This document shows positions 1 through 64,000 of a stretch of 64,000 nucleotides of DNA, in pieces. The position numbers and the translations under genes were made by a program. A model generated the notes under the pieces. That model ran no database searches and was not told where the DNA came from. It was given only the letters and a program-made list of their open reading frames with translations. How positions within the stretch are numbered: the first letter of the stretch is position 1; each line of letters begins with the position of its first letter. Source of the stretch: Phycisphaerales bacterium (GTDB lineage Bacteria; Planctomycetota; Phycisphaerae; Phycisphaerales; SM1A02); contig JBGAKK010000020.1 of assembly GCA_044224425.1 (NCBI GenBank), positions 1 through 64,000 of the forward strand, in the 5' to 3' direction.

Positions 1-176
1 GCCCCGAGATGCAGACGCTCTCGGAGCGGCCCTCGGACGTCGACCGGAACATCGCCACGACCTCGAACCAGGACGGCCGCATGTTCTGGATGGACCTCGG
101 TCGGGCCTTCTACCTCGACCGTCCCTCGAGCCTGAGCCCGTACTTCATCGTCCCCACCGGCGGGCAACCCCGCTAA
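1..176 (+). CDS. 3' end of a hypothetical protein (partial; runs off the window start)
   Basis: Open frame from the window edge to TAA at 174-176 (..PEMQTLSERPSDVDRNIATTSNQDGRMFWMDLGRAFYLDRPSSLSPYFIVPTGGQPR*); GC-rich third positions. No family recognised. Confidence 0.3.
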   Translation, partial: PEMQTLSERPSDVDRNIATTSNQDGRMFWMDLGRAFYLDRPSSLSPYFIVPTGGQPR

Positions 177-488
177 CCGCGCTCGCGTCGCGATCCGAAG
201 CGACCCGAGCAGCGGCCGGGGCCACCAGCCCCGCCCCTCGGGAGCCTCTCGGAGCGTGATGTCGGCATCGGACACCCAACCGATTCCACACGACCCCGAG
301 GCCTCGCCTCGGGGTCGTGTGCTTTGCGTCCGCTTCCTCGCTCCGGCCTTCCGCTCGATTCAGCGAGTCGTCACCCCTGGCTCGCCGACAGTGACCTGAC
401 CTCCCTACCCTCGACCGTCCGACCTGCCGTGCCTCCCGAACGCGCCCTTTCGATCGCCCTCGCCCTCCCCCGCTCGCTCGTGGGCGCG

Positions 489-1856
489 ATGGCCTCGAGC
501 TTCCATCCCAAGCGGCTGCCGCCGATGCTGCGGGCGACCTACGCCCGGGAGCTCGTCTCCTGGATGTTCCTGCCCGTCATGCTGGGGGCGATCGAGGGCG
601 GCACCATCGCCATCGTGGTGAAGAAGAGTTTCACCGGGGCCCCTGGGCTCGATGACGGGGCCCTCAACCTCGCCGTCACCATCCTGACCGCGGCCCCCAA
701 CTTCGCGAACCTGACCAGCTTCCTGTGGGCGGGACTGGCCCGCGGTCGGGCCAAGGTGCCCTTCATCTCGGCCCTCCAGATCGCCACCGCGATCCTGGTC
801 GCCCTGATCGCCTTCGCCCCGTGGTCGCCCTTCGGGATGTGGTACGCGACCTGCCTCGCGGTGGTGGCCCGCACCACCTGGACCGGCGTCATCACGCTGC
901 GGACCGCGGTGTGGCGGAACAACTATCCCCACGCCAACCGAGCCACCGTGGCCGGCAAGATGGCCATCGTCCAGAGCCTGATGTTGGCCGTGGCCGGCTT
1001 CGTGATTGGCGAGAGCATGGACTGGGATCCGCGCTCGTTCCACGTCCTCTACCCGGCCTTGGCCGCGGTGGGCATCCTCGGCAACTCGATCTACCGGAAG
1101 GTCCGCCTGCGCGGCCAGCGCCGCCTCGCCCGCAGCGAACTCGCCGGCCGGAGCGGAGCGACCTTCACCTTGGCCCCCTGGTCCCTCGCCGCCGCCCTGG
1201 CCCGGGCCATGCACGACGTCTGGCGCGTCCTCGCCGACGATCGCCTCTACCGGGCCTTCATGCTGTGGATGTTCGTCTTCGGGCTCGGCAACCTGATGTT
1301 CATGGCCCCCTTGGCCCTCGTCCTCAACGACGAGTTCAAGGTCGGCTACTTCGAGGGGATCCTCATCAACACGGTGATCCCCTTGGTGATCATCCCCTTC
1401 GCCATCCCGCTCTGGGCGAGGCTGATGCACCGGAGCCACATCATCGAGTTCCGGGCCCTCCACGGCTGGACCTTCGTGGCCGGCAGCATCGCCATGTGGC
1501 TGGCCAGCCAGCTCCACGCCTTCTGGCTCTTCCATGTCTCGGCGGCGATCCTCGGCGTGGCCTACGCCGGCGGCATGCTGGCCTGGAACCTCGGCCACCA
1601 CGACTTCGCCCCGGCCCACAAGGACGCCCAGTACATGGCCGCCCACGTGACCTTGAACGGCCTGCGCGGACTGCTCGCTCCGGTCCTCAGCTACACCCTC
1701 TACGAGTGGCTCAAGGCCCGCGGCCAAGTGCCGCTGGTCTTCCTCATCTGCGTCCTCGTCAACATCGTCGGCGTGCTGGGGTTCATGTCCATGCGCCGCC
1801 AGCTGCGCCGATCGCGGGCCGCGGCGGCCGAGACGGAAGCGGCGCCGGCGGAGTGA
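489..1856 (+). CDS. polytopic membrane transporter (MFS-like)
   Basis: ORF 324..1856. About 12 hydrophobic segments separated by short charged loops. GC3 is low in the first ~50 codons, so ATG 489 (MASSFHPKRLPP..) is the preferred start. No diagnostic motif beyond the topology. Confidence 0.5.
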   Translation: MASSFHPKRLPPMLRATYARELVSWMFLPVMLGAIEGGTIAIVVKKSFTGAPGLDDGALNLAVTILTAAPNFANLTSFLWAGLARGRAKVPFISALQIATAILVALIAFAPWSPFGMWYATCLAVVARTTWTGVITLRTAVWRNNYPHANRATVAGKMAIVQSLMLAVAGFVIGESMDWDPRSFHVLYPALAAVGILGNSIYRKVRLRGQRRLARSELAGRSGATFTLAPWSLAAALARAMHDVWRVLADDRLYRAFMLWMFVFGLGNLMFMAPLALVLNDEFKVGYFEGILINTVIPLVIIPFAIPLWARLMHRSHIIEFRALHGWTFVAGSIAMWLASQLHAFWLFHVSAAILGVAYAGGMLAWNLGHHDFAPAHKDAQYMAAHVTLNGLRGLLAPVLSYTLYEWLKARGQVPLVFLICVLVNIVGVLGFMSMRRQLRRSRAAAAETEAAPAE

Positions 1857-1916
1857 GAGGAGCCTCTCTGCTGTCTGCTGTCCGCTCACCGCTCTCTCGC
1901 GGCGCAGCCGCGCCGC

Positions 1917-2735
1917 TCACGTCGGCGCGATCCGCACGCCCTCGGCCCAGTTGATCGCGTACCACAGCACGCCGTCGGGCCGGCCCGCGAAGGCGGCGAG
2001 CTCGTCGAGCCCCGCCGCGAAGAGGCCGGCGTCGACCGCACCGGTGGCGATGATGTGGGCCCGGGCCCCGATGAAGATGTTCCGCAGGTTGGCGATCACC
2101 GCCGGGAAGAGCGGCTCGCCAGCGCAGGCGTGGAAGGGAAGGAGCCGCACGCGGCGCGGCAGGCATCCTGCGGCGTAGAGGAGCGAGGTCAGCCGCCGGC
2201 CGACGTAGGGATCGCAACCCAGCCGGTCGTAGACCCGGATGAGCCCGTTCCACACCGCCATGACCCGCGGGGCGTCGGGCCACAGGCGGAGCTGGGCGTG
2301 GTCGTCGTCCTCGAGGACGACGCGGCCCGCGGGTCGGGCCGCCCGGGCCATGGCGTTCACCACCTTCTGCGGATCGTGGACGTGCTCGAGGAGGAAGCGG
2401 GCGTGCACGATGTCGAAGGACCCGACCTCGGCCTCAAGGAGCGGCGGGTTGTCGGCGAGGCCGGCCCGCTGCTCGAGGAAGTGCCCCTCGCCCGCCTCCG
2501 CGGCGAGGGCCGCGGCGCGGACCATCTGCTCCTCGCTCCGCTCGATGCAGACCACGGTCCGCTGGGTCAGCCGAGCCACGGCCCGGGCGAAGAGCCCGAG
2601 CCCCGAGCCGACCTCGAGCACCCGCTCCCCCGGCCGCGGAGCGAGGGCCTCAAGCGAAGCGGCGTTGATGAGCTCGTTCATCGCCGCCAGGCGAGCCTGC
2701 TCCTCGGGGTCGGTGCCGTGCAGGTAGGTGGTCAT
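1917..2735 (-). CDS. class I SAM-dependent methyltransferase
   Basis: The upstream part of the ORF is low-complexity, so the start is placed at MTTYLHG (ATG 2735). Rossmann SAM-binding motif VLEVGSGLGLFA, then acidic residue and DIVHARFLLEHV motifs. Confidence 0.75.
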   Translation of the reverse strand: MTTYLHGTDPEEQARLAAMNELINAASLEALAPRPGERVLEVGSGLGLFARAVARLTQRTVVCIERSEEQMVRAAALAAEAGEGHFLEQRAGLADNPPLLEAEVGSFDIVHARFLLEHVHDPQKVVNAMARAARPAGRVVLEDDDHAQLRLWPDAPRVMAVWNGLIRVYDRLGCDPYVGRRLTSLLYAAGCLPRRVRLLPFHACAGEPLFPAVIANLRNIFIGARAHIIATGAVDAGLFAAGLDELAAFAGRPDGVLWYAINWAEGVRIAPT

Positions 2736-3064
2736 GCGTTGCTCCTCGCGGCCGTCGACGGATGGTAGGCAACGGCAGGTCGCCCCACGGCATCCCCGCG
2801 GCGTCCCAGCGTCCGGACCGCCGCCGCCCCGGCCGCGAAAAAGCCCCCTTCCCCCTTCCTCCCCCCGGAGCCTCCCGTATACTCGCCCCCTTCCCCCAAA
2901 GCGGTTCCGGCCCGGGGCGTTCCCGGCCACCGCTCTCGCCTCTTTCCTTTCACCTGTCGTCGCCACCGTCGCCCCACGCGTGTGGGAGCCGCGGACCAGC
3001 CCAGGGAACCCCCGATCGGGGAGTGGGCCTCGCACACCGGCGACGACCCGAAGAACACGACAAC

Positions 3065-4837
3065 ATGGTCGACTACAACCTGATCGAGGACCTGCGCCTC
3101 GATGACACCGCCGCCGAGAAGATGCTCCGCGATGCCTTTGGCGACACCGTGGCCAAGGGCAACATGGAGAGCCTCCTCAAGACCGAAGACATCAAGAACT
3201 TCGAGCAGGGCTCGATCCTGAAGGGCCGGGTCGTCGGCTACGCCGGCGACTACGTGGTCATCGAGGTCGGCCTGAAGAGCGAAGGCCTGGTCGAGAAGAC
3301 CGAGTTCGAAGGCGACATCGCCGTCGGCGACGAAGTCGAGGTCCTCCTCGAGCAGCTGGAGGGCGAGGACGGCGGCGTCATCCTCTCCAAGCGCAAGGCC
3401 GACCGCATCCGCGGCTGGGAGCAGATCCTCCAGACCCGCAAGGAAGGCGACGTCGTCGAAGGCAAGTGCGTGCGGAAGATCAAGGGCGGCCTGCTCGTCG
3501 ACATCGGCGTGCCGGTCTTCCTCCCCGCCTCGCAGGTCGACGTCCGCCGCCCCGGCGACATCGGCGACTTCATCGGCAAGACGGTCCGCGCCGTCATCCT
3601 CAAGATCGACGAGGAACGCCGCAACATCGTCATCAGCCGCCGCAAGCTCATCGAGGAGGAGCGCGAGGAAGCCAAGCGCCGCCTGCTCGAGAACGTGAAG
3701 GAAGGCGACATCGTCAAGGGCACGGTCACCAACATCGCCGACTTCGGCGCCTTCGTGGACCTCGGCGGCATCGACGGCCTCCTCCACGTCACCGACATGT
3801 CGTGGGGCCGCGTCAACCACCCGAGCGAAGTGGTCCGGATCGGCGACGAGATCGAGGTCAAGATCCTCAACATCGAGCGCGAGCGGGAGAAGATCTCCCT
3901 CGGCCTCAAGCAGAAGGAGACCTCGCCGTGGGAGCAGATCGAGCGCAAGTACCCGGTGGGCTGCCGCGTGAAGGGTGCGGTCGTCAACCTGATGAGCTAC
4001 GGCGCGTTCGTGCGGCTTGAGGAAGGCATCGAAGGCCTCGTGCACATCTCCGAGATGTCCTGGACCCGCCGCGTCAACCACCCGAGCGAGGTGGTCAACG
4101 TGGGCGACGAGGTCGACGTGGTCGTCCTCGACATCAACAAGGACAAGCTCGAGATCTCGCTTGGCATGAAGCAGACCGAGGTCAACCCCTGGGAGCTCGT
4201 CGCCGAGAAGTACCCGCCGGGGACGATCATCGAGGGCAAGGTCCGCAACCTCGCCAACTACGGCGCCTTCATCGAGATCGAGCCGGGCATCGACGGCCTC
4301 CTCCACGTCAGCGACATCTCGTGGACCAAGAAGGTCGCCCACCCCAACGAGGTCTTCAAGAAGGGCGACACCGTCAAGTGCGTGGTCATCGACGTCGACC
4401 AGGAGAAGCAGCGGGTCGGCCTCGGCCTCAAGCAGCTCGCCGAGGACCCGTGGATCGAGGCCATCCCCTCGGCCTACCGCCCCGGCATGATCGTGAAGGG
4501 CCACATCACGAAGATCACCAACTTCGGCGTCTTCGTCGAGCTCGAGGAAGGCCTCGAAGGCCTGCTCCACATCAGCGAGCTCAGCGACCAGAAGGTCGAG
4601 AACCCGCAGGACGTGGTCAAGGTCGGGCAGGAGGTCGACGTCAAGATCCTCCGCGTCGACACCGACGACCGCAAGATCGGCCTCTCCCTCAAGCGGGCCC
4701 AGTGGGGTGCCGGCCCCGATCCCGCCCACGGCGGCGAGCGCGAATCGGCTCCTGGCGAGGGCCGCATCAAGCCCACCCGCGGCGGCATGGACGACCACGG
4801 CGCGATGGGCACCGACAAGATCCGCTTCGAACGGTGA
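3065..4837 (+). CDS. rpsA: 30S ribosomal protein S1
   Basis: Start MVDYNLIEDL at ATG 3065. Six tandem S1 RNA-binding domains (G.V.NI.DFGAFV.L..G.DGLLH.S..SW). 591 aa. Confidence 0.95.
   Translation: MVDYNLIEDLRLDDTAAEKMLRDAFGDTVAKGNMESLLKTEDIKNFEQGSILKGRVVGYAGDYVVIEVGLKSEGLVEKTEFEGDIAVGDEVEVLLEQLEGEDGGVILSKRKADRIRGWEQILQTRKEGDVVEGKCVRKIKGGLLVDIGVPVFLPASQVDVRRPGDIGDFIGKTVRAVILKIDEERRNIVISRRKLIEEEREEAKRRLLENVKEGDIVKGTVTNIADFGAFVDLGGIDGLLHVTDMSWGRVNHPSEVVRIGDEIEVKILNIEREREKISLGLKQKETSPWEQIERKYPVGCRVKGAVVNLMSYGAFVRLEEGIEGLVHISEMSWTRRVNHPSEVVNVGDEVDVVVLDINKDKLEISLGMKQTEVNPWELVAEKYPPGTIIEGKVRNLANYGAFIEIEPGIDGLLHVSDISWTKKVAHPNEVFKKGDTVKCVVIDVDQEKQRVGLGLKQLAEDPWIEAIPSAYRPGMIVKGHITKITNFGVFVELEEGLEGLLHISELSDQKVENPQDVVKVGQEVDVKILRVDTDDRKIGLSLKRAQWGAGPDPAHGGERESAPGEGRIKPTRGGMDDHGAMGTDKIRFER
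4555..4805 (+). repeat. direct repeat copy 1 (last ~250 bp of rpsA, in situ)
   Basis: Roughly 98% identical to 7861..8110; both copies were read directly from the sequence. Confidence 0.9.
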
Positions 4838-4864
4838 GCGGCAGGCGCATCGGATGACACGACA

Positions 4865-4893
4865 AGCCCCGGCCGGAAGGCCGGGGCTTTTTC
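4865..4893 (+). terminator. intrinsic terminator after rpsA (bidirectional with the convergent 4927..5541 gene)
   Basis: agccccggcc-ggaa-ggccggggct followed by ttttt, immediately after the rpsA stop. Confidence 0.6.
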
Positions 4894-4926
4894 GTTGGGG
4901 GGACGGAAGTGCCGCGAGCGATGCAC

Positions 4927-5541
4927 TCAACGCCGGCGACGACCAGCCATCGCGAACCCAAGCGTCACCAACGCCAGGGTCCCCGGCCCTGGGATGTCGA
5001 CGACGTAGATGCTGTCGAAGTAGTCCGCGGCAACCATCACGCGGTTGAAGTCGAAATCCGTCGTCCATCCGAAGAAGTGGATGCCGTTGAAGTTGTGCCC
5101 GAGTCCCGGAGACGAGTAGATCGAGCCTTGGAGCACCCCGTCGAGGTAGAACTCGGCATAGGCGATGGCAAAGCCGTTCGGCGCCCAGCGATCGAAGGCG
5201 AACGCCCGCTGGTGGGTGCCGAAGACGATCGACGGCTGATCCTCATAGAAGCCAGCGACTGGCTTCCCGATCCAGCCGTCCGAGGCTGCCACGTTCTGGC
5301 TGAGCCCCCAGTTGCAGCCGCCCGGCACGAACTTGCTGGCAAGCGTGATGCCGAGGCTGGCATAGAAGTCCTGCGACACCACGGAGGGACTCCCGGTCGG
5401 CGACGCGAAATCCGCCTTCCAGGACTGTCCCACGGCAGCGTCCCACAACGGCTTCTCGTCGATGTAGGCGACGATCGACGCCTGGGCCTCGGCGGCGACG
5501 GCGAGCGCAGGACCGAACACGCACAAGTTCCTCGCGGTCAT
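4927..5541 (-). CDS. secreted protein with PEP-CTERM-like sorting signal
   Basis: N-terminal signal peptide (MTARNLCVFGPALAVAAEAQA). C-terminus ..VVDIPGPGTLALVTLGFAMAGRRRR has a P-G-P motif, a hydrophobic helix and an Arg cluster. Strong RBS ggagggagg 7 nt upstream. Start ATG sits 1 nt after the stop of the upstream gene. Confidence 0.6.
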   Translation of the reverse strand: MTARNLCVFGPALAVAAEAQASIVAYIDEKPLWDAAVGQSWKADFASPTGSPSVVSQDFYASLGITLASKFVPGGCNWGLSQNVAASDGWIGKPVAGFYEDQPSIVFGTHQRAFAFDRWAPNGFAIAYAEFYLDGVLQGSIYSSPGLGHNFNGIHFFGWTTDFDFNRVMVAADYFDSIYVVDIPGPGTLALVTLGFAMAGRRRR

Positions 5542-5542
5542 G

Positions 5543-7297
5543 TCAGCCTCCCTCCTGCGCTTCCAAGAGCGCCAGCAACTCCTCCAGCACGGCCTGCCGT
5601 TCCGTCGGGCCGGCCGACTCGCACCACGCGCTCAGCGCCTCGATCGACGCGAAGCCCATGGCGGCGGCGGCCGCGGCCGCCGCGTTTCCCGCCTCCAGCG
5701 ACGAAGCCTCGCTCTGTTGCTCCATGGCTGACGCGCCGCAGCCGTCGAGCCCGGAGCATGGCCAGGCGATCGCGACCGGCGCGTTCGACCAGGCCCCGAG
5801 GAGGATGGCAAGGTCGGATGCCCCGACCGCCTGGTCCTCGTCGAGGTCCGCGGACTCCACGACGCAGACCGTCTGGGAGCCCCACGCCCCGAGCAGGATG
5901 CCGAGGTCTGCCGCGCTCACCCGGAAGTCGCCGTTGAGGTCGGCAATCGCCGTCACGACGCCTGCGTAGAAGTTCTGCGACGCGGAGCAGGTCGTCGGCG
6001 AGCCGGGCAGGAGGGGCGATGCCGCCACGATGACCGCGATGTGCCCGAGTTGGTTGGTGTCGTAGGCATGCACGGCAGCCAAAGCCTCGTTCACGTTCAC
6101 CTCGTCGACCTTGTGCACGCACCACGACCCGTCGGAGCATTGGTCCCATGCGAGCGCCTCAGGCGCCAAGGCGGTCAAGGTCCAACCGACGACGCGATGG
6201 TGATCGCACATCGGGAGGCTGCCCTCGGCCGTACCCTCGGTGACGGGCGACGGCAGAGGCAGTGGCGGCACCGGGTCGACATAGGCGACCGGCGACGTCG
6301 CGTCCTCCCAGAAGGCGGGGCGCCGCACGCAGTCCACCTCCGGGTCCGGCACGTTGTACGACCCCGGGACGAAGCCCGTCTCGTCGATCCCGCGGGCGTA
6401 GGTCGTCTGGGCCGCCACCTCGTCGGAGGCGAACTCCTCGCGACGGAGCCAGATCGGCGAGCCGACCCCGGTCGCGAGCGCCCCGACTTGGAAGTCACCC
6501 GTGCAGGAGGTCCCCGCGTTGTCGCCGGCACATTGGTCCACGCTCGTGGTGCTCGGCATTTGGTAGGACATCGCCAACGGCTGGTTGTCCGCCACGTCGG
6601 TGAAGTAGATCTCGTGGGACGAGAGCCAGGTGGATCCGGTCGCCGGGTCGGGCTGCACGGGCGTCAGGGAGTAGACGGGATTCTGCCCGAGACGGAACGA
6701 CGCCGGTCGCATGTCACCCGGGCAGGTCGGCAGCCCGCAGGCGCCGACGATGCGAGGGTCCTGCCCGCCGACCCGCTCGACCGCCAAGGCGATCGACCAC
6801 GAGACGGCCTCGCTGTCCGGGTCGTCGAGCGGCTTGTTCACCTGGACCGGGTTCATGGTGTTGCCGGGCATATTCCACGCGAAGGCGTAGAGCCCGTCGT
6901 CGAGGTACTCGCCGCCCCGCCCGCCCACCACCAACCCGTCGTCGGTCACGTCGTTGGCGTAGCCGGCCTCCTCGGTGCCACCGCCGAAGAGCGAAAGGAG
7001 GTCGTAGAAGCCGGGACTGAGGCCGTAGGACGCGGTGGTCAGCCAGATGAAAGGTCGCGGGCGCCAGACATCATCGGAGACCTCCTTGAGATACGTGCCC
7101 ACCATCAGTCCGTCGTCGTTGATCGCGAGCGTGCCGGCACCGGTGGCGCCACCCCGCTGGCCGATCACGTACCCGGCCCCGACGTACGCGGACCCCACCT
7201 CGGCCTCCAGGATGGGCACCACTCGCCAGGTCCGTTCCACGGGGCTCGGCGGGCACTGACCCGCCGTCAGGGTCGAGATGGTCAGCCCTGCCGCCAC
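5543..7297 (-). CDS. large extracellular protein with C-terminal dockerin-like repeats
   Basis: C-terminus has two ADLNGDFRVSAADLGILLGAWG / DLDEDQAVGASDLAILLGAWS repeats. GTG start at 7297; an in-frame TAG lies just upstream. Translationally coupled to the PEP-CTERM gene. Confidence 0.6.
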   Translation of the reverse strand: MAAGLTISTLTAGQCPPSPVERTWRVVPILEAEVGSAYVGAGYVIGQRGGATGAGTLAINDDGLMVGTYLKEVSDDVWRPRPFIWLTTASYGLSPGFYDLLSLFGGGTEEAGYANDVTDDGLVVGGRGGEYLDDGLYAFAWNMPGNTMNPVQVNKPLDDPDSEAVSWSIALAVERVGGQDPRIVGACGLPTCPGDMRPASFRLGQNPVYSLTPVQPDPATGSTWLSSHEIYFTDVADNQPLAMSYQMPSTTSVDQCAGDNAGTSCTGDFQVGALATGVGSPIWLRREEFASDEVAAQTTYARGIDETGFVPGSYNVPDPEVDCVRRPAFWEDATSPVAYVDPVPPLPLPSPVTEGTAEGSLPMCDHHRVVGWTLTALAPEALAWDQCSDGSWCVHKVDEVNVNEALAAVHAYDTNQLGHIAVIVAASPLLPGSPTTCSASQNFYAGVVTAIADLNGDFRVSAADLGILLGAWGSQTVCVVESADLDEDQAVGASDLAILLGAWSNAPVAIAWPCSGLDGCGASAMEQQSEASSLEAGNAAAAAAAAMGFASIEALSAWCESAGPTERQAVLEELLALLEAQEGG

Positions 7298-7346
7298 GAC
7301 CGCTACCCGACCAAGGGACGCCTCGGACCGGCGACCCTGCCTACGC

Positions 7347-7380
7347 GTGTTGTGTTGTGTTGTGTTGTGTTGTGTTGTGC
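7347..7380. repeat. pentanucleotide microsatellite (TGTGT/GTTGT)x6-7
   Basis: gtgttgtgttgtgttgtgttgtgttgtgttgtgc, 50-83 nt upstream of the GTG start of the 5543..7297 gene. Confidence 0.9.
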
Positions 7381-7860
7381 TCTGAGTCGCATGGCGAGCT
7401 CCTGCTCGCGTCAGCGATGGAGTGGCGGAAGACCCCGAAGCGGGTGGCCCCGCCCGCCAGCAACCGTTTGCGCGCGGGACGCACAGGTGCGTCCGCTCGA
7501 CTGCTGGGCTCTCCCTTGCTCGATGCTATACGTAAGGCGCGGAGAGACTCCGTCGGAATCTGTCGAATCGAGATTCCTTTCACCAGTGCTCGCACGCGCG
7601 CGGGCCTGCATCGGAATTCGGGCGACGCCCTCCTCGTCCCGATCAACCCCATCTCGGCCAACGCACGGTTCGGTGCATCACCGACGATGCGTCCGGGTCT
7701 CGGCAGCATGGCTTCCGAGCACCGCACCGCTCGCGAATAGGCAGCCTCCCGCCCGATCGCCCCCGTTTCGCCCCGGTCCCAGCAAGGACCGCGATTCGTA
7801 CGATGCCGATGACCCCTGATTGGCGGAGCGGTGTGGCGTCGCCGCGAAGAAGCGTAGGCA

Positions 7861-8110
7861 CGAAGGCCTGCTCCACATCAGCGAGCTGAGCGACCAGAAG
7901 GTCGAGAACCCGCAGGACGTGGTCAAGGTCGGGCAGGAGGTCGACGTCAAGATCCTCCGCGTCGACACCGACGACCGCAAGATCGGCCTCTCCCTCAAGC
8001 GGGCCCAGTGGGGCGCCGGCCCCGATCCCGCCCACGGCGGCGAGCGCGAGTCGGCTCCTGGCGAGGGCCGCATCAAGCCCACCCGCGGCGGCATGGACGA
8101 CCATGGCGCC
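7861..8110 (+). repeat. direct repeat copy 2: orphan duplicate of the rpsA 3' end (non-functional fragment)
   Basis: Encodes GLLHISELSDQKVENPQDVVKVGQEVDVKILRVDTDDRKIGLSLKRAQWGAGPDPAHGGERESAPGEGRIKPTRGGMDDHGA, identical to the S1 C-terminus, with 4-5 nucleotide mismatches over 250 bp. It lacks the rest of rpsA. Confidence 0.9.
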
Positions 8111-8458
8111 ATCGCTGCGTTACGCGGGAGTGCGGCGCCCTCTCGCGGCGCAGCCGCGCCTCTTTGCGCCGCCCTTATTCCCTGCTCGTGGACAACGCGT
8201 TTCTTATGCCGCGTTGATGACCCCGCGCGGCGCTGTCGTGGCGCGGGGTCGCTTCGCTGCCAACCGTCGTGGCGGCCGCGCGGCGACGGTTGCCTCGGCC
8301 GGCGGCCAAACAGTTGGCAGGCGGGGCGGCTTGCCTCGCCACGGGGTCTCCGTAGCATCGCCCCAACCACCGGGCCCCGTGCCCGGCGCTGGCCTTGCCG
8401 CCGGCGTCGGGACGGACTCGAACCGCCCGGTCCCCCGCTTGCGGGGATAGGAGAGACC

Positions 8459-10453
8459 ATGACCCCTGTCGTGATCGTCGCCGGAGCGGCCCTCGCCGTG
8501 CCGCTCCTCGCCCTCTTCCTCCTGGTGCGCTACGTGCCGAACGAGCGCATCGCGGTGGTCGAGAAGCGATTCAGCGGCCGCGGCTCGATCAAGCACGGCC
8601 TCATCGCTCTCAACGGCGAGGCGGGCTTCGCCCCCACCGTCCTGCGCGGTGGCTTCCACTGGCTCAACCGCCTCCAGTACAAGCTGCACATCCTGCCCCT
8701 CGTGACCATCACCCAAGGCAAGATCGGCTATGTCTTCGCCCGCGACGGCGCCCCGCTCGGCCCGACCCAGACCTTGGCCTCGAACCGCACGGCGACCGCC
8801 TTCGAGGACGTGGCCGCTTTCCTCTCAAGCGGCGGCCAGCGCGGACCGCAGCGGCTGATCCTCCGCGAGGGCACCTATGCCATCAACCTCGCCCAGTTCG
8901 CGGTCATCACCGAGGAGCACGTCTACTTCCTCCCCCTGAGTAAGACCGAGACCGCCGTCTTCCAGGAGATGGCCGACCTGCTCGAGGACCGCGACGGCTT
9001 CACCCCCATCGTCATCAAGGGCAGCGAGGACCAGCTCGGGGTGGTCACCATCCACGACGGCCCGGCCCTGGCTGGCGAGCAGATCATCGCCCCCATCGTG
9101 GGCAGCGCGAGCGGCGAACCCGAGACCTACCACAACTGCTTCCAGGATCCCGAGAAGTTCCTCGCCGCCGGCGGTCGCCGCGGCCGCCAGGCCCAGGTCC
9201 TCGTCGAAGGCACCTATTACGTCAATCGCCTCTTCGCCACCATCGAGATGCTCCCCAAGACGGTGATCGACGTCGGCTCGGTGGGCGTGGTGGTGAGCTA
9301 CACCGGCGAGCTCGGCCTCGACCTCTCGGGCAGCGACTACAAGCACGGCGAGCTGGTGAAGCACGGCGAGCGCGGCGTGTGGAGCGAGCCGCTTCTCCCT
9401 GGCAAGTACGCCTTCAACACCTATGCCGGCAAGGTCATCCAGGTGCCGACCACGAACTTCATCCTCAAGTGGATCAGCGCCCAGACCGGCAGCCATCGCT
9501 ACGACGAGAACCTGGCCGAGGTCTCTCTCATCACCAAGGACGCCTTCGAGCCGTCGCTCCCGCTGAGCGTCGTCGTCCACATCGACTACCGCAAGGCGCC
9601 GCTCGTCATCCAACGCTTCGGCGACATCCGCCGCCTGGTCGAGCAGACGCTTGATCCCATGATCGCCGCCTACTTCAAGAACATCGCCCAGACCCGCACG
9701 CTCATCCAGCTCCTCCAGGACCGCTCGGCGATCCAGGAGCAGGCCGGCCAGGAGATGCGGGCCAAGTTCGCCCACTACAACCTCGAGCTGGAGGAGGTCC
9801 TGATCGGCACGCCGACCAGCGGCAAGGCCGACAACAAGATCGAGACCATCCTCAACCAGCTCCGCCAGCGGCAGATCGCCGAGGAGCAGATCGAGACCTA
9901 CGCCCGGCAGGAGAAGGCCGCGGTCAAGGAACGCGAGCTCCGCGAGGCCGAGGCTCGCTCGCGTCAGCAGCAGGCCATCACCGAGAGCGAACTCTCGATC
10001 GCCATCCAGTCGAACCAAGGCAAGGCCGAGTTCCAGCGCTCGCTGCAGGAGGCCGCCCGCGTGCGGGCCATGGCCGAGGCCGAGGGCTCGCGGATCCGCA
10101 CCATCGCCGAAGCCGAGGCCCAGCGGGCGGCCCAGGTCGGCTTGGGCCAGGCCATCGCCATCGAGGAGCAGGTCCGGGCCTACGGCGGGCCGCAGTTCCA
10201 GCTCACCCAGCAGGTGATGAACCGCTTCGCGGAGGCGATCCAGGCCGCCCACGTCGACGTGGTGCCCAAGATCGTGGTCGGCGGCGCGGGCGGCGGAGCC
10301 CCGAACGGCGGCAGCGTGATGGAGACGCTGCTCACCCTCCTCCTCTCCGAGAAGCTCGGCGTCCACGCCGGCAACGGCTCCGCCCCGCGCTCGGCAGAGG
10401 TCGAGGCCATGCGCGGCCAACTGCTCGCAGCGGCCAAGCCGGTCCAGAACTGA
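8459..10453 (+). CDS. flotillin-like SPFH/band-7 domain protein
   Basis: True start MTPVVIVAGAALAVPLLALF (ATG 8459, RBS ggagag). The upstream part of ORF 7820..10453 is the rpsA fragment plus non-coding sequence. N-terminal membrane anchor, SPFH domain, and a long E/A/Q/R-rich coiled-coil tail typical of flotillins (YqiK-like). Confidence 0.85.
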   Translation: MTPVVIVAGAALAVPLLALFLLVRYVPNERIAVVEKRFSGRGSIKHGLIALNGEAGFAPTVLRGGFHWLNRLQYKLHILPLVTITQGKIGYVFARDGAPLGPTQTLASNRTATAFEDVAAFLSSGGQRGPQRLILREGTYAINLAQFAVITEEHVYFLPLSKTETAVFQEMADLLEDRDGFTPIVIKGSEDQLGVVTIHDGPALAGEQIIAPIVGSASGEPETYHNCFQDPEKFLAAGGRRGRQAQVLVEGTYYVNRLFATIEMLPKTVIDVGSVGVVVSYTGELGLDLSGSDYKHGELVKHGERGVWSEPLLPGKYAFNTYAGKVIQVPTTNFILKWISAQTGSHRYDENLAEVSLITKDAFEPSLPLSVVVHIDYRKAPLVIQRFGDIRRLVEQTLDPMIAAYFKNIAQTRTLIQLLQDRSAIQEQAGQEMRAKFAHYNLELEEVLIGTPTSGKADNKIETILNQLRQRQIAEEQIETYARQEKAAVKERELREAEARSRQQQAITESELSIAIQSNQGKAEFQRSLQEAARVRAMAEAEGSRIRTIAEAEAQRAAQVGLGQAIAIEEQVRAYGGPQFQLTQQVMNRFAEAIQAAHVDVVPKIVVGGAGGGAPNGGSVMETLLTLLLSEKLGVHAGNGSAPRSAEVEAMRGQLLAAAKPVQN

Positions 10454-10478
10454 CATCGGCAGGTCCAATCGGACGACA

Positions 10479-10512
10479 AGGCCCCGGCAGCGATGCCGGG
10501 GCCTTGCTCCTT
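10479..10512. terminator. putative bidirectional terminator between convergent genes
   Basis: aggccccggc-agcgat-gccggggcct followed by tgctcctt. Confidence 0.45.
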
Positions 10513-10534
10513 CCGTCCGGTCGGGCGAGCGGCG

Positions 10535-12589
10535 TCAGCCCGCCACGTCGCCGAAGTGCCCGAGCACCTCGAGGATGTCGAGGGCGTCGACCTCGCCGTC
10601 GTGGTTGAGGTCGGCCGGGCAGTAGGTCGGATCGCCGCAGGGACCCCAAGCGAGGTGGATGGCGGTGATGTCGTCGCGATCGACGCGCCCGTCGAGATTG
10701 GCGTCGCCGGGGATCGCGATGGTGGCCAACTGCCGGTAGATGGCGTCGGTGACCGCATCGCCGTTGAACCCAAACCACGTCTCCTTCACCATCCCGGTCG
10801 GCGTGACCAGGAAGCTCCGCGAGAAGGGCAGGCCCGACGCTGGCTGCTGGTAGGCGACATAGGACACGCTGCCCGAGAGGTCGAAGAGCATCGGCATCCG
10901 CAGGTAGAGGTTGTGCCAGTACTCGTCGAGGAGGCTGGCGTCCTCCTTTTGGCTGATGAGGACCATCGACACCTGCGGATGGTGCTCGAAGAGGGCCCCG
11001 ATCGAATTCTGCACGTCGCACACGACCGGCATGCAGGCCGGGCACCAGGTGCCGAAGATCTGGAAGTAGACCACCTTGCCGAGCTGCTCGGTGAGGGAGA
11101 ACGAGCTGTAGGTGAAGAGCTCCCGCTCGTGGTCGTACGTCCACATGGGCAGCGTGAACGGCACGGCGGGCTGGCCAGGGTCGATGTAGCCCGTGTTGCC
11201 GAAGAGTTCGGCCGGGAGGATTGACTCGTCGGGGTCGTTCGAGGTGACCTTGAGCAGCGTCTGGGCCGCCGTTCCAGGCGTGTAGGTGACCGCGAGATTC
11301 ACCGATGCCCCCGGGGCGATGGTCATGGCATTGTGCGGCGTCACCGTGAAGTTCGCGGCTCCCGTCGCGATCGATGTGACGTTGAGGGGCACGGCACCCG
11401 AGTTCGACAGCTTCACGTTGATGGTGCCGCCCGCGGCCTCGAAGCGGACCCGCTGGTTCGAGAGGTTCGCGTCCGGCTGCGTGGAGCTGGCCAGCGGGAC
11501 GATGCGGTAGACGTCCACCGAATCCCAATTGGCGGCGAGGAGATGGTCGCTGCCCCAAGCGGCGACGCCGTGCCAGAGGCGGAGGGAGACCGCGCCGCCG
11601 GCCAGCATGCGATGCAGACCTCGCTCGGTGGTGATCGGCTTCAGCATCGCGTCCGGAGCGAGCTCGAAGAGGTTGATTCCGGTGATGTCGGCCACGGCCA
11701 GATAGCCGTGCAGGTCGGCCAGGGCCCGGGCGATGCCGGGGGTTTGGAACTGGTGGCGCCGCCCCACGTCGCCGTTCTCGTAGGTGAGGACGCCGGCGCT
11801 TCCGGCGGCGAGGTAGACGTCGCCGTCGATGACCGCGACGTCCTCGGCAGTGCCGAGGGCCGTGCCATTCACCCGCTCTCCCGCCACCACCCGCATGGCG
11901 GCCGGGTTAGCCACGTCGACCACCTTGAGCCCGCCGGCGCCGTCGGCGACGTACGCAGTTCGACCGTCGACGGCGATGGCGAAGGCGTCGGTGAAGCCGG
12001 TGCCGAGCGAACCGATCAGGGCTGGCTCCTCGGGCGTCGAGACGTCATAGCAGCGGATGCCGTAGGCATGCGCCGCGACGTAGAGCCGGTGCCCAGCCAC
12101 CGCCATGTCCTCGAAGTAGACGCCCGGCTCTTCCACCGTGGTGAGCCACTCAATCGCCTTGGTGGCAGGATCGATGTGGACCACGCCGAAACCGCCGAGG
12201 CGGAGGTTGGCGAAAAGGTACTCGTCGCCGTAGGGGACGAGCGAGTAGACGTCGTGACCGCGCAGCTCGCTGACGAAGCTGTTCGTCCCCTGCCCCGGCG
12301 GCAAGGCGTCGAGGTTGATCACCCGGAGCGCGTCGTAGGAGCAGGTGACCGCGAAGTGGTCGAAGATGGGCATGACGCCGACCAGGTGATCGCGGCCGAT
12401 GAGCTGGTGGTTGTAGCGACCGACATGCTCGAACCGGGCGTCGCCAGCGGCGAGCGCACTCCCGGCTGCAGTCAGGGCCAACGCCCCGACGAGGAGCGGA
12501 CGAGTGGCGCCGCAGACCCGGCGCGGACGGGCGAACTCAGCCGAAGCACGGGCCGCGGGTTCGCAGCCGGTCTCTTGCATGCGGTGCAT
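10535..12589 (-). CDS. secreted multidomain protein: LVIVD-type beta-propeller + Ig-like + thioredoxin-like (WCPAC) + C-terminal dockerin-like repeats
   Basis: AGGAGG RBS 5 nt before ATG 12589. Signal peptide LLVGALALTAAGSALAAG. Repeated ..GAGGLKVVDVANPA.. LVIVD-like blades. FGTWCPAC redoxin motif. C-terminus GDANLDGRVDRDDITAIHLAWG / DLNHDGEVDALDILEVLGHFG. Confidence 0.7.
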   Translation of the reverse strand: MHRMQETGCEPAARASAEFARPRRVCGATRPLLVGALALTAAGSALAAGDARFEHVGRYNHQLIGRDHLVGVMPIFDHFAVTCSYDALRVINLDALPPGQGTNSFVSELRGHDVYSLVPYGDEYLFANLRLGGFGVVHIDPATKAIEWLTTVEEPGVYFEDMAVAGHRLYVAAHAYGIRCYDVSTPEEPALIGSLGTGFTDAFAIAVDGRTAYVADGAGGLKVVDVANPAAMRVVAGERVNGTALGTAEDVAVIDGDVYLAAGSAGVLTYENGDVGRRHQFQTPGIARALADLHGYLAVADITGINLFELAPDAMLKPITTERGLHRMLAGGAVSLRLWHGVAAWGSDHLLAANWDSVDVYRIVPLASSTQPDANLSNQRVRFEAAGGTINVKLSNSGAVPLNVTSIATGAANFTVTPHNAMTIAPGASVNLAVTYTPGTAAQTLLKVTSNDPDESILPAELFGNTGYIDPGQPAVPFTLPMWTYDHERELFTYSSFSLTEQLGKVVYFQIFGTWCPACMPVVCDVQNSIGALFEHHPQVSMVLISQKEDASLLDEYWHNLYLRMPMLFDLSGSVSYVAYQQPASGLPFSRSFLVTPTGMVKETWFGFNGDAVTDAIYRQLATIAIPGDANLDGRVDRDDITAIHLAWGPCGDPTYCPADLNHDGEVDALDILEVLGHFGDVAG

Positions 12590-12860
12590 CGCTGCCTCCT
12601 AGGAAGGAGAGCGGGGCCCGGGAACGCGGAGTTTCCGCGCCTACCCCGCGGGAGAACCCCCCTGCGATCGAGCGCGGACGCCGCGGCGTCGAGCAGCGGG
12701 ATGTCACCAGCGTAGTGGATTCCGGACCTTCGGGTACGAGATTGCAGCGAAGATGACGAGGATCGTGGGGAGTCCGCGGCGCGGTGCGTCGAGGCGAGGT
12801 TTCGGAACGCGGATCTGGATTCGGTTGATTTGGGGGCGGGCGGGTTCGGATGGGGTTCGA

Positions 12861-13270
12861 TGGGACAGGCATCGACGGCGTGGGACAGGCACCTGCTTGG
12901 GCGGGCCGTCGGCCGCGGCATGGGACAGGCATGGCGGGTTGGCGGCCAGCCCGCTTGGGGACAGCCCGCTGGGGGACAGGCACTCGGGGCGGGCTCGACG
13001 TGGGACGGCCCGACGTGGGACAGGCACTCCGCATCCCCTGGGACAGGCACTCGGAACGCGAGCCAGGCACGGGACAGGCACTAGGACACGCATGGGCCCC
13101 GGTCCACCCGCCTGCCGGAATTGGGACAGGCAGGGGGGCGTGGGACAGGCACGGGCTTGGGACAGGCACGCGGCCGCGGCATGGGACAGGCATGGCGAGC
13201 TGGCGGCCGCCCGCCTTGGGACAGGCACCATGGGACAGGCACCACGGGACAGGCACCTCAGGACGGCCAC
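12861..13270 (+). repeat. array of ~17 direct copies of 11-mer TGGGACAGGCA (plus degenerate variants) with irregular 0-30 nt spacers
   Basis: Exact copies begin at 12861, 12881, 12921, 13016, 13040, 13122, 13141, 13158, 13182, 13217, 13231. Near-copies at 12956, 12972, 13001, 13070, 13083, 13245, 13260. All on the same strand, with non-periodic spacing. Confidence 0.9.
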
Positions 13271-13438
13271 CCCACCAACGACAACGCCCACGATCTCGTG
13301 GGCGTCTTCCGACTGATCCAGTTCTTCCCGCGTCGCCTCGTTGAGGCAACCGCGGCGACCTCTTGCCGAGGTCCCCGTCAACGCACGATCGCTCCTGCGT
13401 CACCCGAGCGTGGCTTCGGGCGTCGTGGAGCGAGGTAT

Positions 13439-13522
13439 TCAGCAGAGGGCGGCGTAGGCGAGCGCGGTGAGGATGAAGAGCTTCACCTTCCGGTCGTTGA
13501 TACGAAGTAGCGTGGAGAGCAT
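13439..13522 (-). CDS. possible 27-aa hydrophobic micro-protein (MLSTLLRINDRKVKLFILTALAYAALC)
   Basis: ATG with GGAG 6 nt upstream. Single predicted TM helix. Not in the ORF track because it is under 60 aa. Speculative. Confidence 0.25.
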   Translation of the reverse strand: MLSTLLRINDRKVKLFILTALAYAALC

Positions 13523-13700
13523 GTCTGGCTCCGAGCCTCTCTTCAGTTGTAGGAGAATCCCGCTGCCGGGCTGGCCTCGGTAGGATCAAAGCCTGTGCCA
13601 CGCCGGGGCGTCCGGGCCGCGAACGGCCTGGGTGCGAATCCTCGCGGGGTCCGCCCCTCTCCTTCGGTTCTGGATGCGCCACCCGATGCCCCGACGCAAC

Positions 13701-15647
13701 ATGGGTCGATGCCTCCTCGCCACGTGCCTGGCATTCTCGGCCCTCGCCTGTGGCGTGGCGGCAGCGGACACCGAGCCGCCGCATGGCGAGCCGCCGGCCG
13801 CGGAGAAGGCTCCGGCCGCCCAGCCACCGCCTCCCGCCGAGCACGGACCAAGCGAGCCAGACGTCGCGGCCTGCGTCGACGGCTACCTCGCCGCCCGGCA
13901 GTGGGTCGACACCCTCGCCCCGCCTGACCCGGAGGCCCCGGAATCACATCTCACGCTCCCCGGGGTACGCGGGGTCAGCGTGATCCTCCGCCACCAAGGC
14001 CGCATGGTCGGGATCGGCGACGACTGGCCACCTCTTGCCGGCGACGAGCGCATGCTCCGCCGGGCCGTGGGCCGAGCCATCGGCCGGGCCCTCGGTGACC
14101 GCGTCATCAGCGCCCTCCCTCCCGCCGAACGCGATGCGGCTGGCAAGCAGCTCACCGTCGAACTCGAGTTTGCCGGACGGCCCGAGCCGCTGCTTGGCCG
14201 GACCATCGCCGAGTGCGCGACCCGCGTCGAGCCGGGCCTCGATGGCTTGGCGATCCGCCGCGCCGGCGGCGGCAAGCCAGTCTGGGCCGTGGCCTTCCCG
14301 AGCCGGCTGCAGGCGACCAACCTGTCGGGTGGCCCGGAGCGAACGATCGTCTCCCTCCTCCTTGACGTCGGCCTCCCCGCGAAGGACCTGCCGGAACTCG
14401 CCCGCATCGAGCCGGTCGGCATCTTCAAGTTCTCCTCGCTTCGCCTCGCCCAGACCGGGCCGGACCGCCCGCCCATCGTGCGCGGCCGAGGCGCTGCCCG
14501 CGTCGCCGATGGCGACGTCACATCCGCGGCGATCGTGGCCCATGCTCGCCGGGTGCTCGATCGACTGCGGGAGTCGATGCCGCAGTCACGCAACGCAGAC
14601 GCCCCCTCCGCAGGCATCGGATTGGTGGGCGACTACCACCCGGTGAGCGACGAATGCAAGCCCCTCGTCGCCCCGCCGCACGACCAAGCGTTGGTGGCGT
14701 GGGCCGCGGCGGCCGTGGCGGCATCGGACAAGTTCCCGGCTGCCGATCGAGCCATGGCCAAACAATTCGCAGTGGCCATCCTCGAAGACCTGGTCATCCT
14801 CAATCCGAACGAGGAATCTCCCACCACGGCGACCCCGTCCCTGGCCTTTGCCCTGTGCGCGGTGACCACGTTGGGCGGCCCCAACGACCTGAGCGAAGAT
14901 GCCGCGGACCTGGCCCGCATCGCTCGCGAGAAGCTCGCCGTCGGCCTGCAGTCGGGCTCGCCCAACGATCGCTCGCTGGCCTGTCTCGCCGCCGCCATGA
15001 CCTTGGGCACCGAGCAGCGGCTCGCCCCGGCCAGCGACGTGCGCCGAGCCCTCGACATCGTGTGGGACGGGACGCCCAAGGAGCAGTTGGTCGCCTTCTT
15101 CCCCTGGCTCATCCTCGCTGAGAGCGCCTACGCCCGGGCCACCGGCCAGGCCGCTGCCCGCGGCGGCGAAGCGAGGGCCCTGACCCAAGCCCTCTTCCTG
15201 GCCCAGGCCGGATTCGGGGACCTCACCTCGCAGCAGGATCTCCGCGGCGGTTTCCGCCTGACGAACGGCCGCCGAGGCGGCGTCACCGCCCAGTCGCTGC
15301 GACCCGGCCTCGGGCTCGCGGCAATGGTCGCCTATCCCGGCTTCCTCACCGAGGACGCCTTGCCACTCCATCGCGAGCGACTCCTCGCCCTCGTCCGCTT
15401 CGCCTTCGAACTCACCGCGGACGAGGAATTGGCGTCCTTCTACCGGAATCCCGCTCGCGTCCTCGGCGGGATGCGCGAAGCCCTGTGGGACTCCGACCAG
15501 CCTGTCGCGGCCAACGCAGTGGGCGTCCTGGTCGACGTACTTGCCCTTGAGGCTGGCGTCGGTGCCAACGGCCACGGCCACGCCCCGGACGAACCCGGGC
15601 CTGCGAACGCTCCGGCCCCCGCTTCCCCAGCCGCACCCCCCGCCTGA
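13701..15647 (+). CDS. hypothetical secreted protein
   Basis: ORF 13632..15647. Preferred start MGRCLLATCLAFSALACGVAAAD (signal peptide). Pro/Ala-rich linker, then a ~580-aa domain with no recognisable motif. Confidence 0.55.
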   Translation: MGRCLLATCLAFSALACGVAAADTEPPHGEPPAAEKAPAAQPPPPAEHGPSEPDVAACVDGYLAARQWVDTLAPPDPEAPESHLTLPGVRGVSVILRHQGRMVGIGDDWPPLAGDERMLRRAVGRAIGRALGDRVISALPPAERDAAGKQLTVELEFAGRPEPLLGRTIAECATRVEPGLDGLAIRRAGGGKPVWAVAFPSRLQATNLSGGPERTIVSLLLDVGLPAKDLPELARIEPVGIFKFSSLRLAQTGPDRPPIVRGRGAARVADGDVTSAAIVAHARRVLDRLRESMPQSRNADAPSAGIGLVGDYHPVSDECKPLVAPPHDQALVAWAAAAVAASDKFPAADRAMAKQFAVAILEDLVILNPNEESPTTATPSLAFALCAVTTLGGPNDLSEDAADLARIAREKLAVGLQSGSPNDRSLACLAAAMTLGTEQRLAPASDVRRALDIVWDGTPKEQLVAFFPWLILAESAYARATGQAAARGGEARALTQALFLAQAGFGDLTSQQDLRGGFRLTNGRRGGVTAQSLRPGLGLAAMVAYPGFLTEDALPLHRERLLALVRFAFELTADEELASFYRNPARVLGGMREALWDSDQPVAANAVGVLVDVLALEAGVGANGHGHAPDEPGPANAPAPASPAAPPA

Positions 15648-15829
15648 GTCCCCAATCGATCGCAAGAGTGTGGGCGAGACGGCCGAAAAGATCATTGAGC
15701 CGGCCGCAAGGCTCGTATATTAGGGTGGTTGGGGATGGTGTCCGCCGTCCCCGGCCGCTCGGAATGCCGATCGACACGGTGCTGCGCGACGTGGCGTCCT
15801 TCGCCGCCGCGCCCAACTAGGAGGTCCGA

Positions 15830-16990
15830 ATGCCGACTCGCTCGACTGCTCGCTGGGCCTTCGTGGGGACGTTTTCGCTCTCGCTCGCCACGGTGCTCGT
15901 CGTCGGCGCCCAGCCGACCCACGCCCAGAACCTGTCGGAGCGCATGCGCGCCGTCGCCGAGCAGCGACAGCAAGCAGCGGCTCATGACTCGTCGAAGGCC
16001 TCGCTCCTCGGCGCCCTCCTCTACACCGACCTCACGGTCGACTTCAAGGACCGCCCGGCGAAGGAAGCGATCCAGTTCATCGCCGACGCCCTCGGCGTCC
16101 CGCTTGTCGCCCGCTACTCGAGCGACCGGGCCGGCACGGGGCTCGATCCCGACGCATCGATCACCTTCAAGGCCGAAGGAAAGCCCGCCCTCACCGTCCT
16201 CGAGATGGTGCTCGAGCAAGCCGGCGGCGGCGACGCGACCACGTGGCAACTCCGCGAGGGCTTCATCGAGGTCGGCACCAAGGAGCGCCTCCGCGTGGCC
16301 TCGGCCCGCGAACTCCGCATGTATCCGGTGAAGGACCTCCTCTTCGAGGCCCCGCTCTTCGACAACGCGCCTGACTTCAACCTCAACTCCGCCATCCAGC
16401 AGGGCTCGAACGGCAGCCAGGGTGGCGGCGGTGGCGGGAATGGCGGTGGCGGCGGCGGCTTCGGTGGCGGCGGCGGCGGCGGCTTCGGCGGCGGTGGTGG
16501 CGGAGGCGGCTCGGGCGGCGGTGGCCAGATCTTCGGCGACCCGGGCGATGCACCGGAGATGCCGAGCGAGGCTGAGAAGGCCCAGAAGCTCGTCGACCTG
16601 ATCATCGAGACCGTCGAGCCCGACGAGTGGATCGACAACGGCGGCGAGTCGTCGATCAAGTACTACCAGGGCGTGCTGGTGGTGCGGGCCCCCGACTACG
16701 TGCACCGGGCCTTGGCTGGCTATCCCTTCGCGGCTCGACCGCAAGCATCGCAGCCGGCTGGCGGGCGCTACGTGACCTTCACCGCTCCGATCTCGATCAT
16801 CCAGAACGTGAAGTTCCGAAACGGCACCGTGACCGGCGCTGCCGGCGGCGCCGGGACCGGGACCGGCGGCAACGGCGGTGGCGGCGGTGGCGGCGGCGGC
16901 GGCAACCCCGCTCCCCCGCAGACCCCATCGAGCCCCAGTTCGCCAAGCGGCGGCAAGGGCACGGGTGGCGGCGGCAAGGGCGGCAAGTGA
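15830..16990 (+). CDS. secreted protein, paralog A (STN-like N-domain, Gly-rich tracts, conserved ..VVRAPDYVHRALAGYP.. module)
   Basis: RBS aggagg before ATG 15830. Signal peptide. Two poly-Gly tracts. Shares two conserved blocks with the next gene. Confidence 0.65.
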   Translation: MPTRSTARWAFVGTFSLSLATVLVVGAQPTHAQNLSERMRAVAEQRQQAAAHDSSKASLLGALLYTDLTVDFKDRPAKEAIQFIADALGVPLVARYSSDRAGTGLDPDASITFKAEGKPALTVLEMVLEQAGGGDATTWQLREGFIEVGTKERLRVASARELRMYPVKDLLFEAPLFDNAPDFNLNSAIQQGSNGSQGGGGGGNGGGGGGFGGGGGGGFGGGGGGGGSGGGGQIFGDPGDAPEMPSEAEKAQKLVDLIIETVEPDEWIDNGGESSIKYYQGVLVVRAPDYVHRALAGYPFAARPQASQPAGGRYVTFTAPISIIQNVKFRNGTVTGAAGGAGTGTGGNGGGGGGGGGGNPAPPQTPSSPSSPSGGKGTGGGGKGGK

Positions 16991-17024
16991 GCCCAGCCGT
17001 GCCGAACCTATGTTGAGAATCTCT

Positions 17025-17054
17025 TGGACGGGACGCCGTGATCGGCGTCCCGTT
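17025..17054 (+). terminator. putative intrinsic terminator between the tandem paralogs
   Basis: gggacgccg-tgat-cggcgtccc followed by gttctcgt. Confidence 0.4.
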
Positions 17055-17089
17055 CTCGTAGGACTGGTGTACGCCCCCGAGGACGTCCC

Positions 17090-18016
17090 ATGCACGCACT
17101 CCTGATCGCGTCGCTCCTCCTCCTGCCGCAGGCCTCGCCGGTCGCCACGCCTCCCGCGGCGCCCGCTGTGGCCCCAGAGGCGCAGGACTCCCCGGCCCGG
17201 GTCGAGGTGACCTTCACCAAGTACCGGATGCCTGGCCAACCCGCGCCGCGCGATGTCGACGAGATCGGACGCGAGGTGGTCGGTCGACTCACCTACTCGC
17301 AGGTCACCGTCGAGGCCGACGACCGGCCGGTGCGGGAGGTGCTCCAGCGGCTCGGACGGAGCCTCGGGATCAACGTGGTGCCGTTTTACGAAGGGGCCGA
17401 CCGCCCGGCCCCGCGGCTTGGGATCTCGACGGCCGCTCGGGCCACGCTCGACCTCCACGATGTCACCGGCCGTGCCGCGCTCGACGCCCTCGCCGCCCAG
17501 TGCGGCCCCGAGGTCACCTGGCAGATCCACCGCGGCATGCTCGAGTTCGGACCGCGCGAGGCCTTGGCCCGGGACGACGCCCGGCGCACGGTGGTCTACG
17601 ACGTCACCGACCTCTGCCTCGAGGCCCCCTATTTCACGCCCGGCGGCAGCCAAGGCCGCCCCTCCGACCGCCTGCGCCCCAAGGACATCGCCGCCGACCT
17701 GGTTCGATCGATCAGCGAGCAGTGCGAACCGACCGCCTTCGAGCCGGCGCCGCCGCCGAGCGACTCGGAGATCGAGGAGGGAACGCGCCGTCCGCAGGTC
17801 CCGCACAAGACGCCCGCCCCGACCCAAACCAACCCACGGAGCGACGTGAACACCACCGCGACGCGGAACCTCGATCCCGACGCGGGCCCCGTCTTCGTGA
17901 AGGGTCAGTGGGCCCAGATCCACCTCAAGGACAGGATCCTGGTGGTGACCGCCCCCGACTTCGTGCACCGCGCCATTGGCGGCTATGCCCCGCCGATTCC
18001 GCCGCCGCCGAAGTGA
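17090..18016 (+). CDS. secreted protein, paralog B of 15830..16990
   Basis: Signal peptide MHALLIASLLLLPQASPVA. Conserved blocks (..EVTWQIHRGMLEFGPREALAR..VVYDVTDLCLEAPYF.. and ..ILVVTAPDFVHRAIGGYAPP..) align with paralog A. Confidence 0.65.
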   Translation: MHALLIASLLLLPQASPVATPPAAPAVAPEAQDSPARVEVTFTKYRMPGQPAPRDVDEIGREVVGRLTYSQVTVEADDRPVREVLQRLGRSLGINVVPFYEGADRPAPRLGISTAARATLDLHDVTGRAALDALAAQCGPEVTWQIHRGMLEFGPREALARDDARRTVVYDVTDLCLEAPYFTPGGSQGRPSDRLRPKDIAADLVRSISEQCEPTAFEPAPPPSDSEIEEGTRRPQVPHKTPAPTQTNPRSDVNTTATRNLDPDAGPVFVKGQWAQIHLKDRILVVTAPDFVHRAIGGYAPPIPPPPK

Positions 18017-18052
18017 TCGAGCCTCCACCCGTGCCGGGTATCCTCCCGGCTC

Positions 18053-18784
18053 GTGGACGATCGAGTGCCCCGCGAGCCTGCTCCGCTCTCCGAGCGCGAA
18101 CTCCGCTTCGAGATCGTGGCCGTCCTGGCCATGGCCTTCCTGCCCTCGCTTCTCGGCGCCTTCCAGCCTCGGCCCGAGCCGAGCGACGGGTTCGGCGCGC
18201 CGAGTACGACGATCCCGCTCTGGTTCCACATGCTCCACCTCGCGGTGGCCGGGTTGGCGGTGATCCTCCCTCTCGCGGCCCTCCTCTGGGCCCGCCGCGA
18301 ACGGTGGTCGCGCTTCGGGATCGTCCCCTTCCGCCCGCTCCCCGATCTCGGCGGATCCGCTGCCCTGTTGGCCCTGGCCGCGGCGATCTGGTGGCTCCTC
18401 GGGCTCTTCCTGTGGCCGATCTTCGCCCGAGCCACGGGCGCCGACACGTCCGACGCCACCTGGTTCGCCGCCCCGTCCAAGACGCCACTCGACCTCGTCC
18501 TCGTCGTCCTCGGAAGCGTGATCAACGCGGGGCGCGAGGAGTTCGCCATGCGCGGCTACCTCATTCCCCGCCTCGAGCAGGCCGGCCTGCCGACCGGCTC
18601 GGCGGTCGTCCTCTCGAGTCTCCTGTTTGCGAGCTACCACCTCTACCAGGGCACCTACGCCTTCGTGGTGATCCTCGCCACCGGTCTGCTCTTCGGCTTC
18701 GCCTTCGCCCGCTTCCGCCGCCTCTGGCCGCTCGTCATCGCCCACGCGGTGTGGGACATCGTCCTCCTCGGCGGTCTCCTCTAA
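18053..18784 (+). CDS. CPBP-family intramembrane metalloprotease (CAAX protease/Abi-like)
   Basis: Motifs EEFAMRGYL, FASYH and HAVWD within a multi-TM protein. Confidence 0.8.
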   Translation: MDDRVPREPAPLSERELRFEIVAVLAMAFLPSLLGAFQPRPEPSDGFGAPSTTIPLWFHMLHLAVAGLAVILPLAALLWARRERWSRFGIVPFRPLPDLGGSAALLALAAAIWWLLGLFLWPIFARATGADTSDATWFAAPSKTPLDLVLVVLGSVINAGREEFAMRGYLIPRLEQAGLPTGSAVVLSSLLFASYHLYQGTYAFVVILATGLLFGFAFARFRRLWPLVIAHAVWDIVLLGGLL

Positions 18785-18802
18785 CGCGGCATCACGGAAC
18801 GC

Positions 18803-20068
18803 TCACACCACACCCGTCGTGCGGAGGGCCGCCTCGAGCTGGGCCCAGCGCTGCTCGAGCGATCCCGTGTAGCCGACCGACATCCGCACCAGGCCCGGCA
18901 AGACGCCGGCCTTCCGCTGGTCCTCCTCGGGCATCTCGCTCGAGGTCGAGCTGGCCGAGCAGGACATGAGCGTCTCGCTGAAGCCGAGGCTCACTGCCAT
19001 CAGGCCGAAGCGGTGCCGGTTCTGGAGTTCCTCCATGAAGCGGTTGGCCCGCTCGGCGGTGCCAAGGTCGAGGGCGATGATCCCGCCCGCCCCGTAGCCT
19101 TCGTTGGCCAAGGAGCGGAGGAGGACATGGTCGGGGTGGTCGCGGAGGCCAGGATAGATCACCGGGATCCCCAACTCGGTCAGCCGCTCGGCGAAGGCCA
19201 GGGCTCGCCGCCCGTGCTCCCGCATGCGGAGCGGCAGGTGCGGCAGGCGGAGCGAGATGTCGAAGGCGACCTGCGGGTCCATGGTCGGCCCGAGCAGCAT
19301 GAGGGAGCCGGTGTGGAGGTCCATGAGGCTCGAGACGAACTCGGTGCTGCCGCAGACGGCCCCGGCGATATGGTCGCTGGCCCCGTTCATGAACTTGGTG
19401 AGGCTGTGCACGACGACGTCCGCGCCGTGCTGGATCGGGCTCATGATGAGCGGCGTGAAGGTGTTGTCGACGACGAGCATCGCCCCATGCCGATGGGCGA
19501 GGGCAGCGAGCCGCGGGATGTCGGCCACGCGGAGGGTCGGGTTCGACATCGTCTCGCAGTAGAGGAGCCTGGTCCGCGGCGTGAAGGCCGCCTCGACGCT
19601 GGCCAGGTTGGCGACGTCGACGAAGCTCGTCGCGATGCCGGTCTTCGCTGGCAGGTAGTCGTGGAGGAAGGCGAAGGTACCGCCGTAGATGGTCCGCTCG
19701 GCAACCACGTGGTCGCCGGCCGAGCAGAGCTGGAGGATGGTCGAGGCGATCGCCGCCAGCCCGCTCGATGTGCAATAGCCTGCCTGGGCTCCCTCGTAGG
19801 CCGCGATCTGCCGACCGAGCACGTAGACCGTGGGGTTGAAGTGCCGGCCGTAGAGGTAGCACCCGCCGCGGTCGGGGCCGAGCCGCCCGCCGAAGATCTC
19901 GGGCATGGTGGCCGGGTCCATGACGGTGAAGGTGGTGGATTCCTCGACCGACATGTTGACGCCGCCGTGCTCGCCGAACTCGTGGCGCATGCTGGCGAAG
20001 GAGGCGACGGGGTCGAAGGCGTGCCCGACGTGGGGCTGGGCGTGGGAATCGGGCTGGGTGATGGTCAT
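18803..20068 (-). CDS. PLP-dependent Cys/Met-metabolism enzyme (methionine gamma-lyase / cystathionine gamma-synthase family)
   Basis: Start MTITQPDSH (ATG 20068). SLTKFMNGASDHIAG with the PLP-lysine. Family-typical YGGTFAF and DNTF blocks. Confidence 0.85.
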   Translation of the reverse strand: MTITQPDSHAQPHVGHAFDPVASFASMRHEFGEHGGVNMSVEESTTFTVMDPATMPEIFGGRLGPDRGGCYLYGRHFNPTVYVLGRQIAAYEGAQAGYCTSSGLAAIASTILQLCSAGDHVVAERTIYGGTFAFLHDYLPAKTGIATSFVDVANLASVEAAFTPRTRLLYCETMSNPTLRVADIPRLAALAHRHGAMLVVDNTFTPLIMSPIQHGADVVVHSLTKFMNGASDHIAGAVCGSTEFVSSLMDLHTGSLMLLGPTMDPQVAFDISLRLPHLPLRMREHGRRALAFAERLTELGIPVIYPGLRDHPDHVLLRSLANEGYGAGGIIALDLGTAERANRFMEELQNRHRFGLMAVSLGFSETLMSCSASSTSSEMPEEDQRKAGVLPGLVRMSVGYTGSLEQRWAQLEAALRTTGVV

Positions 20069-20172
20069 GGCGTCCTCGCGCTGCATCGGCCGCGGCCCGG
20101 GCGGGGCGGCGACCAGAGGAAGGATAGGAGCCTCGCCCGCCCCGAACGCCTGCGCCGTAGGATGACGGTCCG

Positions 20173-21525
20173 ATGTCCCCACCTCGCGGTCGAGTGCGCA
20201 CGCTGCGACGCGATCTCGACGCCTGCACCGGCGACGGCGCGACCTACTCCTTCATGGTGGGGATCGGCGAGACCTATCTCGCCGCCTTCGTCGTCGCCCT
20301 CGGGCTCTCCGGTGTGACGAGCGGCCTCATCGCCGCTGCTCCGCCGGTGGCCGGCGGGTTCCTCCAACTCCTGAGCCGCCGCGGCGTGCGACTCCTGGGC
20401 AGCCCGCGACGCTGGGTGATCCTCTGCGCCCTCCTGCAAGGGACCGCCCTCGTCCCCCTCGCGATCGGCGGTGTGGTCGGGGCCATGCCGACCTGGGCGG
20501 TCTTCCTTTGCGCGAGCCTCTACTGGACCGGCGCCTTGAGCGCCGCGGGACCATGGACGACCTGGGTCGGCGAGCTCTTCCCGGCCCGGATCCGGGCCCG
20601 CTACTTCTCGACCCGGAACCGCTTCTGCCACCTGCTCACGCTGGCCGGGCTTCTTCTGGGCGGCGGCCTCATCAGCGTCGGCACCCGCTCGGGACACGGA
20701 CTCGTCGCCTTCGCCGCCTGCTTCGGCCTCGCCGCGCTGGCCCGCTATTCCTCGACCTTCTTCCTGGCCCGGCAGAGCGATCTTCCACCCCATCACGTCG
20801 AGCACCGCCACGTGACGCTTGGCACCGTGCTCGGCGGCCGCACCCCGGCGGCGCGGATCATCCTTGCCCTCGTCGCCATGCAGTGCGCGGTCCAGATCGG
20901 CCAGCCCTACTTCAACCCCTTCATGCTGAAGGCCCTCGGCTACGACCCGGTGACCTACACCGTGGCCGTGGCGGCGGCGTTCGTGGCCAAGAGCCTGGCC
21001 CTGCCCATCGCCGGCCGCATGGTCGATCGCCGCGGGGCCCGGGCGGTGCTGGTCGGAGCCGCGATCGGGGTCGGCATGCTGGCCATGGTCTGGCTGGTGA
21101 GCGGTTCGCCGCTCTGGATCGTCCCCAGCCAGCTCGTCGCCGGTGCCGTGTGGGGAGCGTACGAGCTCACCGCCTTCCTCATGCTGGTCGAGACCTCCCC
21201 GGCCCGCGAGCGGACGAGCTACGTCGGCTGGTACCACCTCCTGAACTCAAGCGCCATGGTCACCGGCTCGCTGCTCGGGGCCTTTCTCCTCCAAGGCGAC
21301 GAGACTTGGCAGGGCTACGCGACGATCTTCGCCGCCTCCACCTTTGCCCGGCTGCTCGCGGTCGTCCCCTTCATGAGTATCCACGCCGATGTCCGGCGTT
21401 CGCGCGAGATGGTGGGCGAGACGGTCGCCGTCCGGGCCAGCGCTGGATCGATCAACATGCCGCAGGACCTCGAGCAGTCGGAGGGCGGCGACTCGGTCGG
21501 TTGCCGCCCGGAGCCCGGCCCGTGA
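20173..21525 (+). CDS. MFS transporter
   Basis: About 12 TM segments. Alternative start at ATG 20254 (MVGIGETY..). Confidence 0.65.
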   Translation: MSPPRGRVRTLRRDLDACTGDGATYSFMVGIGETYLAAFVVALGLSGVTSGLIAAAPPVAGGFLQLLSRRGVRLLGSPRRWVILCALLQGTALVPLAIGGVVGAMPTWAVFLCASLYWTGALSAAGPWTTWVGELFPARIRARYFSTRNRFCHLLTLAGLLLGGGLISVGTRSGHGLVAFAACFGLAALARYSSTFFLARQSDLPPHHVEHRHVTLGTVLGGRTPAARIILALVAMQCAVQIGQPYFNPFMLKALGYDPVTYTVAVAAAFVAKSLALPIAGRMVDRRGARAVLVGAAIGVGMLAMVWLVSGSPLWIVPSQLVAGAVWGAYELTAFLMLVETSPARERTSYVGWYHLLNSSAMVTGSLLGAFLLQGDETWQGYATIFAASTFARLLAVVPFMSIHADVRRSREMVGETVAVRASAGSINMPQDLEQSEGGDSVGCRPEPGP

Positions 21526-21535
21526 AGATGCCAGC

Positions 21536-23266
21536 GTGACGAGGACCGACCTGCCCAACGCGATCGACGAGCCCGGCCGGTTCCGGGACGGCCTGCGGCG
21601 AGCCACGACGCTCCTCCTCGTCGGCGCCGTGGTCGCTGCCGGGTCGACCGTCGCGTCAATCCTCCTCTCCACCCCAGGCCTCGCCGCTCGCATGGCCCAC
21701 CCCGTGCGCTTCGCCAGCCACGGGACGATTCCCGAGACCACGCTCGAAGGCGCAGCCTGGTTCCGGCTCGCCCTCGGCGTCGTGCCGTGGATTGCTCTCG
21801 CCCTTCTCGCCATCGCTTGCGGCGTCGCTCGTCGTGAGCCGACCGGCGAACGGACCAACCCGACCTTCACCCGGGCCTCGGTCCTCTCGCTCCTCCTCGC
21901 TCTCGCCGTCGGACTCCTCCTCCGCGTGATCCACCTCGGCGACAGCTTGTGGTACGACGAATTAGCCGGCCTCCTCGGCTACTCGCAGTACGGCCCGGCG
22001 ATCATCGGCGGCAACTACTTCTCGCAAGCGAACCACCCGCTCTCCCAGATGGCGATCTGGCTCTCCGCCTCGCTCCTCGGGGTGAATGAGATCACGCTGC
22101 GGCTGCCGGCCCTCCTCGCCGGGACGCTCACCATTCCCGCAGCGTGGCTCCTTGGCCGCGAAGCCCGCGGCGAAGGCATGGGCCTTCTCATGGCGGCCGT
22201 CGTGGCCCTCTTGCCGCTCGCCTGCCTCGCCAGCTCGGACGCCCGCGGCTACGCCTTCGTGATCCTCTTCGCGACCGTGGCGGGCTGGCTCCTCCTCCGC
22301 GGCCTGCGCACCGGCGAACCGCTGGTCTGGCTCGGCCTCGCCGTCGTCCATGCCCTTCTCGTCTACAGCCACCTCGCCGCGGTGTGCGTGGCCCTCGGGC
22401 AAGGGCTCTCCCTCCTCGCTGCCCTCCGTTCGCCCGCCACGCGACGGAACGCGATCGCTGGGCTGGCCGCGCTCGCCGCCGCGGCGGGCCTCACGCTCCT
22501 CCTCTACGCCCCGCTCCTCCCCGACCTCCTCGAGCGACGAGCCTCCTTCACCGTCGCCGGTTCAGGCGGTCCGACCTTGGCCGGGCCCGAGACGCTGCAC
22601 GCCCTCTACGGCCTCGGCGGCTCGTGGACGTGGTGGGCATCGCTGCCCGGCATCGCCCTCGCTCTCATCGGCTTACCCGGCGCCGTCCGCGATCCGCGCC
22701 TCCGCCGGGCCCTCGCCATCACGGGCCTCGGCGTGCCGGTCGCCTATCTCCTCGCCGCGGCGGGCGGCTCGTGGCTCTACGCCCGCTTCCTCCTCTTCGC
22801 CCTGCCCTTCACCGCAATCCTCATCGCCAGTGGTTTGGGAACCCTCGCCGCCCTCGGTCGCCTGCCGCTCGTCATGGCCACCGCCGCCTTGGTCGGGGCG
22901 GGAGCCGTTGACCTCCTCCAACTACCGCCGCGGCAAGACCTCCGCGGCGGCCTCGACGCGGCCCTCGCCCCCATCAACGGACGCACGCCCAGCGTGTGGG
23001 CCCTCGGCCTCAACGACCAGGTCCTCCTCTACTACGCCCAGTCGAGCCACTACGACCTGCACGACCTCGGCAACGACGGAGCGACCATCGCCCGCCAACT
23101 CGACACCGCCAAGCCCGACCGCGTCATCGTCCTCTACCCGCGGCTCCGCCCCAACGAGCGCGTCGGCCAACTCGAGACCCGCGGCTACCGCCCGGTCCTC
23201 TCCCTCCCCGGCTGGATCGACTGGGGCGAGGGCGAAGTCGAGCTCTGGGAGCGGGGGCCGGGATAG
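21536..23266 (+). CDS. polytopic membrane glycosyltransferase (ArnT/PMT-like, GT39/GT83-type fold)
   Basis: In-frame GTG 21536 is taken as the start because the MFS gene ends at 21525. N-terminal half has about 11 TM helices; C-terminal ~150 aa is a soluble domain. Family assignment is by architecture only. Confidence 0.5.
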   Translation: MTRTDLPNAIDEPGRFRDGLRRATTLLLVGAVVAAGSTVASILLSTPGLAARMAHPVRFASHGTIPETTLEGAAWFRLALGVVPWIALALLAIACGVARREPTGERTNPTFTRASVLSLLLALAVGLLLRVIHLGDSLWYDELAGLLGYSQYGPAIIGGNYFSQANHPLSQMAIWLSASLLGVNEITLRLPALLAGTLTIPAAWLLGREARGEGMGLLMAAVVALLPLACLASSDARGYAFVILFATVAGWLLLRGLRTGEPLVWLGLAVVHALLVYSHLAAVCVALGQGLSLLAALRSPATRRNAIAGLAALAAAAGLTLLLYAPLLPDLLERRASFTVAGSGGPTLAGPETLHALYGLGGSWTWWASLPGIALALIGLPGAVRDPRLRRALAITGLGVPVAYLLAAAGGSWLYARFLLFALPFTAILIASGLGTLAALGRLPLVMATAALVGAGAVDLLQLPPRQDLRGGLDAALAPINGRTPSVWALGLNDQVLLYYAQSSHYDLHDLGNDGATIARQLDTAKPDRVIVLYPRLRPNERVGQLETRGYRPVLSLPGWIDWGEGEVELWERGPG

Positions 23267-23521
23267 CAACCATCGGCTCTGAAAGGCATTCACCACAGAG
23301 GCTCAGAGGGTCACAGAGGGCCACAGAGGAAGGCATCGAATTGGGGTGTGCGCACCCCACGCCCATTGGGCGCCCGAACCATACCGAGGCCCTCCGCGCG
23401 CGGACGGCCACCCAATCCCCTGCCTTCCTCTGCGAGGACTCTGCGCTCTCCGCGCCTCTGCGGCAAATGCCTTTCTCCCTGGCTCTCCCCCGCTCTCCCC
23501 CGCTCTCGCCCCCTCCCAACC

Positions 23522-24847
23522 TCAATCGTGGCGCAGCGCCACGATCGGGTCCTTGCGGCTCGCCACCATCGCCGGATAGATGCCGAAGACAAGCCCGACG
23601 CCGGCGGCGACGAGGAAGCTCACCACGATCGCCCACAGCGTGACCTGCGGCTCGAGGGCGAACTTGCTGCTGGCCACGCCGCGGAACCACGGCAGCTTGG
23701 AGGCGATCGGGATCAGCTTCCCAAGCCCCATCGAGACGCCGATACCGAGGCCGATGCCGACCAGGCCGCCGACCGCGGAGAGCGTGCCGGTCTCGACCAG
23801 GAATTGGAGCGTGATGTGGTGCCGCGTGGCGCCCAGCGCTCGGCGGATGCCGATCTCGCGGGTCCGCTCGGTCACCGTGGCCAGCATGATGTTCATGATG
23901 CCGATGCCGCCTACGAGGAGGGAGATGGCGGCGATCGCGATCAGCATGATGTTCCAGGTGAGAAGCGCCTTCTTGGCGTTCTCGAGGAGTTCCCACGGCA
24001 CGATGACCTGGACGTCGGGCGACTGCACGTGGCCCGCCGACATGATCCGCTCGACGCGGGCCGCCACGCTCAGCACGGTGTCCGTGTTGGGGGCCACCAC
24101 GTAGATCTCGGAGAGCTCGATCTCCTCGCCCGAGAACGACCCCGCCTGCCGCCGCACCACGATGTTCCCGAACTGGCTCTCGGCGGTCGAGATCGGCAGG
24201 TGGATGTCCTTGTTGAGGTCGCGGCCGACCAGGGCCGAGCCCGCCCCGCCGGCGAGTCCGACCGGCTTGAGGACACCGATCACGCGGAAGACCTGCGAGT
24301 CGACGCGGAGGTCGGCCCCGAGCGGGTCGCGGAGCTTGAAGAGCTGCTTGGCGACCTCGCTTCCGATCACCGCGACTGGAGCCCGGGTGGCCAGGTCCTC
24401 CTCCGAGAGGTAGCGGCCGCGCTCGAGACGGAGGCGGGCCACCTCGAGGAGGTCGGGCGTGGTGCCGAAGGCCTGGCTCTGGATGCGGTTCGATTCGTAG
24501 GAGACCTCGCTGCCGACCGCCTTGAGCGGGACCACGGCGACGGCATCGGGGATCGAGGACTGCAGCCGCCGGAGATCCTGGAAGAGGATCCCGTAGCTCA
24601 GGACCATGGAGCGCTGGGAACTCGCCGTATTGACCTCGGGCGGCTTGACCGACCGCACGATGACGTTGGTCGCCCCGAGGGCTTGAATGTCGCGCAGGGC
24701 GGAGCGCTTGTTGCCCTCGCCGATCGCCGTCACCACGATCACCGCCGCCACGCCGAGGATGATGCCCAAGCTGGTCAGCGTGGAGCGCAGCTTGTGAAGG
24801 TGCAGGTTCTTCAGGCCGAGGCGGATGATCTCGAGGAGGAACGTCAT
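23522..24847 (-). CDS. ABC transporter permease, MacB/FtsX family
   Basis: Start MTFLLEIIRLGLKNL.. at ATG 24847. MacB-type periplasmic domain between TM1 and TM2, then three C-terminal TM helices (FtsX fold). No ATPase gene is adjacent. Confidence 0.8.
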   Translation of the reverse strand: MTFLLEIIRLGLKNLHLHKLRSTLTSLGIILGVAAVIVVTAIGEGNKRSALRDIQALGATNVIVRSVKPPEVNTASSQRSMVLSYGILFQDLRRLQSSIPDAVAVVPLKAVGSEVSYESNRIQSQAFGTTPDLLEVARLRLERGRYLSEEDLATRAPVAVIGSEVAKQLFKLRDPLGADLRVDSQVFRVIGVLKPVGLAGGAGSALVGRDLNKDIHLPISTAESQFGNIVVRRQAGSFSGEEIELSEIYVVAPNTDTVLSVAARVERIMSAGHVQSPDVQVIVPWELLENAKKALLTWNIMLIAIAAISLLVGGIGIMNIMLATVTERTREIGIRRALGATRHHITLQFLVETGTLSAVGGLVGIGLGIGVSMGLGKLIPIASKLPWFRGVASSKFALEPQVTLWAIVVSFLVAAGVGLVFGIYPAMVASRKDPIVALRHD

Positions 24848-24995
24848 GCGGGCGGGGGCCGGCGCCCAGGGCGACGGGTGCGGCGGGAGAGGCATGCTAT
24901 CTTCAGGCGCCGTGAACCGCCCCGAGCAGCCTTCGTCGTCGCCGCTACCGCCGTTTGAGGCCGCGGGTTGCGAACTCCTCGGCGAGCGCGAGATG

Positions 24996-25262
24996 CCTGG
25001 TGCGTGGGAGTACGACGCCCAGCTCCTCGGCCAGCATGGCGAGCTGCGGCGCTTGGTCCTCGTCCTTTCCTGGGCCGATTACCAGATGTGGGTCCCGGAC
25101 GGCGGCCTCGCCCCGTCGCGGGTGGCCGACGCCCTGCTTCGATTCATCGCCGCCCACCTCGCCTCCTTCGCCGGCCAAGAGCGGATCGACGCCAGCACCC
25201 TCCGCCGCCGCGTCCCGGGCGCAGACAAAGCCATCGCCCAGATGCTGGGCGATGGCGTGTGA
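24996..25262 (+). CDS. small hypothetical protein
   Basis: GC3-rich frame. Could alternatively start at ATG 24894. Confidence 0.3.
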   Translation, partial: PGAWEYDAQLLGQHGELRRLVLVLSWADYQMWVPDGGLAPSRVADALLRFIAAHLASFAGQERIDASTLRRRVPGADKAIAQMLGDGV

Positions 25263-25311
25263 TGGACCCTTGGTTCGGCGCCCGCTTCGGGGTCGGCGCG
25301 GGGCGGCCGTG

Positions 25312-26790
25312 TCAGTTCACCTGGACGAGGGCCGGCGGTTGCCAGGTGCCCTTGCCCGGCGGCAGGATCGAGGGCTTCTCGACCTTCGGCCAGTAGAGGC
25401 GCATGACGAGGTAGATGGTGCCGTTCGGGGCCGGCAGCCAGTTCGACTCCTTGTCCTTGCCCGGCGAGTCGCGCTGGATGTAGAGGGTGAGCGACCCGTC
25501 GGCGTTCGTCTTCATCGACGAGAGCATCGGCGAGTTGATCAGGTAGCGGTTGATCGGGTTCTTGACCAGGAGCTGGTGCTCGCCGTCATACATGGTGACC
25601 GACCAGAAGGCGTTCACCGGCGGGAACTGGCCCTTGGCGAAGGTCAGCGTGTAGTTGTGCTTCGACCCGTCGAGCACCACGCCGTCCTTGGTGGTGCGGG
25701 TCATCGGGTACATGGCCTCTTCCGCGTCGTTGCCGTAGATGCCGGCCGACGCCGCGGCGGCCCGCAGCAGCCAGTCGCCGTTGTAGAAGGCCCGGTTGCC
25801 GAAGGCGGAGCTGATCCGCCAGCCGTTGATCGAGGCTCCGATCGCCCCGGCCTTCTCCTTCACCATCTTCTCGCCCTCCGCCACGCCGGCCGCGATCGCC
25901 TCGCGGTAGGCAGGCGGCAGGTCGGTCGCCTTGTGCGGCTTGCCGGTGCCGATCCCGAGCTTGGCGAGGCGGGCCCGGATGGCCTTCTCTTCCGGTCCCG
26001 GCGGAGCGAACTGGAGGCTGAAGTCGAGGTATTCGAAGAACTGGGTCTTCACCAGCTCCTTGCTGAAGGCAGGCCAGGCGATGGCCGGCGCGGGCGCCGG
26101 GGCCGGCGTCTTCAGGTAGGTCGAGAGCGGCCGAACCAGGTAGCCGGCCTGGACGGCCATCACGTTCGGCATGTCGTCCGCATTGAAGAGCTGGGTGCGG
26201 TAGACGGCGAGGCCGAAGTCGGTCGTGGACTGGAAGACGGCCTTGATGCCGGCCGGCTTGCTGCCCTTCCAGTTCGGCCCGACGACCAGGTAGTCCCCGG
26301 CGTCGCTGCCCGTGGCCCGGCTACCGATGTAGCCGTAGTTGAAGGTGTTGCCGTCGCAGAGCATCACCGAGTAGTAGCGGTCCTTGGGCACCGCCGGGAC
26401 GCTCAGCACCATCGGCTCGGCCCGCAGGTCGAGCCAGGCCATCGAGTATGGCGTGTCGCTGTTGGGGGTGGGGATCGAGGTGTCTTCGTAGGTGAAGACC
26501 CGGTGCTCGTTGTTGATCTGGTTGAACGGCGCCTTCCACTGGCCGGAGTTCCGGTCCAGCACGAAGTCGTTCATGACCCCGTAGTTCATGACGATGGGCA
26601 GGCCGTAGATGAAGCCGTCACGAGCGATCTCCTTGACCTCGGCGAGGCTCGGAAGCTCGGCCTTGCCGGCAGCGGCCTCGGCCGCCTTCGTCTCCTGCGT
26701 CGACGATGTCTTGCAGGCAGCGGCAGACAGCGCCGCCACCATGGCCAACCCTCGAAGGGTGCCGTACGCGAACTTCGTTCCTCGATCCAT
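25312..26790 (-). CDS. DUF1254/DUF1214-family lipoprotein
   Basis: Start MDRGTKF.. (ATG 26790); lipobox-like ..ALSAAAC. Family-characteristic blocks ..FWSVTMYD.. and ..YLVMRLYWP... Confidence 0.7.
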   Translation of the reverse strand: MDRGTKFAYGTLRGLAMVAALSAAACKTSSTQETKAAEAAAGKAELPSLAEVKEIARDGFIYGLPIVMNYGVMNDFVLDRNSGQWKAPFNQINNEHRVFTYEDTSIPTPNSDTPYSMAWLDLRAEPMVLSVPAVPKDRYYSVMLCDGNTFNYGYIGSRATGSDAGDYLVVGPNWKGSKPAGIKAVFQSTTDFGLAVYRTQLFNADDMPNVMAVQAGYLVRPLSTYLKTPAPAPAPAIAWPAFSKELVKTQFFEYLDFSLQFAPPGPEEKAIRARLAKLGIGTGKPHKATDLPPAYREAIAAGVAEGEKMVKEKAGAIGASINGWRISSAFGNRAFYNGDWLLRAAAASAGIYGNDAEEAMYPMTRTTKDGVVLDGSKHNYTLTFAKGQFPPVNAFWSVTMYDGEHQLLVKNPINRYLINSPMLSSMKTNADGSLTLYIQRDSPGKDKESNWLPAPNGTIYLVMRLYWPKVEKPSILPPGKGTWQPPALVQVN

Positions 26791-27136
26791 AGATGGGAGT
26801 CTCCCGACCGGCGGTCGGACACATCGTGCCGCCGGTCGCTTGCGACCCGGGGCAGACACCGACATCGACCCGACGTCGACGCCGCCACCTCCGGGGAGGC
26901 GGGATGGTAACGCAGCACGCCGCGGGCGAACCGCGGCGTGCTGTGGGGGGTTGTCCGAACTCCGCGAGGGTGACCGGATCGGCTCGGCCACCCTCGCGGG
27001 TCGGATCGAGGTGATGGCGGAAGGCCGCCGCGTGGACGGCTCGCCCTCAGAAGTGCCGCCGCCCGCAACGGAGATACCGGTCAGCCGGGAGCGGCTGATC
27101 TTTCGTTTGCGGTCGCGATAGCCGGGGATCGGCTGG

Positions 27137-28531
27137 TCAGAAGCTCCACGCCGCAATCAGGATGGAGAGGTCGGCAGCGTTGGTGGTGCCGTCCCCATCG
27201 AGGTCGGCGTTGGCCGTCCCCCACGAACTCAAGAGGATGCCGAGGTCGGAGGCCCCGACCACCCCATTGCCATCGAGGTCCGGGGTGAGGCCGGCCCCCA
27301 CCGCGCGGGCGAGGTCGAGGCGGCCCGTCCCGATGAGGCCGTCGAAGCCGGGATTCTGGAGGTAGATGGGCTTGGCCGTCCCCTTGAGCTGGTTCCGCAC
27401 CTCGGTCTGCGTCATCTCCGGATGGAGGGACTTGACGAGGGCTGCGGCGCCGGTGGCGAAGGCCGCCGCCACGCTCGTACCGTCGGCGATCGCGAAGCTC
27501 TCGCCGGGCGTCGTGCTGACGATGCCGATGCCCGGAGCGCAAAGGTCGATCTGCGTGCCGACCGCGCTGAATGGGGCGAGGACGTCGTTGGCGTCGGTCG
27601 CGGCCACGGCCAGAACCTTGCCGAGCGACGCCGGGAACAGCGGTCCGCCCTGGTCGGTGTTGCCGCCCGAGACGACCACCACGGCACCCGAGGCGACGGC
27701 GGCGTCGATCATCGACTTGACGAAGTCCGAACTCTGGGTGGAGCCGAAGCTCAGGTTGATGACGTCGGCCTGCTCCTCGATCGCCTCGGCCAAGGCAGCC
27801 GCGATGGCGAAGGTCTCGCCTTGGCCGTCAGAGTCCATGGCCCGGAGCGGAAGGATGGTGGCGGCCGGCGCGATGGTGTGCACGATGCCAGCCAGGAAGG
27901 TGCCGTGACCGGTCATCTCGTCGATCGCCCCGTCGCCGTCGTTGTCGAGCCCGTCGTTGCCGTCGGCCGAGCCGTCGGTGGCGCCGATGAAGTTGTAGCC
28001 GGTGATGAGCGGGCAGTCGGCGAGGTAGGAGTGCGTCTGGTCGAGACCCGTGTCGATGATCGCGATCACTACGCCCTTCCCGACCGTCACCTGGTGCGCT
28101 TCCTCAAGCCGCAAGAGTGGCCAGGCGTATTGCGAGTCGAACTGCGACGGCAGGGCCCCGAAGAAGAAGCTCTGGGTCTGGCCGTTCGAGATCTCGCCGC
28201 CCTCGTTGAACTCGACTTCCTCGACGCCGGGAATGCCCATGATCGCTTGGGCCACGGCCGACTCGCAGAGCGGCTCGGGCACCGAGATCAGCAGGTCGTC
28301 GTGGTCGGGCAGGGCGAAGAGGAGGCGGACCTGCGGATAGAGGGCGGTGATCTCGGCCATCACCGCGTCGACGTTGGCCCCGTCGTTGAGTTCGACGACC
28401 AGTTGGTCCTGCGTGGCGTGGTCGGGGACGCATCCGCCGTCGTCGTCCGCCCATGCTCCGCCTGCGAACCCGAGGGCCAGAAGGGTCGCGGCGATCGGCC
28501 AACGCGGGGATGTGACTCGGCTCGTACGCAT
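27137..28531 (-). CDS. secreted subtilisin-like (S8) serine peptidase with C-terminal dockerin-like repeats
   Basis: Catalytic D (VIAIIDTGLD), H (HGTFLAG) and S (GTSVAAAFATGAAAL) motifs. Signal peptide. C-terminus DLDGNGVVGASDLGILLSSWG / DLDGDGTTNAADLSILIAAWS. Confidence 0.9.
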   Translation of the reverse strand: MRTSRVTSPRWPIAATLLALGFAGGAWADDDGGCVPDHATQDQLVVELNDGANVDAVMAEITALYPQVRLLFALPDHDDLLISVPEPLCESAVAQAIMGIPGVEEVEFNEGGEISNGQTQSFFFGALPSQFDSQYAWPLLRLEEAHQVTVGKGVVIAIIDTGLDQTHSYLADCPLITGYNFIGATDGSADGNDGLDNDGDGAIDEMTGHGTFLAGIVHTIAPAATILPLRAMDSDGQGETFAIAAALAEAIEEQADVINLSFGSTQSSDFVKSMIDAAVASGAVVVVSGGNTDQGGPLFPASLGKVLAVAATDANDVLAPFSAVGTQIDLCAPGIGIVSTTPGESFAIADGTSVAAAFATGAAALVKSLHPEMTQTEVRNQLKGTAKPIYLQNPGFDGLIGTGRLDLARAVGAGLTPDLDGNGVVGASDLGILLSSWGTANADLDGDGTTNAADLSILIAAWSF

Positions 28532-28574
28532 CGAACTGCCTCTTGACATGATCCGAGGTCGGGGAACCCGAGCG

Positions 28575-31517
28575 TTACGACTGCTCGACGTCTCCGACCA
28601 ACCCGAACGCTGCCCACTCCGCCATTCTCACGCGACGAGCCCGCTGGGCGAGCATCGCCCGGCGGAGCACCTCCGAAGCCGGGGTCCGCGACCCTTTCGC
28701 CGGCGGCGGCACGGTGGCCGTGGATTCCGCGGAGGTTCCCAACTCGTCGTGGATTTCGACCATGAACCCTACGGCCGACTCATCATGCACCGGCCAGCCG
28801 CTCAGCACCACCCCTCGAGCGCCACTGGCGAAGAAACTGCGGAGGAGTCCCACCACTTCGTCGCCACCATCGACGGCCACCCGTCCGGTATCGCAGCCGC
28901 TGAGGACGACGAGCGACGCCGGCAGTCGCATGGAGAGAATTTCACGCGCCGTGAGCCAGCCATCAGCGAGTCGAAGTCCGGATTGGAGCGGGCTCTCGGC
29001 GACGAAGCGGCCGTGCGAGGCAAGATGGAGAAGATCGGCTTCGCGGCTCGCGACTCGCAGCGCCGCGATCGTGGCTTCGGCCCCAAGGAGCAGGCGGGCG
29101 TCGGGGTCGGCAGCGGCAATCACCGACGCTTCCTCCGCGATCGACGGCGCCTCCTCGTCCGCCACTCCCACCACCACGCGACGCCCCCCCGCCCGAGTCG
29201 CGCGCCGCCGCAGTGCCATCAGGACGCCGAGGCTCGGCACCGTGGCCACCGGCATGCGGGCAACGAGCGGCTCGCCATCGAGGGGGAGCGCGGCGAAGGG
29301 AACGGCGTGCAGGACGCCGGCCGGAACGAGCTGCAGTCGATCGGCCCCCGCCAGCGAGGAGAGCAGCGGGCGCAGGAGGAGATCGGAGAGCTGCTGGGCC
29401 GCGGCCGCCACGTCGCGCTCCAGCCGCTCGGCGCGAGAGGACGAGACGCCGCCGGCGACCAGGCTGCGGTGGAGCTGGAATCGCCAACGCTCGATGGCCT
29501 CGGCGATGACCTCGACCGGGCCGAGATCGTGGCCAGCGAGGCGCGCCGCGAGCGGCTCTGCGCTGCGGGCAGCCCGAACGGTGATCGCCATCAGGCGGCC
29601 ATCGGCGACCAGATAGCTGACCAAGGCGGTGCGCGGCGAGGAGGCATCGACCACGGCCCGGATGGCGTCCGCGTCGGCCGCCTTGGCCACCATGCCGCCA
29701 AACCGCTGGGTGACCGCGAGCCGCGACTCGAGCACCCCTTGCCGCGTCTCGAGGGCCAGGACCTCGGTCCGCCACGCATCGGAGATGGTGGCTGCCGGAT
29801 CGCGATCGAGCTTGCTGAAGAGGGCGTTCGTCCGGTGCCGCACCGCGGCGAGTTCGACCAGGAGGGCCGCCTCGTCCGACTCGTCCCTGACACCACGCCG
29901 CGCCGCGTCGTCCTCGGTCGCCAGCGTGGCGAAGTCGATCGCTCCGCTCATCAGTTCGACCAAGGTCCGGCTGCGGGCCTGTTCGGAAGCGACGAGGGCC
30001 TCGAGGACCTCGCCGCGGCGGAGGAGTTCACTCACCAACGTCTCCGACGCCGAACCATGTTGGGCGGCGAACGCCGAGCGGAGCCGGCCGCCGTTGAGCG
30101 TGCCACGCACCGCTTCGATCCGCTCGACTGCGGCCCGGAGGTCGGCCATGGCGGCGATCTCCTCGCCGCGCCGAAGCTGCCAACGGGCCCGCAGGTGGAG
30201 GCACTGCGCCTCGAGCGACCGGAGCAGCCGTTCGCGGGCCACGGCGAGCCCGTCGTCGATCAAGGCCCCGACCTCGTCGCTCGCTTCGGTCGAGAGGAGC
30301 ACCGTGGCCAGCCCGGCCCGGGCCAGGGCTTGCTCCACCGGCCGATCGGCGAGGGCGGCGACGGCCTCCCGGAAGAGGTGCACCGCCGCCTCGCCGTCCC
30401 CGAGGAGGACGGCGATCTGGGCTTCGATCCGGAGCACGCGTCCGTCTGGCCGGCCGGCGGCGCCGTCATGGGAAACGCGCAGCGGCGCGATCGCCTCGGC
30501 CGCCTCGTTCCCGCGTTGCAGGGCGAGCGAGGCGAGGGCCAGACCCATGCGGGCTCGGCGGGCCTCGGCGGAGAGCCCGTGCTGCTCGAGGAGCGGCAAG
30601 GCAGCGCGATAGGCAGCAACCGCCTCGCGGAGCAGGCCGGTCTGGGCGAAGGCGTCGGCTTCCTCGGCTTCGAGCCGCGCCGCGTCGCCGGGGGCGTTGT
30701 TGGCTTGGGCCCGGCGACGCACCCGCTCGAAGTGGGTGAGGGCTTCCTGCATGCGCCCTTGGCGAGCGAGCAGGTCGGCGAGGTTCCCTTCGACGATCGA
30801 GGCCGCCTGCGTCACCTGGGCCGACTCGAGGGCGGCGAGGGCCTCGCGGAAGGCCTGCTCCGCATCGATGAAGCGATCGAGGTCGAGGTGGGCCTCGGCG
30901 ATGTTCGAGCGAAGCTGGGCCCGGCCGACCGGATCGGCGCCCCACGCGGCGATGGCCCGCTCGAAGCAGGCGATGGCATTCGCGGGCCGGCGCAGCATGC
31001 GCTCGAGGACCCCGAGGTTGGCCTCGGCCTTGGCGGCCAACTCCGGTTGGCCCGCGGCAGCGAGCTGGTCGCGGGCCTTGGTCACCACGGCAACCGCTTC
31101 CTCGAGTCGCCCGAGCCGAGCCAGGGCATGGACGCGGTTGAGGTTGGTGCGGGCCTCGAGCGGCGCGTCGCCCGCCTCGCGGGCCTTGGCCCCGGCGGCA
31201 TCGAGGACGGCCAAGGCCTCGTCGAAGCGGTTCAGGTAGGTGAGGGCGAAGGCGGCCACGATCCGCGTGCGGGCCGAAGCGACCGGCTGCCCGAGGTGAT
31301 CGGCCAGGGCGACGAGCTGTTGGGCGGTGCGGGCCGCTGCGTTGGCGTCGACCGCCACCGAGCGCTGCGTCTCGTCGGCGGCTTGGGCCACAAGCTGGGC
31401 GGCGTCGACCGCTCCCAATGCACGACCCCACCGCGCAGCGAGGTCAGCGAGATCGGATTCGCTGGCGAGCTGGGCGAGGAGCGTGGTGGTGGTCGGTTCG
31501 GCCGCGCCAGTCGTCAT
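28575..31517 (-). CDS. TPR-repeat protein with C-terminal CHAT (caspase-like) peptidase domain
   Basis: Over 600 aa of TPR-like helical repeats, then a CHAT domain with the catalytic dyad ..LLHLASHGRF.. and ..LVVLSGCDTG... Its start overlaps the stop of the upstream gene as ATGA. Confidence 0.85.
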   Translation of the reverse strand: MTTGAAEPTTTTLLAQLASESDLADLAARWGRALGAVDAAQLVAQAADETQRSVAVDANAAARTAQQLVALADHLGQPVASARTRIVAAFALTYLNRFDEALAVLDAAGAKAREAGDAPLEARTNLNRVHALARLGRLEEAVAVVTKARDQLAAAGQPELAAKAEANLGVLERMLRRPANAIACFERAIAAWGADPVGRAQLRSNIAEAHLDLDRFIDAEQAFREALAALESAQVTQAASIVEGNLADLLARQGRMQEALTHFERVRRRAQANNAPGDAARLEAEEADAFAQTGLLREAVAAYRAALPLLEQHGLSAEARRARMGLALASLALQRGNEAAEAIAPLRVSHDGAAGRPDGRVLRIEAQIAVLLGDGEAAVHLFREAVAALADRPVEQALARAGLATVLLSTEASDEVGALIDDGLAVARERLLRSLEAQCLHLRARWQLRRGEEIAAMADLRAAVERIEAVRGTLNGGRLRSAFAAQHGSASETLVSELLRRGEVLEALVASEQARSRTLVELMSGAIDFATLATEDDAARRGVRDESDEAALLVELAAVRHRTNALFSKLDRDPAATISDAWRTEVLALETRQGVLESRLAVTQRFGGMVAKAADADAIRAVVDASSPRTALVSYLVADGRLMAITVRAARSAEPLAARLAGHDLGPVEVIAEAIERWRFQLHRSLVAGGVSSSRAERLERDVAAAAQQLSDLLLRPLLSSLAGADRLQLVPAGVLHAVPFAALPLDGEPLVARMPVATVPSLGVLMALRRRATRAGGRRVVVGVADEEAPSIAEEASVIAAADPDARLLLGAEATIAALRVASREADLLHLASHGRFVAESPLQSGLRLADGWLTAREILSMRLPASLVVLSGCDTGRVAVDGGDEVVGLLRSFFASGARGVVLSGWPVHDESAVGFMVEIHDELGTSAESTATVPPPAKGSRTPASEVLRRAMLAQRARRVRMAEWAAFGLVGDVEQS

Positions 31518-32206
31518 TGGGTGCGGAGGTCAACTCCAGGCAGGGAGAGCGCTCCCTCGCCGTCGGCGAGCTCGATCACGAGATCGACCCGCTGGGCGTC
31601 AAGGCGCAGCCGGAACTCGCCTTGCTCGTCGATGGGAGCGGAGGCGAGGAGGTGGAGGGGATCGTCGCCCGCTCCACGGGCGAGGGCATGGACGACGACC
31701 GGGGCCGGACCGGCGTCGATGGTCACCTGGCCGCGGAGGCGACGGGCGGCGAGGGCGTCGGCCTCGGTGTCGATCTGGACGTCGAGCCAAGCATCGATCG
31801 GGCTTCCTTCGGGGGTGTGGAAGCTGCGAACGGTGACCGCGCCGCGGCGGAACCCGGCCAGGGCCGGGGTCGGCGGCGAAAGGAGTTCCATGGCCACCAG
31901 CTTGGCCGAATCGAGCCAGCGACGAAGGGCGGCGATCGGATCGGGCTGGGCGGCGAAGAGGTCGATGGCCTTCTGGCGGAGGCCGGCCGGAACCGGATCG
32001 AGCGGCAGGTGGCGGAGTGCGTCGACCACGCCGCGGATCTCGCTAGCGTAGCGGGCCACCAGGCCGGGGTCGGCGTCGGCCGGGGCGGCGGGGTTGGCGG
32101 CCGAGCCAAGCACGGAATCGACGGCGGCGAGGAAGGCGTCCCGGGTCGCTTCGGGCCGGCGGTCGGACGGGAAGCCAGCGGGACGGTTGGAGGAGTCGTT
32201 GGTCAT
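31514..32206 (-). CDS. hypothetical protein between the ECF sigma and TPR-CHAT genes (anti-sigma or regulator candidate)
   Basis: Start MTNDSSNRPAGF (ATG 32206). 230 aa with no TM helix and no recognised motif. Translationally coupled to the TPR-CHAT gene. Confidence 0.5.
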   Translation of the reverse strand: MTNDSSNRPAGFPSDRRPEATRDAFLAAVDSVLGSAANPAAPADADPGLVARYASEIRGVVDALRHLPLDPVPAGLRQKAIDLFAAQPDPIAALRRWLDSAKLVAMELLSPPTPALAGFRRGAVTVRSFHTPEGSPIDAWLDVQIDTEADALAARRLRGQVTIDAGPAPVVVHALARGAGDDPLHLLASAPIDEQGEFRLRLDAQRVDLVIELADGEGALSLPGVDLRTQ

Positions 32207-32363
32207 CGCGAGGTGCCAGTCGAGAATCGAGACGGGGGTCCAGTGGCCGGCCCGGAAGGGCCTTGCGAAGGAGAAGTGCCTGCCGCCGTGGTCCTGATAC
32301 CGACTCGCAACCAGGATCCCGACCGGGGCCGGTGGAAGCGTGCGGCCTGTTCCGTCGGCGCGG

Positions 32364-33007
32364 TCAGGCCCCGTCCTCGAGCCAGGACGGCAGCTCCTCC
32401 CCCGCCCCGGCCGCCCGCAGGTGCCGGAGGAGTTTGGTGAGGCAGCGGGCACGACGCGGGCCGATCGACCCGATCGGGATCGAGAGCTGGGCGGCGATCT
32501 CGGGGAGGTCTCGCTGTCCCTGGTCAGGGCCATGAGGAGGTCCCGGCACGACGGTTCGAGGAGCTGGATCGCCTCCGAGACCTTGGCGATCGCCTCCCAT
32601 CGCTCCGAGGCCTCGCGAGGGTCCTCCTCCTCGGCGCCAGGGCGGAGGAGCTGTTGCTTCCGATGCCGCTGCACGAGCCGCATGGCCACGCGGCGGGTCG
32701 TGGTCGCCAGCCACTGCGGTAGCGCAGCCTCGTGCTGCAGCGAGGGCAAGCTGCGGACGAGAATGGCGAAGACCTCCTGGAAGGTGTCCTCGACGACCTC
32801 GTTTGGCATCCCGAGGCGGCGCGGGATGGCGTAGACAAGCCGTTCGTACTTCTTGACGAGCGTGGTCCACGCCCGCTGGTCTTTGGCCAGGCAGGCCCGG
32901 ATGAGGTCACGATCGCCGCCGTCGACCGCGCCGCCAAACGCCCTCGCCCCAGCGCGCGGCGCGACCTCGTGCGATTCACCTCGACCCGTCGGCTTCGAAT
33001 GCGGCAT
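32364..33007 (-). pseudogene. ECF (sigma-70 family) RNA polymerase sigma factor with apparent 1-nt frameshift near 32520
   Basis: Sigma region 2 (DLIRACLAKDQRAWTTLVKKYERLVYAIPRRLG..EDTFQEVFAILVRSL) and the start of region 4 (LLEPSCRDLLMALTRD) are in one frame. The remainder of region 4 (QRDLPEIAAQLSIPIGSIGPRRARCLTKLLRHL) is in the -1 frame, ending at 32364. Restoring a single nucleotide after ..agg gac gives a canonical ECF sigma. Confidence 0.6.
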
Positions 33008-33120
33008 GGACGGCTCAGCCTGCGAGGGCGGCAGGATACCCGAGGGGTGGCGGGCAATGCGTCGCGTCGGGCAGGCCTATCGGAAGGGCCGAAGGGAGAG
33101 CCGGCTGGGATACTGCTGGC

Positions 33121-34170
33121 ATGAATGCCTTCCGCGAGACCTTCGAGAGGGAGTGCAAACCCCGCTTCGGCCGAGCGAATCCGGAGCGGATGCGACTTCC
33201 CTATTGGGAGTGGATGGTCCGTTCCATGGAGAACCCGTTCTCGGTCCGCGAACGTCTCGGGCTTCCACAGAATTTCCCGGCCTGTGCCCGTAGCGAGGTC
33301 GAGGGCGCGACGTGCGGAATGCGGCCCGAACCCGATTGGTGCTTCGACCGTTTCGGGGCCACCCGAACCTCGCTGCCCGACGGCCGGATCCTCTGCGTGG
33401 GCGGCGAGCACGAGGACTGGTACGACCCCGACTTCTGCATCTATAACGACTTGGTGGTGAAGCGCCCGACACCCGGGGCGACCGACGTGACGAAGGACGA
33501 GGGGGAGGTCGAGATCTACGGCTACCCGGAGGAGGTCTTCCCGCCGACCGACTTCCACACCGCGACCTTGGTCGCCGACCGCGTGCTCCTGGTCGGGCGA
33601 CTCGGCTACGCGGAGGGACGCGACCCGAAGTCCACGCCCATCTACGCGCTCGACACCACGAGCTACGCCATCGAAGGCCTCAGCGCGAGCGGCCCCTGCC
33701 CCGGCTGGATCTACAAGCACCACGCCTCGTACGAGGCAGGGCGGCACGCTCTTCTCGTCCGCGGCGGCCGATCGCTCGACCACAGCCGCCACACCGACGT
33801 GCACCGGCTTCACCTCGCCGACCGACGCTGGGAACTCGTGGCCCGCAACGAACGGCACCGCGGGTTCACCCTCCACACCAAGCACGTGGGCAACCCGACC
33901 TGGGAAGCGACGATTGACGAGCTGCGCCCGCGCCGCGTGCCGCACACCCCCCTCCCGCCCGACGGCCGCGAGGTGATGCGCTACGCGATCGACGTCCAAG
34001 GGGCCCGCTTCACGTTCCTCGAGCTCTACACCACGATCAAGGTCCTCCTCGAAGGCGAGCTGCCCGAGGAGGTCGTGCAGGCGGTGTTCGATGACGTTCG
34101 GGCCCAGCTCGCCAAGGGCTCGGGGAGCCCGTGGCTGGTGGAGGAGAGGGAGATCGAGGAGGCGGAGTGA
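33121..34170 (+). CDS. hypothetical protein
   Basis: 349-aa ORF with coherent GC3. No motif recognised. Confidence 0.5.
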   Translation: MNAFRETFERECKPRFGRANPERMRLPYWEWMVRSMENPFSVRERLGLPQNFPACARSEVEGATCGMRPEPDWCFDRFGATRTSLPDGRILCVGGEHEDWYDPDFCIYNDLVVKRPTPGATDVTKDEGEVEIYGYPEEVFPPTDFHTATLVADRVLLVGRLGYAEGRDPKSTPIYALDTTSYAIEGLSASGPCPGWIYKHHASYEAGRHALLVRGGRSLDHSRHTDVHRLHLADRRWELVARNERHRGFTLHTKHVGNPTWEATIDELRPRRVPHTPLPPDGREVMRYAIDVQGARFTFLELYTTIKVLLEGELPEEVVQAVFDDVRAQLAKGSGSPWLVEEREIEEAE

Positions 34171-34313
34171 GGGCGCGGGAAGTGGAGCGGGGCGCTTCCG
34201 CGACGCGAAAGCCCCGAGGGCGACTGGGATCGCCTTCGGGGCAAAGGGGACGCAAGGCGGCGCCCCGCCGGTCATTGGTGCACTCCGCCTACGACGAGGG
34301 GTTCAATCCATCT

Positions 34314-37300
34314 CTAGTTCGCTCCCGGTCGCCGGTCGTGCGGGACCACCACCACGCAACTGGTCACCGCCAGGTTCCCCGCGCTATCCACCGCCGCCAC
34401 GTCGAACGTGTACGCCCGGCCGTCGCCGCTCCCCGCACGCTCCGCGCGCAGCTTGACGGTGCCTACCCATGCCCCTAGCGACGGCTGGTACGTCAGCTTG
34501 CTCGTAACGTTCCGCGGCGAGGCATATCCGTCGGAGCCGTCCACATCGCCGGTCGTCGAGCCGTCGCCGCCTCCCGGCGCGTCGTCCGGCTCGTCGCTCC
34601 GCACCGTCACCACGAGTGGCAGGACCGCCCCCGGGTCGATGCACGCGTCGGTCGCACGCACCACCACCTGCACGTCCCGCATCTTGTGGTCCGGCGGCCA
34701 CAACGCCGCGACGCTCGTCGTGCACTCCACCTCCGGGGGCGTGGTGTCCTGCACGCTCACCAGCACGTCGCAGGTGCTCACGCCGCCGCGCCCGTCCGCC
34801 ACCGTCAGCGTGGCCATGGTGACGCCGACCGGGAAAAGCCCTGTCGCCACGCCGCCCTCGGGGTCGTTGAGCGCCACGCTCTGGTCCGAAACGTCCCAGT
34901 GGTAGTGCAACGACTCCGGCGGATCGTCGCCGTCGGTCGCACTTCCCGTGAGGGTCACCACCGCGCCGAGGAACGATGCGCATTCGGTGGGCATCGCGCC
35001 ATCCTCTCCCAGCGCGATCGCCTGGCAGCTCGGCCGCAGGTTCACGTCTCCAACAGTGAAGCCGCAGGCTGTCGATTCGCCGCTCAGGCCGGCAAAGGTG
35101 ATCGTCAGCGTCTCCGGAACCAGGGCCTTGTCCGCCGCGGTCGGCGTCCAGGAGACAGTCGCGACCGCGCCGTCGACCTCGACCGTCGCACCGGGCGGGC
35201 CGGAGAACGACACGGCCAGCGTGTCGCCGTCGGGGTCGAGGCCCGTGACGACCGCAGAGATCGTCTCGCCCTCGGTGACCACGTAGGAGCCGTCGGCCAG
35301 AGTCGAGAACATCGCGTCCAACTGAGTCCCGTCCACGCTGCAGATCGGCGGCGCGTTCAGTGGAGGCAGCTCAAACACGTACATAGCACCGGAGTCCTGC
35401 GCTCCGTTGCTCGCCTCATTCCCGTCTACGCCGCTCGCAGCGCTGTCCTCATAAGGCGCGCAAAGCACAACGGTCCGTCCAGACATCGCGACCGAGGCGC
35501 CGAAGTGGTCACCTGCACCGGTGTTCGATGCCTTCAGATACGCCGACTGGCTCCAGGACCCCCCACTCCGCTCGAACAGATACGCGGCACCAGCTATCGG
35601 CGCGTCGCCGTTCCACTGGTCTCCATTGATGCCGGTGGCAGCACTATCTTCGTATACAGCGCCGACGACGAGTGTGTCATCCCTCAGCACCAGCGACCAG
35701 CCAAACCAATCCATCGTGCCCGTGTTTGACGCTTTGAGATATGCCTGCTGGCTCCAATTGCCTCCGGTACGAACGAACACGTACACGGCGCCGGAATCTG
35801 TTGCGCCGTTGTCCCATTGATCTCCGTCAATTCCAGTCGCCGCGCTGTCCTCTGCAAAGGTTGCAACCACCACTGTATCGCCCGAGACAGCGACCTCTCC
35901 GCACCCGAACTGATCGCCCGGCTCTGTATTTGATGCCTTGAGATATGCTTGCTGGCTCCATGTCTCCCCGCTTCGAACGAAGATGTACGCAGCCCCAGCG
36001 TCCCACGCCGTATTGTCCGCTTGATCGCCGTTGACACCAGTGGCAGAGCTGCGCTCCCCAAATGCGGTGATAGCAACCGTCTCGTCTGAGATCGCAACCT
36101 GCCATCCGAAGCCGTCGTATGCGTCAGTGTTCGACGCCTTCAGGTACGCCTGCCGACTCCACGTCTCACCGTTTCGGACAAACACGTAGGCGGCACCCGC
36201 ATCGGCGGCGGCATTGCTTGACTGATCGGAATCTACACCGGTGGCGGCGCTGTCCTCGTACGTCGCTCCAATGACGACCGTGTCGCCGGAGATCCCGATC
36301 GCGCGGCCAAAGAGGTCGCCTGATCCCGGATTCGACGCCTTCAAGTACGCCTGTTGGCTCCACGCCCCACCGCTGCGAACAAACACATACGCGGCACCCG
36401 ATTCCGGAGCTGCGTTGTTTGACTGATCGCCATTCACCCCGCTGGCGGCACCATCTTCCTGCCACGCTCCGACTACGAGCGTGCTACCGTCCGTCGAGAG
36501 CACCACCGGCCAGCCGAACCGGTCGCCCGGGCCCGTGTTTGAAGCCTTCAGGTAAGCCTGCTGCGTCCATGTTGCTCCGTTGCGAACGAACACGTATGCG
36601 GCACCCGACTCTGTGGCCGCATTGTTCGACTGGTCACCATTCACACCGGTCGCGGCGCTGTCCTCGAGAGGCGCCCCTACAACCACAGTGTCGCCCGCGA
36701 TTGCGACCGAGCGGCCGAATATGTCCACGGAGCCAGTGTTCGAGGCTTTGACATATGCGCCCTGCAGGATCGGGTCGATCGTCACTGGATAGCGGGCCTT
36801 GCGGTCATCGATGAAGAGGCGGAGAGACCTCTCCTCTGATTCCAATCTCGCTGGCACCGAGAGACCATCGGCGTCGAACGCGGTGAGTCCCGAGTAGGTC
36901 AATATCAACGCACCGCTATCGTCCAGAAGGCGCACCGCACGCCCATCAGTCGCCGCCTCAGCACACAAGTCACCGCGCAGGTTCAAGACGAGGCTGAGTT
37001 CGCCATCACCTTCAAGCCGCTCGCGCAGCGTGTATCCGTGCTCCAGCCCACGCCAGTCATTCACATACCACTCGGAAAGCGCGGCATCCCATGCGTAGGT
37101 CACCCGCTGGCCTTCGACGTGTACGCTCGCCGCGCCGTCGACCGCATGCTCGTGTCCTGATCGACCCCACGACACAAGCTCGAGGCCCCAGCGCCAGTCG
37201 TGTTCGTTCGGCACCACATCAAAGCCTCGTCCGTCGAAGCGCGTTGTCCATCGATGCCCCGGATTCCACGCACGATGCTCATCGCCATCCGCACCTACGG

Positions 37301-37463
37301 CGTAGCGACCGGACTCATATGCCGCGCAAATGCTGCCCCAGTCCGCAGCGGAGATCCCCTGTGGCGCAGTGACATCTCTCAAGGCCTCGGCCCCCGACGC
37401 GTGCGAGAGCACGACGGCACAAATGGCGGCGATGTAACCGCTCCTCCCGTCGACTGGCTTCAT
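34314..37463 (-). CDS. large secreted FG-GAP-repeat (integrin-alpha-like beta-propeller) protein with C-terminal Ig/PKD-like domains
   Basis: Start MKPVDGRSGYIAAICAVVLSHASGAEA (ATG 37463, RBS gggag). Eight near-identical ~60-aa repeats (AYLKASNTG.GD.FG.SVA.SGDT.VVGA..EDSAATGV.GDQS.N.A..SGAAYVFVR.G..WSQQ) followed by beta-sandwich domains. Confidence 0.8.
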   Translation of the reverse strand: MKPVDGRSGYIAAICAVVLSHASGAEALRDVTAPQGISAADWGSICAAYESGRYAVGADGDEHRAWNPGHRWTTRFDGRGFDVVPNEHDWRWGLELVSWGRSGHEHAVDGAASVHVEGQRVTYAWDAALSEWYVNDWRGLEHGYTLRERLEGDGELSLVLNLRGDLCAEAATDGRAVRLLDDSGALILTYSGLTAFDADGLSVPARLESEERSLRLFIDDRKARYPVTIDPILQGAYVKASNTGSVDIFGRSVAIAGDTVVVGAPLEDSAATGVNGDQSNNAATESGAAYVFVRNGATWTQQAYLKASNTGPGDRFGWPVVLSTDGSTLVVGAWQEDGAASGVNGDQSNNAAPESGAAYVFVRSGGAWSQQAYLKASNPGSGDLFGRAIGISGDTVVIGATYEDSAATGVDSDQSSNAAADAGAAYVFVRNGETWSRQAYLKASNTDAYDGFGWQVAISDETVAITAFGERSSATGVNGDQADNTAWDAGAAYIFVRSGETWSQQAYLKASNTEPGDQFGCGEVAVSGDTVVVATFAEDSAATGIDGDQWDNGATDSGAVYVFVRTGGNWSQQAYLKASNTGTMDWFGWSLVLRDDTLVVGAVYEDSAATGINGDQWNGDAPIAGAAYLFERSGGSWSQSAYLKASNTGAGDHFGASVAMSGRTVVLCAPYEDSAASGVDGNEASNGAQDSGAMYVFELPPLNAPPICSVDGTQLDAMFSTLADGSYVVTEGETISAVVTGLDPDGDTLAVSFSGPPGATVEVDGAVATVSWTPTAADKALVPETLTITFAGLSGESTACGFTVGDVNLRPSCQAIALGEDGAMPTECASFLGAVVTLTGSATDGDDPPESLHYHWDVSDQSVALNDPEGGVATGLFPVGVTMATLTVADGRGGVSTCDVLVSVQDTTPPEVECTTSVAALWPPDHKMRDVQVVVRATDACIDPGAVLPLVVTVRSDEPDDAPGGGDGSTTGDVDGSDGYASPRNVTSKLTYQPSLGAWVGTVKLRAERAGSGDGRAYTFDVAAVDSAGNLAVTSCVVVVPHDRRPGAN
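35360..36790. repeat. tandem ~180-bp coding repeats (8 FG-GAP units) inside 34314..37463
   Basis: Nucleotide-level near-identity between units, e.g. repeated ..gtacgcctgctggctccacg.. and ..gaacacgta(c/t)gcggcacc.. blocks. Confidence 0.6.
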
Positions 37464-38047
37464 AACGGCTATCTCCCTTCTTGAGAAGGCCGCGCTTGTT
37501 CGCGGCAACTACGTACGCGACAACCGGGGGCGTATCCCGCAGCGAGATCACGCTGGGCCGGTTCCTCTGTCGCGCGCGGCGCCAAAGACGATGGCTTGGG
37601 ACCGACGCGTAGATCAAGTGGAGCCTCCTGACGGGCTGCCTGAAACTGACGGCGACTCGGACCAGGACGCCGTCCCTCGAACAAACACTGCGCTCTCGGG
37701 CCAGCGGAGGGCGCCGATCGGAGAGATCGGTCCCCGTTGCGCCCTGTGTGCCACCGTCTCTCGCTCGAAGACCCCGCGGCTCGTCAAGCTCCCGGTCACA
37801 CCCGCTCGATCGCGGGCCGAATGACCGCTTGTCGCGTAAGTCCGGACTCCCGCAGAGAGCGGAGCGCCGAGGGGACATAGCTCACCGGCGAGCCAACTTG
37901 CAGGGCCTACGGTCAGTTAGCTCGTTGGGGAGCAACCGATGCCCCGCACGGGCCCGGAGGCTGACTGGCCAGCAGTGCGTAGACCGCGTCGGCACCGAGA
38001 CCGAGCTGGATCCGCATCCCCGCTGAACTGGAGGTGGTAATGCGCTC

Positions 38048-38641
38048 TTGCATAGGCGTTCACCCCTTCGCTACCCTGCTCGTACGCGAGAGGATGCCGC
38101 CAACACTCAGCCGCGGGAGCGGACGGGGGGAGAGCCCGGGCCGCAGGCGGCGGACTTGTTTCAACTTGTCTACTCCGAGCTGCACGCGATCGCGCAGGCC
38201 ACGTTGTTGCACGAGCGCAAGGACCATACGCTGCAGGCCACGGCCCTAGTGCACGAGGTGTACCTCAAGCTCTCCCAGCAGACGCATGTCCGATGGAGGG
38301 GCCGCAGCCACTTCTTGGCTGTCGCCTCCGAGGCCATGCGGCGGATTCTGGTTGACCATGCGCGGACACGCGGGCGCGTCAAACGCGGCAACGGTTGGCG
38401 GCGCGTGCCGATGGCCGCGGCGGAAGAGGCACAGGGTCCAGGATCACTCGATCTCTGCGACCTGGACGACGCGCTCACCGCCTTGGAGCGACTTGAGCCG
38501 CGCTTGGCCAAGCTCGTGGAGCTCCGCTTTTTCGGCGGCCTCACGGCCGAGGAGGCCGCTGGCGTCCTTGATGTCTCGCTCCGCACCGCTGAGGCTGACT
38601 GGGCCTTTGCCCGCGCTTGGTTGCAGAAGCGCATGGCGTGA
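38048..38641 (+). CDS. ECF sigma factor of the kinase-associated (TIGR02999-like) subfamily
   Basis: N-terminus ..AADLFQLVYSELHAIAQ..LQATALVHEVYLKL.., C-terminal HTH ..LTAEEAAGVLDVSLRTAEADWAFARAWLQ. Stop is 5 nt before the kinase start. Confidence 0.85.
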   Translation: MHRRSPLRYPARTREDAANTQPRERTGGEPGPQAADLFQLVYSELHAIAQATLLHERKDHTLQATALVHEVYLKLSQQTHVRWRGRSHFLAVASEAMRRILVDHARTRGRVKRGNGWRRVPMAAAEEAQGPGSLDLCDLDDALTALERLEPRLAKLVELRFFGGLTAEEAAGVLDVSLRTAEADWAFARAWLQKRMA

Positions 38642-38646
38642 TCGTC

Positions 38647-41600
38647 ATGACCCCTGAGCAATTCGGCCACGTGAGGATCCTCTTCCGGGAAGCGCAATTG
38701 CTTGGCGGCGCTGCGCGGGAGGCCCTTCTCCAAGGCGAGGCAGACACGGCCGTCTTGGACGAGGTGCGGAAGCTCCTCGATGCGGACGCCAGCGAGAGCG
38801 ACTTCCTCGCCGAGCCTGCCCTCGGCCACGGCTTTTCGGTGGGCGCGGCCGCCCAAGGATCCCCGGTCGGTCTGGCGGGAGAGCGACTCGGGGCCTACCG
38901 CGTCCGGCGACTGATCGCCGAGGGCGGCATGGGCGCCGTCTACGAAGCCGAGCAGGACCGGCCGGCACGAGTGGTGGCCCTCAAGGTCCTCCGCCCGACC
39001 AGCAGCCGCTCGGAGGCAGCACGGCGATTTCGGCTGGAGGCCGAACTCCTCGGTCGCCTCGAACACCCCAACATCGCCCCTATCATCGAGGCGGGTTCCG
39101 GCGTCATCCGCGATTCGAGCTACGCATTCCTGGCCCTGGCCATGGTATCGGGGGCATGCTCGATCCTCGACTACGGCGAGCGGGCGCGGCTCCGTGTCCA
39201 CCAGCGCGTCCAACTCGCGATCAAGGTGTGCGCTGGCCTACAGCACGCCCACCTCCGCGGCGTCATCCACCGCGACCTCAAGCCATCGAACATCCTCGTC
39301 GGCGACGACGGCGAGCCGAAGCTCATCGACTTCGGGGTGGCCACGGCCCAGGACATCGATTTGGGCACGCTCGCCCCGAACACCCAGACGGGCGAACTCG
39401 TGGGCACCGTCCTCTACATGAGCCCCGAGCAGTGCGAAGGACGCTCGCATTTGAGCGACGTGCGCAGCGACGTGTACTCCTTCGGTGTCGTACTGTATGA
39501 GCTTCTCACCGGCGCACTCCCCTACCCCATCAAGGCGGCCGCCCTCCCGGAGGCGCTTCGCGCCATCACCGAGCATGCGGTGGTGCCCCCCAGCGCCGTC
39601 TCCCCCGACGTGCGCGGCGATCTCGAGACCATCGTTCTCAAGTCACTAGCCCGAGATCCTGGCGATCGTTACCAGTCTGCGGGCGAGCTCGCCGACGATC
39701 TGGCCCGCTGGCTTCGACATGAGCCGGTGCGGGCACGTCCCCCGACCATCATCGGCCGCTTCGTGAGCAGCGTGCGCCGCCGTCCTTGGCAGTTCGCCGT
39801 CGCTGCCTTGGCGGTCGCGTTCCTTCTCGCCGCAGCGATCGGCTCCGCCCTGTATCGGTCATGGAGCGAAGCGGAGGGCGCTCGTGGCGAAGCCGATAGG
39901 GCCCGCACGATCGCGGAGGGAGCACGATCCGAGGCGGAGCGACTCGCTCGCCGCCAAAGCCTGATGGCGGCGCAAGAGGCGATACGCGGTGGCGATGCAC
40001 GGGCCGGGCGAGCCGCAATGACTGGGCTGGCACCGGGCCATCCTGGCAGTGAGGTGCCATGGGAGGAACTCGACTGGCGTAACGCGGCTTGGGAGGTGCG
40101 ACACTACGCAGGCTGCATGGACGACGCGATCTCCATCGCGGCTCGCCTCGAGACTCCAGCTCAGGCTGCGTGCTGGCTCGGAGCTGGGGGCCTACTCGCG
40201 GTCGGTGGAGCGGATGAACTGCGAATCATCAAGGTGAGCGAAGACGGAGCTTGCCACACGCTCACGACATACGGGTTCGCCGATCTCACCGGCGATCGGC
40301 GCATCGGGCTCGGCCCGGATCCATCGCGGCCGCGGGTGGTCGCAGCCCCATCGAATACCGCAGCGCCGCACTTCGTTCACTTGGCAGCCGATTCCGCAGG
40401 TCGCCGCCTGCTCGTCAACCACCAGTCGTGCTACGCAATCTTCGACGTGGACACGAATGGCGCGGTCACGACCCTTGCCGCCTGGTCGCACTCCGTGGTT
40501 TCGGGTGGCGCATGCGCTCTCTCCCCGGATGGCTCGCTCGCAGTGACGGTTCACGACGGCGAAGTCCGCTGCTTGCGAGTCAGCGCCAAACCCGCTCCGC
40601 GCGTGGACTTCTTGGGCCAATGCCGAATCGGGCAAGACGACCTCGAGATCGCCGACATCGCGTTCTCGCCGGACAGCACCAAGCTCGCGATTGGCGCAGC
40701 GGACTGGAGCACAAAGATCGTCGGCGTCGCGCAACTCCTCGATGCCTGCTGCGGTCAGAGCGATGCAGTCCTTCCTAGCGTCAGCCTTGAGGGCCACCGG
40801 GGCAAGGTCCGAGGCGTAGCGTGGAGTCATGCTGGCACGGAGCTGGCCACCGCATCGCTTGACGGCACGGCTCGCGTGTGGCGCATCCCTGCCTCGATTG
40901 AACCTGGGCAGGCCGCAATCCGAGCGACTGCTGTACTCGACGCCCTTGGCGACCCTCTTACGCGCGTGACATGGCTCGCCGACGGCCGCATCGCCGTGCC
41001 GACAAGGTCGTTCGGGCTTCGCATCTGGGGTGGCATCGAACCCGAGTCGATGCGTGCACCCGGTGCAGCGCCGAGGCAGTCCACGCCACAACCTCACCAA
41101 GTTGCCCTGCTCCTCGGTCAGGAAGACAGCATCCAGGCGTTGAGCTGCCACCCCCAGCTCCCACTCGTCGCTACGGCCAGTCTGGACGGGACTATCCGCA
41201 TTTGGTCCGGTCACGACCTGGGTGCCGCTTTGATCGTGCGGGGGCATACGAGCAGCGTGGTAGACGCAGCCTTCCTTCCTGGCAGCCGTTACTTCGTTAC
41301 GGGGGGTGGCGAAGGACTACTGGGAATCTGGGACGCGAAGCAAGGCGGCGAGTGCCTTGGATTGGTACGGGTCTCCGACGTCCGCGTCCGCGGCGTGGTC
41401 GCCCATCCGGTGCTTCCGATGGTCGTCGCTTGTGGCGACTCCGCTGACCTGAGGCAGGAAATGCCCGACGCGCCACGGGCGACGATCTGGGACCTCGCGG
41501 ATCCCGGTCGACCGCTGCTCCGAGCGATCGTCCGCAGTGGTGGTTCGATCATCACAGCCTTGGCTATGAGTCCGGACGGCCATATGCTCGCTGCCGGCGA

Positions 41601-42813
41601 CGCAGCCGGTCGCATCGAGTGTTGGCAGCTCGACTCAACGGGGCTACCGATCGGCGCACCTTCCCGAGCCTCGCTCAGCGGATTCGTGCTGGCCCTCGCG
41701 TTCTCGCCGACGTCACAGGTTCTCGCTGCGTCGCTCGATACGAGCGATGCAGGTGGTCCATCGCTCGCCGTGCTTCGGTCGCAATCCTCGCTCGGTGAAG
41801 TGCGAGTAATCCCGCTCGACGCTGCTGCCATGGCTGTTGCATTCCGCCCCGACATGCCCGATCGACTGCTGGCCGGATGCAAGGACGGCTCGGTACGCGA
41901 ACTCGATGCCCACAGCATGCAATGGCTGCCTCGCCAATCGAGACTCGGCAACTCACCCGTCAACGCCCTCGCCATCCATCCAAGCGGCCGCCGAGTGGCA
42001 GTTGGCGTCAACCTCGGCTCCGCATCGATCCTCGACGCCGACAGCTTGCGCGAGGTCGCTGCCTTCCCCAAGACCGTCGTCCCGCTCTGCCAATTGGCAT
42101 TCTCGCCCGACGGCCGTCTGCTGGCCGGCGCCTACAGCGGGCTTCTCGGCCACGACAACATCGTCCGGCTCTGGTCAGCCGAGGACGGCCCGACGCGCCG
42201 GCAGAACGCTTGGCGACAAGCCCGCTTCGCAGCCACGGTCGATGACCTCCTCGATCGCATGTGGGCCGATCCACCGCCCGAGGCGGAACTCGACGCGGCG
42301 ATCAAGGCGGCGCCGCCTGTTGGGTCGTTCGACGCCCTCCGCTTTGCCGTGGTCGAGCAGCTCGTGGAGCGGCGTCTCGCCCCGGCCGTCGAAGAGGTGC
42401 TCGACGGACCGGCTCCGACCGAAGGCGACCTGGAGATCGCCCGACAGCAGGTGTCCCGCGCCGCAGAATACCGCCCCGACGATCCTCACGTCCTCGATCT
42501 GGTCGCTCGACTGGACTTGAAGGCGGGGCGCTGGGCAAGCGCGTACGACGCCCTTGTCCATCTGGAGGCGATCCGCCGCGAGCGTCATGGAATGGCTCCG
42601 AGGGCGATCGATCTGGCCAGGATGGCCGTGGCTGCCGCCCACCTCAAGCGCTCCGCCGAAGTCGATCGCCTGCTCACCGAGAGCGACCGCGTCATGTCCG
42701 TGGTCCCGGAGGTCGTTCTCGAGGTGCGAGCGCTGCAGGAGAATGCCCGGAGCACCCTCGCTGCCGGGACGGGCGTGGAGCCGGCGACAGGTGTGGCAGG
42801 CGAGAATCGCTGA
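38647..42813 (+). CDS. Ser/Thr protein kinase with C-terminal WD40 beta-propeller(s) and TPR-like tail
   Basis: Start MTPEQFGHV. Hanks kinase motifs (VALKVL; HRDLKPSNILV; DFG; SPEQ). One TM helix (RPWQFAVAALAVAFLLAAAIG). More than 12 WD40-like blades (..GTARVWRI.., ..LGIWDAK.., ..IRIWSGHD..). Confidence 0.9.
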   Translation: MTPEQFGHVRILFREAQLLGGAAREALLQGEADTAVLDEVRKLLDADASESDFLAEPALGHGFSVGAAAQGSPVGLAGERLGAYRVRRLIAEGGMGAVYEAEQDRPARVVALKVLRPTSSRSEAARRFRLEAELLGRLEHPNIAPIIEAGSGVIRDSSYAFLALAMVSGACSILDYGERARLRVHQRVQLAIKVCAGLQHAHLRGVIHRDLKPSNILVGDDGEPKLIDFGVATAQDIDLGTLAPNTQTGELVGTVLYMSPEQCEGRSHLSDVRSDVYSFGVVLYELLTGALPYPIKAAALPEALRAITEHAVVPPSAVSPDVRGDLETIVLKSLARDPGDRYQSAGELADDLARWLRHEPVRARPPTIIGRFVSSVRRRPWQFAVAALAVAFLLAAAIGSALYRSWSEAEGARGEADRARTIAEGARSEAERLARRQSLMAAQEAIRGGDARAGRAAMTGLAPGHPGSEVPWEELDWRNAAWEVRHYAGCMDDAISIAARLETPAQAACWLGAGGLLAVGGADELRIIKVSEDGACHTLTTYGFADLTGDRRIGLGPDPSRPRVVAAPSNTAAPHFVHLAADSAGRRLLVNHQSCYAIFDVDTNGAVTTLAAWSHSVVSGGACALSPDGSLAVTVHDGEVRCLRVSAKPAPRVDFLGQCRIGQDDLEIADIAFSPDSTKLAIGAADWSTKIVGVAQLLDACCGQSDAVLPSVSLEGHRGKVRGVAWSHAGTELATASLDGTARVWRIPASIEPGQAAIRATAVLDALGDPLTRVTWLADGRIAVPTRSFGLRIWGGIEPESMRAPGAAPRQSTPQPHQVALLLGQEDSIQALSCHPQLPLVATASLDGTIRIWSGHDLGAALIVRGHTSSVVDAAFLPGSRYFVTGGGEGLLGIWDAKQGGECLGLVRVSDVRVRGVVAHPVLPMVVACGDSADLRQEMPDAPRATIWDLADPGRPLLRAIVRSGGSIITALAMSPDGHMLAAGDAAGRIECWQLDSTGLPIGAPSRASLSGFVLALAFSPTSQVLAASLDTSDAGGPSLAVLRSQSSLGEVRVIPLDAAAMAVAFRPDMPDRLLAGCKDGSVRELDAHSMQWLPRQSRLGNSPVNALAIHPSGRRVAVGVNLGSASILDADSLREVAAFPKTVVPLCQLAFSPDGRLLAGAYSGLLGHDNIVRLWSAEDGPTRRQNAWRQARFAATVDDLLDRMWADPPPEAELDAAIKAAPPVGSFDALRFAVVEQLVERRLAPAVEEVLDGPAPTEGDLEIARQQVSRAAEYRPDDPHVLDLVARLDLKAGRWASAYDALVHLEAIRRERHGMAPRAIDLARMAVAAAHLKRSAEVDRLLTESDRVMSVVPEVVLEVRALQENARSTLAAGTGVEPATGVAGENR

Positions 42814-42848
42814 ACACCGCCGCGCCCGCGCAGAGATCCCCTCCCCCC

Positions 42849-44483
42849 CTACCTCTCCTCCGCCCTCCCCAAGGTGACGTGCGGCTGGTGACGCTCGGGC
42901 GCCGGCGGCGCCATGAGTGGCGGCAGTTCCTTCCCGCGCCAGACGAGCGGCAGCTCGACGCTGAAGGTCGCTCCTTCGCCGGGGGTGCTGGCGAGGGCCA
43001 CGGTCGCGCCCAAGAGGTCAGCGAGCTCGCGGCAGATGGCGAGGCCGAGGCCGGTGCCCGAGTGCTGCCGGGTGTGGCTCGCGTCCACCTGGCGGAACTT
43101 CTCGAAGATCGTGTCCTGCATGTCGTAGGGGATGCCCGGGCCCTCGTCGGTCACGCCGAGCCGCAGGCCAGGCGAGCCGTCGCTTCGCATCGAGCGTCCG
43201 GCGAACACGGTCACGGTGGAACCCTCGGGCGAGAACTTGAGGGCGTTCGACACGAAGTTGTAGAGGATCTGCTGCAGCTTCCCGGCGTCGGTCTCGACCG
43301 TCGGCAGGTCGTGCTCGACCCGCGAGGCGAGGGCGATCCGCTTCCCCTCCGACTGCGGGCGGAGTACGGTCAGGAGACCCTCGACCAGGTCGCTCATGCT
43401 GGTCGGGGCGATCGAGAGCTCGACCCGGCCGGCCTCGATCTTGGCCATCTGCAGGAGCTCGTTGATCATCTCGAGAAGCGACCGGCTGCTCCGCAGGATG
43501 TTGGCGATGTAGCGGATGCGCTTGGGGTCGGCGGCCGCGTCTCCCTTGGCGATCTCGTCAAGCAGCTCGGCGAAGCCGATGATCGAGTTGAGCGGCGTGC
43601 GCAGCTCGTGGCTCACGTTCGCCAGGAACTCGCTCTTCAGGCGGTTCGACTCGTAGAGGCCGATGTTGGCCTGGGCCAGCTCGCTCACCTTGAGGTCGAG
43701 GGCCTCGTTCATGGCCCGCAGCCGCTCCTGGCCCTTCTCGATCTCGTCGAGCATCCCGTTGAAGCTCTCCGAGAGCCGCTCGAAGTCGTCGCCGGTCCGG
43801 ATCGTGGAGCGGATGGCCAGGTCGCCGCGCTCGACCTTCTCGGCCACCTCGGTGAGGCGGCGCACCGGCCGCAGCACCAGCTTCGAGAGGATCAGGCTGA
43901 AGACGGCGATGGCGATCACCGTGGCCACCCCGCCGGTCACCACCAGGATCAGGTGGTTCTTCTGGATCTGGGCCTCGGCGAAGGGGCTGGTGCGGTCGAT
44001 GACGAGGACCGCCCGCAGCGTGGTCGGATCGCCGGTCCGCGGCCGCGGGTGGCCGAAGTCGATGACCGCCTTGTCCTCGAGGGCCTGCCATTCGCGCTGC
44101 CGTAAGGCCCGGAAGTAGCGGTAGAGCGGGTTGCCGTCCGAGCCGCGCTCGACCCGGAAGTACTCGCTCTTGAGGGCATCGGCCTCGAACGCCGCCACCA
44201 CCTCGACCAGCCGCTTGTCGCGCTCGCTCTCCGGGACGAAATCGTCGAGCTTGACGATCCGCATGGGGACCGGCAGCCCTTCCGAGCGGCCCAGCGAGAA
44301 GCCGCTCTCGAGCCACGTCTCGGCGAGCTGCTGGGAGACCTCGAGCTGGCTCTCGTCGACCAGGGTCTTGGTCCGCCACCACTGGATGCTGAGGGCCCCG
44401 GCCACGAGCAGGACGACGGCGGCGCCGAAGACGAGGCGGCTGCGTGCCGCCAGCGACAGGCCTTTCCTTCGAGCGCTCGCCAT
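42849..44483 (-). CDS. sensor histidine kinase (HAMP-HisKA-HATPase_c), orphan
   Basis: Start MASARRKGLS (ATG 44483). Two TM helices. H-box SHELRTPLNSIIGFAELL; N, G1 and G2 boxes (..DEGPGIP.., GTGLGLAI). No response regulator is adjacent. Confidence 0.85.
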   Translation of the reverse strand: MASARRKGLSLAARSRLVFGAAVVLLVAGALSIQWWRTKTLVDESQLEVSQQLAETWLESGFSLGRSEGLPVPMRIVKLDDFVPESERDKRLVEVVAAFEADALKSEYFRVERGSDGNPLYRYFRALRQREWQALEDKAVIDFGHPRPRTGDPTTLRAVLVIDRTSPFAEAQIQKNHLILVVTGGVATVIAIAVFSLILSKLVLRPVRRLTEVAEKVERGDLAIRSTIRTGDDFERLSESFNGMLDEIEKGQERLRAMNEALDLKVSELAQANIGLYESNRLKSEFLANVSHELRTPLNSIIGFAELLDEIAKGDAAADPKRIRYIANILRSSRSLLEMINELLQMAKIEAGRVELSIAPTSMSDLVEGLLTVLRPQSEGKRIALASRVEHDLPTVETDAGKLQQILYNFVSNALKFSPEGSTVTVFAGRSMRSDGSPGLRLGVTDEGPGIPYDMQDTIFEKFRQVDASHTRQHSGTGLGLAICRELADLLGATVALASTPGEGATFSVELPLVWRGKELPPLMAPPAPERHQPHVTLGRAEER

Positions 44484-44534
44484 GAGGGCGGATTGTACGG
44501 AGCGAGGTGGCCGACGGCCGGGCACAATGCCGCC

Positions 44535-44888
44535 ATGCGCCGCGAGGGCACCAACCCCGACCACGTCGAGATGTCCGACGTCCTCTGCGACTTCTGCCGC
44601 CGCGAGTGGACGCTCGACCGCCCCCTCATCGAAGGGCACCACGGAAGCTGCATCTGCGGCGACTGCCTGGCCGCTGCGTTCCGCCGCGTGGCCATCGAAG
44701 GCGGCGACGATGCCACGCCCGGCTACCGCTGCACCATGTGCCTCGAGGCCCGCAGCGACCCCTGCTACCGAAGCCCTGCCTATCCCGAGGCCTTCGTCTG
44801 CCGACGCTGCATCAAGCTCGCCGCCACCGCCCTCGAGCGCGACCCGGACCACGCTTGGCGACGGCCGACCGGGCCAGCAACCGCCTAG
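44535..44888 (+). CDS. small protein with two ClpX-type C4 zinc-ribbon motifs
   Basis: LCDFCRREWTLDRPLIEGHHGSCICGDCL resembles the ClpX N-terminal zinc-binding domain. Second CxxC..CxxC at YRCTMCLE..FVCRRCI. Start is uncertain (44493, 44535 or 44571). Confidence 0.45.
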   Translation: MRREGTNPDHVEMSDVLCDFCRREWTLDRPLIEGHHGSCICGDCLAAAFRRVAIEGGDDATPGYRCTMCLEARSDPCYRSPAYPEAFVCRRCIKLAATALERDPDHAWRRPTGPATA

Positions 44889-44956
44889 CGTGACAACGGG
44901 CGGCCCGACCGTCGAGCCGCCCGTCGCGCGGTGCTCGGTTCTCGAGCGTCACCTGG

Positions 44957-46180
44957 TCAGCAGGCCCAACACTGGAGGGCCGGTCCCCACGCCCCGAGCA
45001 GGATGGCGAGGTCTGCCGCATCGACCATGCCGCTGCCGTCGAGGTCGGCCGGGCAAGCGATGCCCGGGCACGGACCCCACGCCCCGAGCAGGATGGCCAG
45101 GTCCGCCGCGTCGACCATGCCGCTGCCGTCGAGGTCGGCCGGGCACGGGATCGGGGTCGGCGTGACCACCCAGACCGAGGCGTTGCCGTCGAGGACGTAC
45201 AGCGTGGCCCGGTTGTTGATCGCAAACGGGCCTTGGGTCACGAAGAGGAGGTACGCGGCGCCGGGGAAGCCGGCGGCGAAGGGCGTCACCATGCCGTTGG
45301 GGGCGACGATGTCGATCGTCCCCATCGGCAGGTTGGCCACATAGAGGTCCTTGCCGAAGCAGCCGTCGCCGAGGCCGAAGCTCAGGCCCTCGATGCCCGG
45401 CGGCAGGACGGCGAGCGGCGGAGCGAGCATGCCGTTAGGCAGGATGCTGGCCACGATGCCCGACACGTAGGAGGAGACCCACAGGTTGCCGGGGCCGTAG
45501 CCGGTCAGGCCGCCGCGGAAGTCGAAGGTCATGTAGCGAGGATCGAAGTTCGGCAGCGGCGCCCACATCACCGGGATGCCGCCCGGGAGGATCTGCAGGA
45601 TGCCGTCACTGGCATCGTTGCCCCAGTCGCTCACGTACATCAGGCCGCCGTAGACGAAGCCGGGGGTGCGGTCGATCTGCAAGGCAGCCGAGCCCGGCTG
45701 CGTGATGTTGGGCGGCGTGAAGGGCAGCCACGGCCCGCCCGGGAGGACGTCAAACACCTGCCCGCCGAGGTTCACCTCCGCCACGTACAGGTTGGCCGGT
45801 CCGCCGTAGAGTCCGAGCGTGGCCCCGAGCGAGTTGGCGATGGGGCCGTCGATGTCGATCCCCGCGGCGCCCGACGGGAAGAGCGGCACGGAGTAGGGCA
45901 TCCACTGGCCGTTCGGCATCACCGCGGCGACATCCGATCCGTTCAGCTCGCTCACGAACATCACCATGGGCTGGGCCGGCTGGAAGGGATGAACCAGCAC
46001 GCCGAACTTGGGGCTGGCGAGCGGGGCCATGCCGGCGGCCTGTCCGGAGAACGGGGCCACCGCGAAGCCGGGCTTCAGGATGACGGGAGGAGCCGGCTGG
46101 GCGGTGGCTGCGCCGGCGATGGCGAGGGCCCCGACGGCGCCGACGAGGGCGATGGCGAGGCTGGTGGTTCTGTTCTTCAT
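44957..46180 (-). CDS. secreted protein with two C-terminal dockerin-like repeats
   Basis: GGAGG RBS. Signal peptide MKNRTTSLAIALVGAVGALAIAGAATAQ. C-terminus CPADLDGSGMVDAADLAILLGAWGPC x2. Confidence 0.65.
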   Translation of the reverse strand: MKNRTTSLAIALVGAVGALAIAGAATAQPAPPVILKPGFAVAPFSGQAAGMAPLASPKFGVLVHPFQPAQPMVMFVSELNGSDVAAVMPNGQWMPYSVPLFPSGAAGIDIDGPIANSLGATLGLYGGPANLYVAEVNLGGQVFDVLPGGPWLPFTPPNITQPGSAALQIDRTPGFVYGGLMYVSDWGNDASDGILQILPGGIPVMWAPLPNFDPRYMTFDFRGGLTGYGPGNLWVSSYVSGIVASILPNGMLAPPLAVLPPGIEGLSFGLGDGCFGKDLYVANLPMGTIDIVAPNGMVTPFAAGFPGAAYLLFVTQGPFAINNRATLYVLDGNASVWVVTPTPIPCPADLDGSGMVDAADLAILLGAWGPCPGIACPADLDGSGMVDAADLAILLGAWGPALQCWAC

Positions 46181-46432
46181 GGTGGCCTCCAAGCGGAGGC
46201 GTGTCGGGCGGCACGCAACTCGCGCGACTCCGCACCAGAAGCCTTCCCTCGCCTGCGGTTGGCCACCACGAGGAAGATTCCCCGAACTGTTGGCGGTGAA
46301 TTTTCGGAAGCTGGCGTCGTTGCCTGGCGCGAGGTCGCCCGCCAAGGATGGACAAGCAGGAGGCGTGGCGTATCAGTAGACGTGCGCCGCGCACTTGACC
46401 TGCGACCCCGTCCTCCTTCCGATCGGAGCCCC

Positions 46433-47191
46433 ATGCGCGCCAACGCCCTTCTCGCCGCTGCGACGGCAGCCGTCCTCCTCGCCCCGCTCGCCCCCGGCGA
46501 GGTCGTCTTCCAGCAGCCGCCGAACCCGAGCGGGACCTTCTACCTCTCGGCCCGCTGGGGCGAGGACGGCAGCGACTACGACGAATGGGTGTGGGACAAC
46601 TTCACGCTCACCCAGACCCGCTCCGTCACCGAGATCCACTGGCGCGGGGGCTACAACGGACCGGTGGCTCCGCTCCAAGGGTTCCAGGTCGCCATCTACA
46701 AGTCGATCCCCGCCGGTAGCCAGCCCGACCTCAGCGGTCCGCCGCTCGTCGACTATTTCTTCGACGGGAACTGCGGGCAGACCGCGGCGGGTTCCGCCGG
46801 CGGCGTGGCGGTCTACGACTACGGCGTCACGCTGCCCCAGCCCTTCGTCGCCACCGGCGGCGTGAAGTACTGGGTGCTGATCTTGGCTTGGCAGAACGGA
46901 TTCCCCTTCTGGTCGCTCCAGAAGGCAACCACGACCGGCAGCCACTTCCGCTTCTCGGAAGGCCTGGCCATGTACCACATCATCAGCGGCGACACTGCCT
47001 TCTACCTCGTCTCGCCGCCGCTCCCCTGCCCTGCCGACCTCAACGCGAGCGGGGCGGTCGATGCTGCCGACCTCTCCATCCTGCTCGGGGCGTGGGGGGC
47101 GACCGGTGGAGCGTCGGACCTGAACGGCGACGGCGCGGTCAACGCCGCGGACCTCTCCATCCTCCTCGGGGCGTGGGGCACCTGCGGCTAA
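46433..47191 (+). CDS. secreted protein with two C-terminal dockerin-like repeats
   Basis: Signal peptide MRANALLAAATAAVLLAPLAPG. C-terminus CPADLNASGAVDAADLSILLGAWG / DLNGDGAVNAADLSILLGAWGTCG. Confidence 0.65.
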   Translation: MRANALLAAATAAVLLAPLAPGEVVFQQPPNPSGTFYLSARWGEDGSDYDEWVWDNFTLTQTRSVTEIHWRGGYNGPVAPLQGFQVAIYKSIPAGSQPDLSGPPLVDYFFDGNCGQTAAGSAGGVAVYDYGVTLPQPFVATGGVKYWVLILAWQNGFPFWSLQKATTTGSHFRFSEGLAMYHIISGDTAFYLVSPPLPCPADLNASGAVDAADLSILLGAWGATGGASDLNGDGAVNAADLSILLGAWGTCG

Positions 47192-47200
47192 CCGCCGGGC

Positions 47201-47863
47201 TCACCGCTTGCGGAGCGTCATGGCGTGGAAGGGCCGCCCTTCGAGGCGGTACTTCCGCTCGAAGTTGGTGCCCACCACCTCGCCTTCCGCGGCGCTCGCC
47301 GGGCGCTCGAAGGGCAGTCGCTCAAACAGCTCGCCGTGGCGTGCGGCGTGTTCCTCGTACCACGCCCAGAGCTCGTCGTGGTCGGTGACCAGGCGCAGCT
47401 CGCCGCCCGGCTCGAGGACGCGGTGGAACTCGCGGAGCGAAGCGTCCTGCACCACGCGGCGCTTGTGGTGCCGCGACTTGGGCCAGGGGTCGCTGAAGTA
47501 GAGATGGACGACGCGCACGCAGCCGTCGGCCATCCACCAGCGCATGAACTCGGTGGCGTCGCCGTAGAGGAGCTTCACGTTCCGCACCTGGTTGCGGCGC
47601 AGGCGGTCGGCGGCGTAGCGGTAGAACTCGCCCGCCCACTCGCAGCCGAGGTAGTTCACCTCCGGCTCGAGCTGCGACTGCTGGAGGAGGAAGGTCCCCT
47701 TCCCCGAGCCGATCTCGAACTCGAAGGGACGCTCGGGATGGGGGAACCAGGTGCGCGGATCGAGCCGTGTCGCCCCGCTCTGGTCAAACGGCGGCAGGTC
47801 CTCCCAGAGGATCCCGATCTCGCCCGGATCGAGCGTTCTCCCTCGCGACAGCCCGGACGACAT
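47201..47863 (-). CDS. trmB: tRNA (guanine46-N7)-methyltransferase
   Basis: Characteristic ..EFEIGSGKGTFL.. and ..HLYFSDPWPKSRHHKRR.. blocks. Confidence 0.85.
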   Translation of the reverse strand: MSSGLSRGRTLDPGEIGILWEDLPPFDQSGATRLDPRTWFPHPERPFEFEIGSGKGTFLLQQSQLEPEVNYLGCEWAGEFYRYAADRLRRNQVRNVKLLYGDATEFMRWWMADGCVRVVHLYFSDPWPKSRHHKRRVVQDASLREFHRVLEPGGELRLVTDHDELWAWYEEHAARHGELFERLPFERPASAAEGEVVGTNFERKYRLEGRPFHAMTLRKR

Positions 47864-47867
47864 GGGT

Positions 47868-49826
47868 TCACTTCTCCGTCTTGGCCGGCTCGGGGAGGAC
47901 GGCCGCCGGCTTGGGGGCCACGACGGGTGCCGTCCGGGTCACCGCCACGATCCAGTCGACCATGTCCTGGAGCGCCTTCGGGTCGAAGGTCGTCTCGATC
48001 GAGGCGTACTCCTCGGGCGAACCGGTCTTCGCGGGCTGGAAGAGATGGTTGAGGTGCTCGTAGCGCCGCACGGTGAGCTGGGCCCCGCCGACCTTCGAAG
48101 CCGCCTCGATGAACGGCACGCTCTGGTTGGGGTCGACTTGGGTGTCGAGCTCGCCATGCATGGAGAGGATCGGAATGCGCAGCTCGGCCAGCCAGGCCGC
48201 GGGCTCGTGGGTGAGGAAGGTGACCATCCAGCGGCTTGTCATTTGTTGGACGGTGGCCGGCACGGCCTGCTCGACCGATCCCTCGGGGACCGGTTGGCCC
48301 TGCTTCTTGGCCGCGTCGAACTGCAGGGTGAGCAGCACCTTGGCCTTCTCCTCGAGCGTGGCCTTGTCGGCCTTGGCCACCACCGCCTCGATCAGGTCCT
48401 TCTGGGCGGCGCAGATGCCGTCGATCTCCTGCGGGCTGAGGTGGCCGCTGGCCTCGAGGATCTTCCGCATCTGGAGCTCGAGGATCTTGGCCCCGTTCAC
48501 GCCCGGCCCGGCCAGCAGGACCACGAAGGCGATGGGGTGCTCGGGCTTCTCGCCCTCCCACTGCCACTTGGCGACCATGGGGGCGATGATCCCGCCCTCG
48601 CTGTGGCCAATGATGCCGATCCGGTCGGCGTCGATCTCCGGCTGCGTCTTGAGCCACTCCGAGGCTTCGTCGGCGTCGGTGGCGAAGTCGTCGCTGGTCG
48701 AACTCTCGAAGCTGCCGGTCGAGCCGCCCACACCGCGATCGTCGTAGCGGAGGACGGCGATCCCGGCCCGAGCCAGGGCGTCGGCGATCACCAGGAAGGG
48801 CTTGTGGCCCATGATCGTCTCGTCGCGATCCTGCGGTCCGCTGCCGGTGACCATCACCACCGCCGGGAACTTGGCCGGCGAGTCGGGCTTCCGCTCCGGC
48901 AGGAAGAGCGTCGCGGCGAGCGAATGGCCGAAGCGGTGCCGGATGACGACGTCCCGCGTGCGATAGGGGAACGGCGGCTTGGGGGTCTGCGGGCGGGCGG
49001 TGACCACCGTCGCCTTGTCGGTGACCTTGGTGAGGGTGAAGGGAGCGTTGAAGGTCGCCTGCTGGAAGGTGCCGACCAGCTTGCCGTCGCCTTCCGGCTT
49101 CACCTTGACGATGGCATCGACGCCAAGCGGCGTGACCAGGGTGAAGCCGCCGTCCGCCTCCCTGGTCACCATCACCGGGAATCGGTCGACCCCTTGCAGC
49201 GGGATGTCGAGGCTGCCCACGAAGCCGTCCGCGCCGAGGTCGGCGATGGTGTAGGCCATGGGCAGCTTCTGGCCCATGGCGTCGAGGGTCCCTTCCCAGA
49301 CCGTCTTGTTGGCCGCTTCGCTGGCCTCGGCCGTGGCTCGGAGGTCGAAGGGCACCTCGTTGTCGGTGCCGGCCGGCCCGAGGGCCAAGGTGCCGAGGTA
49401 GTGCTGAAGGTCCTTGCTGATGATTCCGACGAACCGGCCCTCGACGCCGCGGGCGGCGAGCGTCGCGGCCAGTTGGCCGTCCTTGATCCGCGGATTCGAG
49501 CCCGTGCCGCGGACGGCACCCGCAGCGGGCAAGGTGATCTTGATGGCCGGCTCGGCTGGGGTCCCGGTCACGTCGATCCGCACGAAGATCGTGCCGCCCT
49601 TCGCGGCCACGTAGCCCTGCCAGTGGGACGGGATCGGCACGTGGTCGGCGGGCTCGGCCGGAGGCTGGGCCGGCTTCGACTCGGGAGGCGTGGCCGGCGC
49701 CACCGGGGGCGTGACCGGCGCAGGAGGGTCGTCCGCGTGGAGGAGAGCGGTGGCCAGCCCACTCGCCAGCAGGCCCGTGGCGAGCAAGCGAACGGAGAGG
49801 ACGGGGCGCGCACGGAACGTCGGCAC
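47868..49826 (-). CDS. secreted alpha/beta-hydrolase (S9/dienelactone-hydrolase-like)
   Basis: Signal peptide. Nucleophile elbow IGHSEGG. C-terminal catalytic domain preceded by a ~300-aa beta-rich N-domain. Confidence 0.75.
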   Translation of the reverse strand: MPTFRARPVLSVRLLATGLLASGLATALLHADDPPAPVTPPVAPATPPESKPAQPPAEPADHVPIPSHWQGYVAAKGGTIFVRIDVTGTPAEPAIKITLPAAGAVRGTGSNPRIKDGQLAATLAARGVEGRFVGIISKDLQHYLGTLALGPAGTDNEVPFDLRATAEASEAANKTVWEGTLDAMGQKLPMAYTIADLGADGFVGSLDIPLQGVDRFPVMVTREADGGFTLVTPLGVDAIVKVKPEGDGKLVGTFQQATFNAPFTLTKVTDKATVVTARPQTPKPPFPYRTRDVVIRHRFGHSLAATLFLPERKPDSPAKFPAVVMVTGSGPQDRDETIMGHKPFLVIADALARAGIAVLRYDDRGVGGSTGSFESSTSDDFATDADEASEWLKTQPEIDADRIGIIGHSEGGIIAPMVAKWQWEGEKPEHPIAFVVLLAGPGVNGAKILELQMRKILEASGHLSPQEIDGICAAQKDLIEAVVAKADKATLEEKAKVLLTLQFDAAKKQGQPVPEGSVEQAVPATVQQMTSRWMVTFLTHEPAAWLAELRIPILSMHGELDTQVDPNQSVPFIEAASKVGGAQLTVRRYEHLNHLFQPAKTGSPEEYASIETTFDPKALQDMVDWIVAVTRTAPVVAPKPAAVLPEPAKTEK

Positions 49827-49873
49827 GAATCACCTCCACGCGGCGATCCGCCGCGGACGGTTCGGGTCGCCGC

Positions 49874-50245
49874 TCAGCTCGGGTCGTACTCGATCCGCTG
49901 GGCGATCCGGTTGTCGCTGGTGCAAAGGACCACCTTCGGGCGGTGGGTCCGCATCTCTTCTTCGGTCATCAAGGCGAAACTCATCACCAGGACGACATGG
50001 CCGACGCCGGTCAGCTTGGCTGCCGCCCCGTTCACCCCGATCACCCCGCTCCCCCGCTCACCCTTGAAGACGTAGGTCTCGAAGCGGTTGGCGTTGTCCA
50101 CGTCGGCCACCAGGACCTTCTCGTTCAGACGGATGCCGGTGGCATCGAGCAGGTCGGGGTCGATGGTGATCGACCCCATGTAGTCCGGGCTGCACTGGGT
50201 GACCGTGGCCCGGTGGATCTTGGCGTAGAGGACCTCGCGGAGCAT
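49874..50245 (-). CDS. panD: aspartate 1-decarboxylase
   Basis: MLREVLYAKIHRATVTQ..YMGSITID.. including the pyruvoyl-forming G-S site. Confidence 0.9.
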   Translation of the reverse strand: MLREVLYAKIHRATVTQCSPDYMGSITIDPDLLDATGIRLNEKVLVADVDNANRFETYVFKGERGSGVIGVNGAAAKLTGVGHVVLVMSFALMTEEEMRTHRPKVVLCTSDNRIAQRIEYDPS

Positions 50246-50290
50246 CGTCGTGGGTCAAGCGTATGCGAGCGAAGGGGCTCGCAGGGGTGC

Positions 50291-50815
50291 TCAGTCCGAC
50301 TCCGACGCCCGACGGGTCGAGCGGCGCGGGGCCTTGGAGGTCTTGGCCGGAGGCTTGGCCGAGCTGTTGGCGGGCGTCTCGACCTCCTCGGCGGGCGACG
50401 CCTTCGCGGTCGCCGCTCCACCCTTGGGCGTGGTGCCGGCCGGCCGCCGCCACTCGACGCGGCTCGCGTTCGCGTACATCAGCTCGAGGTCGTAGTAGAG
50501 CCGCTGGTCGGGCTCGAAGAGATGCACCACGACGTCGACGCAATCGACCACGATCCAGGTCGTGCCCTGATCGCGGCTCGAGCGGAAGGGCGGGAAGCCC
50601 ATCGACGCCCCGAGGTCCTCGACCTCCTGGGCCACCGACCGCATCTGCCGCTGGCTGGTGCCGGAGCCGATCGCCACGTAGTCCGAGACCTGGCTGTGTC
50701 CACGGACGTCGAGGAGGACGACCTCGGTGCACTTGCGGTCATGGAGCAGCCGAGCCGCCTCGACCGCAAAGGCGAGGAGCTTCTCGGGGTCGCTGTTGGA
50801 GTGCGTACGGCTCAC
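50291..50815 (-). CDS. rsfS: ribosomal silencing factor RsfS (Iojap/DUF143)
   Basis: ..CTEVVLLDVRGHSQVSDYVAIGSGTSQRQMRSVAQEV..WIVVDCVDVVVHLF.., with a Pro/Ala/Lys-rich C-terminal tail. Confidence 0.85.
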   Translation of the reverse strand: MSRTHSNSDPEKLLAFAVEAARLLHDRKCTEVVLLDVRGHSQVSDYVAIGSGTSQRQMRSVAQEVEDLGASMGFPPFRSSRDQGTTWIVVDCVDVVVHLFEPDQRLYYDLELMYANASRVEWRRPAGTTPKGGAATAKASPAEEVETPANSSAKPPAKTSKAPRRSTRRASESD

Positions 50816-50918
50816 GGTGTGCTATCGACGGCCTTGCCTGGGACGGGGACGACGACCTCGCCGGGCGGGCGAGATGGCCACGTCCGAGGCCCGCTCCGAT
50901 GGCTGGGACGAGGAGGAC

Positions 50919-51248
50919 TCAGCGGCCGCGGCCGCCGAACCCACCCGGACGGCCACCGCCGCTCCGGCCACCCGCGCTCCGACCGCCGCTGCGGCCACCG
51001 CCGCTCCGGCCGCCCGGACCGCCGCTCGAACTGCCGCCGCTCTTGCCGCCGCGCTGCGGCCGCATGGGGCGCATGGTCCCGCGGGTCTCGTTCTTCCGCA
51101 TGTCGCGGCGCCGACGCTCGGAGGGCTTCTCGTAGTACTGCTTGCGCTTGATGTCCTTGGTGAGGCCTTCCTTCTCGCAGAGCTTCTTGAAGCGACGGAG
51201 CATCTGCTCGGCGGTCTCGCCGGCGCGGGCCTTGATTCGAATGGCCAT
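50919..51248 (-). CDS. rpsU: 30S ribosomal protein S21 with Gly/Arg-rich C-terminal extension
   Basis: MAIRIKARAGETAEQMLRRFKKLCEKEGLTKDIKRKQYYEKPSERRRR.., followed by ~50 aa of RGG/GGR repeats. Confidence 0.8.
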   Translation of the reverse strand: MAIRIKARAGETAEQMLRRFKKLCEKEGLTKDIKRKQYYEKPSERRRRDMRKNETRGTMRPMRPQRGGKSGGSSSGGPGGRSGGGRSGGRSAGGRSGGGRPGGFGGRGR

Positions 51249-51442
51249 GCAGTGAACCTTCCCTAGTCGGTGGGGGGACCGATACCGGTCCCCGATCTGG
51301 TCCGGCCCGCCTCCGGGTTGCGTGGGGCGGACGGACGCGGTTGGACGTGCGAAAATCGAGCCGCACAGTAGACCCGAAGGGGCGACGATTCGCAAGACCA
51401 AAGGCCGCCCCCCTTTCCCCGATCCTGCCACCCCCCCCTCCC

Positions 51443-52135
51443 ATGCCACTCCTGATCGACGCCTTCAACTGCCTCCACGTGACCGGGGTCCTGCCCCCCG
51501 ACGTCGCGGGTCTCGATCTGGAGGATCTGGCGGGGCTGGTGGCCCGCAGCCGCTATGGCCGGGAGGAGGTCTGGATCGTCTGCGACGGGGCCAAGCCTCC
51601 CGCCGCTCCGGCCAGCCGGCCCGGCGGGATCTTCACCTGGGCCGGCGCCGGGGCCACCGCGGACGACCTCCTGATCGGGTTGGTCCAGCGGTCGTCGGCC
51701 CCGCGGACCTTGACCGTCGTGACCAGCGATCGGGCCATCGCCAAAGCGGTGCGGCGGCGTGGGGCGTCGGTCGTCTCGAGCGAGGACTTCCTGCGGACCC
51801 TCTCCGCCGACCACGCTGCAGCCAGACCGACTCGCCGCCCCGAGCCCCGGAAACCCGAGGTTCCGTTGGCCTCGCGGGACGTCTGGGAGTGGCTCCAGAT
51901 CTTCGGCCTCGGCCCGGCCGAGCGGGCGATCGAGGGCAGCAGCTCCCCCAAGGCGCCGCGGGCTGTGCCCAAGACTGCCAGCCCGAAGCCGACCCCCCAA
52001 CGGCGCATCGCGAACTTCCGCGACCTCGAGGGGATCGACCTGGCGGACTTCGACATGGCTGAGCTGCTGCGGGGCACGCCTCCGCCTCGCTCCGGTCCAC
52101 GGGCCCCGCGTCGGAGCCGGCGCGACCGAGGCTGA
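51443..52135 (+). CDS. NYN/PIN-like RNA-binding protein (YacP family)
   Basis: Start MPLLIDAFNCLHV... Acidic residues typical of the NYN nuclease fold (..VWIVCDG..). Basic/Pro-rich C-terminal tail. Confidence 0.7.
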   Translation: MPLLIDAFNCLHVTGVLPPDVAGLDLEDLAGLVARSRYGREEVWIVCDGAKPPAAPASRPGGIFTWAGAGATADDLLIGLVQRSSAPRTLTVVTSDRAIAKAVRRRGASVVSSEDFLRTLSADHAAARPTRRPEPRKPEVPLASRDVWEWLQIFGLGPAERAIEGSSSPKAPRAVPKTASPKPTPQRRIANFRDLEGIDLADFDMAELLRGTPPPRSGPRAPRRSRRDRG

Positions 52136-52418
52136 GGGCGACTCCTCCAGCAAGCCCGATATCCAAGCACCATGGGGCAGTAGCCTCCCTGCCCTCGGCG
52201 ACGACGCGCAGAGCCAATCTCTGAAGTCCGGTCGTTGTTTTCATTCCCATGGCGAGGAACCGCTGGCCCCACGGGAACTTCGTGGAACAATCTCCCCGTC
52301 CTTGAGTTGGAGAGCTCGGGGACCCGGGCAACCGGTGCGTCGTCGGTGGCGAGGAGCGGACCTACGGGTCTGCCTCTGCGCCTGGTACGTGGGTCAACCA
52401 ACCGTAGTAGAGGTAGAC

Positions 52419-55073
52419 ATGAAGAAGATGATTCGTGGTGGCGCGCCCATCGCGGCCACCTTGGCCGCTGTGATGGCGGCCTCGATCGGCAGCAGCACGC
52501 TGGCCGGCGGAGTGAATCCCGAGTGGTCGATCGCCCGCCAGTGGGACGAGGAGATCCTGTTCGCGATCCGCCTGAGCACACCGCGGCCGCCGGTGCACGC
52601 CCGAAACCTCTACCACCACTCGGCCGCCCTCTACGACGCGTGGGCCACCTACGACCCGACCGCCCGCGGCGTCTACTTCCACGAGAAGCACACCGCCAAG
52701 GACCTCGCTGCCGCCCGGCGGGAGGCCATGTCCTACGCCGCCTACCGCGTCCTGAAGGCCCGCTTCGTGGCCGGCAACGGCCCCAACATCGCCCAGATCC
52801 AGGCCGACTTCGACCAACTGTTTGCTGATCTCGGCTACGACAAGAACTTCACCTCGACGGTCGGCGACACGCCGGCTGCGATCGGCAACCGCGTGGCGGC
52901 GACGATCCTCGGCATGACCATCGGCGACGGCTCGAACGAAGCCGGCAACTACGCGCCGACCAATGGCTACCACCCGGTGAACCTGTCGATGCCGTTCAAG
53001 ATCCCCGGCTGCATCATGCAGCAGCCGAGCCACTGGCAGCCGCTCGCCTTCGACTTCCTCGTCCTCCAGAACGGCGAGATCGTCGGGGCCAGCATCCAGC
53101 AGGCGATCTGCCCGCACTGGGCATCGGTCATGCCGTTCGGCATGATCTCCGCCGAGCGCAACCCGACCACCGGCGTCTGGCACGACCAGGGCACGCCGCC
53201 CGGGCTCGGCAGCCCGATCTTCGTCGACGACGCGGTCGACATGATCGTCAAGAGCGCCAAGATGGACCCCCGCCTCAGCGAGACGATCGACATCTCGCCG
53301 GGCGTCTACCACAACAGCCCGCTCGGCAGCTACGACCAGCCCGGCTACGGCCTCAACCCCGTCACCGGCCAGCCCTACGCCCCCGATGTGGTCAATCTCG
53401 GCGACTACACCCGCGTCCTCGCCGAGTTCTGGGCCGACGGCCCCGACTCGGAGACACCGCCCGGCCACTGGCACGTGGTGGCCAACGAGGTCTCCGACTC
53501 GCCCGGCGTCGACTTCCGGATCGGCGGCGAGGGCGCGGTGGTCGATCGCCTCGAGTGGGACACCAAGATGTACCTCTCGGTCGCCGGCGCCGCCCATGAC
53601 GCCGCGATCAGCGCCTGGGGTCACAAGGGCAAGTACGACTCGGCCCGGCCCATCTCCTTCGTCCGTTACCTCGGCGGCCTCGGCCAGTCGAGCGACCCGA
53701 ACCAGCCTCACTACAACGCCAACGGCCTGCCGCTCGTCCCCGATCTCATCGAGGTCATCCAGCCCGAGGACGTCCTCCCCGGCGGACGCTTCGAGGACTT
53801 CCCCGAGCTCGTCTACGACCCGCTCTTCGGCGAACCGATCGGCGTCGACACCCACGTCGGTGAGCTGGCTGTGAAGTCGTGGCTCGGCGGCTTCAGCGCC
53901 GGTGCCACCACCGGCAGCGTGACCACCGGCCCGCTCCCCGGCCACGTGCGTCGCGGGACCAAGGGGGCGTGGAGCATCGCCGGCTTCGACCTCGGCGTGG
54001 ATGACACCGCGGGCTCGCTCAATCCCGGCCAGAAGGCTGCTCCGCGCACCATCCAGATCAACGAGATCCGGCTCGACCAGCCGGGCAACGACAGCGACGA
54101 GTACATCGAGCTCGCCGGGCCGCCCGGCACCTCGCTCAACGGCCTGACCTACATCGTCATCGGCGACGAGGTGCAGAGCGGCGTCCCCGACTCACAAGGC
54201 CACATCCAGGTCGTGGTCAGCCTTGACGGCAAGTCGATCGGTCCGAACGGGACCTTCCTCATCGCCAAGAACAACTTCTCGCTGGGAAGCGCCGACCTCA
54301 CCACGCACTTCGTCCTGAAGGAAATCGGCAACTGCACCCACATGCTGGTCGGCGGCTTCACCGGCTACCTCGGCGAGGAACTCGACTTCCTCGACAACGG
54401 CGTCCTCGACATCGAGCCGTGGACGGCGATCGTCGACTCGCTCGCCCTGCGGCGCAAGCCCGGCACCGTCGGCATCTACTCCGCGACCGTGCTCGGGCCG
54501 GACGACTCGCGGAACCAGACCTACGGCGTGGGTTGGGCCCCCGTCGACCGCTGGATGCCGTACCAGGCGTCGAACTTCGTGACCCCGCCCTTCCCGGGGT
54601 ACATCTCGGGCCACAGCACTTTCAGCCGGGCCACGGCCCGGGCCCTCGCCACCTTCACCGGCAGCGATTTCTTCCCCGGCGGCTTCCACACCTGGACCAT
54701 GCCCGCCGGCTGGCTCAAGTTTGAGCACGGCCCGAACGCTCCGATCGAACTCCAGTGGGCGAGCTACTTCGACGCCTCGGACGAGTCGGGCGTGTCGCGC
54801 CTCTGGGGTGGCATCCATCCCCGCGTCGACGATCTGCCGGCCCGCTTGGTGGGTGACACGATCGGCAAGCGGGCGTCGAACCGGGCCTTGGCCCTTTTCA
54901 GCGGCCTCGCCAGTTCCCCGGACATCGACCTGGACGGCTCGGTCGGAGCGACCGACCTGGCGATCCTGTTGGGCGCTTGGGGCGGAAACAGCCTGAGCGG
55001 CGCTGACCTCGACGGCGACGGCACGGTCGGCCCGGCCGACCTTGCCATCCTGCTCGGAGGCTGGGGTTCCTGA
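52419..55073 (+). CDS. secreted PAP2-superfamily / vanadium-haloperoxidase-like protein with inserted lamin-tail (LTD) domain and C-terminal dockerin-like repeats
   Basis: Signal peptide MKKMIRGGAPIAATLAAVMAASIGSSTLAGG. PAP2/VHPO signature K..SARP ... PGYISGHSTFS ... SRLWGGIHPRVDD. LTD block RTIQINEIRLDQPGNDSDEYIELAGPPGTSL. C-terminus DLDGSVGATDLAILLGAWG / DLDGDGTVGPADLAILLGGWG. Confidence 0.75.
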   Translation: MKKMIRGGAPIAATLAAVMAASIGSSTLAGGVNPEWSIARQWDEEILFAIRLSTPRPPVHARNLYHHSAALYDAWATYDPTARGVYFHEKHTAKDLAAARREAMSYAAYRVLKARFVAGNGPNIAQIQADFDQLFADLGYDKNFTSTVGDTPAAIGNRVAATILGMTIGDGSNEAGNYAPTNGYHPVNLSMPFKIPGCIMQQPSHWQPLAFDFLVLQNGEIVGASIQQAICPHWASVMPFGMISAERNPTTGVWHDQGTPPGLGSPIFVDDAVDMIVKSAKMDPRLSETIDISPGVYHNSPLGSYDQPGYGLNPVTGQPYAPDVVNLGDYTRVLAEFWADGPDSETPPGHWHVVANEVSDSPGVDFRIGGEGAVVDRLEWDTKMYLSVAGAAHDAAISAWGHKGKYDSARPISFVRYLGGLGQSSDPNQPHYNANGLPLVPDLIEVIQPEDVLPGGRFEDFPELVYDPLFGEPIGVDTHVGELAVKSWLGGFSAGATTGSVTTGPLPGHVRRGTKGAWSIAGFDLGVDDTAGSLNPGQKAAPRTIQINEIRLDQPGNDSDEYIELAGPPGTSLNGLTYIVIGDEVQSGVPDSQGHIQVVVSLDGKSIGPNGTFLIAKNNFSLGSADLTTHFVLKEIGNCTHMLVGGFTGYLGEELDFLDNGVLDIEPWTAIVDSLALRRKPGTVGIYSATVLGPDDSRNQTYGVGWAPVDRWMPYQASNFVTPPFPGYISGHSTFSRATARALATFTGSDFFPGGFHTWTMPAGWLKFEHGPNAPIELQWASYFDASDESGVSRLWGGIHPRVDDLPARLVGDTIGKRASNRALALFSGLASSPDIDLDGSVGATDLAILLGAWGGNSLSGADLDGDGTVGPADLAILLGGWGS

Positions 55074-55098
55074 CCCTTCCCTCCGCGTCCCCGACCTC

Positions 55099-55128
55099 GA
55101 GCCCCGGCCCAGGCCGGGGCTTTTTTTT
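55099..55128 (+). terminator. intrinsic terminator
   Basis: gagccccggcc-cag-gccggggc followed by tttttttt. Confidence 0.6.
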
Positions 55129-55375
55129 CACCTTCCGGCGAGGAACCGAAGGACCTAACCCGCATCCGCAACAGGCCGCCTCTTCTCTGCTTCCATCCCA
55201 AGGAACCTCTGGCTTCACAGAGAGTTGGTGGAAGAATGCCAACGATCGCGGAATGTGGATCCGCGATCGTTGCCGGGAGCCCGACACAGCCTGCGCCGTC
55301 ACCCTTGGAGAGGGGTGGAGGGCGGGCTGCGCGTCGGTCCGGCTTCGTGGGTTCCTTTCTTACTAGAGGTGTGGA

Positions 55376-58003
55376 ATGAAGAAGCTGACAAGTGGCGCTG
55401 CGCTCCTTGCCGCTGCAGTCGCGGCAAACGTGTTCGCAGGCGGCGTCAACCCCGAGTGGTCGATCGCCCGCCAATGGGATGAGGAGATCCTGCAGGCGAT
55501 CCGGATCTCGACGCCGCGGCCCGCCGGTGCGCCCGCAACCTGTATCACGCGTCGGCGGCGATGTACGACGGCTGGGCGACGTACGACCCGACCGCCCGCG
55601 GCGCGTCCTTTCTCGAGAAGCACACGGCGAAGGACGTCGAGGCCGCCCGGCGCGAGACGATCTCCTACGCCGCGTATCGCGTCCTGAAGGCCCGCTTCGT
55701 GGCCGGCAACGGCCCGAACATCGCGACCATCCAGGCCAATCTCGACGCCCTGTTCCTGCAACTGGGATACGACAAGAACTTCACCTCGACGGTGGGCGAC
55801 ACGCCGGCGGCGATCAGCAACCGCATCGCGGCGGCGATCCCTCGCGGCGGGCATACCGACGACTTCGAACAAGGCCGGCAACTACGCCCCGAACAACGGC
55901 TACGTGCCGATCAACACCTCGCTGCCCTTCAAGATCCCGGGCTGCATCATGCAGCAGCCGAGCCACTGGCAGCCGCTCGCCTTCGACTTCCTCGTCCTCC
56001 AGAACGGCGAGATCGTCGGGGCCAGCATCCAGTCCGCGATCTGCCCGCACTGGGCCGGCGTCACGCCCTTCGCGATGAACCTGCTCGACCGTAACCCGGC
56101 CACGGGTGTGTGGAACGACCAGGGCACGCCGCCCGGACTTGGCAACCCGATCTTCGTGGACGACGCCGTCGACATGATCGCCAAGAGCGCGAAGATGGAC
56201 CCGCGGCAGGAGGAGACGATCGACATCTCGCCGGGCGTCTACCACAACAGCCCGCTCGGCAGCTACGAGCAGCCTGGCTACGGCCTCAACCCGGTCACCG
56301 GGCAGCCCTATCCGTCGCACGTCGTCAAGCTCTCCGACTACTCGCGCGTCCTCGCCGAGTTCTTCGCCGACGGCCCCGACTCCGAGACCCCGCCCGGCCA
56401 CTGGCACGTCATCGCCAACGACGTTGCCGACACCACCGGCTTCGTCTACCAGGTCGGCGGCACGGGCGACGAGGTCGAGCGGCTGGAGTGGGACGTCAAG
56501 ATGTACCTCTCGATCGCCGGCGCCGCCCACGACGCCGCGATCACCGCCTGGGGCCACAAGGGCAAGTACGACTCGGCCCGGCCCATCTCCTTCGTCCGTT
56601 ACCTCGGCGGCCTCGGCCAGTCGAGCGACCCGAACCAGCCGCACTACAACGCCAACGGCTTGCCGCTGGTGCCCGACCTCATCGAGGTCATCCAGCCCGA
56701 GGACGTCCTCCCCGGCGGACGCTTCGAGGACTTCCCCGAGCTCGTCTACGACCCGCTCTTCGGCGAGCCGATCGGCGTCGACACCCACGTCGGTGAGCTG
56801 GCCGTGAAGTCGTGGCTCGGCGGCTTCAATGCCGGCACCACCACCGGCAGCGTGACCACCGGCCCGCTCCCCGGCCACGTCCAGCGCGGGGCCAAGGGTG
56901 CCTGGTCGATCGGGGCCTTCGAGCTCGGCGTCGACGACACCCCTGGCTCGCTCAATCCCGGCCAGAAGGCCGCTCCTCGCACCGTCCAGATCAACGAGAT
57001 CCGGCTCGACCAGCCGGGCAACGACAGCGACGAGTACGTCGAGCTGGTCGGCCCGCCGGGGACCTCGCTCAACGGCCTCAGCTACATCGTCCTTGGCGAC
57101 GAGGTGCAGACCGGCGTGCCCGACTCGCAGGGCCACGTCCAGGTCGTGATCAGCCTCGACGGCAAAGCGATCGGCCCGAACGGGACCTTCGTGATCGGGA
57201 AGACCAACTTCTCGCTCGGCACCGCCGACCTCACCACGCACTTCGTGTTCAAGGAGATCGGGAACTGCACCCACCTCCTGGTGAGCGGCTTCACCGGCTA
57301 CCTGGGCCAGGAGCTCGACTTCCTCGACAACGGCGTCCTCGACATCACCCCGTGGACCTCGATCGTCGACTCGCTCGCCCTGCGGCGCAAGCCGGGCACC
57401 ATCGGGATCTACGCGACGACCGTGCTTGGACCGGACATCTCGAACCACCAGCTCTACGGCGTGGACTGGATGCTCGTCGACCGCTGGATGCCGTACCAGG
57501 CCTCGAACTTCGTGACCCCACCCTTCCCCGGCTTCACCTCGGGCCACAGCACCTTCAGCCGGGCCACGGCACGGGCCCTCTCCGAGATCACCGGCAGCCC
57601 GTACTTCCCGGGTGGCCTCGCGGTGTACGAGATCCCGACCACCTGGCTCAAGTTCGAGAAGGGCCCGTCGCAGCCGCTCGAACTGCAGTGGGCGAGCTAC
57701 TACGACGCTTCGGATGAGGCGGCCGTCTCCCGGCTCTGGGGTGGCATCCACCCGCGGACCGACGACCTCCCGGCCCGCGTGACGGGCGACCATGTCGGCA
57801 AGCGGGCATGGGCTCGCGCCGCAGCCCTCTTTGCCGGGCTCGCCAACTCGCCGGACATCGATCTCGACGGCTCGATCGGTGCGGCTGACCTCGCCCTCTT
57901 CCTCGGCATGTGGGGCGGCAACGGACAGTCGGGCGGCGACTTCGACGGCGACGGCACGGTCGGCCCGGCCGACCTGGCCATCCTGCTCGGCAACTGGGGT
58001 TGA
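55376..58003 (+). pseudogene. tandem paralog of 52419..55073 (VHPO-like/LTD/dockerin), disrupted by two frameshifts
   Basis: About 85-90% aa identity to copy 1, but read across three frames: 55376.. then 55561.. (-1 near 55530) then 55904.. (+1 near 55860-55900). The catalytic SGHSTFS/SRLWGGIHPR block is intact in the last frame. Confidence 0.55.
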
Positions 58004-58050
58004 TCCACACCGACCGCTTGAAGCCCGCCACGGGCTCCTCGTGCGGAATC

Positions 58051-58080
58051 GAGCCCCGGCCGCAAGGCCGGGGCTTTTCC
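58051..58080 (+). terminator. intrinsic terminator
   Basis: gagccccggcc-gcaa-ggccggggc followed by ttttcc. Third occurrence of the same stem sequence seen at 4865 and 55099. Confidence 0.5.
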
Positions 58081-58093
58081 TTGGCCGGCCCGT

Positions 58094-61000
58094 TCAGGTC
58101 CCGACGGCTTCCTCGGCCCGGCGCAGCTTCCACTCCCCGCGCGGCGGGCGGCGCGGAGGCAGGTAGCCGCCGCGCACGCGGACCCCTTGGTTGCCGAGGA
58201 AGTGCCGCAACCGGCCCAACAATTGCCCGTCGGGCACCACCCGCAGGCGATCGGCGGAGAGCGTCACCCGCTGCTCGGCGAGATCGACGTGGATCGAGAC
58301 CGGCACCGGTCGCCCTTGCAGGCTGGCCACCGAGCCGGAGGCCTGCCGCAGCGTGCCGGCGAGCATCTTGAGGAGCGGCTCAAGCGGTTCGCCGTCCCGC
58401 GGGGCGAAGCCGTCGATGATGAGGTCGAGCCGCTGCGAGAGCCACTGCGAGGCGTGTTCGATGGGGATCACGCGGTCGACGATCACCGAGGGCTCGGCTC
58501 GGCTGCGATCGGCGAAGCCGACCAACAGCACGCACTTGTCCATCTGGAGCTGGTCGCCGAACTTGGCGAAGGTGTCGGCGAAGAGGACGCCGTCGGCGGT
58601 GCCCCGCCGATCGGTCAGGGTCATCATCGCCATCTTCTTGCCCTGCTTGGTGACCGTGGGCCGGATGCGGGAGACGAGACCGCCGATCACGACCGGCTGG
58701 TCGTGCGGGATCTCCTGCATGCCCACCGTGTCGGTCGAGCAGAAGGTGGTGATCGCTTCCCGCCATTGGTCAAGTGGATGTCCCGAGACGTGGAAGCCAA
58801 GGGCTTCCTTCTCGGCGGCGAGCGTGGCCATGCGATCCCAAGCCGGCACGCGGCGCAGGCTGGCCGGCTCCGACTTCTTGCCGCTCGACGGGGCGGCCGT
58901 GGCGAAGGCGTCGAAGAAGGTCTCCTGGCCGGCTGCGCGGTCCGCGGCCAGCGAGTGGCCAGCGCCGACCGCGGACTCGATGGACGCCAGCAGGCTGGCC
59001 CGGTCGTCGACCGCGTGCACGCTGTCGAAGACGCCGGCCTTCACCAGCGACTCGATCACGCTCTTGTTGACCGCCTTCAGGTCGACCCGCTCGCAGAAGT
59101 CGAAGAGGCTCTTGAACGGCCCGTGTCGCTTCCGCTCGGCGACGATGGCCTGGATGGCGGTCTGCCCCGCCCCCTTGATCGCCTTCAGCCCGAATCGGAC
59201 GTGCCCTTGGCAGTTGGTGCGGGCCTCGCCGGGCATGAAGACGACGCTGAAGTCCTCGTCGGAGAGGTTCAGGTCGGGTGGCTTCACCTCGACGCCGACA
59301 TGCGGCTTGGCCGGCGTCGAGTCGGGGAAGATGGTCCGCTTGCAGTCGTCGAGGTAGACCGCCCACTCCTCCACCTTGCGGGCCTGGCTCTCGTAGGAGA
59401 GGACCGCCGCCATGTATTGGTTCGGGAAGTAGGTCTTCAGGTAGGCCGTCTGGTACGCGATGATCGCGTAGCCGGTCGAGTGGCTCTTGTTGAAGCCGTA
59501 GCCGGCGAACTTCAGGATGAGGTCGAAGAGCTCGTTGGCTTTCGACGCGGCGACGCCTTGGGTGCCCGCCCCCTTCACGAAGTCGCCGCGGGCCCCGTTG
59601 ATGACGTCTTCCTTCTTCTTCGAGATGGCCTTGATGATCGAGTAGGCGGCCCGGAGCGGGATGCCGCCCAAGCCATGCAGCACCTGCATGACCTGCTCCT
59701 GGTACACCATGATCCCGTAGGTCTCCTTGGTGTAGCGGTCGACCACCTCGTGGACCTGCGGCACCGCCTGCTTGCCGTGCTTGCGGGCGTTGTAGTCGGG
59801 GATGAGGTCCATCGGCCCCGGCCGGTAGAGGGCGTTGGCGGCGATGAGGTCCTCGAGCCGGTCGGGCTGCATGTCGACGAGCAGCTTTCGCATGCCGCCC
59901 GATTCAAACTGGAAGATGCCGGCGCAGTCGCCGCGGCGGAAGAGGCCGAGGACCTTCTGGTCGTCGAGCGGGATGCGCTCGAGGTCGAGGGGATGGGCCA
60001 GCGCCGCGTCGGGAGCCTTGGGCTTCTCGCGGCCGACCGCCTTCCAGATCGCCTCTTCGGGCAGCGACTCGCGGATGAGCTTCTTGGCGAGTTCGATCGT
60101 GGAGAGCGTGCGCAGCCCGAGGAAGTCCATCTTGAGGAGGCCGACCTTCTCGCAGGTCGGGCCGTCCCACTGGGTGACGACTTCGTTCTCGCCACCCGAG
60201 GCCCGGCACAATGGCACGACCGTGTCGAGGGGCTGGGTGGCGACGATGACGCCCGCCGCGTGCACGCCTTGGTTGCGGGCGTGGTCCTCGAGGGCCGTGG
60301 CCGCATCGAGGACCTTGCGGATGAGCGGGTCGTCGGCGTGCAGCCGGGCCAGTTCGGGCTCCTTCTGCTTGGCCTCCTCGATCGTGATGTGGAGCTCGTT
60401 GGGGACGAGGTTCGCCAGCCGCTGCCCGTCGCTCGGGGCGAGGCCCATCACGCGGGCCACGTCCTTGATCGCCGCCTTGGCCTTGAGCCGGCCGAAGGTG
60501 ATGATCTGGGCCACGTGGCCGTACTTCTTGCGGACGTAGTCGATCACAGCGGCCCGGCCGTCCTGGCAGATGTCGACGTCGATATCGGGGTACTCGCTGC
60601 GGTCGGGATCGGTGAAGCGCTCGAAGAGAAGGCCGTACTGCTCGGGGCAGGCGTTGGAGAGGCCGAGCACGTAGCCGACCATGGTGCCGACGCCCGAACC
60701 ACGGGCGTTGGCCGGGATGCCCCGCTGGCGGGCCCAGTTCACGAAGTCCCAGACGATGAGGAAGTAGGCCGAGATCAGCTTGTCGGCGAGGATGGTGAGC
60801 TCGCGCTCGGCCCGGGCCCGGATCGCCGGGGTGATCCCTTGGGGGCCGTAGCGCCAGATGAGCCCGGCCTCCGCCAGGTCGCGGAGGGCCCGGTCGCAGG
60901 AGTCCTTGAGTTCCTTCTGCGACTCGGTGTCCTTGGTCGAATCGAAAGGCAAGAGCTCGAAGCGGGCGCAGTAGCGCTTGAACCACTCGGTGAGGTCGCC

Positions 61001-62026
61001 GTCCTTGGCCGCGTCGTAACGCGGCGGCTCGCCAGGATGGCGGACCTTCACCACCGGCGCGTAGTTGGACTTGGCGGCGAGATTGACGTCGCAACGCTTG
61101 GCGATGCGGGCCGCGTTCTCGACCGCTTCGGGCACGTCGGAGAAGAGGGCGGCCATCTCAGCGGGGCTCTTGACGTAGAGCTCCTCGCTGTACTTGAGCC
61201 GGTCCGGGGCATCCTTCGTCTTCTGCATGCTGATGCAGCAGAGCGTGTCGTGGGTGTCCCAGTCCTGGCGGCGGAGGAAGTGCGAGTCGTTGTCGCAGAC
61301 GAGCGGAAGCCCGAGCTCGCGGGCCAGCCGGACGAGATGCGGATTGATCTCCTCCTGCTCGGGCACGTGCCGCTGCAGCTCGACGTAGAAGCGGGGCTCG
61401 CCGCGTTCGTTGGGGCCGAAGTTCGCGGCGTGCCAGCGGGCCTCGTCGAGGGCCAGCTTCCAGTGGCGGTCGTCCTTGGTGCGGACGAAGTTGGTGAGGT
61501 GGAAGGCGATCGAACTGCCGAGGTGGCCGTTGATCGCGATGATCCCCTCGCGCCACGCAGCGAGCGTCGACTTGTCCATCCGCGGCCGGTAGTAGAAGCC
61601 GTTGATGAAGGAGTCGCTCGAGAGTTTGAGCAGGTGCTTCCAGCCGGCCAAGGTCTCGGCGAGGAGGACGAGGTGGAAGCCGCCGTCGGCGACGCCGGTG
61701 TAGGTGCGGTCGCGGCGATCGCCCTGCTTCCCGTCGCGGTCGGGGGCGACGTAGGCCTCGATGCCGAGGATCGGCTTCACGCCGGCCGCCTTGGCCTTGG
61801 TGAAGAACTCCATGGCCCCGAAGAGGTTGCCGTGGTCGGTGACGGCCACGGCGTCCATGCCCAGTTCCTTCACCTTGGCGAGGAGGGCGTCGACGCGGTT
61901 GCCGCCGTCGAGGAGCGAGTATTCGGTGTGCAGGTGGAGATGGGCGAAGGTCGGCGCGGCGGCCTCGGCGGGCGCGGCCGCGGGATCCTTCGTCGAACGC
62001 GTTGCGGGGGCGTTTCCGTCAGCCAT
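58094..62026 (-). CDS. dnaE: DNA polymerase III alpha subunit
   Basis: PHP domain (HLHLHTEYSLLDG). Polymerase core (..FESGGMRKLL.., ..GYGFNKSHSTGYA..). OB fold. 1310 aa. Confidence 0.95.
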   Translation of the reverse strand: MADGNAPATRSTKDPAAAPAEAAAPTFAHLHLHTEYSLLDGGNRVDALLAKVKELGMDAVAVTDHGNLFGAMEFFTKAKAAGVKPILGIEAYVAPDRDGKQGDRRDRTYTGVADGGFHLVLLAETLAGWKHLLKLSSDSFINGFYYRPRMDKSTLAAWREGIIAINGHLGSSIAFHLTNFVRTKDDRHWKLALDEARWHAANFGPNERGEPRFYVELQRHVPEQEEINPHLVRLARELGLPLVCDNDSHFLRRQDWDTHDTLCCISMQKTKDAPDRLKYSEELYVKSPAEMAALFSDVPEAVENAARIAKRCDVNLAAKSNYAPVVKVRHPGEPPRYDAAKDGDLTEWFKRYCARFELLPFDSTKDTESQKELKDSCDRALRDLAEAGLIWRYGPQGITPAIRARAERELTILADKLISAYFLIVWDFVNWARQRGIPANARGSGVGTMVGYVLGLSNACPEQYGLLFERFTDPDRSEYPDIDVDICQDGRAAVIDYVRKKYGHVAQIITFGRLKAKAAIKDVARVMGLAPSDGQRLANLVPNELHITIEEAKQKEPELARLHADDPLIRKVLDAATALEDHARNQGVHAAGVIVATQPLDTVVPLCRASGGENEVVTQWDGPTCEKVGLLKMDFLGLRTLSTIELAKKLIRESLPEEAIWKAVGREKPKAPDAALAHPLDLERIPLDDQKVLGLFRRGDCAGIFQFESGGMRKLLVDMQPDRLEDLIAANALYRPGPMDLIPDYNARKHGKQAVPQVHEVVDRYTKETYGIMVYQEQVMQVLHGLGGIPLRAAYSIIKAISKKKEDVINGARGDFVKGAGTQGVAASKANELFDLILKFAGYGFNKSHSTGYAIIAYQTAYLKTYFPNQYMAAVLSYESQARKVEEWAVYLDDCKRTIFPDSTPAKPHVGVEVKPPDLNLSDEDFSVVFMPGEARTNCQGHVRFGLKAIKGAGQTAIQAIVAERKRHGPFKSLFDFCERVDLKAVNKSVIESLVKAGVFDSVHAVDDRASLLASIESAVGAGHSLAADRAAGQETFFDAFATAAPSSGKKSEPASLRRVPAWDRMATLAAEKEALGFHVSGHPLDQWREAITTFCSTDTVGMQEIPHDQPVVIGGLVSRIRPTVTKQGKKMAMMTLTDRRGTADGVLFADTFAKFGDQLQMDKCVLLVGFADRSRAEPSVIVDRVIPIEHASQWLSQRLDLIIDGFAPRDGEPLEPLLKMLAGTLRQASGSVASLQGRPVPVSIHVDLAEQRVTLSADRLRVVPDGQLLGRLRHFLGNQGVRVRGGYLPPRRPPRGEWKLRRAEEAVGT

Positions 62027-62217
62027 CTGCCACCTCCTGTGGCCCCGATCCGGTCTCCCGAGGGGGCCGCTGTGGCCCGGGGGGAGCGCTCCGGATAGTA
62101 CCGGGCGATGCGGCCGGAAATCGCAACCGACAAGTTCCTATACTCGCTTCCGTGCAGGCCTTCCAGGTCAAGACCTATGCGACGCAAGCCGGCCACCACG
62201 CCGCCAACTGGTGGAGG

Positions 62218-62475
62218 ATGCGGACCGGCGCCACGCTCCTCGAGCGGATCGCCTGGCTCCTCCTCGTCCTCGTGGTGGCGATCCCGTTGGTCGGGCTCCT
62301 GAGCATCCTTCTCCTCGTCGCCCTGGCCGTGTTCCTGGCCGCCGCCCTCGTCGGCTACGTGCGTGCGGCGATCGGCCGGCTCTTGGGCTTCGGCGCCGGC
62401 GGGGACCGCCGCGGGCCGATCGGCACCGACGGCGAGGGCCGGGAAGGCGTCCGCGTCATCCGCCGGAGCCGCTAG
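62218..62475 (+). CDS. small hypothetical membrane protein
   Basis: MRTGATLLERIAWLLLVLVVAIPLVGLLSILLLVALAVFLAAALVGYV..: two TM helices, divergent from dnaE. Weak. Confidence 0.3.
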   Translation: MRTGATLLERIAWLLLVLVVAIPLVGLLSILLLVALAVFLAAALVGYVRAAIGRLLGFGAGGDRRGPIGTDGEGREGVRVIRRSR

Positions 62476-63358
62476 TCTCGCTCTCGACCGCCGCCAGCCA
62501 TCGCTCGCGGAGCTGCCGGGTCACCGGTCCGGGGGTGCCTTCGCCGATTCGGTTCGCTTCCACCCCGACCGCGGGGAGGACGCCCCACGACGAGTTGGTG
62601 AGGAAGAGCTCGTCGGCCCCGAGCACGTCCTCGATCGAGAGCATGCGTCGCTCCACCTCGATGCCCAGGTCGCCGGCCCAATCGATCATCGCCCCGCGGG
62701 TGATCCCCGGTAGGGCCGGAGCAGGCAAGGCCCCGGCCGGCTCCTCGCCGCGGACGTAGGGCGTGAGCAACCGGCCGTCCTTCACCAGGAACGCGTTCGA
62801 GACGCAGCCGCCGACCAGATGGTTGGTGACGCTGAACCAGAGAGCCTCGCTCGCCCCCATCGCCCCGGCTCGCTGGAGCGTGGCCAGGCGCGGCCAGTAC
62901 CAGAGCGTCTTGTGCCCGGCGCTCGGATCGAGCGGGTTGGCACGGGCGTCGGCGACGGCAAGCTGGACGCCGCGGGCGAAGAGTTCGTCGGGGTACGGCG
63001 TCGGCGGCTGGGCCACGATGAGGATCGTCGGGTCGTGGCGAGGCCGGGTGCCGTCGCGTTGCAGGAGGTTGAGGTCGCCGCCCGTCACGGTCAGCCGCAC
63101 GCGGGCCTCGGCGAGTTGGTTGCGGCCGACCGTGGCTTCGACCGCATCGGCCAGCGGTTCGGTCCGCAGCGTCTCGGTCAGGCGGAGGTCGCGTGCCGAG
63201 CGGGCCAGCCGCTCGAGGTGCTCCATCACGCGGAAGACCCGGCCGTTCCGGGCCAGCATCGTCTCGAAGAGGCCGACCCCATGCTGGAAGCCAGCGTCGA
63301 AGACCGAGATCCGGGCATCGTCCCGGGCCACCCATGCTCCGTTCAGCCAGACGTCCAT
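62456..63358 (-). CDS. class IV (branched-chain/D-amino-acid) aminotransferase fold; aminodeoxychorismate lyase-like
   Basis: Start MDVWLNGAWV... ..GLFETM.. and ..HKTLWYWPRLATLQ.. and ..ELFLTNSSWGVLPV.. blocks of the PabC/IlvE fold. Confidence 0.8.
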   Translation of the reverse strand: MDVWLNGAWVARDDARISVFDAGFQHGVGLFETMLARNGRVFRVMEHLERLARSARDLRLTETLRTEPLADAVEATVGRNQLAEARVRLTVTGGDLNLLQRDGTRPRHDPTILIVAQPPTPYPDELFARGVQLAVADARANPLDPSAGHKTLWYWPRLATLQRAGAMGASEALWFSVTNHLVGGCVSNAFLVKDGRLLTPYVRGEEPAGALPAPALPGITRGAMIDWAGDLGIEVERRMLSIEDVLGADELFLTNSSWGVLPAVGVEANRIGEGTPGPVTRQLRERWLAAVESETSGSGG

Positions 63359-63395
63359 CCTGCTCCCAACGGCGCAGCGTGCGCCCTGCATCCGC

Positions 63396-63764
63396 TCACG
63401 GCTCGAAGAAGCCGACGATGGCCATCCGAGCCGGGTCGGGATCGTAGCGGCAGCGGAGCCCCAGCCACGCCAAGCCCCCTCGCCGCAGGATGGCGACGTG
63501 GGAGGCGCTGCCATCGGGGACGGGGCCGCCGTCCCCGTCCCGGATCTCGACGGTGACCCCCTGCCAGTCGGTCAGCCGCGGACGGAGCGTGGCGACGAGG
63601 AGTTGGTCGGTGCCCGCCCACGAACCCCCGTGGCCGAGGTCCTCGACGAAGGCGGCGACGATGGCCCGCTGCTGCGTGGCGGCCTGCCGGGTGTAGACGG
63701 TCAGGGCCCAGGCCACGCCCAGGATGACAATCGGGAAGAGGAGTCGCCGAACCAGTGGTCGCAT
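63396..63764 (-). CDS. hypothetical membrane-anchored protein
   Basis: Start MRPLVRRLLFPIVILGVAWALTVYT (N-terminal TM anchor). Confidence 0.4.
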   Translation of the reverse strand: MRPLVRRLLFPIVILGVAWALTVYTRQAATQQRAIVAAFVEDLGHGGSWAGTDQLLVATLRPRLTDWQGVTVEIRDGDGGPVPDGSASHVAILRRGGLAWLGLRCRYDPDPARMAIVGFFEP

Positions 63765-63795
63765 GGAGTTTCCGCAGCCATTAGACTCGCTCCCC

Positions 63796-64000
63796 ATGTC
63801 TTCCGCGCCAAGCGGCTCCTCCGTCCCGGCCTCGATCGGCCCAGACGAGGTGATGGGGCCGCTCGATGCCGACCGGCTCTGCCCTCGCTGCCTGCACCAG
63901 CTCTCGGGCACCCCGGTCTACCGCGATCGGCGGCTCGACATGCTGCATGTCCGCTGCCCGGAGTGCGGCACGCACTCGCCGGTGACCGAGCACCCTCACG
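63796..64000 (+). CDS. 5' end of hypothetical zinc-ribbon protein (partial)
   Basis: ATG 63796; CPRC..CPEC motifs; runs off the window end. Confidence 0.3.
   Translation, partial: MSSAPSGSSVPASIGPDEVMGPLDADRLCPRCLHQLSGTPVYRDRRLDMLHVRCPECGTHSPVTEHPH

Follow-up and report, generated by a model that had tools for sequence, protein, structure and literature searches.

Cis-mobilizable elements (CIMEs) are integrase-less, an example being found at the 3' end of fda in Streptococcus. Both they and the genomic islands that target tRNA genes and other gene 3' ends have been reviewed (PMC5704250, PMC7563491). They resemble the locus described here in that the 3' end of a housekeeping gene is concerned, repeats flank the added DNA and the gene is restored by sequence borne on the element; CIMEs also share with it a cargo devoid of mobility genes. 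They differ from it in that the breakpoints vary here between the two species and the repeats consist of 170-250 nt of allele-like homology instead of a short conserved core. We know of no integrase-bearing element for rpsA, none was found in the present analysis, and among the papers listed, our literature search showed nothing relevant on rpsA as an integration site with an integrase or a direct repeat. Flexible islands and minimal mobile elements (MMEs) hold variable cassettes between conserved genes and undergo homologous exchange, as in the MMEs of Neisseria and in marine additive islands. Our locus has in common with them conserved flanks (rpsA and a 671-aa gene), a content that differs per lineage and a cargo of clade-typical surface or secreted proteins. 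Classical replacement islands show no flank duplication and additive islands usually sit at tRNA genes with integrases, both unlike what is seen here.

In Campbell-type insertion-duplication, a circular DNA bearing part of a chromosomal gene integrates by one crossover; the merodiploids obtained via natural transformation in S. pneumoniae are related to it (PMC3784515). As at this locus, the added DNA then lies between two direct copies of one contiguous piece of the gene, which is made whole by the proximal copy, and no dedicated recombinase is needed. The likeness extends to a sister species, in which the distal copy is of the resident type and contiguous with the resident flank while the proximal one is joined to an apparently foreign 3' UTR and terminator; by analogy, the copies described here would fit the same pattern of a proximal donor and a distal resident. 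Such insertions are RecA-reversible when both copies are complete. The likeness ends with our distal copy, which appears to have been truncated later and has an illegitimate left junction, and with the circular intermediate, which is hypothetical. Homology-facilitated illegitimate recombination normally replaces or deletes recipient DNA without duplicating the anchor, and to yield the present arrangement it would require an atypical join lying upstream of where the anchor pairs. It does resemble our locus in having one end anchored by homology (in rpsA) and the other joined illegitimately (PMC3240628).

The rpsA duplication and its insert

The stretch analysed here (the window) comprises 64,000 nt from a Phycisphaerales bacterium (GCA_044224425.1, JBGAKK010000020.1:1-64000). 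The features under study are the following.

3065-4837, plus strand: rpsA (30S ribosomal protein S1), intact; the reading frame is open from 2762
4555-4806, plus strand: repeat copy A, within the functional gene (latter half of the final S1 domain, and C-terminal tail)
4807-4895, plus strand: the final 10 codons of rpsA with its stop, followed by the 3' UTR and an intrinsic terminator; not duplicated
4927-5541, minus strand: cargo gene 2, a 204-aa secreted protein with a signal peptide and a PEP-CTERM-like C-terminus (PGPG-TM-RRRR)
5543-7297, minus strand: cargo gene 1, whose 584-aa product has a dockerin-type double repeat at the C-terminus
7298-7860: non-coding right arm of the insert, no codon periodicity
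7861-8112, plus strand: repeat copy B, an orphan rpsA 3' fragment that starts in the middle of an S1 domain
8113-8458: spacer from copy B to the flotillin gene, non-coding, no codon periodicity
8459-10453, plus strand: SPFH/flotillin gene (YqiK-like; Pfam Band_7)

The rpsA product matches Pfam S1 (E=1e-103, five matched stretches), shares 83-92% identity with Phycisphaerales S1 proteins 584-590 aa long and ends in a C-terminal tail, MDDHGAMGTDKIRFER, that agrees with its orthologues. A reading made from the sequence alone had reported a duplication of about 250 bp of the rpsA 3' end with 4-5 mismatches, an orphan second copy and the rpsA terminator between the copies, and all three statements are borne out. 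The direct repeat (4555-4806 and 7861-8112) measures 252 nt with five mismatches (98% identity), begins 283 nt ahead of the rpsA stop and is the sole long repeat at 90% identity or more in the 64-kb window. Such a repeat is far beyond chance, since the longest exact repeat in shuffled windows was only 16-17 nt; exact runs common to the two copies reach 125 nt. The terminator consists of a hairpin (4864-4889) followed by a T-run, and the hairpin resembles the rpsA terminator of one of the relatives (L102).

Copy B lacks the final 31 nt and the stop codon of rpsA. It retains a coding-type GC3 of 0.94, yet codon periodicity is absent from the DNA on either side (7298-7860 and 8113-8458). The junction at its left edge is illegitimate, with no clear microhomology, and the left edge of the 8113-8458 spacer is a second illegitimate junction. 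As copy B is cut on its 3' side, a simple attL/attR picture is incomplete in the window, a point that the sequence-only reading had missed. We looked for further rpsA 3' remnants, as serial accretion would leave them, in 8113-13700 and downstream of rpsA in two relatives (L091 and L101), and found generic terminator hairpins only.

The mismatches between the copies lie at 4582, 4708, 4744, 4798 and 4804, and all five fall on third positions of rpsA codons and are synonymous (P=0.004, on position alone); the last two adjoin the fuzzy right boundary, so that three secure sites remain and the argument from synonymous bias is weaker (P=0.037). In comparison with outgroups, most derived states fall in copy B. 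Differences that are only synonymous, with derived states mostly in copy B, are expected for two functional rpsA alleles and not for a duplicate decaying in situ, although an in-situ duplication followed by allelic replacement of copy A would also produce synonymous-only differences.

A reading frame of 877 codons (7820-10453) runs open through copy B into the flotillin gene. We take it as an accident of a GC-rich genome: a fusion of an S1 fragment with flotillin was rejected, because 8113-8458 is aperiodic, its translation is Arg/Cys/Trp-rich junk and the flotillin homologues share the start Met. Annotators should accordingly not describe this frame as a fusion protein. The flotillin gene belongs to a lineage-specific block (8113-13583); three other contigs, one of them from a Phycisphaerales metagenome-assembled genome (MAG), match its DNA at 81-84% identity in unrelated contexts, and the spacer ahead of it is not conserved upstream of the flotillin homologues in L011, L186 and L187.

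The insert carries the two-gene minus-strand operon that had been described, with stop and start 1 nt apart (TGA-C-ATG). The dockerin label given to cargo gene 1 is backed by the typical double repeat, which is common to at least six other genes of the window, but the Pfam match (Dockerin_1, E=0.005) is below threshold. Only seven homologues of this gene were found, the best at 40% identity; they have a constant partner of about 210 aa, and none lies beside rpsA elsewhere. The gene pair recurs as a unit in other genomic contexts. Cargo gene 2 has no match in Pfam or NCBIfam, and the PEP-CTERM label is not confirmed: no sorting-domain model matched at E<=0.01 in either collection, and there is only a look-alike C-terminus, IPGPGTLALVTLGFAMAGRRRR. 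The exact protein is present on 11 metagenome contigs, and its identity to the partner genes is 40% in L181 and 28% in L182.

In the right arm, a pentanucleotide microsatellite noted earlier is indeed present, as (GTGTT)6.6 at 7347-7379 (TRF). Of the low-GC, promoter-like stretch also proposed there, the low GC stands (at 7500-7579 it drops to 0.55, under the 1st percentile for windows of 80 nt), but no match to the sigma-70 consensus was found; the patch at about 7500-7620 is presumably the promoter region of the cargo operon. Searches of 7298-7860 against Pfam, Rfam and promoter consensus gave no match, and gene remnants in the non-coding arms were rejected, as blastn, tblastx and Pfam returned composition noise only. 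The comparison of GC and codon usage that might have revealed foreign DNA proved uninformative: insert and flanks have a GC of 0.68 and 0.69, and a GC3 of 0.85-0.87 and 0.90-0.96, respectively.

No recombinase was detected in the cargo proteins, the ORFs of the non-coding arms, the cargo of the sister species or the 37 ORFs of the window with Pfam, NCBIfam and PHROGs, the Pfam scan of the 37 ORFs covering the best 25 of 89 families and the PHROGs results being complete. No transposase was found in the window either, in agreement with the absence of integrase and transposase reported from the sequence alone. Insertion of a transposon or IS was rejected on this ground and on that of terminal inverted repeats, no arms of which occur near 4838 and 7860. 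Rfam searches (gathering and E-value modes) and tRNA scans gave no RNA gene, and no similarity to plasmid and phage collections was found.

The post-rpsA junction in relatives and in a sister species

Across relatives, the junction right after rpsA is a gene-gain hot spot. The 3 kb upstream of rpsA are shared in 67 of 105 locus pairs, and the downstream side in 20 of 105. TetR-RND-AcrB genes occupy the junction in relatives, and a flotillin/LVIVD-redoxin block does so in the window; the window and the contigs L091, L092 and L101 each have different DNA there. In another relative (L188), rpsA is followed by 420 nt and then by a homologue of window 13632-15647. The window cassette was not downstream of rpsA in any relative examined. 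No rpsA duplication was detected in 80 JGI metagenome loci and L188, which yielded palindromic terminators and a single 48-nt terminator-like repeat (L123) only, and no ICE, IME or other duplication was found at rpsA in about 90 related loci with about 10 kb of visible flank each.

The sequence-only reading had proposed looking for relatives without the insert, and a sister species, whose S1 protein is 91% identical to that of the window, provides the same architecture as a presence/absence polymorphism. In its empty allele (contig L091), a TetR gene directly follows rpsA. In its occupied allele (five contigs, L092-L096), a 3.75-kb insert lies between duplicates of the end of rpsA, 172/181 nt in length. 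Over the distal copy and 6.2 kb of downstream flank, the identity to the empty allele is 100%. The proximal copy, joined to rpsA, shows one synonymous change, a 9-nt indel and two substitutions just past the stop, and runs on into a terminator region that is 73% similar; judged from these differences, the proximal 3' UTR and terminator are apparently orthologous but foreign. Deletion from the occupied allele could just as well have produced the empty one. The sister repeat begins 128 nt ahead of the stop, as against 283 nt in the window, and no common junction motif was found. The sister cargo is unrelated to that of the window and has an atypical GC3 (0.64-0.66, versus 0.74-0.80 in the flanks).

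The empty site was thus recovered in the sister species (L091 versus L092-L096) and not in the species of the window, for which exact-protein look-ups with S1 and flotillin found nothing, so that neither an empty site in a conspecific nor an independent contig spanning copy B was obtained. Because of this, we infer by analogy with the sister species which of the two window copies is the resident one. In ten contigs from independent metagenomes (L001-L010) the cassette does adjoin the end of rpsA, at 99.8-100% identity, and those that reach sites discriminating between the copies have the variants of copy A, except L007, which has a B-like base at 4708.

Origin of the arrangement

We regard it as about an even chance that additive gene acquisition at the hot spot just downstream of rpsA left the 252-bp duplication as a recombination scar. 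The most likely source of the scar is a single crossover (Campbell-type) or unequal recombination between strains, site-specific integration being less likely. DNA from a closely related lineage would have supplied the 3' part of rpsA with its 3' UTR and terminator, the surface-protein operon and about 560 nt of non-coding DNA. Recombination inside the resident rpsA 3' region, either by a single crossover with a hypothetical circularised fragment or by unequal inter-strain exchange, would have completed the essential gene with the incoming 3' end and terminator (copy A) and displaced the resident 3' end 3.3 kb downstream (copy B). A second rearrangement may later have cut copy B off 31 nt short of the stop and swapped the resident downstream genes. 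As copy B has no stop, RecA-mediated recombination between the copies would leave S1 with a long read-through extension, and cassette loss would therefore be counter-selected; the truncation has thus probably locked the insert in. The lack of a compositional anomaly in the window insert counts against such a scar.

Metagenomic assembly might itself create such a picture, by mis-joining strain-level variants of the rpsA 3' end. The window apparently comes from a MAG contig, the exact runs common to both copies are long, and short-read assemblies of the window organism break at rpsA because of the repeat there. We nevertheless consider an artefact very improbable. Unique sequence lies on both sides of copy B, and both junctions must therefore exist in the reads; at k>=127 the copies can be told apart by the five SNPs that distinguish them; the independent contigs end at the repeat boundary (4559-4567) or inside the shared stretches (4768-4774), where a real repeat would break the graph; and the sister species yields the same architecture repeatedly, from different samples and different assemblers.

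The sequence-only reading had seen here the footprint of an integration, and we retain its core, namely that DNA was added at the rpsA 3' end, supplying a functional 3' end and terminator and displacing a fragment, for which the sister alleles provide support. The accompanying analogy with tRNA islands, that of a site-specific, cryptic element, fares poorly. The insert could be a degraded or satellite element (a CIME-like islet) whose attP carried a replacement rpsA 3' end, copies A and B being attL and attR, which is an unlikely reading; that a tyrosine or serine recombinase for the rpsA 3' end was lost, or is encoded elsewhere in the genome and acts in trans, seems to us equally unlikely. 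Direct repeats of the target 3' end do flank the insert and leave the gene intact, a precise polymorphism of empty and occupied alleles exists at this gene in the sister species, and two independent events would have hit this gene in sister lineages. However, no recombinase was found in either insert or in the 37 window ORFs (in Pfam, among the best 25 of 89 families for these ORFs), terminal inverted repeats are lacking, the left boundaries differ with respect to the stop, about 80 relatives show no duplication and the gene end expected in attR is missing from copy B. Moreover, homology of the sister insert shows graded divergence across the 3' UTR and terminator, as an orthologous allele would and a minimal att site would not. 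Tandem duplication with later remodelling is the commonest spontaneous rearrangement in bacteria, and the cassette might be an ordinary resident neighbour of rpsA, the segment 4555-7860 having been duplicated in situ (illegitimate join 7860|4555) and the second unit deleted save for 252 nt; both the duplication and the resident status of the cassette appear distinctly unlikely to us. That neither junction has mobile-element features and that insert GC equals flank GC would fit such an origin. Against it, no second terminator or cargo remnant was found, the differences are synonymous only with derived states mostly in the non-functional copy, and the cassette is missing downstream of rpsA in every relative examined. 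Nor does it predict that the sister copies carry different 3' UTR alleles, the distal one contiguous with the empty-site flank. Duplication followed by gene replacement needs more steps and fits the all-synonymous differences less well than does a scar of additive acquisition.

Significance for Phycisphaerales genomes

For the little-studied Planctomycetota (Phycisphaerales), our results document a gene-gain hot spot directly following an essential ribosomal gene, with empty and occupied alleles of the sister species caught in natural populations. A wider reading, which we hold to be distinctly improbable, is that the rpsA 3' end serves in this clade as a recurrent homing arm for integrase-free cassettes that bring their own rpsA tail and terminator. 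If so, cassettes would circulate between strains and insert by host recombination, and they could become fixed once the displaced tail was truncated, since cassette loss would then destroy S1 (a hitch-hiking lock-in). If host recombination alone suffices, flexible surface-protein genes could be added without mobile-element machinery, and secondary truncation could make their addition effectively irreversible.

Structure of the duplication and of the DNA between its copies

In this Phycisphaerales (Planctomycetota) bacterium, which has a GC content of 69%, the duplication of the rpsA 3' end described by the sequence-only reading is real: repeat search and pairwise alignment recover a direct repeat of 252 nt with five mismatches (4555-4806 versus 7861-8112). 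The longest exact repeat in mononucleotide-shuffled windows is 17 nt at most, and the 64-kb window contains no further long repeat at ≥90% identity.

Features at the rpsA 3' end (window positions)
3065-4837: rpsA, intact and containing the first repeat copy (copy A); Pfam S1, E=1e-103
4864-4889: rpsA terminator, a hairpin and a T-run
4927-5541, minus strand: cargo gene for a 204-aa protein
5543-7297, minus strand: cargo gene for a dockerin-type protein
563 nt between cargo genes and copy B: stretch without codon periodicity
7347-7379: perfect (GTGTT)6.6 microsatellite, 50 nt upstream of the cargo operon start codon
7500-7579: local GC minimum, 0.55
7861-8112: second repeat copy (copy B)
346 nt 3' of copy B: non-coding spacer, no codon periodicity
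8459-10453: SPFH/flotillin gene (Pfam Band_7)

Copy B is indeed an orphan, as it begins midway through the last S1 domain and ends 31 nt short of the rpsA stop codon (rpsA itself ends in ...MDDHGAMGTDKIRFER*). An ORF (7820-10453) places copy B in frame with the flotillin gene, with no stop between them; a fusion of the S1 fragment and flotillin was rejected, because GC1/2/3 in the spacer is 0.73/0.79/0.70 and flotillin homologues are all 650-700 aa long. The spacer also contains a 28-nt GC-rich palindromic motif (8136-8163), which recurs (93%) at 1890-1917 between MFS and methyltransferase genes.

The two minus-strand genes, one base apart, the microsatellite and the low-GC stretch were likewise recovered as first described. 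Two Logan contigs of other samples, L001 and L002, are broken within (GTGTT)6.6, the length of which could differ among strains. The protein labels fared less well. A double DxDxDG...DLxxLLxxWG repeat supports "dockerin", but the Pfam match is sub-threshold (E=0.005); "PEP-CTERM" received no HMM confirmation, the 204-aa protein showing a signal peptide and a PGPG-TM-RRRR C-terminus. The double repeat is also found in at least six other window genes (repeat families D4 and D9) and is apparently a module typical of this clade's secreted proteins; dockerin-type double repeats occupy 5783-5956, 10547-10627, 27140-27295, 44981-45151, 47036-47178, 54921-55066 and 57854-57999, in at least seven genes. 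The cargo genes form a conserved pair, with homologues of 590+208 aa and 608+216 aa lying together in contigs L181 and L182, in other genomic contexts away from rpsA.

The window holds further repeats. Tandem paralogous genes (51723-55073 and 55688-58003) share 74-85% DNA identity at a spacing of 2933 nt, and each is followed by a hairpin resembling the rpsA terminator (55100-55125, 58052-58078). About six imperfect tandem repeats (35482-36758, period ~201 nt) lie in a 1064-aa ORF (34317-37508, minus strand); GC3 bias is weaker at 34-43 kb than in the remainder of the window. Long Gly-rich GGC/GGT tracts (16400-16912) lie within a 386-aa ORF (15830-16990).

The rpsA junction in other assemblies and in relatives

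Eleven short contigs of unrelated metagenome assemblies encode the 204-aa protein with an identical amino-acid sequence; they match the window at 99.8-100%, and in them the cassette adjoins the rpsA 3' end. Contigs reaching sites that distinguish the two copies carry copy-A variants, except L007, where base 4708 is B-like. Contigs assembled by MEGAHIT stop at 4559 and 4567, at most 12 nt from the left repeat boundary, and Logan contigs (presumably a k=31 assembly) at 4768-4774, slightly past the point to which the last A-specific SNP reaches. None of the independent contigs retrieved spans copy B.

Among relatives, the closest S1 clusters are 91-92% identical to the window's S1. One of them, a sister species, has two alleles among contigs from several samples, so that comparing the DNA downstream of rpsA, which had been proposed as a check, supports the footprint there.

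Content of the junction after rpsA
L091 (sister species, empty allele): rpsA, 170 nt, then a TetR-RND-AcrB operon
L092-L096 (sister species, occupied allele): an extra 3.75 kb between rpsA and the TetR-RND-AcrB operon
L101 and L097 (a second related species): thioredoxin gene; in L101 also TetR-RND-AcrB further on
L188 (S1 86%): compact order MFS-DCC1-rpsA-615 aa-344 aa-MFS

Flanking the sister insert is a repeat made of the final 128 nt of rpsA and 44-53 nt of 3' UTR (L092 4211-4391 versus 8143-8314, 93%; counterpart in the empty allele, L091 4400-4571). The distal copy is complete (...KIRFEE*); together with the next 6.2 kb, it matches the empty allele at 100% identity. Relative to that allele, the proximal copy has one synonymous change, two substitutions and an insertion of 9 nt immediately behind the stop, and is followed by a hairpin/terminator region that is 73% similar; the DNA completing rpsA thus carries a foreign rpsA 3' UTR. 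The sister cargo, unrelated to the window's, comprises proteins of 379 aa and 358 aa and a C39-peptidase-like ORF; its GC3 is atypical (0.64-0.66 versus 0.74-0.80). As to direction, these alleles fit insertion and deletion between the repeats equally. Upstream of rpsA, a sister-species gene contains 168-nt tandem repeats whose copy number varies by sample (L091 1-938, L092 1-749, L096 1-1285).

The junction just after rpsA is a hot spot: among 15 related loci having both flanks, the upstream 3 kb is common to 67 of 105 locus pairs, the downstream 3 kb to only 20. In L188 the 615-aa gene, homologous to window 13632-15647, lies only 420 nt after rpsA (6000-6420), so the window holds ~8.7 kb of lineage-specific DNA (4838-13583) at this junction. 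Part of it, the flotillin gene, is a separately acquired module. Its DNA is 81-84% identical to L011 10004-11916 (a Phycisphaerales MAG), L186 10037-11898 and L187 995-2934, with homology restricted to the coding region and unrelated neighbours. Among Acidobacteriota, Chloroflexota, Myxococcota and other phyla there are flotillin/YqiK-like proteins of 65-72% identity, a spread that suggests frequent horizontal transfer. A hairpin of the rpsA-terminator type follows this gene (10473-10505). In the species of L101 and L097, the DNA downstream of the thioredoxin gene shows another presence/absence difference, of 1.3 kb (L101 12486-13825 versus L097 5172-5221), and in the more distant L123 the hairpin after rpsA (3298-3345) is repeated (85%) ~970 nt downstream (4269-4316), probably as two similar terminators.

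Origin of the duplication

All five differences between copies A and B are synonymous third-codon positions (P=(1/3)^5=0.004 for position alone), although two of the five adjoin the fuzzy right boundary of the repeat. In alignment with four orthologues, copy B has the derived state at 4798, 4804 and probably 4744, copy A at 4708. The pair therefore resembles two functional rpsA alleles that have been united, as a decaying pseudogene fragment should not change at silent sites alone; the same pattern would result if copy A had later undergone allelic replacement.

The sequence-only reading had the footprint right, and the sequences compared here support a general one in which added DNA would bring a replacement 3' end and displace the resident one; the mechanism it proposed, integration in the manner of tRNA-targeting islands, is unsupported. 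A CIME-like element mobilized by an integrase acting in trans would leave such a footprint, but we consider it unlikely. No recombinase, integrase or transposase was found in the cargo, in ORFs of the non-coding arm, in the sister cargo or, as first stated for the window, in its 37 GC3-supported ORFs (Pfam, best 25 of 89 families; PHROGs, all matches); nor does the insert show terminal inverted repeats, a tRNA, an Rfam match or similarity to plasmids or phages. The distance from the repeat start to the stop is 283 nt in the window versus 128 nt in the sister species, with no common junction motif, and 80 further relatives and L188 showed no duplication. Between the sister insert and the resident locus, homology grades from 100% for coding sequence down to 73% for the terminator, a profile that looks like that of an orthologous allele, not of a minimal att site. 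Tandem duplication followed by remodelling is less probable still, as it needs more steps and predicts neither the sister-species allele pattern nor the silent-site bias. Finally, an assembly artefact is very improbable: contigs ending at 4559-4567 and 4768-4774 are what a real repeat yields in de Bruijn assemblies, and argue against a one-off mis-join.

Homologous or illegitimate recombination is our preferred mechanism, with about an even chance of being right, ahead of dedicated integration. The donor segment, from a related lineage, would have held the 3' part of rpsA with its UTR and terminator, the cargo and the non-coding arm. Its recombination with the rpsA 3' region, through unequal exchange or a single crossover of a circularised fragment, would have duplicated the segment common to donor and resident. 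In the window, a second event would have truncated copy B at 8112/8113, probably as the flotillin / LVIVD-redoxin block took the place of the resident downstream genes. A crossover between copies A and B would now yield an S1 lacking its last 10 residues and a stop. Truncated copy B may thus bar cassette loss, which would explain why the occupied state alone is seen in the window's species; the sister species would still be polymorphic because its distal copy is complete.

The structure is of a known kind, in which the 3' end of a housekeeping gene carries an insertion-duplication scar or integrase-less islet. A limited literature search found no precedent for rpsA as the target, and the new example comes from a poorly studied phylum, the Planctomycetota.

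Follow-up and report, generated by a model that had tools for sequence, protein, structure and literature searches.

Among the closest described relatives of the repeats analysed here are the REP, BIME and REPIN sequences that belong to RAYT proteins, such as YafM/TnpA-REP in E. coli and the REPINs of Pseudomonas. These are imperfect palindromes of 20-40 nt tagged with GTAG (or CGTC), and in BIMEs their orientation alternates. A further close system is RAYT group 1 (Bertels et al., 2017). In addition, Di Nocera et al. (2013) described RAYT-like genes flanked by terminal inverted repeats (TIRs), named TIRYT/TIRtrons, whose TIRs share the sequence GGGGWSAS and can form moderately abundant families of singles, dimers and clusters (PMC3733652). 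TIRYT corresponds to TnpA-REP subclass 2.1 according to Quentin et al. (2018), who gave the consensus as GGGG[AT][CG]A[CG], described a C-terminal HTH domain that is sometimes DnaA_C-like, and found no REP-like sequences near genes of subclass 2.1 or 2.3 (PMC6006769). Both works are purely comparative, and our literature search found the term TIRYT used in these two papers only.

We analysed an array of short direct repeats within a 64-kb stretch of DNA (hereafter the window). The window has a GC content of ~69% and consists of ordinary chromosome, with rpsA, dnaE, a methionine gamma-lyase-like gene, a histidine kinase gene and a gene for a Ser/Thr kinase-WD40 protein. The locus is present in three independent public assemblies, and the aligned one (L121) matches the window at 99.7%. 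The array comprises the following features:

12861..13270, plus strand: whole array, 14 exact and 3-5 degenerate copies of GGGACAGGCA(C/T) with irregular spacers, from motif counts
12862..12871, plus strand: core copy 1, exact
12882..12891, plus strand: core copy 2, exact
12899..12959, plus strand: 61-nt block, first copy, from the repeat search (82% identity to the second)
12922..12931, plus strand: core copy 3, exact
12958..12967, plus strand: degenerate copy GGGACAGCCC, 2 mismatches
12973..12982, plus strand: core copy 4, exact, the sole copy with a preceding G, giving GGGGACAG
13002..13011, plus strand: degenerate copy GGGACGGCCC, 3 mismatches
13017..13026, plus strand: core copy 5, exact
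13040..13049, plus strand: core copy 6, exact
13060..13069, plus strand: doubtful degenerate copy GAGCCAGGCA, 2 mismatches
13071..13080, plus strand: core copy 7, exact
13083..13092, plus strand: degenerate copy AGGACACGCA, 2 mismatches
13123..13132, plus strand: core copy 8, exact
13142..13151, plus strand: core copy 9, exact
13159..13168, plus strand: core copy 10, exact
13160..13220, plus strand: 61-nt block, second copy, from the repeat search
13183..13192, plus strand: core copy 11, exact
13217..13257, plus strand: 14-nt tandem repeat TGGGACAGGCACCA, 2.9 copies, holding the last three cores, from the tandem-repeat search
13218..13227, plus strand: core copy 12, exact
13232..13241, plus strand: core copy 13, exact
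13246..13255, plus strand: core copy 14, exact
13260..13269, plus strand: degenerate terminal copy AGGACGGCCA, 3 mismatches

The 11-mer TGGGACAGGCA occurs 11 times between 12861 and 13241, on the plus strand only, while dinucleotide shuffles expect 0.02 copies and none of 100 shuffles reached 11. It has no copy in the rest of the 64-kb window and is thus not, as had been considered, equally dense elsewhere within it. The 10-nt core GGGACAGGCA was found in 14 exact copies, again all on the plus strand, 11 of which lie within TGGGACAGGCA. Degenerate cores add another 3-5 copies, three of them with two mismatches (12958, 13060 and 13083) and two weaker ones with three (13002 and 13260); beyond the array, core matches with up to two mismatches stayed at background level throughout the window. 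The original prediction, which had counted at least 11 exact and 6-7 near copies on one strand with no periodicity, agrees with these figures: start-to-start distances of the cores range from 11 to 44 nt (11, 14, 17, 19, 20 and 23 nt, among others) and have no period. The repeat itself measures 10-12 nt, the gaps that separate the cores measure ~1-34 nt, and the spacers are partly duplicated. Taken together with the base in front of it, the core reads TGGGACAG in eleven copies, CGGGACAG in two and GGGGACAG in one (12972). All three reading frames are used by the copies, which bears out the claim that the array is non-coding and that the pseudo-ORFs it creates are artefacts.

Parts of the array are themselves repeated. 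The 61-nt block at 12899-12959 recurs at 13160-13220, 261 nt away and with 82% identity (repeat family D4). At the 3' end of the array, the 14-nt tandem has the look of local slippage or duplication. The duplicated block and the tandem together imply that the array grew partly through local or segmental duplication of the motif plus its spacer.

Measured against the classical REP and BIME systems, the array shares some features and lacks others. Short, high-copy extragenic repeats are common to both, as is, on our reading, a domesticated Y1 HUH transposase, encoded by one gene copy, that maintains them in trans; the clusters are mostly intergenic and disrupt short-read assemblies in both cases. 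However, the repeat in the window lacks both dyad symmetry and a GTAG tag, and every copy points in the same direction. No inverted repeats were found in 12500-13750, in keeping with the original description of the motif as non-palindromic and distinct from REP and MITE elements. Accordingly, no REP-type stem-loop of 20-40 nt was found in this region, and folding was no better than that of shuffled sequences. Neither a GTAG nor a CGTC tag stands at the core end, where the flanking bases are variable save for position +11 (62% C), and alternating unit orientation was not seen, all array copies being on the plus strand. CRISPR had been dismissed at the outset, and rightly so: its repeats are 24-48 nt long and regular with unique spacers of like length, whereas here 10-12-nt repeats are separated by irregular gaps of ~1-34 nt with partly duplicated spacers. 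Spacing or sequence was also unfit for several other candidates, namely sigma-54, ECF or sigma-32 promoters, MraZ or Pho-box repeats, CsrA GGA sites, pairing to 16S rRNA, complementarity to the tRNA 3' end or the tRNA-Asp anticodon arm, and Tn7- or Mu-type transposon ends.

The array lies in a 1.1-kb intergenic region between two divergent ORFs, as originally placed, with a small ORF beside it:

10535-12589, minus strand: gene for an LVIVD/thioredoxin-like protein
13434-13523, minus strand: conserved small ORF on the array side of the plus-strand gene, overlooked in the original prediction
13701-15647, plus strand: gene for an uncharacterised 648-aa protein with no family assignment

The closest homologues of the 13701-15647 product share 47-55% identity with it, and one of them comes from a metagenome-assembled genome (MAG) named Phycisphaerales. 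An identity of ~50% to proteins from Phycisphaerales MAGs makes Phycisphaerae the probable taxon of the window. A comparison with orthologous intergenic regions, proposed together with the description of the array, covered four loci from related Phycisphaerales (~50% amino acid identity). Downstream synteny is conserved in all four, as are the small ORF on the minus strand and, upstream of the 13701-15647 orthologue, the element GTAGGATCAAAG..GTGCCAC. The array is missing from every one of them: the motif had zero copies in 4/4 relatives compared, and a TetR-RND operon stands where the array would be. The array is therefore lineage-specific.

The same motif is nevertheless found in other genomes. 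A search for pairs of cores no more than 30 nt apart, with each species represented by a single genome, yielded at least 120 loci. About one third of these look coding, with Gly-Gln-Ala or QAQG repeats and spacings in multiples of three. The remaining listed loci are non-coding same-strand clusters of GGGACAGGCA(C/T), in which the spacers are wholly genome-specific and the periods differ between genomes (13, 17, 18, 20, 29 or 42 nt, or irregular). Such clusters are present in Phycisphaerae (11 copies in L008 and 9 in L049), in Pirellulales, Planctomycetaceae, Verrucomicrobiota, Kiritimatiellae, Lentisphaerae, Vicinamibacterales, Latescibacterota and Gemmatimonadota, and in the gammaproteobacterial isolates Marinicella, Amphritea, Vibrio sinensis and Halioxenophilus. 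In several MAGs, the motif is spread over 3-4 separate contigs and frequently borders a contig end or a 100-N gap. The flanks of the core are variable across these loci, with a bias at position +11 only (62% C), and at many of them the copies read GGGGACAGGCAC. Cluster orientation relative to neighbouring genes is mixed, with clusters located 5' of genes, 3' of genes or antisense; L075, L109 and L011 are antisense to both neighbours, and L084 and L098 hold convergent cluster pairs. This mixture argues for an element that acts at the level of DNA over a transcript. A scan of viral contigs gave 25 matches, mostly single pairs ~45 nt apart that may be coding collagen-like repeats, and a blastn comparison of the array with plasmid and phage collections returned no match. 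In the literature, a search for the raw motif returned eukaryotic primers only.

Y1 transposases were the sole neighbour family that recurred at more than seven motif loci among the matches listed. Using hmmsearch, we detected a Y1 homologue in 12 of the 120 listed motif loci (833 kb), versus none in 337 kb of control loci plus the window; neither a Y1 transposase gene nor a remnant of one was found within the 64-kb window. The Y1 proteins at motif loci match Pfam Y1_Tnp and come in two architectures, of ~155-295 aa and ~320-365 aa. Their best NCBIfam model is NF047646 (REP-associated tyrosine transposase), the cutoff of which was reached by the protein of L020. This short protein, encoded by a 226-aa ORF, contains the HUH and Y---NP motifs besides Pfam Y1_Tnp, and its best PDB match is 4ER8 (E. 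coli TnpA-REP). The motif brackets the L020 ORF, with one direct copy 27 nt before the ATG and two inverted copies after the stop. For the long TIRYT proteins, a profile search against PDB sequences gave no meaningful match, 4ER8 being reached by the short L020 protein alone, and Pfam detected no C-terminal HTH except for a weak HTH_23/HTH_7 match in L098.

The arrangement around L020 is not an isolated case. Among ten Y1 genes whose flanks were examined, eight have direct copies 27-270 nt upstream and inverted copies downstream, while the orientation of the copies in L104 and L085 breaks this rule. Direct copies upstream and inverted copies downstream also surround the Y1 genes of L156, L158 and L237, and the isolate Crateriforma conspicua carries two direct copies upstream and two inverted copies downstream of its gene. 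In L156, six direct copies spaced 17-40 nt apart stand immediately upstream of the TIRYT gene and resemble the array in the window. At E <= 1e-10, the Y1 protein family spans 3,576 database clusters, whose annotations read 'RayT' or 'transposase', and many of its genes are on contigs of 1.2-2 kb, as expected with flanking repeats. The co-occurrence could in principle reflect a transposase gene that targets pre-existing motif clusters instead of making them.

We also followed the association in the opposite direction, from protein to motif, with 80 metagenome loci that were gathered by similarity using alignment A1. The exact 'GG' core was present in only 2-3 of these 80 protein-selected loci. 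Many are flanked by inverted 10-15-mers of like shape, such as GGGACACCCAY, GGGACATCCAC, GGGCCATCCAT, GTGCCAYCCAC and GTGCCATGCAC. Counts of the generalized 11-nt motif depend on position and orientation:

G[GT]G[AC]CANNCA[CT] (11 nt), upstream of the gene: 33 direct and 7 inverted, 80 loci
G[GT]G[AC]CANNCA[CT], downstream of the gene: 2 direct and 16 inverted, 80 loci
G[GT]G[AC]CANNCA[CT], inside gene bodies (87 kb): 3 direct and 3 inverted

With the 10-nt form [GT]G[AC]CANNCA[CT], at least one correctly oriented flank site was found in 62 of 83 near-full-length long-type genes, for which the chance estimate is ~11%; the exact 'GG' variant accounts for 4 of these 62 genes. Protein pairs with more than 60% identity have the variant in common in 76% of cases, compared to 15-21% of pairs below 50%. 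That is, the motif variant tracks protein relatedness. A general by-product of this comparison is a putative 11-mer site with a variable central dinucleotide that follows TIRYT phylogeny.

On this basis, we consider it likely that the array consists of short, non-palindromic repeats clustered head to tail, from a family that flanks the genes of IS200-like Y1 HUH transposases of the RAYT/TIRYT type; we call the cluster orphan because the 64-kb window holds no transposase gene. The motif, left unrecognised in the original prediction, appears to fit the GGGGWSAS of TIRYT-flanking repeats. The core reads GGGACAG, and GGGGACAG fits both GGGGWSAS and GGGG[AT][CG]A[CG], the latter being the consensus of TnpA-REP subclass 2.1; subclass 2.3 is a further possible match for the system. 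Most copies in the window begin with TGGG rather than GGGG and so agree at 7/8 positions. The likeness to TIRtrons extends to the inverted repeats that flank a RAYT-like Y1 gene (at related loci, not in the window), to the singles, dimers and clusters that occur away from the gene, and to the lack of palindromic hairpins. There are also differences. No transposase gene lies within 64 kb of the window array, the conserved unit is longer (11 nt; [GT]G[AC]CANNCA[CT]) and its central dinucleotide varies along with the protein, and the 14-17 same-strand copies exceed any array in the text of PMC3733652 and PMC6006769. The exact 10- or 11-mer does not appear in the text or the accessible supplements of these two papers.

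We propose the following mechanism. In other genomes, the 11-mer or a close [GT]G[AC]CANNCA[CT] variant accompanies the transposase gene as one or several direct copies upstream and inverted copies downstream, and is also found away from it as singles, inverted pairs and same-strand clusters. It may serve as the recognition and/or cleavage site of a Y1 protein acting in trans from a gene elsewhere in the genome, with GGGACAGGCAC as the candidate word for binding or cleavage by the cognate TIRYT. We infer that this cognate gene lies elsewhere in the source genome. New copies may have been laid beside existing ones in the same orientation, as in single-strand transposition of the IS200/IS605 type, and the cluster would then have grown by segmental duplication and slippage, to which the 61-nt block and the 14-nt tandem point. 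A dense array of binding sites for one DNA-binding protein, among the options first offered for this locus, comes close to this explanation, in which binding by the transposase is predicted. The most plausible view of the array is that of a REP/BIME-like cluster made up of non-palindromic units. It is most likely passenger DNA, either selfish or neutral, rather than a device for replication or for regulating the two flanking genes.

A bolder version of this explanation grants the arrays a function, which we regard as unlikely though worth stating. Here, the 11-mer with its [GT]G[AC]CANNCA[CT] pattern would be the substrate of TnpA-REP 2.1/2.3 (TIRYT) proteins and the central dinucleotide a co-evolving specificity code, while large orphan arrays would function as high-avidity landing pads or sinks for a domesticated HUH nuclease with a DnaA-like HTH. 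Under the same substrate reading, arrays might act as insulators or recombination sites, an idea that arises because the array sits exactly at the position of the TetR-RND operon in the relatives.

It is rather improbable that the copies are operator sites of a host transcription factor which co-regulates both divergent genes, with the same orientation of the sites allowing cooperative binding. Such a role would fit an array that occupies the 1.1-kb divergent intergenic region, and dense direct repeats of similar appearance form the PHO-box or tor-box arrays of Streptomyces. However, the downstream gene, the small ORF and the upstream element are all retained in the four relatives, which nonetheless lack the motif. 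The same 10-mer is located in unrelated gene contexts across many phyla (5', 3' and antisense), the only recurrent neighbour among the matches listed is the Y1 transposase, and no sigma-70-like promoter was found.

We see little probability in a CsrB-like sponge RNA that would titrate an RNA-binding protein or a small RNA via ~17 repeats of UGGGACAGGCA. The layout of ~17 short same-strand repeats in ~400 nt does recall CsrB and RsmZ, a hairpin at 13284-13306 follows the array, and single motifs precede intrinsic terminators in Marinicella (L019). Yet Rfam gave no match in the array at gathering or permissive thresholds (E <= 10), a promoter and terminator scan called none, and folding equals that of shuffles (z = 0.00 for the plus and -1.25 for the minus strand). 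Clusters elsewhere are often antisense to both neighbours or convergent, as expected of DNA-level ends. Unlike CsrB and RsmZ, the array has no GGA-in-hairpin-loop units, promoter, terminator, folding signal or consistent orientation relative to genes.

Still less probable is that the array is a local pile-up of some polar word used throughout the genome, be it for DNA uptake or in the manner of Chi or KOPS. A stretch from a Spiribacter MAG (L104) could be read this way, since a single strand holds 11 copies within 8 kb, located in almost all intergenic and some coding regions, but this stretch itself holds a Y1 transposase gene. In addition, there are zero copies outside the array in the 64 kb of the window, and the identical word occurs in distant phyla, whereas known uptake and Chi words are lineage-specific.

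Less probable again is an origin of replication or a partition site built from iterons or a DnaA-box-like cluster, one of the two likenesses that the original prediction had put first. Direct repeats of ~11 bp do recall iterons or parC-type centromeres, to which the array would be similar in offering several direct copies of a site for one protein, and the C-terminal domain of some TIRYT proteins is similar to the DnaA DNA-binding domain (PMC6006769). But the repeat spacing has no period, the scanned neighbours include no rep, dnaA, dnaN or par gene, plasmids and phages gave no matches, and an AT-rich unwinding element is absent from the region, which has a GC content of ~70%. The proposed check of GC skew for proximity to an origin revealed only local, gene-oriented changes: over the length of the window the sign of the skew flips repeatedly, among other places to either side of the array at about 10 kb and 14 kb, following the orientation of the flanking genes, and has no single origin-like turning point. 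The array further differs from plasmid iterons and parC in being irregular and chromosomal without an adjacent rep or par gene, and its motif is found in chromosomes of many phyla, beside Y1 transposase genes, rather than being specific to one replicon. With no initiator gene, AT-rich element, phasing or origin-like skew, the earlier reading did not hold up, and the array is most likely not a replication origin. A repeat-containing protein-coding gene has a practically negligible probability: Logan gene calls do place a 280-aa ORF over the array and GGA-CAG-GCA (Gly-Gln-Ala) is coding in collagen-like or QAQG repeats elsewhere (L043, Clostridia), but this ORF has no Pfam match, spurious long ORFs are expected at 70% GC, and a missed longer coding frame is refuted because the copies fall in all three frames.

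A cluster of TIRYT-associated repeats would account for the assembly breaks and the false gene calls of the region and removes the apparent origin or iteron signal. For specialists in bacterial repeats, this is a useful extension and no surprise. RAYT/TIRYT proteins are among the most widespread domesticated transposases, yet their DNA targets have been established only for the subclasses with palindromic REPs. For the long TIRYT-type proteins, our data supply a precise candidate site, an 11-mer whose central dinucleotide varies with protein phylogeny, and this candidate site forms orphan arrays in Planctomycetota and in many other phyla.

Upstream of the gene for the 648-aa protein, four related Phycisphaerales loci without the motif (L124, 368-6000; L126, L128 and L130) carry a TetR and RND efflux operon of about 5 kb, with the LVIVD gene on the far side of this operon in L124. 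In the window, this position (12590-13433) contains the array instead. Thus, the break in synteny and the repeat cluster fall at the same place. Between the array and the 648-aa gene, three further features were recorded:

13284-13306, GC-rich hairpin with a perfect 9-bp stem, CGCCCACGA-TCT-CGTGGGCG, directly 3' of the array
13434-13523, minus strand, small ORF with the product MLSTLLRINDRKVKLFILTALAYAALC* and GGAG ahead of its start
13579-13601, element GTAGGATCAAAGCCTGTGCCAC, about 100 nt ahead of the gene for the 648-aa protein

The hairpin lies about 128 nt past the stop of the small ORF and may represent a bidirectional terminator; it was not called by the terminator scan because a T-run is absent. 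The small ORF has likely counterparts among the relatives. At the matching position in L130 the translation ends in ...HRLLILTALAFAGLC*, and similar-looking DNA stands at the equivalent place in L124, L126 and L128, a likeness at the nucleotide level. The ORF, which runs divergently from the gene for the 648-aa protein, may encode a small, hydrophobic and conserved peptide. The element at 13579-13601 is kept in all four related genomes (4/4) as GTAGGATCAAAG/ACGATCAAAC..GTGCCAC and may function as a promoter or operator. Within it, 13590-13600 reads as an inverted motif with two mismatches. Since relatives that lack the array keep the element, this likeness seems coincidental.

Other genomes present the motif in diverse arrangements. 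In a Spiribacter MAG (L104, 1-8000), 11 copies of (A/T)TTGGGACAGGCAC occupy a single strand within 8 kb, in nearly all intergenic regions plus some coding sequence, a density similar to that of uptake sequences; the same locus contains a gene for a RAYT-like transposase of the TIRYT type (5488-6500). A Verrucomicrobiae MAG (L103) contains three elements of about 85 bp within 8 kb (2500-2585, 4999-5085 and 7478-7563). These have inverted GGGACAGGCACNGAGC ends and a common internal sequence, and their appearance is that of MITE/REPIN-type derivatives of this repeat. In the isolate Marinicella sediminis (L019; 869, 1808 and 3060), a module of AAATACAGGGACAGGCAC, 12 nt, an intrinsic terminator hairpin and a T-run is repeated behind successive genes, and the motif there travels together with the terminator. 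On the minus strand of a Vicinamibacterales MAG (L042), CTTGAGT-N7-ACTCAAG, which matches HAIR, the HspR-associated inverted repeat known from heat-shock operons, stands directly 3' of a 17-nt tandem array and beside one inverted motif copy.

Not every occurrence belongs to this family. The same 10-mer was found inside coding low-complexity repeats, either as (GGGACAGGCACA)n, translated as GQAQ, or in collagen-like Gly-Gln-Ala stretches. Such loci occur in one 'Deltaproteobacteria' MAG (L043, L016, L033) and in Clostridia (such as L037, L050 and L052). These are look-alikes unrelated to the transposase-linked motif, and they inflate motif scans. Repeats of the transposase-linked motif evidently break short-read assemblies: 100-N scaffold gaps and contig ends directly adjoin motif clusters (L080, 1756-1851; L105, 4283-4380; L100), many motif loci lie at contig ends, and many TIRYT genes stand alone on contigs of 1.2-2 kb.

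Three adjacent Y1_Tnp genes were detected in the isolate Rubripirellula obstinata (L236, 8027-11074). One of them, encoding 93 aa (9639-9920), is truncated directly past the HUH region and exactly at a copy of GGGACAGGCA; the long TIRYT gene follows 93 nt downstream of this copy. Such an arrangement suggests that one unit was inserted into another. Across the loci L156-L235, L085-L112 and L236-L237, the 11-mer flanking TIRYT genes differs in its central dinucleotide and at positions 2 and 4 (GACACCCA 28, GCCACCCA 7, GCCATCCA 6, GACATCCA 5 and GACAGGCA 4, plus others), and the variant tracks the relatedness of the TIRYT proteins (76% shared above 60% identity). One canonical REP, from Paludibacter (subclass 2.4), GTAGGGACAGGTCGTGACCTGTCC, has GGGACAGG as its 5' stem arm (PMC6006769, supplementary table). 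The TIRYT-type 11-mer might be a 'half REP' minus its former palindromic partner.

Follow-up and report, generated by a model that had tools for sequence, protein, structure and literature searches.

What function could hold together an ECF sigma factor, a protein of 230 residues (p230), a TPR-CHAT protease and an S8 subtilase, which are encoded in this order on one contig of a Phycisphaerales bacterium? In the window, as we call the whole analyzed stretch of 64,000 nucleotides, the four genes occupy positions 27137-33007 as co-directional ORFs on the minus strand. A first-pass annotation, made from the sequence alone, had described them as a sigma-controlled proteolytic operon, and the layout that it gave is borne out: all four ORFs are present where it had placed them, 157 nt lie between the sigma gene and p230, counted from the sigma stop at 32364 in a second reading frame, p230 and the TPR-CHAT gene share an ATGA overlap at 31514-31517, and 43 nt separate the TPR-CHAT gene from the subtilase when the latter starts at 28531. 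Around the cassette, the window encodes DUF1254/DUF1214, MacB, Kelch and FG-GAP proteins and an ECF-STK pair. The Kelch (33121-34170) and FG-GAP (34314-37508) genes were considered as further parts of the module and rejected, as they are conserved in no related locus. Known RNA families were absent from the cassette region at E<=1.

The Cassette Is Kept Together across Phycisphaerae

A scan for the CHAT family yielded 53 loci, nearly all of them in Phycisphaerae MAGs. By tblastn, related loci show a sigma gene, a gap of ~700 nt, a CHAT gene and then an S8 gene, and in 51/51 loci an iterated HMM search found the gap between sigma and CHAT to be filled by a full-length p230 homolog (E 1e-26 to 1e-70). 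The order sigma-p230-CHAT is thereby found in all 51 related loci, and S8 lies downstream of CHAT in 44 of 49; five cassettes have no S8, so the subtilase is not essential to the core. The p230 and CHAT genes overlap in 20 of the 51 loci, and their junction measures <=13 nt in 36. When the search was run in reverse, from distant p230 homologs and with gene calls made independently, the same four-gene order came back.

The cassette proteins have diverged among their hosts to 29-51% identity, and the genes flanking the cassette vary: the upstream neighbors are mutually unrelated, and they are transcribed divergently in 23 loci and in the direction of the cassette in 22. As an arrangement that recurs in about 50 diverged genomes is far beyond chance, the four genes are a genuine module, which about fifty Phycisphaerae genomes have retained as a unit. 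The first-pass annotation had staked its operon on such co-conservation elsewhere, and the loci clearly bear it out on this point. It had also remarked on the absence of cas genes, and none are found among the window neighbors or among the called genes of the related loci L001-L003, L058, L060 and L062. A survey of 2.9 million viral contigs gave no relatives of the cassette, and a phage origin was rejected on this ground.

A Frameshift Peculiar to the Window Record

The sigma gene (32364..33007, minus strand) is frameshifted in the window, as had been recognized in the first pass. Three-frame translation places its sigma-2 part, which matches Pfam Sigma70_r2 at 3.8e-8, in frame from 33007 and its sigma-4 part in the -1 frame, ending with a TGA at 32364. 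Three independent Logan metagenome contigs (L001-L003) are 100% identical to the window over 13-16 kb save for four extra bases, TACG, which are missing from the window at ~32503/32504, and these contigs encode an intact sigma factor of 215 aa. The frameshift hence goes back to a 4-nt deletion that only the window record has, or to an error in its assembly; a programmed frameshift was rejected on the same evidence. The deletion leaves a single ORF of 497 aa, in which the sigma-2 domain is joined in frame to p230.

The intact allele, taken from L001, scores 35 bits against Sigma70_r2, above the 24-bit cutoff, and 16.6 bits against Sigma70_r4_2, under the cutoff of 25.7 bits, so that the sigma-4 assignment rests on an alignment with E. 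coli sigma-E, which covers residues 32-189 and spans both domains. The sigma factor further reaches 46.1 bits against TIGR02937 (cutoff 42.9), and its sequence places it in the ECF (group IV) branch of the sigma-70 family.

p230 Resembles Soluble Anti-Sigma Factors

What is the protein encoded next to the sigma gene? The AF2 model of p230 (31514..32206, minus strand), built from a shallow alignment of 25 sequences and with a pLDDT of 78.5, predicts a four-helix anti-sigma-like domain at residues ~18-109 (31880-32155), a linker of low confidence that carries A-L-A-G118-F-R120 (31844-31885), and a C-terminal beta-sandwich, Ig-like or CarboxypepD_reg-like, at residues 126-226 (31529-31831). The window protein taken alone matched no model in Pfam or NCBIfam, so that its assignment as an anti-sigma factor rests on family profiles and homologs. 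A profile of the N-terminal region has RslA (3hug_B, 5.8e-4) and RskA (4nqw_B, 2.8e-3) as its top PDB matches, which are modest at E ~1e-3, and the DdvA anti-sigma domain is found among the weak matches. Among 58 family members, the NCBIfam 'antisigma' model NF052375 matches 25 (best 1.2e-10), PRK13920 matches 18, Pfam zf-HC2 matches eight and ChrR-type models match six.

The zinc motif HxxxCxxC occurs in the N-terminal 120 residues of 0/65 family members; if p230 contains an anti-sigma domain (ASD), it is thus a non-zinc ASD. Neither a TM segment nor a signal peptide was detected in p230, for which the maximum 19-residue hydropathy is 1.01. Profiles and model together support p230 as a soluble, zinc-less class I ASD protein, in line with the earlier guess of an anti-sigma-like role, and as such it would bind its sigma factor and hold it inactive. 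A comparison with Csx30- and Csx31-like CHAT substrates, likewise proposed in the first pass, gave a different outcome, as p230 showed no similarity to either protein.

The most conserved motif of the p230 family is LAG-x-R, with R120 present in 64 of 65 members and G118 in 61. These two residues fall where the pLDDT drops below 50 (residues 117-120), which makes the linker a candidate cleavage site. The motif could also be a docking or folding element and not the scissile site.

A Predicted Cytosolic Caspase-Like Protease and a Secreted Subtilase

The TPR-CHAT gene (28575..31517, minus strand) encodes 980 aa, with a TPR superhelix at residues ~58-600 and a CHAT domain at residues 705-976 (28590-29405). 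Pfam detects CHAT at 9.2e-49 along with TPR families including TPR_12, and the AF2 model has a pLDDT of 88. The His/Cys dyad read from the motifs ASHG and SGCDTG in the first pass is present as H835 (29013-29015) and C875 (28893-28895), both invariant in 39 CHAT orthologs; with its dyad intact, CHAT is predicted to be an active-type protease. The top Foldseek matches are separase, Csx29 and DdvA (E 1e-14 to 2e-11), so the Csx29-like architecture that had been proposed is upheld and extends to the other two. No TM segment or signal peptide was found in TPR-CHAT, the maximum 19-residue hydropathy of 1.66 lying inside the CHAT core, and the protein is probably cytosolic.

The S8 ORF spans 27137..28549 on the minus strand. 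Its likelier start is the ATG at 28531, which has an AGAGG Shine-Dalgarno sequence 8 nt upstream and yields a protein of 464 aa (27137..28531) with the N-terminal sequence MRTSRVTSPRWPIAATLLALGFAGGAWA and a signal peptide. Peptidase_S8 (PF00082) matches at 7.9e-43, and the Asp-His-Ser triad together with the oxyanion Asn (D160, H209, N291 and S353) does not vary in any of the 43 orthologs. Against the mycosin model TIGR03921 the subtilase scores 160.3 bits, under the cutoff of 278.75 bits, mycosin being merely the nearest named subfamily. Two dockerin-like repeats of DxDGDG type lie at the C terminus (about 27140-27280). Of the original description as an S8 protease with dockerin repeats, the protease stands firmly, while the dockerin part is plausible but borderline: Dockerin_1 (PF00404) scores 20.9 bits, just below its cutoff of 22.9 bits, and only a subset of orthologs has kept the repeats. 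The secreted subtilase is the likely output of the cassette.

A Promoter-Like Motif Faces Back into the Operon

How might the sigma factor act on its own locus? About 14-19 of 46 loci carry a cassette-specific ECF-type motif, GGAGC-N16-GATAC, ahead of the sigma gene. When a PWM was built from these upstream sites alone, it detected, at >=12 bits, antisense copies between sigma and p230 in 33 of 51 loci, where 1.05 are expected and the sense orientation occurs once, and antisense copies after S8 in 12 of 42 loci, again with 1.05 expected and with none in sense orientation. At >=18 bits, about 50 matches are found on both strands of 0.99 Mb of loci, some two-thirds of them at these three cassette positions, and the motif recurs in two loci outside the training set (L058 and L060). 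The cassette sigma factor would use GGAGC-N16-GATAC as its promoter. Other roles of the motif were considered and rejected. The antisense motif cannot in general be the promoter of a gene that runs divergently upstream, like the window Kelch gene, as the upstream genes are unrelated and face either way; an inverton or recombination site is at odds with the conservation of only two short blocks, whose spacers vary from copy to copy even at a single locus; and a general housekeeping promoter would not be rare outside the cassette.

The window has only two copies of the motif, both antisense to the cassette on the plus strand, and none upstream of sigma. One (32274..32301, AAGTGCC-N14-TGATACC, PWM score 17.6) lies in the intergenic region between sigma and p230 and points into the sigma 3' end; the second (27051..27078, AAGTGCC-N14-AGATACC, PWM score 18.5) lies just past the S8 stop, points into S8 and is followed directly by a hairpin and T-rich tract at 27079-27110. 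As the motif is only antisense and sigma is frameshifted, induction of S8 by sigma is unsupported for the window copy. Given the 4-nt deletion and the lack of a forward promoter copy, this copy of the cassette may be inactive. For the window, the proposal of a sigma-controlled module is only half right, as the motif is missing ahead of sigma and present in antisense alone; the sigma allele of the window is broken as well.

Relation to Known Protease-Controlled Sigma Factors

Which known systems does the cassette resemble? In the Craspase arm, which consists of Csx29, Csx30, Csx31 and CASP-sigma, a TPR-CHAT protease is likewise accompanied by genes for an ECF-type sigma factor and an inhibitor of sigma. 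There, Csx29 cleaves Csx30 and the inhibition of CASP-sigma is relieved (PMC10028731), a logic that the cassette would share if its CHAT cuts p230. Csx29, too, combines a TPR array with CHAT and its His-Cys dyad (Foldseek 8eey_B at 4.8e-13). However, the cassette CHAT scores only 27.5 bits against the 300-bit cutoff of the Csx29 family model NF041237, and over the CHAT core only, and the cassette protein is larger, with 980 aa compared to about 700. In contrast to Csx30, p230 appears to be a classical anti-sigma domain protein. Judged from the called genes, the cassette has no Cas7-11/gRAMP, Csx30 or Csx31; its activator cannot be guide-RNA target binding, and a secreted S8 protease is attached to it.

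A second relative is DdvA of Myxococcus xanthus, whose anti-sigma part and TPR-CHAT domain form a single fusion protein (PMC11506125); anti-sigma domain, TPR-CHAT and the ECF sigma factor DdvS make up one regulatory unit. The fold matches (Foldseek E 1.7e-11), and CHAT cleavage in a flexible linker beside the anti-sigma domain has been proposed there as well (PMC11506125). However, DdvA is one membrane-spanning polypeptide with a zinc ASD and a periplasmic TPR-CHAT, whereas the cassette appears to split ASD and TPR-CHAT between two soluble cytosolic proteins without the zinc motif. DdvS moreover governs a CBASS/CRISPR island, and the cassette lacks such an island; reports of DdvA-like proteins are confined to Myxococcota and a single Comamonas species (PMC11506125).

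More distant in fold are CalpL-CalpT-CalpS (SAVED-Lon, anti-sigma factor and ECF-like sigma factor) and DegS/RseP-RseA, in which a protease that serves this purpose and is activated by a signal cleaves an anti-sigma factor and releases an ECF sigma factor, as the cassette protease would; cleavage of the anti-sigma factor CalpT by CalpL is summarized in 10.1101/2023.06.23.546230. The proteases of these systems have Lon or S1/S2P folds in place of the caspase-like CHAT, their inputs are cyclic oligoadenylate or envelope stress, and RseA-type systems are membrane-bound. To the Borvo protein BovA, the resemblance is confined to residues 824-926 of the cassette CHAT (25.9 bits). In structure, the whole TPR-like-plus-CHAT protein is matched best by separase (E 1.2e-14), which is nonetheless a eukaryotic cell-cycle enzyme with 12% identity and unrelated substrates and regulators. 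Separase cleaves after Arg, and this specificity fits the near-invariant Arg of the p230 linker, which we regard as a lead only.

A Proposed Switch and Its Alternatives

How would these parts work together? Our preferred model, to which as a whole we grant an even chance, is that of a self-contained, vertically inherited Phycisphaerae cassette in which CHAT cleaves the anti-sigma factor p230 and frees the ECF sigma factor. By its domains and its place next to the sigma gene, p230 would be the protein that keeps sigma inactive. Upon a cytoplasmic cue sensed via the long TPR array, TPR-CHAT would cleave p230, most likely in the linker L-A-G-x-R and after the Arg, such that the anti-sigma domain would be detached or destabilized and sigma set free. 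Free sigma would then bring RNA polymerase to the GGAGC-N16-GATAC promoters. The forward promoter upstream of sigma in many relatives would confer positive autoregulation on the operon, including the secreted S8, and the backward copies, located between sigma and p230 in most loci and after S8 in a minority, would give rise to sigma-dependent antisense transcription as a negative feedback. In a bolder form, which we consider unlikely, the cassette would be a free-standing cytosolic caspase-type switch that cleaves after the linker Arg, uses its own promoter both ways, limits itself via antisense transcription and possibly represents the ancestor type of the Craspase arm. As type III-E systems occur in Planctomycetota, such a module could be the ancestor type of their CHAT-inhibitor-sigma arm.

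Regulator and output are, however, indistinguishable from gene order alone, and p230 might be an anti-sigma factor of the ordinary kind whose inactivation takes another route, through a partner switch, general proteases or a ligand of its beta-sandwich, with TPR-CHAT and S8 being outputs of the regulon. A cytosolic and a secreted protease would then be made when sigma fires, and CHAT would act on other substrates. As a secreted enzyme, S8 is clearly of the output type, a specific contact between CHAT and p230 is putative, and the linker motif might be a degron or docking site. Against this, all 51 loci, even the five without S8, pair CHAT with p230, the translational coupling of p230 and CHAT points to stoichiometric partners, and the characterized sigma-linked bacterial TPR-CHATs all act on, or belong to, an anti-sigma component (PMC10028731, PMC11506125); we hold this alternative to be possible but doubtful.

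Could the cassette instead serve in anti-phage defense or conflict, with a CRISPR-free CHAT that senses infection, as in Borvo or Craspase, and brings about transcriptional or proteolytic suicide or defense? CHAT proteases do recur in defense systems, the known sigma-linked ones, Craspase and DdvA, are defense-related (PMC10028731, PMC11506125), and PADLOC finds domain-level matches to BovA (1.1e-6) and 'subtilase' (6e-21). Yet the PADLOC matches are weak and cover catalytic domains only, the neighborhoods consist of heterogeneous housekeeping and envelope genes and are not defense islands, the cassette is class-wide and diverged with its hosts rather than patchy, viral contigs contain no relatives, and a secreted protease with signal peptide and dockerin-like repeats suits an extracellular role, not abortive infection, all of which renders a defense function quite improbable. 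That the adjacency is incidental, or that the genes form separate transcription units without a functional link, might be read from the backward-facing promoter-like motif in the 157-nt gap between sigma and p230, but this is effectively refuted by conservation: order and orientation are kept in about 50 genomes at 29-51% identity amid variable flanks, the downstream junctions are overlapping or short, and terminator-like sites do not separate the genes beyond chance, with three found against 1.7 expected and none of them intergenic on the coding strand.

Implications

What would such a switch mean for the biology of these bacteria? The cassette is probably an uncharacterized, CRISPR-free relative of the known switches in which a protease frees a sigma factor, with CHAT cutting p230. 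Characterized sigma-linked TPR-CHAT proteases are of two kinds only, the CRISPR-tied Craspase and the membrane-embedded fusion DdvA; a soluble version with separate sigma factor, anti-sigma factor and protease, available in about 50 natural variants, would, if true, be a simple study system. It would open the questions of how caspase-like proteases of bacteria can be activated when no guide RNA is involved and how they control transcription, and with LAG-x-R as a clear candidate site, their choice of substrate would become approachable. The cassette also supplies a promoter prediction for one Planctomycete ECF family, together with an unusual and statistically strong case of cognate promoter-like motifs facing back into their own operon. 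For the Phycisphaerae, an environmentally abundant and mostly uncultured class, it offers a likely route by which a secreted subtilase is regulated.

Gene Layout and Conservation of the Cassette

The window, with a GC content of about 70%, contains four co-directional minus-strand open reading frames where the first-pass annotation had placed them. The sigma gene (start 33007, stop 32364; Pfam Sigma70_r2) is followed by the 230-aa p230 (31514..32206), by TPR-CHAT (28575..31517; Pfam CHAT 9.2e-49, along with TPR families) and by S8 (27137..28549; Pfam Peptidase_S8 7.9e-43), with a start ATG at 28531 and an AGAGG ribosome-binding site. The junctions are equally as described there, with 157 nt from the sigma stop (32364) to the p230 start, an ATGA overlap at 31514-31517, and a 43-nt gap from CHAT to the S8 ATG. 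Terminator-like sites show no excess between the cassette genes, and no known RNA families were found in the cassette region.

Is this arrangement peculiar to one genome? At the sequence level p230 is a near-orphan, with two matches among 5.8 billion clustered proteins and, for a two-sequence profile, 18 among 1.84 billion representatives. About 40 full-length orthologs of CHAT were recovered at 29-49% identity, their annotations pointing to Phycisphaerales MAGs, and scanning their alignment against one genome per species yielded 53 loci, nearly all from Phycisphaerae or Planctomycetota MAGs. Searching these with the window proteins (tblastn) placed an ortholog of sigma 0.9-1.4 kb upstream of CHAT wherever the flank was long enough, and one of S8 directly downstream in 44 of 49 loci. 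Iterating an HMM over the interval between sigma and CHAT recovered, in 51/51 loci, a full-length p230 homolog (E 1e-26 to 1e-70), which overlaps CHAT in 20 and lies within 13 nt of it or overlaps it in 36. The sole other close relative of p230 comes from a contig of 961 bp, where it overlaps a CHAT-like N terminus in the same manner. A reciprocal search from three very distant p230 homologs (P0088, P0092, P0094), which drew on independent gene calls and on Pfam hits computed beforehand, returned the order Sigma70_r2, p230, TPR/CHAT, S8 once more. The gene set is clearly co-conserved, where the first-pass annotation had counted a lack of co-conservation as the outcome that would speak against it; sigma, p230 and CHAT form its core, which S8 very often joins as a fourth gene. 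A search of viral contigs returned no relatives.

The surroundings are not shared. The Kelch-repeat (33121-34170, +), FG-GAP_2 repeat (34314-37508, -, 1064 aa) and DUF1254/DUF1214 (25312-27156, -) neighbors in the window do not recur in the related loci (tblastn); they are genome-specific and lie outside the conserved cassette. Across loci the upstream neighbors are mutually unrelated, among them a histidine kinase, FG-GAP/ASPIC, DUF255, an M16 peptidase and oxidoreductases, and they divide between divergent (23 loci) and co-directional (22 loci) orientations. The window also carries a second ECF sigma factor (38048-38641, +; Pfam Sigma70_ECF PF07638, 1.4e-49) overlapping the beginning of a gene for a 1398-aa Ser/Thr kinase with WD40 propellers (38617-42813, +), an ECF-kinase pairing typical of Planctomycetes.

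S8 is absent from five cassettes (L030, L042, L035, L038, L054), at least two of which are second copies in MAGs with a complete cassette: L030 beside L009 in JAEUIU01, and L042 beside L007 in JBGAQH01. As judged from reading ORF translations rather than from a family search, a convergent dCMP-deaminase-like gene follows L030, L042 and L054.

p230 as a Putative Anti-Sigma Factor

Pfam returned no match for the window p230, which likewise matched none of zf-HC2, CarboxypepD_reg, NF052375, PRK13920 or the ChrR-type models; its anti-sigma assignment is one by transitive homology. Compared with PDB sequences, a 58-member p230 profile matches the anti-sigma domains of RskA, RslA, RseA and MucA with its N-terminal part and the CarboxypepD_reg-like repeat of NOMO with its C-terminal part. 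An N-terminal-only profile places RslA (3hug_B, E 5.8e-4) and RskA (4nqw_B, 2.8e-3) at the top, in an alignment spanning the region that bears HxxxCxxC in zinc anti-sigma factors, a motif found in no p230 family member. Scanned singly, members match zf-HC2 (8/58), CarboxypepD_reg (8/58), the NCBIfam 'antisigma' model NF052375 (25/58, best 1.2e-10), PRK13920 'putative anti-sigmaE' (18/58) and ChrR-type models (6/58); in most, no transmembrane segment is evident. The proposal of an anti-sigma-like protein thus holds, on the strength of the family and N-terminal profiles, while a Csx30-like nature is not supported.

The AF2 model of p230 (pLDDT 78.5) has helices at 18-33, 47-66, 74-85 and 90-109 and a confident eight-strand sandwich at 126-226, joined by a low-confidence linker at 110-125 in which pLDDT falls below 50 at 117-120. 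It is in this linker that the most conserved positions of the family reside, L-V-F-D-S-x-x-A-L-A-G118-[FLY]-R120-[GSA], with R retained in 64/65 and G in 61/65 members.

The TPR-CHAT and S8 Proteins

TPR-CHAT has neither a signal peptide nor a transmembrane segment, and its H835 and C875 are unchanged across 39 orthologs. Its AF2 model (pLDDT 88, pTM 0.86) consists of a long TPR superhelix followed by the CHAT domain, and among solved structures it comes closest to separase (1.2e-14), Csx29 in Craspase (4.8e-13) and DdvA (1.7e-11), at identities of 12-16%. Membership in the Csx29 family was rejected (27.5 bits against a 300-bit cutoff), as was membership in Borvo BovA. In S8, the N terminus is signal-like, and the catalytic Asp, His and Ser together with the oxyanion Asn are invariant in 43/43 orthologs. 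Its two dockerin-like repeats, sub-threshold for Pfam Dockerin_1 in the window (20.9 versus 22.9 bits), are retained in some orthologs only.

A Promoter-like Motif at Three Fixed Places

Counts of paired k-mers in the regions upstream of sigma (46 loci) revealed AGGAGCC-N14/15-(A/T)GATAC(A/C), with the core GGAGC-N16-GATAC spaced as in ECF promoters. We trained a PWM on these forward sites only and set its threshold by shuffling. The forward motif exceeds it in some 14-19 loci, about a third, and is found upstream of sigma neither in the window nor in its closest clade. The same motif occurs in reverse 30-110 nt beyond the sigma stop, directed into sigma, reaching at least 12 bits in 33/51 loci (1.05 expected from shuffles) and at least 18 bits in 14 (0 expected), and again after S8 in 12/42 loci (1.05 expected). 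Sense copies at these places number 1/51 and 0/42, and CHAT-internal control positions (n=51) gave one antisense and no sense hit. Both reverse copies are present in the window, at 32274-32301 (+, 17.6 bits) and 27051-27078 (+, 18.5 bits), each with the variant -35 box AGAAGTGCC. The motif was found again in L058 and L060, loci outside the training set.

Conservation is confined to the two blocks while the spacers vary, which favors a promoter over a recombination site. A general promoter was rejected: both strands of 0.99 Mb of loci hold about 50 hits of at least 18 bits, and around two in three of these fall at the three cassette positions. We infer that the motif is the cognate promoter of the ECF family of the cassette. 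The backward orientation of the other copies is observed, and suggests sigma-dependent antisense promoters bracketing the operon.

The whole window has six hits of at least 15 bits (1.3 expected), the further ones being at 13476 (+), 35555 (+), 36814 (+) and 46396 (-); two are antisense within the FG-GAP gene, and one lies about 50 nt upstream of an ORF (44957-46345, -) with no Pfam match. Directly after the motif downstream of S8 is a terminator-like hairpin (27079-27110, +; GGTCAGCCGGGAGCGGCTGATC then TTTCGTTTGC), within whose stem a transcript from 27051-27078 would begin. In the S8-less L038, an antisense motif directly follows CHAT. One clade has an extra strong copy (+ strand; L043 ~6663, L044 ~6791, L056 ~6625, L060 3268, L062 4431) at the 3' end of a glycosyltransferase gene located upstream on the minus strand. 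This copy too is directed antisense into the gene, entering from the 3' side as the others do. In L024, an 812-aa protein with Kelch-like repeats and a C-terminal dockerin-like pair (~4180-6618, minus; reverse-complement ORF coordinates 14409-16847) starts 320 nt downstream of a 20-bit copy (6966, -) near the cassette. This protein, a possible regulon member, recalls the non-conserved Kelch gene beside the window sigma.

The Sigma Frameshift

The sigma gene is indeed frameshifted in the window, with region 4 in another frame. Three Logan assemblies (L001-L003), which stem from separate sequencing runs, encode the exact p230 protein and match the window perfectly across 13-16 kb bar one 4-nt gap: around 32503 they read GACCTCC-TACG-CCGAG, the window GACCTCCCCGAG. 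When TACG is included, the reading frame runs through to give a complete ECF sigma factor of 215 aa, which aligns with E. coli sigma-E over residues 32-189, covering both domains. We therefore reject the frameshift as a feature of the system and attribute it either to a 4-nt deletion private to this record or to an assembly error. The deletion leaves an uninterrupted 497-aa ORF (31514-33007, -) joining sigma-2 in frame to p230 via some 100 codons that are out of frame or intergenic. This ORF could in principle yield a fused sigma2-anti-sigma protein, but at 70% GC it probably means nothing. The window copy of the cassette may be inactive, given its broken sigma and the lack of a forward promoter.

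Relation to Known Systems and Proposed Mechanism

The release of ECF sigma factors by proteases is well established, with DegS and RseP acting on RseA. CalpL cuts CalpT, whereupon CalpS is released (as summarised in 10.1101/2023.06.23.546230), and cleavage of Csx30 by Csx29 relieves the inhibition of CASP-sigma (PMC10028731). DdvA, which bears its own TPR-CHAT domain, is described as the sole characterised anti-sigma factor with such a domain, and DdvA-like proteins were found in Myxococcota and one Comamonas species only (PMC11506125). Caspase-ECF sigma neighborhoods of other types have been noted in comparative genomics (PMC8195603). Our full-text literature search found no description of a split, soluble, CRISPR-free cassette or of its S8 link.

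What can be discerned about the role of this cassette? Comparison of the loci establishes, at the level of sequence, a sigma/anti-sigma pair that is conserved and shows translational coupling to a predicted cytosolic TPR-CHAT protein with intact catalytic residues and usually followed by S8, a predicted secreted subtilase whose catalytic residues are likewise intact; a specific two-block motif occupies three fixed places. In the mechanism we propose, CHAT would cut the p230 linker, probably after R120, freeing sigma to transcribe from the motif. The forward copy, where present, would confer positive autoregulation, the backward copies would exert negative feedback via sigma-dependent antisense transcription, and S8 would constitute the extracellular output.
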